Shown here: piece by piece, positions 1-19,182 of the stretch
Position numbering within the stretch: position 1 is the first letter of the stretch
Layout of the letters: each line of letters opens with the position of its first letter
DNA from: an uncultured Pseudomonadota bacterium
GTDB lineage: Bacteria > Myxococcota_A > Polyangia > Fen-1088
NCBI GenBank assembly: GCA_963847705.1
Contig: CAWKBC010000033.1
Span: 1-19,182 of the forward strand
Direction of reading: 5' to 3'
Length of the DNA stretch: 19,182 bases
Program-made: the position numbers and the translations under genes
Notes under the pieces: generated by a model
Seen by the model: only the letters and a program-made list of their open reading frames with translations
The model's database searches: none
What the model was told of the DNA's origin: nothing

Positions 1-1
1 T

Positions 2-703
2 GCACCGGGCGCCCGCTCGGAGATGGCCGGCAAGGACCTGAACGCCATCCTCGGCCCCTCGGGCGGCAGCACCTTCGACCTGCCGTCGGCCGGGTCAGCT
101 TTCTCGGGCTCGACGCCGGCGCCCGCGTTCAACCCGCCGGCTCCGCCGTCGTTCCCGCCCGCCGCACCGTCGTTCTCATCGCCGACCTCGCCATCGTTCC
201 CGCCGCCCCCGCCGGGAGGCTTCGCGCCCCCGCCCCTTCCGTCGTTCAGCCCGCCGCCCGCCCCGTCGTTCTCTGCGCCGTCGCTGCCGCAGCCGTTCTC
301 GGCCGCCGGCCTGGGGAGCAGCTCCCCCTCCCTCCCTCTCCCTCCTTCGATCAAGCCGGCGCCCTGGGCGCAACAGCTGCCGGCCGAGGCGATCGACGGC
401 GAAAATGCCGACGCCGACGCCGACGCCAATCGCCAGATGCCCGAGGGCGAAGCGACGCGCGTGGTCCCCTACGACCTTCAGGAAGAGGAAGACGCGCACT
501 TCCGTCACGTCTTCGACGATTTCGTCGAGACCAAGCGCTCCTGCGGCGAGCCGACCGCCGGTCTCACCCAGGCGAAGTTTCTCCAGAAGCTGCGCGACAA
601 CAAATCTGCCCTGGTCGCCAAGCACGCCTGCCGCACCGTCCGCTTCTCCGTCTACGTGAAAGACGGCAAAGCCGCCCTGCGGGCAACGCCCATTCGCGAG
701 TAA
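2..703 (+). CDS. MXAN_5187-type C-terminal domain protein (5'-partial; Pro/Ser-rich linker plus conserved C-terminal domain)
   Basis: The frame is open from the window start (first ATG at 23) to TAA at 701-703. A Pro-rich linker is followed by HFRHVFDDFVETKRSCGE...KFLQKLRDNK...CRTVRFSVYVKDGKAALRATP, which matches my recollection of the myxobacterial MXAN_5187 C-terminal domain. Confidence 0.75.
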   Translation, partial: APGARSEMAGKDLNAILGPSGGSTFDLPSAGSAFSGSTPAPAFNPPAPPSFPPAAPSFSSPTSPSFPPPPPGGFAPPPLPSFSPPPAPSFSAPSLPQPFSAAGLGSSSPSLPLPPSIKPAPWAQQLPAEAIDGENADADADANRQMPEGEATRVVPYDLQEEEDAHFRHVFDDFVETKRSCGEPTAGLTQAKFLQKLRDNKSALVAKHACRTVRFSVYVKDGKAALRATPIRE

Positions 704-713
704 CTCGCTCTCG

Positions 714-746
714 CTCCGGATCGGAGGCGGGCTTTGCCCGCCGGAG
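714..746. terminator. GC-rich hairpins between convergent genes (possible terminator or RNA-stabilising structure)
   Basis: CTCCG-GAT-CGGAG (714-726) and GGCGGGC-TTT-GCCCGCC (726-742) lie directly after the stop at 703. There is no U-tract, so this is not a classic intrinsic terminator. Confidence 0.3.
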
Positions 747-786
747 ACACCACCCGTCGAGCAGATCTGGGTGCAACACATCTGGG

Positions 787-897
787 GGTGGGCCCGCGGG
801 AGGGGTTCCCCCTCCCGCGCTCAGGTGGGCCCGCGGGAGGGGTTCCCCCTCCCGCGCTCAGGTGGGCCCGCGGGAGGGGTTCCCCCTCCCGCGCTCA
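787..897. repeat. Three perfect tandem copies of a 37-bp palindromic (REP-like) unit
   Basis: GGTGGGCCCGCGGGAGGGGTTCCCCCTCCCGCGCTCA at 787-823, 824-860 and 861-897, with no spacers. Each copy has the inner inverted repeat CGCGGGAGGGG-TTC-CCCCTCCCGCG. Confidence 0.97.
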
Positions 898-3480
898 CTG
901 CAGAAGGAGCTTGTCGGGGCTGGTCTCTTGGCCAGCCGCCGGGGCCTGCTGGGTCGGCGCGGTGCCGTCGAGGAAGACCTCGTCGAGCGTGCCTGACTCC
1001 TGGCCCGGCGCCGCCAGGAGGCCGGTCGTCTTGTCGATGCGCTGAACCACCACCCCGGGCGGCTGCACGAAGTCCTTGGTCGGCTTGCCGGCGGTCGCCT
1101 TCACCATGAAGTCGGCCCAGATCGGCGCCGCGGTCTTGCCGCCCGCCTCACCGCGCCCGAGCTTCTTCATGTCGTCGAAGCCGACCCACACGGCGGCCAG
1201 CAGATCGGGCGTGAAGCCGACGAACCAGGCGTCGCGCTGGCCGTTCGAGGTGCCGGTCTTGCCGGCCACCGGGCGGTGCAGCTTGCCGGCGACCGCCGCG
1301 CGCGCCGTCCCCTCGTCGATCACGCTGCGCATGAGCGACACCATCACGTAGGCGACCTCCGGCGGCAGCCCCGGCACCAGCTGCGGCGGGGCGATCTTCT
1401 GATCGCCGACCGCGCTCACCAGGGAGGTCTTGTCGACCTTGGCCGCCTGCCCGCCGTCGGCGAAGGTGGCGTAGACGTTGGCCAGCTCCAGCGGCGTCAC
1501 CGTCAGCGAACCGAGGGCCAGCGACAGCCCGATGTCGGGCGCGATCGTCGAGGTGATCCCGACCCGCGTGGCGACCGCGCGCGCCTGGTCGAGCCCGACG
1601 TCCGACAGCACCTTGATGGCGACGGTGTTGATTGATTCGGCCAGCGCGGTGCGGACCCGAACGGGCCCGCGAAACTCTTCCTTCTCGTAGTTTTGAGGCT
1701 TCCAGAGCTGGTAGACCTCGGGCGCGTCGTCGAGGATCGTGGCGGGGGTGATCTTGCGCGCCTCCACCGCCGCCGCGTAGATGATCGGCTTGAAGGCCGA
1801 GCCCGGCTGCCGCATGGCCCGCACGCTGCGGTCGTAGCCGCCCGGGTGAAAGTCGTAGCCGCCGACCAGCGCCAGGATCTCGTGCGTGGCGGGGTCCATC
1901 ACCACCATCGCCGCCTGCGGCCCCAGCTCCAGCGCCAGAGGGAACGGGTGCCCCTCGGTGTGCGGGCGATCGGAGGCGAGCCGCACGCGCACCAGGTCGC
2001 CCGGCTTGAACCGCTCACCGATCGACTTGGTCCCCTTGCCGTAGCGGGGCTCGTAGGCGAAATCGACCACGCCTTCCTTGACGCCGACCTTCGCCGCCTC
2101 GAGCGCCTCGTCCGAGAGGCCCTTTCGAACGGGGCCGCGCGGCGACGGGGCGGTGGTCGGCGCCGCCGGCTTGTCGGATTTGCCGCGCTGGCTGACGGCC
2201 GCGCGCGCTTCGTTCCCCTTCTCGCGCACGCCGACGTCGACGTAGAGGTGGCCGAGCTTCACGTTGCCCGCCTCGGGCTCGGCGCGGGTCACGATCCCCT
2301 CGACGATCTCGACGTCGTTGAGGCCGGTCGCGTGCGCCTTCACCAGCTCGACGCGCTTCTTGTCGAGCGCCGGCCCGGTCAGGTGCCCCGACGGCCCGCG
2401 AAAGCCCTGGCGCGCGTCGAGATCCTCGAGCCCCCGCTCGAGCGAGGCGCGCGCCAGCTCCTGGAGATGCCCGTCCAGCGTCGTGCTGACGGTGATGCCG
2501 CTCTCGACGGCCGCCTGCTCGCCCATCCGCGCCGCCAACACGCCCCCGACCACGTCGACCGCCTCCGCGGCGATCCCGCGCGCGGCCGCCGGCTCGCGGG
2601 CCAGGCGGATCGGCTCGGCCGCCACCCGATCGGCCGTTGCCTGCTCGATGTAGCCGTGGGCCGCCATCTGTCCGAGCACGTAGCGCTGTCGCGTCTTCGC
2701 CGCGTCCGGGTGCTTGCGCGGCGAGAGGCGCTCCGGGCTCTGGGGCAGCCCGGCCAGCAGCGCCGCCTCGGCCAGGTTGATGTCGCGCACCGACTTGCCG
2801 AAGAAGTAGCGCGCCGCTTCTTCACACCCGTAGCGGCCGTGGCCGTAATAGATCTGATTGAGGTAGAGCGCGAGCACCTCTTCCTTCGACAGCTTCTCCG
2901 ACAGCTGCCGCGCCAGGATGATCTCCTGCACCTTGCGGCGCATCGTACGCTCCGGCGAGAGGACCAGGTTCTTCACCACCTGCTGCGTGATCGACGAGCC
3001 CCCTTGCGCCCGCCGGCCGCGCAGCACGTCCTCGAGAAAAGCGCGCACCATCCCCCGGTAGTTGAGCCCGCCGTGCTGGAAGTAGTCGGCGTCCTCGGCC
3101 GCGACGACCGCGTTGACGAGCAGCTTGGGGATCGCGTCGTAGGGGACCACCGTCCGCTTCTCGCTCCCCAGCTCGCCGATCGGCGCGCCGTTGCGATCGA
3201 GGATGCGCGTCAGCTGCTTCGGGCGATAGCTGTCGAGCCGCGACAGGTTGGGGAGCTTGGGATCGCTGCCGTAGTAGCTGAAGAGGCCGACCACCCCGGC
3301 GATCGCGGCGAAGAGCCCCAGCGCGGCGATGGCGGCGCCGATGCGCAGCACGCGCTTCCAGAGCGGGCTGTCGCCGCGCGACCCGCCGCGGCCAAGGGGG
3401 CGCGCCCGCGGCTTCGGCGTCGCGCGCCGGCCCGTGGGGCGGCGCGGATCGCGATCGTCGAGCGAGGGGCCGGCGGCCAT
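895..3480 (-). CDS. mrcA: Class A penicillin-binding protein (PBP1A family transglycosylase/transpeptidase)
   Basis: N-terminal TM helix; GT51 motifs AAEDADY, GGSSITQQ, RKVQE, YLNQIYYG; transpeptidase motifs SAFK (SxxK), SIN (SxN) and KTG. I place the start at ATG 3480 (MAAGPSLDD) because the ORF-track extension to 3708 overlaps the TrmH gene. Confidence 0.93.
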   Translation of the reverse strand: MAAGPSLDDRDPRRPTGRRATPKPRARPLGRGGSRGDSPLWKRVLRIGAAIAALGLFAAIAGVVGLFSYYGSDPKLPNLSRLDSYRPKQLTRILDRNGAPIGELGSEKRTVVPYDAIPKLLVNAVVAAEDADYFQHGGLNYRGMVRAFLEDVLRGRRAQGGSSITQQVVKNLVLSPERTMRRKVQEIILARQLSEKLSKEEVLALYLNQIYYGHGRYGCEEAARYFFGKSVRDINLAEAALLAGLPQSPERLSPRKHPDAAKTRQRYVLGQMAAHGYIEQATADRVAAEPIRLAREPAAARGIAAEAVDVVGGVLAARMGEQAAVESGITVSTTLDGHLQELARASLERGLEDLDARQGFRGPSGHLTGPALDKKRVELVKAHATGLNDVEIVEGIVTRAEPEAGNVKLGHLYVDVGVREKGNEARAAVSQRGKSDKPAAPTTAPSPRGPVRKGLSDEALEAAKVGVKEGVVDFAYEPRYGKGTKSIGERFKPGDLVRVRLASDRPHTEGHPFPLALELGPQAAMVVMDPATHEILALVGGYDFHPGGYDRSVRAMRQPGSAFKPIIYAAAVEARKITPATILDDAPEVYQLWKPQNYEKEEFRGPVRVRTALAESINTVAIKVLSDVGLDQARAVATRVGITSTIAPDIGLSLALGSLTVTPLELANVYATFADGGQAAKVDKTSLVSAVGDQKIAPPQLVPGLPPEVAYVMVSLMRSVIDEGTARAAVAGKLHRPVAGKTGTSNGQRDAWFVGFTPDLLAAVWVGFDDMKKLGRGEAGGKTAAPIWADFMVKATAGKPTKDFVQPPGVVVQRIDKTTGLLAAPGQESGTLDEVFLDGTAPTQQAPAAGQETSPDKLLLQ

Positions 3481-3511
3481 TCGGATCAGTCTATCCCCCG
3501 GCGGGGGCGGT

Positions 3512-4192
3512 TCAAGAAACCGCTGCCGCGCGCGCCAAAATGACCTCCGCGCCACGGACCGACGCGGCGTAGAACCGGGCCCGCAGCGCCAGGATGGCGT
3601 CGTCGGTGAGATCGGTGGGGGCGCCGAGCGCGGCGCGGCGAAGCGTCGACGCGCGCGCGGCGATGAGCGCCGTCGCGACGGAGAGGTTGAGGCTCTGGGT
3701 GAGCCCATGCATGGGGATCCCGAACCGGACGTCGGCGGCGGCGATCGCTTCGGCGGTGAGCCCGTCGTGCTCGTTGCCGACCATCACCGCGGCCGGGCGC
3801 GAGAAGTCGAGCTCGTCGAGCGCGACCGGTGCGCCCGGGACGGCGGCGTAGAGGACGAACCCATCCGCGCGCAGACCGGCGACGGCCGCCGCCAGCGTCT
3901 TGTGCCGGACGACGTCGAGCCACTTCTCGCACCCCTGCGTCACCGTGCTCGAGTAGCGAAAGGGCTCGACCTTCTCGATCACCTCGACGCGCTGGATGCC
4001 GAACGCCTCGGCGCTGCGCAGCACCGCGGCGCCGTTGTGGGGATCGTGCAGGTTCTCGATCACCACCCGCAGGCCGCCCAGCCGGCTCCCGGCCGCCTCG
4101 TCGATCCGCTGCCGTCGCTCGTCGAAGAGCAGCGGTCCGAGCTCGGCGCAGACGCGGGCTGGGGACATCGCGCCCGCGCCGTCGATCGGCAT
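3512..4192 (-). CDS. TrmH/SpoU-family (SPOUT) RNA 2'-O-methyltransferase
   Basis: Motifs VIENLHDPHNGAAVLRSAEAFG, VMVGNEHDGL and IPMHGLTQSLNLSVA. Confidence 0.92.
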   Translation of the reverse strand: MPIDGAGAMSPARVCAELGPLLFDERRQRIDEAAGSRLGGLRVVIENLHDPHNGAAVLRSAEAFGIQRVEVIEKVEPFRYSSTVTQGCEKWLDVVRHKTLAAAVAGLRADGFVLYAAVPGAPVALDELDFSRPAAVMVGNEHDGLTAEAIAAADVRFGIPMHGLTQSLNLSVATALIAARASTLRRAALGAPTDLTDDAILALRARFYAASVRGAEVILARAAAVS

Positions 4193-4198
4193 GGGTGG

Positions 4199-4207
4199 AC
4201 CTTAGCA
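4199..4207 (-). promoter_or_regulatory. Extended -10 box for a probably leaderless TrmH-family gene
   Basis: The minus strand reads TGc-TAAGGT, then 6 nt, then ATG; no Shine-Dalgarno sequence. Confidence 0.5.
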
Positions 4208-4217
4208 CGGCTGGGGT

Positions 4218-4263
4218 GTGCGTTTCGCGACGGCGCTCCAGCCAGCGAGCGTGCGAGTTGCAA
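4218..4263. promoter_or_regulatory. Candidate upstream activator sites for a sigma-54 enhancer-binding protein
   Basis: Two related imperfect palindromes, GTGCGTTTCGCGA (4218-4230) and GTGCGAGTTGCAA (4251-4263), 33 bp apart and centred about 108 and 75 bp upstream of the predicted start site. Confidence 0.45.
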
Positions 4264-4305
4264 TCCTCAGCTCGACCGGAGGGCCGATTGGCGCCCCGAT
4301 CGGGC

Positions 4306-4321
4306 AGGCACGAATCATGCG
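4306..4321 (+). promoter_or_regulatory. Sigma-54 (-24/-12) promoter of the kdp operon
   Basis: AGGCACGAATCATGCG: GG(4307-4308)-N10-GC(4319-4320) with the GGCACG core of the TGGCACG-N4-TTGC consensus. A GAFTGA-containing activator is encoded in the same cluster. Confidence 0.75.
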
Positions 4322-4334
4322 TTAGCTCCCGGCC

Positions 4335-4418
4335 ATGAAGGACTTGCTCTACCTCGCGATCACCGTCGGGTTCTTCGCGATCGCATGGTTCTACGTCAGG
4401 GCCGCTGAGCGGCTCTAA
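4335..4418 (+). CDS. 27-aa single-TM peptide upstream of kdpF ([27 protein letters not shown])
   Basis: Translated by hand (ATG 4335, TAA 4416-4418); hydrophobic core, GC-rich third positions and a KdpF-like ERL tail. Too short for the ORF track. Confidence 0.75.
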
Positions 4419-4430
4419 GGGAGGCTCACG

Positions 4431-4520
4431 ATGTCGCTCGACTACGGACTGGGCGCGATTTTGGCGCTCCTATTGACCGGCTATCTGTTCTACGCGCTCG
4501 TGCGCCCCGAACGGTTCTGA
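4431..4520 (+). CDS. kdpF: K+-transporting ATPase subunit F ([29 protein letters not shown])
   Basis: 29 aa with the signature YLxYALxRPERF; strong SD AGGGAGG at 4418-4424; immediately upstream of kdpA. Not in the ORF track. Confidence 0.93.
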
Positions 4521-4541
4521 CGGCGCGAAAGGGATCGAAAC

Positions 4542-6263
4542 ATGACGTTCGTTGGGTGGATTCAGGTACTCGTCTTCTTCGCGCTGATCCTGGCGGTCAC
4601 CAAGCCGATCGGGGCTTACATGTTTCGGGTGTTCGAGGGCGGCGACGCGCCGCTCGGCCGCGGGCTGGGCCGGATCGAGAACGCCCTCTATCGCCTTTTT
4701 GGCGTCGATCCGCGGCAGGAGCAGGACTGGAAGCAGTACGCCTTCGCGCTGCTGGCGTTCAGCGCCTTCGGCGTGATCGTGACCTACGCGATCCAGCGGT
4801 TGCAGGGGCACTTGCCCTTCAACCCACAGCACTTTGCCGGTGTCCCGCACGAGCTCGCTTTCAACACGGCCGCCAGCTTCAGCACCAACACCAACTGGCA
4901 GGCCTACAGCGGCGAGTCGACGATGAGCTACCTGACCCAGATGGCCGGTCTGGCCTGGCACAACTTCACCTCGGCGGCGGCGGGGATCTGTGTGGCCCTG
5001 GCGGTCGCACGCGGCTTCACCCGGCGCGGCGGCCCCGGCGGCGGCAAGCACCTGGGGAACTTCTGGGTCGATCTCAACCGGGGGATCCTGTACGTGCTGC
5101 TGCCGCTCAGCTTCATCTTCGCGCTGGTGCTGGTCTCCCAGGGGGTGATTCAGAACCTCAAGCCGTACCTCGACGTCACCACTCTGGAAGGCGGCAAGCA
5201 GACGCTGGCGCTCGGGCCGGTCGCCTCGCAGGAGGCGATCAAGCAGCTCGGCACCAACGGGGGCGGCTTCTTCAACGCCAACGCGGCCCATCCGTTCGAG
5301 AACCCGACGCCGTTCACCAACCTCATCTCGCTGTTTCTCATCTTCATGATCCCGGCGGGGCTGACCTACACCTACGGCCGGATGGCCAGGGATGCCAAGC
5401 AGGGGTGGGCGCTGCTGGCCGCGATGAGCGTGCTCTTCTTCGCCGGTGTCGCCGTCTGCTATCACGCCGAAACTGCCGGCAACAGCGCGTTCGCCGGCCT
5501 GCCCATTCACCAGGCGCTCGGCAACATGGAGGGGAAGGAGGCGCGCTTCGGCGTCGCCGCCTCCACCCTCTACGCCACGGTCACCACCGACGCCTCCTGC
5601 GGCGCGGTGAACGCCATGCACGACAGCTTCACGCCGCTGGGCGGCCTCGTCCCGCTGGTGAACATCCAGCTGGGCGAGGTGATCTTCGGCGGCGTCGGCG
5701 CGGGCCTCTACGGAATTCTGGTCTTCGTCGTCCTGGCCGTCTTCATCGCCGGCCTGATGGTCGGCCGCACGCCCGAGTACCTCGGCAAGAAGATCGAGGC
5801 GCGCGAGATCCAGCTGGGGATGTTCTACGTGCTGGTCTTCCCGATCATCATCCTCGGCTTCTCGGCCTGGGCGGCGGTCTCGCCGCTCGGAACCTCCTCC
5901 TTGAACAACAACGGCGCGCACGGCCTCTCCGAGCTCCTCTACGCCTACTCGAGCGGCGCCGGGAACAACGGCTCCGCGTTCGCCGGCCTCAACGCCAACA
6001 CGCCCTTCTGGAACGTCACGCTGGCCTTCACCATGCTGGCCGGGCGCTTCCTGATGATCATCCCGGCGCTCGGCATCGCCGGCTTGATGGTGGACAAGAA
6101 GGTGGTTCCGCCCTCTTTGGGAACGTTCCCCACCAACGGCCCTCTCTTCACCACGCTGCTGGTGATGGTGGTGGTGATCGTCGGGGCGCTCACCTTCTTC
6201 CCGGCGCTCTCCCTCGGCCCGATCGTCGAGCATTTCCAGGCCCTGCACGGAAAGGTCTTCTAG
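4542..6263 (+). CDS. kdpA: K+-transporting ATPase subunit A
   Basis: 573 aa; selectivity-filter motifs [20 protein letters not shown] and GNNGSA; also [11 protein letters not shown] and LGPIVEH. Confidence 0.98.
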
Positions 6264-6265
6264 CC

Positions 6266-8332
6266 ATGTCCTCCAAAGCACAATCTGTTGGGCTGTTCGA
6301 TCGCACGATCCTGCGCCAGGCCGTGGGCGAGAGCCTCCGCAAGCTCTCGCCGCGAATGGTGGCCAAGAACCCGGTCATGTTCGTGGTCGAGGTCGGCAGC
6401 GCGCTGACCACCTTGTTGGTCGTCCGCGACCTCGTCGTTCACGCGGCCGACCATCCGCCGCTCTGGTTCACCGGCGCGGTCTCGATCTGGCTCTGGTTCA
6501 CCGTGCTCTTCGCCAACTTCGCCGAGGCGATCGCCGAGGGGCGCGGCCGCGCCCAGGCCGACACGCTCCGCAAGATGCGCAAGGAGACGATGGCGAGGCG
6601 GCTGGTCGACGACGGCAAGCACGACGGCCGCGAAGAGGCCGTGCCGTCCTCGCTGCTGCGCAAGGGCGATCTGGTGGTCGTGGAGGCCAACCAGCTGGTC
6701 CCCGGCGACGGCGAGATCGTCGAAGGGATCGCCTCCGTCGACGAGTCGGCCATCACCGGCGAGTCGGCCCCGGTCATCCGCGAAAGCGGCGGCGATCGCT
6801 CGGCCGTCACCGGGGGCACCAAGGTGCTCTCCGACCGGATCGTGGTGCGGATCGTCAGCGATCCCGGGGAGTCGTTCCTCGATCGCATGATCTCGCTGGT
6901 CGAGGGGGCCGCCCGCCAGAAGACGCCCAACGAGATCGCGCTGCACATCCTGCTGGTCGGTCTCACCATCGTCTTCCTGCTCGCCTGCGTGACGCTGGTG
7001 CCGCTGGCCAAGTACTCCAGCCTGGCGCTCTCGGCCACGGCGATCGTGGCGCTCCTGGTCTGCCTGATTCCCACCACCATCGGCGGCCTGCTGTCGGCGA
7101 TCGGGATCGCCGGGATGGATCGCTTGCTCAAGAAGAACGTCATCGCCACCAGCGGTCGCGCCGTCGAAGCGGCCGGCGACGTCGACACGCTGCTGCTCGA
7201 CAAGACCGGCACCATCACCCATGGCAACCGGATGGCCACCGAGTTCCTGCCGATGCCGGGCGTGCGCCTCGAGGCCCTCGCCGAGGCGGCGCTCCTGGCC
7301 AGCCTGGCCGACGAGACGCCCGAGGGGCGCTCGATCGTGACGCTGGCGCACGAGAAGTATGCCTCCGCGGCGGTGGCGTCCGCCGTCGCGCAGCAGGGGA
7401 CCTTCGTCCCCTTCACGGCCCAGACGCGCATGAGCGGCCTCGATCTGGCGGGGCGGCAGATTCGCAAGGGGGCCGTCGATTCGATCGGCAAGTACGTGGT
7501 GGCGGCAGGCGGCAAGGCGCCGGCCGAGATGGCCGAGATCGCCGCCCGCATCGGCGACGGGGGCGGCACGCCGCTGGCCGTCGCCGACGGCGACGTGATC
7601 GTGGGCATCATTCACCTCAAGGACGTGGTGAAGGCCGGCATCCGCGAGCGGTTCCAGCGCTTCCGGGCGATGGGGATCCGCACCGTCATGATCACCGGTG
7701 ACAACCCGCGCACCGCGGCCGCCATCGCCCGCGAGGCCGGCGTCGACGACTTCCTGGCCGAGGCGACGCCCGAGGCGAAGATGCGCCTCATCAAGGACGA
7801 GCAGGCCAAGGGGAAGCTGGTGGCGATGACTGGCGACGGCACCAACGACGCGCCGGCCCTGGCGCAGGCCGACGTCGGCGTGGCCATGAACAGCGGCACG
7901 CAGGCGGCGAAGGAGGCCGGCAACATGGTCGACCTCGACTCGAACCCCACCAAGCTGCTGGAGATCGTGGAGGTCGGCAAGCAGCTGCTCATGACGCGCG
8001 GAACACTGACCACGTTCTCGATCGCCAACGACGTGGCCAAGTACTTCGCCATCCTGCCGGCGCTGTTCATGGTGGTGTTCCCGGAGATCGCGCCGCTCAA
8101 CGTGATGCACCTGGCGTCGCCCTACTCGGCCATCCTGTCGGCGGTCATCTTCAACGCCCTCATCATCGTCCTGCTCATCCCGCTGGCGCTGCGCGGGGTG
8201 CGTTACCGGCCGCTCGGCGCGGCCACCATCCTGCGCCGCTCGCTGCTCATCTACGGCGTCGGCGGCGTCATCGCGCCGTTCGTCGGCATCAAGCTCATCG
8301 ATCTCGCCCTCGAAGCGCTCCACCTGGTCTGA
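6266..8332 (+). CDS. kdpB: K+-transporting P-type ATPase subunit B
   Basis: True start at ATG 6266 (MSSKAQ), 2 nt after the kdpA stop. Motifs [39 protein letters not shown] and [10 protein letters not shown]. Confidence 0.98.
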
Positions 8333-8340
8333 GGCTCACC

Positions 8341-8961
8341 ATGCGAAAAGAAATCCTGATCGCTCTCCGCGCCACCCTCGTCACCCTCATCCTGACGGGC
8401 ATCCTCTACCCGCTGGCCACCACCGGCGCCGCCGAGGCCCTGTTCGGCGAACGCGCCAACGGCAGCTTGGCCCGCAACGAATCGGGCCAGGTGGTCGGCT
8501 CGGAGTTGATCGGCCAGGCCTTCGCCTCGCCGGCCTACCTCCAGGGGCGCCCCTCGGCGGCCGGCAACAACGGCTACGACGCGACCTCCTCCTCGGGCTC
8601 GAACTTCGGGACCACCTCGAAGAAGCTGCGTGACCGGGCCGCCGCCGACGTGGCCCGCCTGCAGAAGGAGAACCCCGCCGCGCCGCTGCCGATCCCGGAC
8701 GCGCTGGTCACCGCCTCGGCCAGCGGGCTCGACCCCGATCTGTCGCCCGAGGCCGCGCTCTGGCAGGCCCCGCGCATCGCCCGCGCGCGCAACGTGGCCG
8801 AGGACCGCATCCGCGCGGTCATCGAGAACCGCGCCCAGGGGCGCGATCTCGGCTTCCTGGGCGAGCCGCGGATCAACGTCCTCGAGCTGAATCTGGCCCT
8901 GGATCAGCAATTCGGCCGCCCCTTGCCCCAGCCCGCCACCGCCGCCGTCGGAACGAGGTAG
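8341..8961 (+). CDS. kdpC: K+-transporting ATPase subunit C
   Basis: Motifs ANGSL, GSELIGQ, GRPSA, SGSN, VTASASGLDP and GEPRINVLELNLALD. Confidence 0.97.
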   Translation: MRKEILIALRATLVTLILTGILYPLATTGAAEALFGERANGSLARNESGQVVGSELIGQAFASPAYLQGRPSAAGNNGYDATSSSGSNFGTTSKKLRDRAAADVARLQKENPAAPLPIPDALVTASASGLDPDLSPEAALWQAPRIARARNVAEDRIRAVIENRAQGRDLGFLGEPRINVLELNLALDQQFGRPLPQPATAAVGTR

Positions 8962-8974
8962 GATTCCCACGTCC

Positions 8975-10342
8975 ATGAGGGGAGCTGATTCTTCGGTCGC
9001 CGGCGGTCTGCGCATCCTGATCGTCGACGACGAGAAAAACATCCGGGCGACGCTGGCCGTCTGTGTGGAAGGGCTCGGGGCCGAGGCGCTGGCCGTCGGC
9101 ACCGGCGACGCAGCCCTGGCCGCGATCGGCCGGCAGCCCTATGACCTGGCCTTCGTCGACCTGGCGCTGGGGACCGAGAGCGGCCTCGACCTGCTCCCCA
9201 AGCTGCTGGGCGAGGAGGCCAGCCTGGCCATCGTCCTCATCACCGCTTACGGCACCATCGAGACGGCCGTGGAGGCGATGCGGCGGGGCGCCTGGGACTA
9301 CCTGCCCAAGCCGTTCACGCCGGCGCAGATTCGCCACCTGATCGATAAGTTCAAGACGCAGCGGCACCTGACCGCCCGGGTCGCGGAGCTCGAGCGGCGG
9401 CTGGCCGAGGAGGTCCCCGACGTCGAGATCGCCAGCAAGTCGGCGGCCATGCACGCCGTGCTGGACATGGCGGCGCGGGTCGCCGCCACCGACGCCCCGG
9501 TCCTGATCACCGGGGAGAACGGAACCGGCAAGAGCATCCTGGCGCGGGCCATCCACCGCCAGAGCCCGCGGAACGCCGCGCCGTTCATCGTCACCAACTG
9601 CCCCACGCTGTCGGAGGAGCTGCTGGCCAGCGAGCTGTTCGGCCACGTGAGAGGTGCGTTCACCGGCGCGGTCCGCGATCAGGCCGGCCGGGTCGAGGTG
9701 GCCGAAGGGGGGACGCTGTTCCTCGACGAGATCGGGGAGATCCCGCCGTCGCTGCAGAGCAAGCTGCTCCGTTTTCTGCAAGAGAAGGACTTCGAGCGGG
9801 TCGGGGAGACCCGCACCCGCCACGGCAACGTGCGCATCATCGCCGCCACCAACCGGGACCTGGAGGCCGACGTCAAGGCCGGGCGTTTTCGGGAGGATCT
9901 CTTCTATCGTTTGAACGTGGTGGAGGTGCGGATGCCGCCCTTGCGCGAGCGGCGCGAGGACATCCTGCCGCTGGCCCGCGCCTTTCTGAGCAGCTTCACC
10001 CGGGCCACCCGCCCGATGGCGCCGGAGATCTCGGCCGCCGCGGCGATGGCGCTCGAGCAGCACGACTGGCCCGGCAACGTCCGCGAGCTGCGCAACACCA
10101 TCGAGCGGATCGCCATCCTCTGGCCGACCTCGGTCGTCGAGCCGGAGGCCTTGCCGAACCGGGTGCCGCGGGCGGCCCAGCGCCGGCCCACCGTCGGCGG
10201 CGACTTCACCGTCGACGACGTCGAACGCGAGCACATCCAGTCGGTGCTGGAGCGGGTCCCCAAGGTCGAGGACGCCGCCGCGCTCCTGGGGATCGACGCC
10301 TCGACGCTCTGGCGGAAACGCAAGAAGTACGAAGGGACGTAG
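8975..10342 (+). CDS. Sigma-54-dependent NtrC-family response regulator (AlgB-like): REC-AAA+-Fis HTH
   Basis: REC domain (ILIVDDE, FVDL, LPKP); Walker A GENGTGKS; [13 protein letters not shown]; Walker B FLDEIGE; WPGNVREL; C-terminal [15 protein letters not shown]. Confidence 0.95.
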
Positions 10343-10345
10343 GTC

Positions 10346-11623
10346 GTGAGCCGGCCGGGCGAGCTCAATCGCCTCAACAATCGCCCGGAGGACTTCCTGG
10401 AGATGCTCCGGCGCGCCAAGCGCGGCCGGCTCAAGCTCTACATCGGGTTCGCCGCCGGCGTCGGCAAGACCTACCGGATGCTGGAGGAGGCGCACGCGCT
10501 CAAGAAGCGCGGCGTCGACGTGGTGCTGGGGTTCGTGGAGACGCATGGCCGCGCCGAGACCCAGGCCCTCATCGAAGGGCTCCCGGAGGTCCCACGCAAG
10601 GTGACGCAATACCGCGGCGTCGCCCTGGAAGAGATGGACCTGGAAGGGTTGATCGAACGCCACCCGGAGATCACGGTGGTCGACGAGATCGCGCACACCA
10701 ACGTCCCCGGGAGCCGCAACCGCCGCCGCTACCAGGACGTGCTGGCGCTGCTCGACGCCGGGATCAACGTCATCGGCGCCTTCAACATCCAGCACCTCGA
10801 GAGCCTGAACGACGTCGTCCAGCGGGTGACCGGCGTGGCCATCCGGGAGACGGTCCCTGACAGCTTTCTCAAGCGGGCCGACCAGGTGGTGAACCTGGAC
10901 CTGGCGGTCGAGGATCTGATCGAACGGCTGCAGGCGGGGAAGATCTACGCCGCCGACAAGATCCCCTGGGCGCTGGAGCACTTCTTCACCGACCGCCACC
11001 TGGCCACGCTGCGGGAGCTGGCGCTGCGCGAGGTGGCCGAGAGCCTCGACCGCGGTGACCGCCGCCGGAACGAGGAGGCGGAGCGGGCCGACGGAGAGTC
11101 GGTGCGCGGCGCCTCGGGCGGGGGCCTCGGGCGGGTGATGGTCTGTATGTCGTCGTTCCCCACCCGCGCCAGCGCCCTCTTGCGCCGGGGCTCACGCTTC
11201 GCCGGGCGCCTCAACACCGACTGGTTCGTGGTCTATGTCGAGACGCCACGGGAGGCGCCGCACCTCATCGACGCCGAGGCGCAGCGCCACCTCCTGGCCA
11301 ACGCCGAGAGCGCGCGCGAGCTCGGGGCGGAGGTGGTTCACCTCAAGGCCGACGACCCGGTCCCCGCCCTGCTCGACTTCGCCCGCTCGCACGGCGTCGG
11401 GCAGATCATCGTCGGGCGCTCCCGGGCCGCCTGGTGGCGGCAGCTGCTGGGCCGGACCATCGCCATGCGGCTGGTCAAAGAGGCGGACGGCCTCGACATC
11501 CTGATCGCCTCCATCGACGAGGAGCCGGCTCGTCCCAGCCCCGGACCGCTCAGGGAGCCGGCGCCCACCGCCGCCGCGACGGACGGCGCCGAGAGGAACG
11601 GCGCGCGGGGGTCACGACCATGA
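10346..11623 (+). CDS. kdpD: Stand-alone KdpD N-terminal domain + USP domain protein (no TM or histidine-kinase domains)
   Basis: GRLKLYIGFAAGVGKTYRML (Walker A), ETHGR, VVDEIAHTN (Walker B), RYQDV, NIQHLESLND, LRELALR, then a USP domain (VMVCMS...IIVGRS). It ends in a low-complexity tail with no TM helices. Confidence 0.93.
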   Translation: MSRPGELNRLNNRPEDFLEMLRRAKRGRLKLYIGFAAGVGKTYRMLEEAHALKKRGVDVVLGFVETHGRAETQALIEGLPEVPRKVTQYRGVALEEMDLEGLIERHPEITVVDEIAHTNVPGSRNRRRYQDVLALLDAGINVIGAFNIQHLESLNDVVQRVTGVAIRETVPDSFLKRADQVVNLDLAVEDLIERLQAGKIYAADKIPWALEHFFTDRHLATLRELALREVAESLDRGDRRRNEEAERADGESVRGASGGGLGRVMVCMSSFPTRASALLRRGSRFAGRLNTDWFVVYVETPREAPHLIDAEAQRHLLANAESARELGAEVVHLKADDPVPALLDFARSHGVGQIIVGRSRAAWWRQLLGRTIAMRLVKEADGLDILIASIDEEPARPSPGPLREPAPTAAATDGAERNGARGSRP

Positions 11624-13464
11624 CCCTGCGCGCGAAGATCCTCCTGGCGCAGACGCCGCTGGCCGGGGCGCTCCTGCTCATCGCCATCCTGTCGGCGCTC
11701 ACCAGCGCGACGCTGGGGCGCAGCGCCGCCTCGATCCTGCAGGACAACTACCGCAGCGTGCTGGCCGCCGAACAGATGAAGGAGGCGCTGGAGAGGATCG
11801 ACAGCGCCGCCATGTTCATCGTCGCCGGCGAGCGGACGCGCGGGCTGGCGCAAGCCGAACAGAATATCGCGCGCTTCGAGCAACAGCTGGCGATCCAGCA
11901 GAGCAACATCACCGAGCGGGGGGAGCCGGAGGCGACCACCGCGCTCCGCCGCGCCTGGAGCGACTACCACGGCGCCTACGATCGCTTCGTCACCGGGACC
12001 GATCACGCGGCGCTGGAGGCCAACTATTTCAAGACCATGAACCCGCTCTTCGTCGCCACCAAGGACGCGGCGAACCGGATCCTCAACCTCAATCAGGACG
12101 CGATGGTCCGCAAGCGCGATCAGGCGCGCCGGGCCTCCGAGCGCTCCAACGCGGTCATGATCGCCACCGCCCTGCTGGCGTCGCTCATCGGCCTGGCTGC
12201 GTCGACGGTGCTGACCAACCGGATCCTCCGCCCGCTCTCGGTCCTGGGGCAGGCCGCGCGGCGCCTCGGAGAAGGGGACATGGAGGTCCGCGCCAAGGTG
12301 AGCCGGCAGGACGAGATCGGCACCCTGGCCCGCGACTTCAACCTGATGGCCGATCGCCTGGCCCAGTACCGCCACAGCTCGCTGGGGGAGCTGCTGCAGG
12401 CGCAGCAGCAGGCGCAGGCGGCGATCGACAGCCTCCCCGATCCGGTGCTGATCTTCGATCTGGAGGGGCGCCTCCTCAGCGGCAACCGCGCCGCCGAGCG
12501 CATCCTGCACGTCAGCGTCGAGGAGTCGACGGGCGAGCCGATGGCCCGCGCCGAGCCCCAGATCAGAACGGTGGTCGAGCGGGTGCGGCAAAAAGCCCTG
12601 GCCGACGAAGCCGGCTACGCGCCGGCTGGCTTCGACGAGGCGGTGCGGGTCAGCGTGTCGAGCAGCGAGGGGAACGATCTGTTCCTGCTGCCGCGCGCCT
12701 CCCGCGTCACCACCGAACAGGGGGGGCTGGTGGGCGTCACCATCATCCTGCAGGACGTCACCCGGGTGCTCCGTTTCGACGAGCTGAAGAACAACCTGGT
12801 CGCCACCGTCGCGCACGAGTTCCGGACGCCGCTCACCTCGCTGCGCATGGCGGTGCACCTGTGCGCCGAGGAGAGCGTGGGCCCCCTCAACGACAAGCAG
12901 CTCGATCTGATGCAGGCGGCGCGACAGGACACCGAGCGGCTGCAGCAGATCGTCGACGACCTCCTGGATCTGTCGCGCATCCAGTCGGGGCGGATGGAGC
13001 TGCACCGCCGCCACGTCAGCGCCGAGTCGCTGGTGCGAGAGGCCGTGCTCCCCTTCGCGGCCGCCGCGCGCGACAAGACCGTCACGCTCAAGACCGAGCT
13101 GTTCCCGGGGTTGGGCGAGATCGACGTCGACACCGAGCGGATGCAGCTGGTCCTGGCCAACCTGATCGGCAACGCCATCCGCTACACGCCGGCCGGAGGA
13201 ACGGTCTTCGTGCGGGCGCGCCCCACCGACAGCGCGACGATCCTGGAGGTCGAGGACACCGGCCCCGGCATCCCCAAGCAGTACCAGACCGCCGTGTTCG
13301 ACAAGTTCTTCCGCATGCCGGGCAGCGGCTCGGGCGGCGCGGGCCTCGGCCTCTACATCGCCAAGGAGATCAGCATGGCTCACGGCGCCCGCCTCAGCCT
13401 CCAGAGCGAAGCCGGTCACGGGAGCCTGTTCTCGATCGAGCTGCCTGCGGCCAGCGCCGCCTAG
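11620..13464 (+). CDS. Membrane sensor histidine kinase (KinB-like): TM-helical extracytoplasmic sensor-TM-HAMP-PAS-HisKA-HATPase
   Basis: The start ATG overlaps the kdpD stop (ATGA, 11620-11623). HAMP DEIGTLARDFNLMA; PAS AAIDSLPDPVLIFD; H-box AHEFRTPLTS; N box NLIGNAIRY; G1 DTGPGI; G2 GAGLGL. Confidence 0.95.
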   Translation: MTLRAKILLAQTPLAGALLLIAILSALTSATLGRSAASILQDNYRSVLAAEQMKEALERIDSAAMFIVAGERTRGLAQAEQNIARFEQQLAIQQSNITERGEPEATTALRRAWSDYHGAYDRFVTGTDHAALEANYFKTMNPLFVATKDAANRILNLNQDAMVRKRDQARRASERSNAVMIATALLASLIGLAASTVLTNRILRPLSVLGQAARRLGEGDMEVRAKVSRQDEIGTLARDFNLMADRLAQYRHSSLGELLQAQQQAQAAIDSLPDPVLIFDLEGRLLSGNRAAERILHVSVEESTGEPMARAEPQIRTVVERVRQKALADEAGYAPAGFDEAVRVSVSSSEGNDLFLLPRASRVTTEQGGLVGVTIILQDVTRVLRFDELKNNLVATVAHEFRTPLTSLRMAVHLCAEESVGPLNDKQLDLMQAARQDTERLQQIVDDLLDLSRIQSGRMELHRRHVSAESLVREAVLPFAAAARDKTVTLKTELFPGLGEIDVDTERMQLVLANLIGNAIRYTPAGGTVFVRARPTDSATILEVEDTGPGIPKQYQTAVFDKFFRMPGSGSGGAGLGLYIAKEISMAHGARLSLQSEAGHGSLFSIELPAASAA

Positions 13465-13595
13465 CGTCGTCGCCTCGAACCTGGTGAGTCTCAGTCCTGG
13501 CGGACGTTGCCGAGGTGGCCCAGGAACCTTCGGACACCCACGGCCGAGCGCTCGCTTGTACACCGGACCCTCCATCGAGGTTAGACTTGGCCCCC

Positions 13596-14348
13596 ATGCC
13601 GTCCGAAGACGATCGCCCCACCGGCCTCGGCCGCCCCGACCGGGCGGCGCAGGCGCGGGTGCACGATGCGCGAGAGCGGGCGATCGCCACGCTGTCCGAG
13701 GGGTTCGCCAACGACGCGCTCGACGTGGAAGAGTTCGAGCGCCGGGTGACGCTGGCGCACACCTCCGACTCGCCCCAGGAGATCGCCGCCCTCACCTCCG
13801 ATCTGCCGGCCTCGACGACCGCGCTCGCCAAGGCCACGGTCGCCCTGGCGCCGGCGACCGCCGAGGGCGGCGGCGCGCCCGAGACCGTCTACGCGATCTT
13901 CGGCGGCGTCGACCGCCGCGGGACCTGGAACGTGCCGCGCCGCTGGCGGGTGGTCGCCGCCTTCGGCGGTGCGCAGCTCGACCTGCGCGAGGCGCGCTTT
14001 CCCACCGGCGTCATCGACCTGGAGGTCAAGGCCGTCTTCGGCGGCGTGCAGATCATCGTTCCGCCCGGCCTGGCGGTCGAGGTGCACGGCACGGCCATCA
14101 TGGGCGGCTTCCAGAACGTGAACCGCGCCCCGGCGCACCCCGATCCGGACGCGCCGCTCCTGCGCATCCATGGCCTCGCCCTCATGGGGGGCGTGGACAT
14201 CACCATGCGGCTCGCCGGAGAGAGTGAACGGCAGGCGCACCGTCGGCGAAAGGTCGAGTCTCGCCAGGAACGGCGCGCGCTGCGCGACGAGCAACGCGCG
14301 GACCGGCGCCACCAGCGCGCCCTCGATCGCGTCCGCGACGAGCGCTAG
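13596..14348 (+). CDS. DUF1707 (SHOCT-like) + LiaF/DUF2154-like beta-domain protein
   Basis: N-terminal ARERAIATLSEGFANDALDVEEFERRV...LTSDLP; C-terminal repeats AIFGG/AAFGG/AVFGG/AIMGG/ALMGG with LDLREA and IIVPPG. I chose ATG 13596 as the start. Confidence 0.8.
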   Translation: MPSEDDRPTGLGRPDRAAQARVHDARERAIATLSEGFANDALDVEEFERRVTLAHTSDSPQEIAALTSDLPASTTALAKATVALAPATAEGGGAPETVYAIFGGVDRRGTWNVPRRWRVVAAFGGAQLDLREARFPTGVIDLEVKAVFGGVQIIVPPGLAVEVHGTAIMGGFQNVNRAPAHPDPDAPLLRIHGLALMGGVDITMRLAGESERQAHRRRKVESRQERRALRDEQRADRRHQRALDRVRDER

Positions 14349-14366
14349 ACGGCGCATCAGGCCATC

Positions 14367-15575
14367 GTGCATCTGGTTCCGCTGCTCACGGTCGCGATCG
14401 CAGCGGGCATCCTTTACGGAATCAACCGGCGCCTCGGCGGCCTTCCCGCCACCATCGGCGTGACGGTCTGGGCGCTCCTGGCCTCGCTGGCGCTGGTGGC
14501 GGCCGGCGCGCTCGGCTCGCCCGTGCATGACTTCGCGCGCCAACTGGTGGCGCGGCTGCATTTCCGCGAGACGTTGCTCGATCGGATGCTCTCGCTGCTG
14601 CTGTTCGCGGGGGCCCTGGAGGTCGACCTCGACGCGCTCCTCGGTGAGAAGGCGCTGGTCGCGCTGCTGGCGACCGTCGGCGTGGTGATCTCCACGGTGA
14701 TCGTCGGGGGAATGACCCTGGTGGTGGCGCGCCTCTGCGGTCTCCCGCTCTCTCTCCGCCAAGGCCTGCTGTTCGGAGCGATCGTCTCGCCGACCGATCC
14801 GATCGCTGTCCTCGGCATGCTCCGCACCGCACGCGCGCCCAAGCAGCTCGAAGTCCAGATGGCCGGCGAGTCGCTGTTCAACGACGCGGTCGGTGTCGTC
14901 GTCTTCTTTGCCATGCTCGAAATCGCCGCCGGCCACACCGTCGGCGTCGGCGCCGTCACTCTGTCGTTCCTCGAGCAGGTCGGCGGCGGCGCCGCTCTGG
15001 GCCTGGGCGCCGGGTGGCTCGCCAGGAAGATCCTTCGTTCGATCGACCGCGCCGGCCCCCACCTTGCCGTCGTGGTGACGCTGGTGATCGCGGTCGGACT
15101 GAACCCGCTGGCCGAGCATCTCCACGCCTCTGGCTATCTGGCCATCATCATCGCTGGCCTCATGCTGGGCGGTCTGCCGACCCGCTCCCACCTTCATCAC
15201 TTCTGGGAGATCGTCGACGAAGTCCTCAACGTCGTGCTTTTCACCATGGTCGGGTTCGTGGTTCTGGTGATCCCGTTCACCGCGCGCGTCATCGGCGCGG
15301 GCCTGCTGGCGGTCCCGGTGGTGCTCCTCGCGCGCCTGGTCGTGGTCGGTGGAACGCTGGCCCCTTTCGCGCGGCGCTTGAGCTTGCCGCCGCGCTCGAT
15401 CGCCATCCTCACCTGGGGAGGTCTGCGCGGTGGCCTGGCGATCGCGCTCGCCCTCTCGGTCGGACCGGAGATCTCGGCCGCCCCGGTGCTGCTGGCGATG
15501 ACCTACGTGGTGGTCCTCTTCTCGATCGTCGTGCAGGGGTTGACCTTCAGGCGCCTGCTGCCACCTCCGACGTAA
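14367..15575 (+). CDS. CPA1/NhaP-family Na+(K+)/H+ antiporter
   Basis: Multi-TM protein with LLFAGAL, GAIVSPTDPIAV, AGESLFNDAVGVV and TWGGLRGGLAIALAL. Confidence 0.92.
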   Translation: MHLVPLLTVAIAAGILYGINRRLGGLPATIGVTVWALLASLALVAAGALGSPVHDFARQLVARLHFRETLLDRMLSLLLFAGALEVDLDALLGEKALVALLATVGVVISTVIVGGMTLVVARLCGLPLSLRQGLLFGAIVSPTDPIAVLGMLRTARAPKQLEVQMAGESLFNDAVGVVVFFAMLEIAAGHTVGVGAVTLSFLEQVGGGAALGLGAGWLARKILRSIDRAGPHLAVVVTLVIAVGLNPLAEHLHASGYLAIIIAGLMLGGLPTRSHLHHFWEIVDEVLNVVLFTMVGFVVLVIPFTARVIGAGLLAVPVVLLARLVVVGGTLAPFARRLSLPPRSIAILTWGGLRGGLAIALALSVGPEISAAPVLLAMTYVVVLFSIVVQGLTFRRLLPPPT

Positions 15576-15585
15576 TATCCACCGC

Positions 15586-16662
15586 ATGCGCAGCTTTGCT
15601 TCTGTCCGCGTCCCTGTCCCCGTCGTCGTCCGTCTCCTCATCCCGGTCCTTTTGGGCCTGGGGTTCGGCGCCTGTGTGATCCCGCCCGGGCCGGCGACCC
15701 TCCCCGCCTCCGGCGCCTCCGGCCAGCCGCACGCCAGCGTGACCGCCCCGCGCCTGAAGGGGGAGAACCCGTTCAAGGACGCCTACTGGGTGCTCGACGC
15801 CGAATCGAACGCCCGCCGAACCGCAGACCAGTGGCGAAGCTCGCGTCCCGAGGACGCGGTTGCGATGGACAAGATCGCCGGTCAGCCCTCGGCGGCCTGG
15901 ATGGGGAACTGGTTCCCGCAAATCGAGATGGCGGTGAAGACCTACGTCTGGAGCCGCACCCGCGGCGGCGGCCTGCCGGTGATGATCCTTTACAACCTCC
16001 CCTTTCGCGACTGCGGCGGCTACTCGGCCGGCGGCGCCGGCTCGGCGGCCGGCTATCGCAAGTGGATCGACAACGTCGCAGCCGGGGTCGGGTCGCGCCG
16101 CGCGGTGTTCGTGCTCGAGCCCGACGGCCTGCCGCTCCTGACCAAGTGCCTCAAACCCGACAAGCAGCAGGAACGGGTGGCGATGATTCGCTACGCCGTC
16201 GAGAAGCTGACCTCGCTGCCGGGCGCCGCCGTCTACATCGACGCCGGCCACTCGGCCTGGGTGCCGGCGGCCGACATGGCGCCACGCCTGAAGGCGGCCG
16301 GGATCGATCTCGCCGATGGCTTCGCGCTCAACGTCTCGAACTACCAGGCGACGCCCGATCTCCTGAAGTACGGACATACGCTGTCGGCGCTGCTCGACGG
16401 CAAGCACTTCATCATCGACACCGGCCGCAACGGCAACGGCGCGCCGCAAGGGGTCTCCGGCGACGACGAGCGTGCCTGGTGCAACCCCGACGGACGCGCC
16501 CTCGGCACGCCCCCCACCACCAACACCGGCGATCCGCTGTGCGACGCGTTTTACTGGCTCAAGCCACCGGGCGAGTCCGACGGCCGCTGCAACCACGGAC
16601 CGGCCGCGGGCAACTGGTGGCCCCAAAAGGCGCTGGAGATGGCCCGCAACGCCAAGTGGTGA
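15586..16662 (+). CDS. Glycoside hydrolase family 6 (endoglucanase-like), predicted lipoprotein
   Basis: Motifs YNLPFRDC, VLEPDGL, YIDAGHSAW, GFALNVSNY, IDTGRNGNG, WCNP and WLKPPGESDG. A hydrophobic N-terminus ends in FGAC (Cys30). Confidence 0.92.
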   Translation: MRSFASVRVPVPVVVRLLIPVLLGLGFGACVIPPGPATLPASGASGQPHASVTAPRLKGENPFKDAYWVLDAESNARRTADQWRSSRPEDAVAMDKIAGQPSAAWMGNWFPQIEMAVKTYVWSRTRGGGLPVMILYNLPFRDCGGYSAGGAGSAAGYRKWIDNVAAGVGSRRAVFVLEPDGLPLLTKCLKPDKQQERVAMIRYAVEKLTSLPGAAVYIDAGHSAWVPAADMAPRLKAAGIDLADGFALNVSNYQATPDLLKYGHTLSALLDGKHFIIDTGRNGNGAPQGVSGDDERAWCNPDGRALGTPPTTNTGDPLCDAFYWLKPPGESDGRCNHGPAAGNWWPQKALEMARNAKW

Positions 16663-16674
16663 AGGAAGCGGCGG

Positions 16675-17112
16675 CTATTCGCCGTACCTCAGCCGCTCCA
16701 GATCGTCGCCGAGGTCGATCTCCTCGACGATGTCGACCACCAGCTCCTGAAATTCTTCCGCCGGTAGGCCGAGCCCCTCACCGACCGCGCGCAGCTGCGC
16801 GTCCTCGGCGAAGTCGATCTCCCCGTCCGAGGCGTGGACCGCCGCAACCAGCTCGATGAGCCGCTTCTTCAGCTCCTTCGAGTCGCGGGCGAAGGCGCCG
16901 AGCGTCTTGGCGCGATCGAACTTCGCGGGCTCGAACTCGTCGATCCGGAAGTCGAGATCCATCGGCAGGGTCTGCACATCCAGGATCTCGCGCAGGAGGC
17001 GCTTGACCGCCATCCTCTCCTCGCCTTCGAGGTGGTCGTCCGCATAAGCGGCATCCATGAGGAGGTCAGCCAGAAGCGGCAGTCGATCCGGGAGTTGGTC
17101 TTTCAGGCTCAT
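16675..17112 (-). CDS. TerB-family (tellurite-resistance-like) protein
   Basis: Paired motifs AAYADDHLEGEE and VHASDGEIDFAED...GLGL; SD AGGAG 8 nt before the ATG. Confidence 0.85.
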   Translation of the reverse strand: MSLKDQLPDRLPLLADLLMDAAYADDHLEGEERMAVKRLLREILDVQTLPMDLDFRIDEFEPAKFDRAKTLGAFARDSKELKKRLIELVAAVHASDGEIDFAEDAQLRAVGEGLGLPAEEFQELVVDIVEEIDLGDDLERLRYGE

Positions 17113-17186
17113 GTCGCGATCTCCTGCCGCCCGGGCGCCGCTGTCAAGCAGGCTCGGGAGGCCTCAAGTCCCGCAGAGGCCCGTCG

Positions 17187-17297
17187 ATGCAGAATCTCAT
17201 GACCCGCGCCCTCCTCGCCGTCCTGCTGCTGGCGATCCCCTTCGTCACCTCGGTCGTCCTCGGTCGTCGCGCCGGGCATCCCGACATAGGCAGCTAG
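17187..17297 (+). CDS. Putative 36-aa small membrane peptide (MQNLMTRALLAVLLLAIPFVTSVVLGRRAGHPDIGS)
   Basis: Translated by hand; SD-like AGAGG at 17175-17179; one hydrophobic segment followed by RR; mostly G/C-ending codons in the core. Confidence 0.45.
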   Translation: MQNLMTRALLAVLLLAIPFVTSVVLGRRAGHPDIGS

Positions 17298-17422
17298 CTC
17301 GACAGCCAGCCACCGACCGAGCCCCTCCCGACGCGCGGCGACCTCCCGTTGCTACGCGGTGCGGCGGAGCTCGTCCGAACGTCGTTGGCAAAGCGGCCGG
17401 GGGAGGTTAATGTAGGTGCGGT

Positions 17423-17662
17423 ATGGAGCCCGCGCCCAGCACACCGACGACAGACGCACAGGCGTCGGCGCTCTCCAATTCCTGGGCCGCCTGGGACAAC
17501 TACTACAAGCAGGCCTCTCGGCGTCGGCGGGCATCGGGTGGTAGCCGGCAGATTCGAGAAGAGAAGCGGCGCCGGCGGATCCGCGAGCGGGTCGGTCTGG
17601 CGATCTCGGCGGCCGTCGTCGGCGGCCTGATGCTGATCTTCTATCTGGTCCTCACCCGCTAG
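17423..17662 (+). CDS. 79-aa hypothetical protein, Arg-rich with C-terminal TM helix
   Basis: WAAWDNYYKQ, then a polybasic stretch, then [21 protein letters not shown] at the extreme C-terminus. It overlaps the convergent rdgB end by 11 bp. Confidence 0.6.
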   Translation: MEPAPSTPTTDAQASALSNSWAAWDNYYKQASRRRRASGGSRQIREEKRRRRIRERVGLAISAAVVGGLMLIFYLVLTR

Positions 17663-18296
17663 GCGCCCGCTGCCCGCTTTGGGGCGCAAGCGCGGAGCCG
17701 ACCGCATCGGCGAGCGCGCGGAAGGCCGCGGAGCGGTGCGAAAGGCGGTTCTTCTCCTCCAGCGGTAGCTCGGCCATCGTCCGCCCGACCGTCGGAACGA
17801 AGAACAGCGGGTCGTAGCCGAAGCCGTCCTGGCCCCGCGGCGCCTCGAGGACCTCGCCCTCACAGGCGCCGTCGCGCGCGAGCTCCAGCCCGCGCGTCGG
17901 GTCGACGAATACGGCCACGCAACGGAACCGCGCTCCACGCCGGGCCGGCGGAACGCCACGGAGCGCTTCCAGCAACTTGGCATTGTTGCTGTCGTCGTCG
18001 GCCGCCGGTCCGGCATAGCGGGCCGAGTAGACCCCGGGCGCCCCGTCGAGCGCGTCGACCTCCAGCCCCGAGTCGTCGGCGATGGCGGGAAGGCCGGTGG
18101 CGCGGGCGGCCTGGCGGGCCTTGGCCAGCGCGTTCTCCAGGAAGGTCACGCCGTCCTCCCGCAGCTCCGCGTCGGGCGCCAGCTCGTCGATCGTGCGGAG
18201 CTCGAGCTGGAGGTGAGCGAGCAGCGGCGCGCCCGCCAGGAGGGGAACGATCTCGCGCAGCTTGCCCTTGTTGCGCGTGGCGACGACGACCTTCAC
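17652..18296 (-). CDS. rdgB: Non-canonical purine NTP pyrophosphatase (RdgB/HAM1)
   Basis: GTG start overlapping the rph stop. Motifs [52 protein letters not shown] and KNRLSHR. Confidence 0.96.
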
Positions 18297-19003
18297 GGCC
18301 GCGCGCGTTCGATCGCCTCGCGCTGGCGCGCGAACAGCGTCTTCATCGCCTCCGCCGCCAGCGCCACCAGCGCGCCGTACTGCTCGGCCGAGAACGACCC
18401 TTTCTCGGCGGTGGCCTGAATCTCGACGAACCGACCGTCGCCGGTCATCACGAAGTTGCAGTCGACCTCGGCCTCGGAGTCCTCCACATAGGGGAGATCG
18501 ATTCGGGCCTCGCCCTCGATGATGCCGGCCGAGATGGCCGCCACCGGTTGGCGAACGGGATCTTTGCTGATCTTGCCGGCCTTCTGCAGCCGCCGCACCG
18601 CCAGCGCCAGCGCCACGTAACCGCCCGTGATGGCGGCCGTTCGCGTGCCGCCATCGGCCTGGATGACGTCGCAGTCGATCGTGATCTGCCGCGGGCCGAG
18701 CGCGCGGGGATCGATCGCCGCCCGCAGCGAGCGGCCGATGAGGCGCTGGATCTCCTGCCCGCGGCCGCCGCCGGCGCGACCCGAGCGGGTGTGGGTGGCG
18801 CGTGGGAGCATGGCGTACTCGGCGGTCACCCACCCCTTGCCCTTCCCCTCGAGAAAGCCGGGAACCTTCTCCTCGACCGAGGCCGTGCAGATGACGTGGG
18901 TCTCGCCGAACGCGATCAGCGCCGACCCTTCCGCGTAACGGTTGAAATCCGGCGTGATGGTGATGGGGCGCAGCTCGTCCGTTCGTCGGCCGTCAGGTCG
19001 CAT
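18293..19003 (-). CDS. rph: Ribonuclease PH
   Basis: Motifs [54 protein letters not shown] and EIQATAE; classic rph-rdgB pairing. Confidence 0.97.
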
Positions 19004-19182
19004 GGGGCGCGTACTTTACGTCAGGGTGATTTCGTTCGCCGCAGGTTTCCAGATGGCGCACATGTCGTGTACGGGCGGCCCTTGTGCGCAGGCCGAAAAC
19101 TCTAGGAATAGCCGCTCCCGAAAGGCATGCTCTATCCTGAGGATCTTCCCGGTCGGTCCTACTAAAGCGACCCCCCGGGAAC

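Follow-up and report, generated by a model that had tools for sequence, protein, structure and literature searches.

How a Kdp potassium pump is switched on in a myxobacterium that appears to have no KdpE is the question raised by contig CAWKBC010000033.1, analysed here over positions 1 to 19,182 (the window). In E. coli, kdpFABC is driven by KdpD/KdpE at a sigma-70 promoter. An earlier note had read the window's pump genes as followed by a regulator containing GAFTGA, a soluble KdpD-N/USP protein and a HAMP-PAS histidine kinase, and this reading is borne out, all ORFs of the kdp locus being intact and their domains matched. The features of the locus are as follows.

4218-4230, no strand assigned: distal predicted enhancer box, GTGCGTTTCGCGA, of the TTGCA-N3-TGCAA type, 9.5 bits
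4251-4263, no strand assigned: proximal predicted enhancer box, GTGCGAGTTGCAA, 13.4 bits
4306-4321, + strand: sigma-54 -24/-12 element, AGGCACGAATCATGCG (GG-N10-GC), 9/12 consensus positions, conserved in trio loci
4335-4418, + strand: 27-aa hydrophobic ORF ahead of kdpF
4431-4520, + strand: kdpF (PF09604, E 1.1e-10; TIGR02115)
4542-6263, + strand: kdpA (PF03814, E 1.5e-242)
6266-8332 (from ATG), + strand: kdpB, P-type ATPase, with DKTGT and the TGES serine kept
8341-8961, + strand: kdpC (PF02669, E 6.3e-67)
8975-10342, + strand: sigma-54 enhancer-binding response regulator of the Kdp/AlgB clade, REC-Sigma54_activat-HTH_8
10346-11623, + strand: soluble KdpD-N/Usp protein (PF02702 and PF00582)
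11620-13464, + strand: membrane histidine kinase related to KinB, with TM, periplasmic four-helix bundle, TM, HAMP, PAS, HisKA and HATPase

No kdpE is present in the window, as had been claimed, nor was an orthologue found in the remainder of the 84.7%-complete genome, where the best OmpR-type matches are 35–44% identical, compared with 60–67% identity among four true KdpE proteins. A canonical kdpDE elsewhere, which the earlier note had named as an objection to its own reading, was also looked for in this genome, and no full-length KdpD (TM/GAF/kinase) with an OmpR-family KdpE was found; the one DUF4118 match is a kinase of at most 367 aa without the KdpD TM/GAF part. The genome encodes one KdpD-N domain, one RpoN and two diadenylate cyclases (DAC), and in three relatives a KdpE-like gene lies near a second kdp operon. 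The window shares with E. coli KdpD/KdpE the pump itself and the homologous KdpD-N and Usp domains, but not the TM/GAF part of KdpD, nor any detectable KdpE orthologue.

The GG-N10-GC promoter proposed directly upstream of the operon is present at 4306-4321. It is three positions off consensus, would place the transcription start near 4332, only ~3 nt before the 27-aa ORF, and taken alone is at chance level, the window holding 13 matches at two or fewer mismatches compared with 15.45 expected. A chance origin was nevertheless rejected, because the site is conserved in relatives and contrasts with kdpDE controls: a score of at least 9/12 is reached in 16 of 18 loci carrying the trio of activator, KdpD-N/Usp and kinase (window counted), in only 4 of 23 kdpDE loci (after moving the mis-binned locus L036), and in 9.4% of 3000 random windows. 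A survey of kdp loci, as the earlier note had advised, thus finds the motif together with the trio regulator and rarely with kdpDE. Two trio loci, L072 and L091, have no such site ahead of kdpA. Fourteen RNA runs (word shares 0.05–0.08, contigs only) were identified, and the four examined were uninformative on start or level.

Upstream of this promoter lie two copies of a palindrome that was found de novo from 28 loci. In the window the distal copy precedes the sigma-54 site by 88 nt and the proximal copy by 33 bp, and a spacing of 30–33 bp is kept in 39 of the 41 promoters that carry a pair; the boxes sit three helical turns apart, mostly 53–56 or 64–67 nt upstream of the -24 element. A search for the IHF consensus between boxes and promoter printed no site. 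With the window in the training set, hand-picked held-out loci and related loci that are not independent, the best box scores at least 10 bits in 12/16 held-out loci, 0/23 kdpDE loci and 1.5% of background. When 100 loci were scanned over their whole length, a twin score of at least 18 was found in 23/27 activator loci (17/21 outside the training genomes) compared with 3/37 KdpE loci, and these three are second operons with a dead activator paralog; loci L067 and L072 are without twin boxes. The combined twin-box and sigma-54 promoter design tracks the activator across phyla, and the boxes are predicted to be its enhancer.

In the activator, GAFTGA stands at residue 227 and both Walker motifs, A and B, are intact; the protein is ~48% identical to pseudomonad AlgB-type proteins. 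That regulator and kinase resemble AlgB/KinB, as first suspected, is supported by trees in which the outgroups were paralogs of the window's genome and KdpD, and the AlgB/KinB sequences were taken from metagenome contigs. Activator and AlgB share a clade (support 100/99) within which pseudomonad AlgB nests, and the kinases share another (94/92; five rows were left out of the final kinase tree). The kinase core falls outside the KdpD clade (100/100), marking it as a relative of KinB that is not derived from the KdpD kinase. Between the window pair and AlgB/KinB, cytoplasmic domain order is equal and the recognition helix nearly so, and the twin-box and sigma-54 design stands beside algB as it does at the window kdp (44/53 AlgB-type loci). 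In contrast, AlgB/KinB loci carry no kdp genes, the window kinase is only ~27–32% identical to KinB, and it lacks the KinB_sensor domain PF16767 (no match at E up to 1), which the kinase of locus L185 possesses (E 4.5e-33). A KinB search of small genomes sampled from the class gave 0/301 over the cut-off, and no plasmid match either.

Between its two TM segments the window kinase has a periplasmic domain modelled as a four-helix bundle (pLDDT 94.4), with its best match to PcaY_PP (Z 16.7, rmsd 2.0 over 133 residues) and the KinB sensor not among the best 50 fold matches. Residues N43, Y44, S46, T98, E102 and N158 of this bundle are invariant in 27 sequences, and we infer that the kinase may sense K+ with this domain.

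Much of this wiring has a precedent. In Desulfovibrio vulgaris, DVU3334/3335/3336, a sigma-54 regulator, a kinase and a KdpD-sensor/Usp protein, regulate kdpFABC, and DAP-chip experiments showed DVU3334 binding ahead of the kdpFABC operon of its own locus, next to which the split kinase genes lie (Rajeev 2011, PMC3333781). The same operon is listed in the sigma-54 regulome (Kazakov 2015, PMC4641369). The earlier note had known of no mechanistic characterisation of such a circuit; in view of the DAP-chip data, the wiring is not uncharacterised, and as the core rewiring has been in print since 2011, it is not a discovery. In both systems the kdp cluster includes a GAFTGA-bearing REC-AAA-DBD regulator, a sensory-box kinase and a KdpD-sensor/UspA protein are encoded by separate genes, and a sigma-54 promoter is predicted, with a similar palindrome predicted upstream of kdpF in the window; the published DVU3334 site core, TTACATTTTGTAA, fits the box motif at 11.8 bits. 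This likeness to DVU3334/3335 is drawn from published descriptions and the site core, and loci L155 and L157, which have the D. vulgaris gene order, fall in the same activator and kinase clades. The window differs in its twin phased boxes and in the order of its genes, and the regulon predicted here, covering Myxococcota and samples of other phyla, is wider.

The proposal that kdp is under RpoN-type control by an activator and kinase, in place of KdpE, is thus supported by the promoter in 16/18 trio loci, by the boxes, and by precedent. The locus is probably a DVU3334-like, sigma-54-type Kdp locus, comprising kinase, activator, twin boxes, RpoN and a KdpD brake; activator binding and RpoN dependence would follow by analogy. 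In such a scheme, low K+ would lead the membrane kinase, its periplasmic bundle itself acting as the K+ sensor, to phosphorylate the activator, which would bind the twin upstream boxes and allow RpoN promoters to open at several potassium genes. The soluble KdpD would phosphorylate KdpB, under c-di-AMP, to shut off the pump, and the dead paralog could exert negative feedback by competing for the boxes.

Genome-wide, 3755 sigma-54-like sites were scanned, and kimA, the window, a gene for a 131-aa membrane protein, a second kdpFABC operon (contig C30, same promoter design) and a dead activator paralog took ranks 1–4 and 6; the rank-5 site, ahead of a PII-like gene, probably belongs to another activator. 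The kimA product, a KimA-like K+ importer, was identified from its sole match, PDB 6s3k (E 3.9e-58), and kimA has twin boxes in 23/28 loci of relatives compared with 0.1% of background. The 131-aa gene shows the promoter design in 21/25 relatives compared with 0.33% of background, and in 10/25 a kdp or kimA gene lies no more than 1.5 kb away. The dead paralog, which keeps the HTH but has lost REC, the GAFTGA loop and Walker A/B, is found in this genome and three to four relatives. The activator thus likely runs several potassium genes, with a putative regulon of the second kdpFABC, kimA, the 131-aa gene and the dead paralog in addition to the window operon. KimA in Bacillus is riboswitch-controlled; here, riboswitch control was considered and rejected, an Rfam search of 15 sources (the window and 13 kimA loci included) having returned one tRNA only. 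A literature search, with most subscription papers out of reach, found no paper on such a potassium regulon. The locus adds a precise and testable cis code for potassium control and extends the regulon to KimA and an unnamed membrane protein.

The earlier note had described a three-protein circuit; the co-location of its genes stands, but a relay through all three proteins is doubtful. The KdpD-N/Usp protein has no membrane segment (hydropathy maximum 1.24) and consists of KdpD-N and Usp without TM/GAF/DHp-CA. With its G-X5-GKT Walker A, Walker B DE and adenine arginine, it resembles the short KdpD of Deinococcus geothermalis as portrayed in the accessible text of Silberberg 2024 (PMC11018627), and the TGES of KdpB and diadenylate cyclase are likewise present in this genome; unlike E. 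coli KdpD, it has Tyr at the position of W39. According to that text, short KdpD/Usp proteins are serine kinases inhibiting KdpB, E. coli KdpD phosphorylates the KdpB TGES serine, D. geothermalis short KdpD phosphorylates KdpB under c-di-AMP, Myxococcota are mainly short-KdpD, and the control of transcription is left open where a species has no known kinase (PMC11018627); for such control the window locus offers a candidate. By this analogy the window protein is likely an atypical serine kinase inhibiting KdpB.

The rival role, as an input module that binds the cytoplasmic part of the kinase and adjusts its activity in response to ATP, c-di-AMP or K+, possibly while also braking the pump, is unlikely, though it draws on gene order. 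The kdpD-N stop overlaps the kinase start in the window; kdpD-N directly precedes the kinase gene in 22/36 loci, with three more reversed but adjacent, and nine loci from Polyangia have the pair in divergent orientation to the pump genes. This tendency of kdpD-N to precede the kinase, and often to move with it away from the pump, favours a relay, and Rajeev 2011 took DVU3336/3335 as a split kinase (PMC3333781). However, the kinase gene lies at least 3.6 kb upstream of kdpD-N in 9/36 loci, none of the 36 has a KdpD-kinase fusion, some loci hold a KinB-type pair but no KdpD, the kinase has a periplasmic bundle of its own, and short KdpD has a different, demonstrated job (PMC11018627). Modelling KdpD-N/Usp against a HAMP-PAS-DHp dimer of the kinase scored 0.00, which counts neither for nor against. 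A brake on the pump is a likelier role for the protein than input to the histidine kinase, and a two-component switch plus brake a likelier system than a three-protein relay.

Two further alternatives concern the activator. Some or even all of its targets might be activated without RpoN, the -24/-12 match being secondary, as AlgB acts at algD without RpoN. In keeping with this, the window site alone is at chance level and about half of twin-box kimA promoters lack a good -24/-12 site; since only 11/27 kimA loci combine both boxes with a sigma-54 site scoring at least 8, some targets may not use RpoN. Against it, the activator keeps GAFTGA and intact ATPase motifs, a sigma-54 site is retained across loci in phase with the boxes, and D. 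vulgaris kdp is in the sigma-54 regulome (PMC4641369); this alternative is very improbable. Somewhat less far-fetched, yet still improbable, is that the pair responds to osmotic or envelope stress in general and not to K+, with K+ transporters just its main targets in these lineages and only stress genes kept as targets in Pseudomonas. AlgB-type loci do carry the promoter design before non-transporter genes, one target in this genome is an unknown membrane protein, a Parabacteroides kinase paralog is located away from kdp, and other regulators bind the D. vulgaris kdp promoter (PMC3333781). However, K+ uptake operons account for three of the four highest-ranked predicted targets in this genome, and the remaining one is often found next to them. 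The Kup gene, which has no boxes, also tells against a general switch.

Pseudomonas AlgB likely descends from the activator family and reads the same boxes, judging from clade and motif. AlgB/KinB is itself a well-studied Pseudomonas pair. A bolder proposal, which we hold tentatively and rather doubt, is that the pair is an old cross-phylum K+-sensing two-component family whose twin TGCA-N3-TGCA boxes serve an entire K+ regulon (Kdp, KimA, the new membrane protein and a feedback brake by the dead activator). AlgB/KinB would descend from it with the pump lost, the DNA code kept and possibly the signal too; if true, KinB would respond to K+ or to ionic status, and AlgB RpoN targets would be readable from these boxes. 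The link to potassium regulators would thus give AlgB/KinB a concrete binding site and a candidate signal. MXAN_0172 is a possible myxobacterial orthologue, and the accessible part of its published account contains no potassium link. A literature search confined to text, with most subscription papers out of reach, found no paper linking AlgB/KinB to potassium; because some AlgB motifs appear only as figures (logos of PMC8599809, Fig. 2, and possibly PMC8041468), a published AlgB box may already exist.

The 27-aa ORF, missed by the earlier note along with the second kdpFABC operon and the twin upstream boxes, has no match in Pfam or NCBIfam. It resembles KdpZ-type peptides, and an ORF of this kind upstream of kdpF is kept in trio loci as well as kdpDE loci.

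The gene content of the window is as the earlier note described it: kdpF, A, B and C are accompanied by a REC-AAA+-HTH regulator, a soluble KdpD-N/Usp protein and a HAMP-PAS histidine kinase, with catalytic motifs intact in all three regulators. The genome (6.1 Mb, 84.7% complete), of which the window is contig C33, carries rpoN, a single KdpD-N domain and, on contig C30, a second kdpFABC. KdpE was noted as absent from the window, and tblastn with four KdpE proteins of related genomes found no orthologue in the 84.7% complete assembly. Close homologues of the window kinase carry the label Polyangia bacterium. A 27-aa membrane peptide ORF (4335–4418) lies 5′ of kdpF, is conserved under both regulator types, and would be nearly leaderless if transcription starts at 4332. 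A SpoU methylase lies upstream in the window; neither it nor the following genes were shown to be linked to the kdp system:

Window 13515–16662: DUF1707/LiaF-like protein, Na+/H+ exchanger and GH6 glycoside hydrolase, 3′ of the kdp system

The feature is real, and its wiring is known. In the available text of Rajeev 2011 (PMC3333781), DVU3334 regulates its own kdpFABC operon in D. vulgaris, with 12.8-fold enrichment; its site lies at −149, and a sigma-54 promoter is predicted at −44. The kinase of that system is DVU3335, whereas the K+ sensor and UspA domains belong to DVU3336. Kazakov 2015 (PMC4641369), in its available part, places DVU3334, with GAFTGA, under potassium uptake. Given these two reports, the combination of kdp with a sigma-54 activator was already known, and a lack of mechanistic characterisation is not supported. 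The D. vulgaris system is likened to the window by its published description and its site core. What is new is a putative cis code, a predicted regulon and a proposed link to AlgB, all drawn from comparative evidence.

The GG-N10-GC promoter noted before kdp is a chance-level match within the window alone, and is conserved with the trio of activator, soluble KdpD and kinase. The survey for their co-occurrence, suggested earlier, was run on 60 kdpA loci no longer than 20 kb, comprising 40 of the 42 matches outside this genome in a sample of 300 genomes of the phylum, and 20 hand-picked from the family. A consensus score of at least 9 before kdpA was found in 16/18 trio loci, against 4/23 kdpDE loci (excluding L036, mis-binned as kdpDE) and 9.4% of random windows. 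Among short family loci (n=31), 25 score at least 9 and four score 8; the only genome with a full-length KdpD scores 6. L036 (NZ_OY725790.1, Parabacteroides distasonis) holds kdpABC, a short kdpD-N, a family kinase and a strong sigma-54 site, with an HTH remnant upstream; a paralogous kinase and an intact activator are found on a separate record (L035).

De novo EM on 28 promoters yielded the motif TTGCA-N3-TGCAA, against which the D. vulgaris core, as published in the available text, scores 11.8 bits. Boxes of at least 10 bits occur in 12 of 16 held-out, hand-chosen loci, in 0/23 kdpDE loci and in 1.5% of background. With spacing free at 20–60 bp, a box pair is present in 41 of 43 promoters, 28 of which belong to the training set, and its spacing is 30–33 bp in 39 of the 41, the proximal box lying 53–56 nt (13 promoters) or 64–67 nt (19) upstream of the promoter. 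A further 40 loci, enriched for short KdpD, brought the total to 100; they came from samples built around one Syntrophobacterales, one planctomycete and one acidobacterial genome. A sigma-54 site with a twin score of at least 18 was present in 23/27 activator loci and 3/37 KdpE loci, in 5/9 with only a family kinase in view and in 5/27 with no regulator in view; as kin are not independent, these counts are patterns, not p-values. The three KdpE loci are second operons that also hold a degenerate activator paralog. At L298 and L311 the trio of kdpD-N, kinase and activator appears without any pump gene in view, and the opposite strand bears a twin-box sigma-54 promoter.

Ranking 3755 sigma-54-like sites of the genome by twin score gave a predicted regulon headed by a potassium importer:

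Rank 1, 33.0: KimA homologue, C14
Rank 2, 22.9: window kdp promoter (in the motif training set)
Rank 3, 22.7: 131-aa gene, C30
Rank 4, 20.7: second kdp operon
Rank 5, 19.8: PII-like gene, probably a false call
Rank 6, 17.6: degenerate activator

The genes concerned, and a neighbouring transporter, are:

L097 1544–3640 (C14:259543–261639): KimA-like K+ importer, best-scoring twin-box promoter of the genome
L098 1197–1592 (C30:322196): 131-aa protein gene, with a paralog at C27:310681–311067
L005 (C30) 14311–15198, minus strand: degenerate activator paralog, directly 5′ of the second kdp operon
L005 about 4650–6669, plus strand: Kup (KUP/HAK) transporter, near the second kdp operon (~3 kb)

No riboswitch was found at this kimA. 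Among the best 30 kimA loci from 60 genomes, twin boxes scoring at least 18 occur in 23/28 (two more were too short), against 0.1% of background, and the gene often adjoins an activator or kdpD gene; only 11/27 combine twin boxes with a good sigma-54 site. Strong twin boxes with a weak or absent −24/−12 site mark the kimA promoters L114, L115, L117–L119, L121–L124 and L126, several of which share, by eye, another element, CGAAACA ... TTACTG. The 131-aa protein, mostly from Myxococcota, has a single TM and several cysteines and matched no known family; its gene has boxes in 21/25 loci (one further locus was too short), and in 10 it has K+ genes no more than 1.5 kb away. The Kup gene has no twin boxes.

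The degenerate paralog, the sole other match to the activator HTH in the genome, lacks REC, the GAFTGA loop and Walker A/B, keeps the lid and HTH, and has its own twin-box sigma-54 promoter; it recurs in L092, L095 and L096, and partly in L094. It may compete for the twin boxes. At L083 (G043), a paralog with REC and HTH and without the AAA+ domain lies 5′ of a second kdp operon (second kdpA), a different cut-down form that suggests independent origins of such dummy activators. In L092, L095 and L096 a KdpE-like regulator and kinase lie divergent, upstream of the second kdp operon, and are absent there in the window's genome; the two control types can coexist.

The soluble KdpD could inhibit KdpB as a serine kinase, or act in signalling with the histidine kinase. 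In the available text of Silberberg 2024 (PMC11018627), S162 of KdpB is a phosphorylation target of the KdpD-N domain, and c-di-AMP stimulates a short Deinococcus KdpD; the window protein keeps the motifs needed for the serine-kinase role, and two DAC genes of the genome pass the cut-off. As to a relay, kdpD-N directly precedes the kinase gene in 22/36 loci, with the order reversed but adjacent in 3, the genes far apart in 9 and otherwise placed in 2, and a fusion of the two was found in 0/36. An inhibitory role alone is ranked higher, not decisively. The periplasmic part of the kinase is confidently modelled as a four-helix bundle with invariant polar residues, which would fit direct sensing of a small ligand; the predicted targets make K+ a candidate for that ligand.

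The likeness to AlgB/KinB claimed earlier is borne out for the activator, and in part for the kinase, in trees with limited outgroups. A careful 32-protein tree places the five AlgB-type rows (100/100) within the Kdp-activator clade (100/99), where inner branches of 95/89 and 98/96 enclose them; that the Kdp rows alone, to the exclusion of AlgB, are monophyletic is only marginally rejected (p-AU 0.048), for a group named after a first tree. The kinase cores and KinB form a group (94/92) that excludes KdpD, in which the nesting test was not significant (p-AU 0.153). AlgB-type loci came from a helix-motif scan of metagenome contigs, so their HTH likeness is by construction; kdp genes occur in 3 of the 120 loci obtained. 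The L185 kinase has a KinB_sensor domain and matches PDB 3kkb. AlgB/KinB may have retained a K+ or ionic input, though this is rather unlikely.

With a myxobacterial matrix, 44/53 AlgB-type loci have a sigma-54 site with a twin score of at least 15, for which the 6/37 KdpE loci reaching 15 under a laxer scan are a comparison, not a matched control. The boxes lie mostly 107–110 nt upstream, at a divergent promoter beside algB. The available text of PMC8041468 gives no AlgB motif. That of PMC8599809 reports an AlgB DAP-seq summit (53.8-fold) 226 bp 5′ of algB in PAO1, many stronger peaks being intragenic. Twin-box midpoints fall 232–264 bp upstream of algB in 27/52 AlgB-type loci, so that the PAO1 summit and the metagenome boxes are consistent with each other, an agreement rather than proof.
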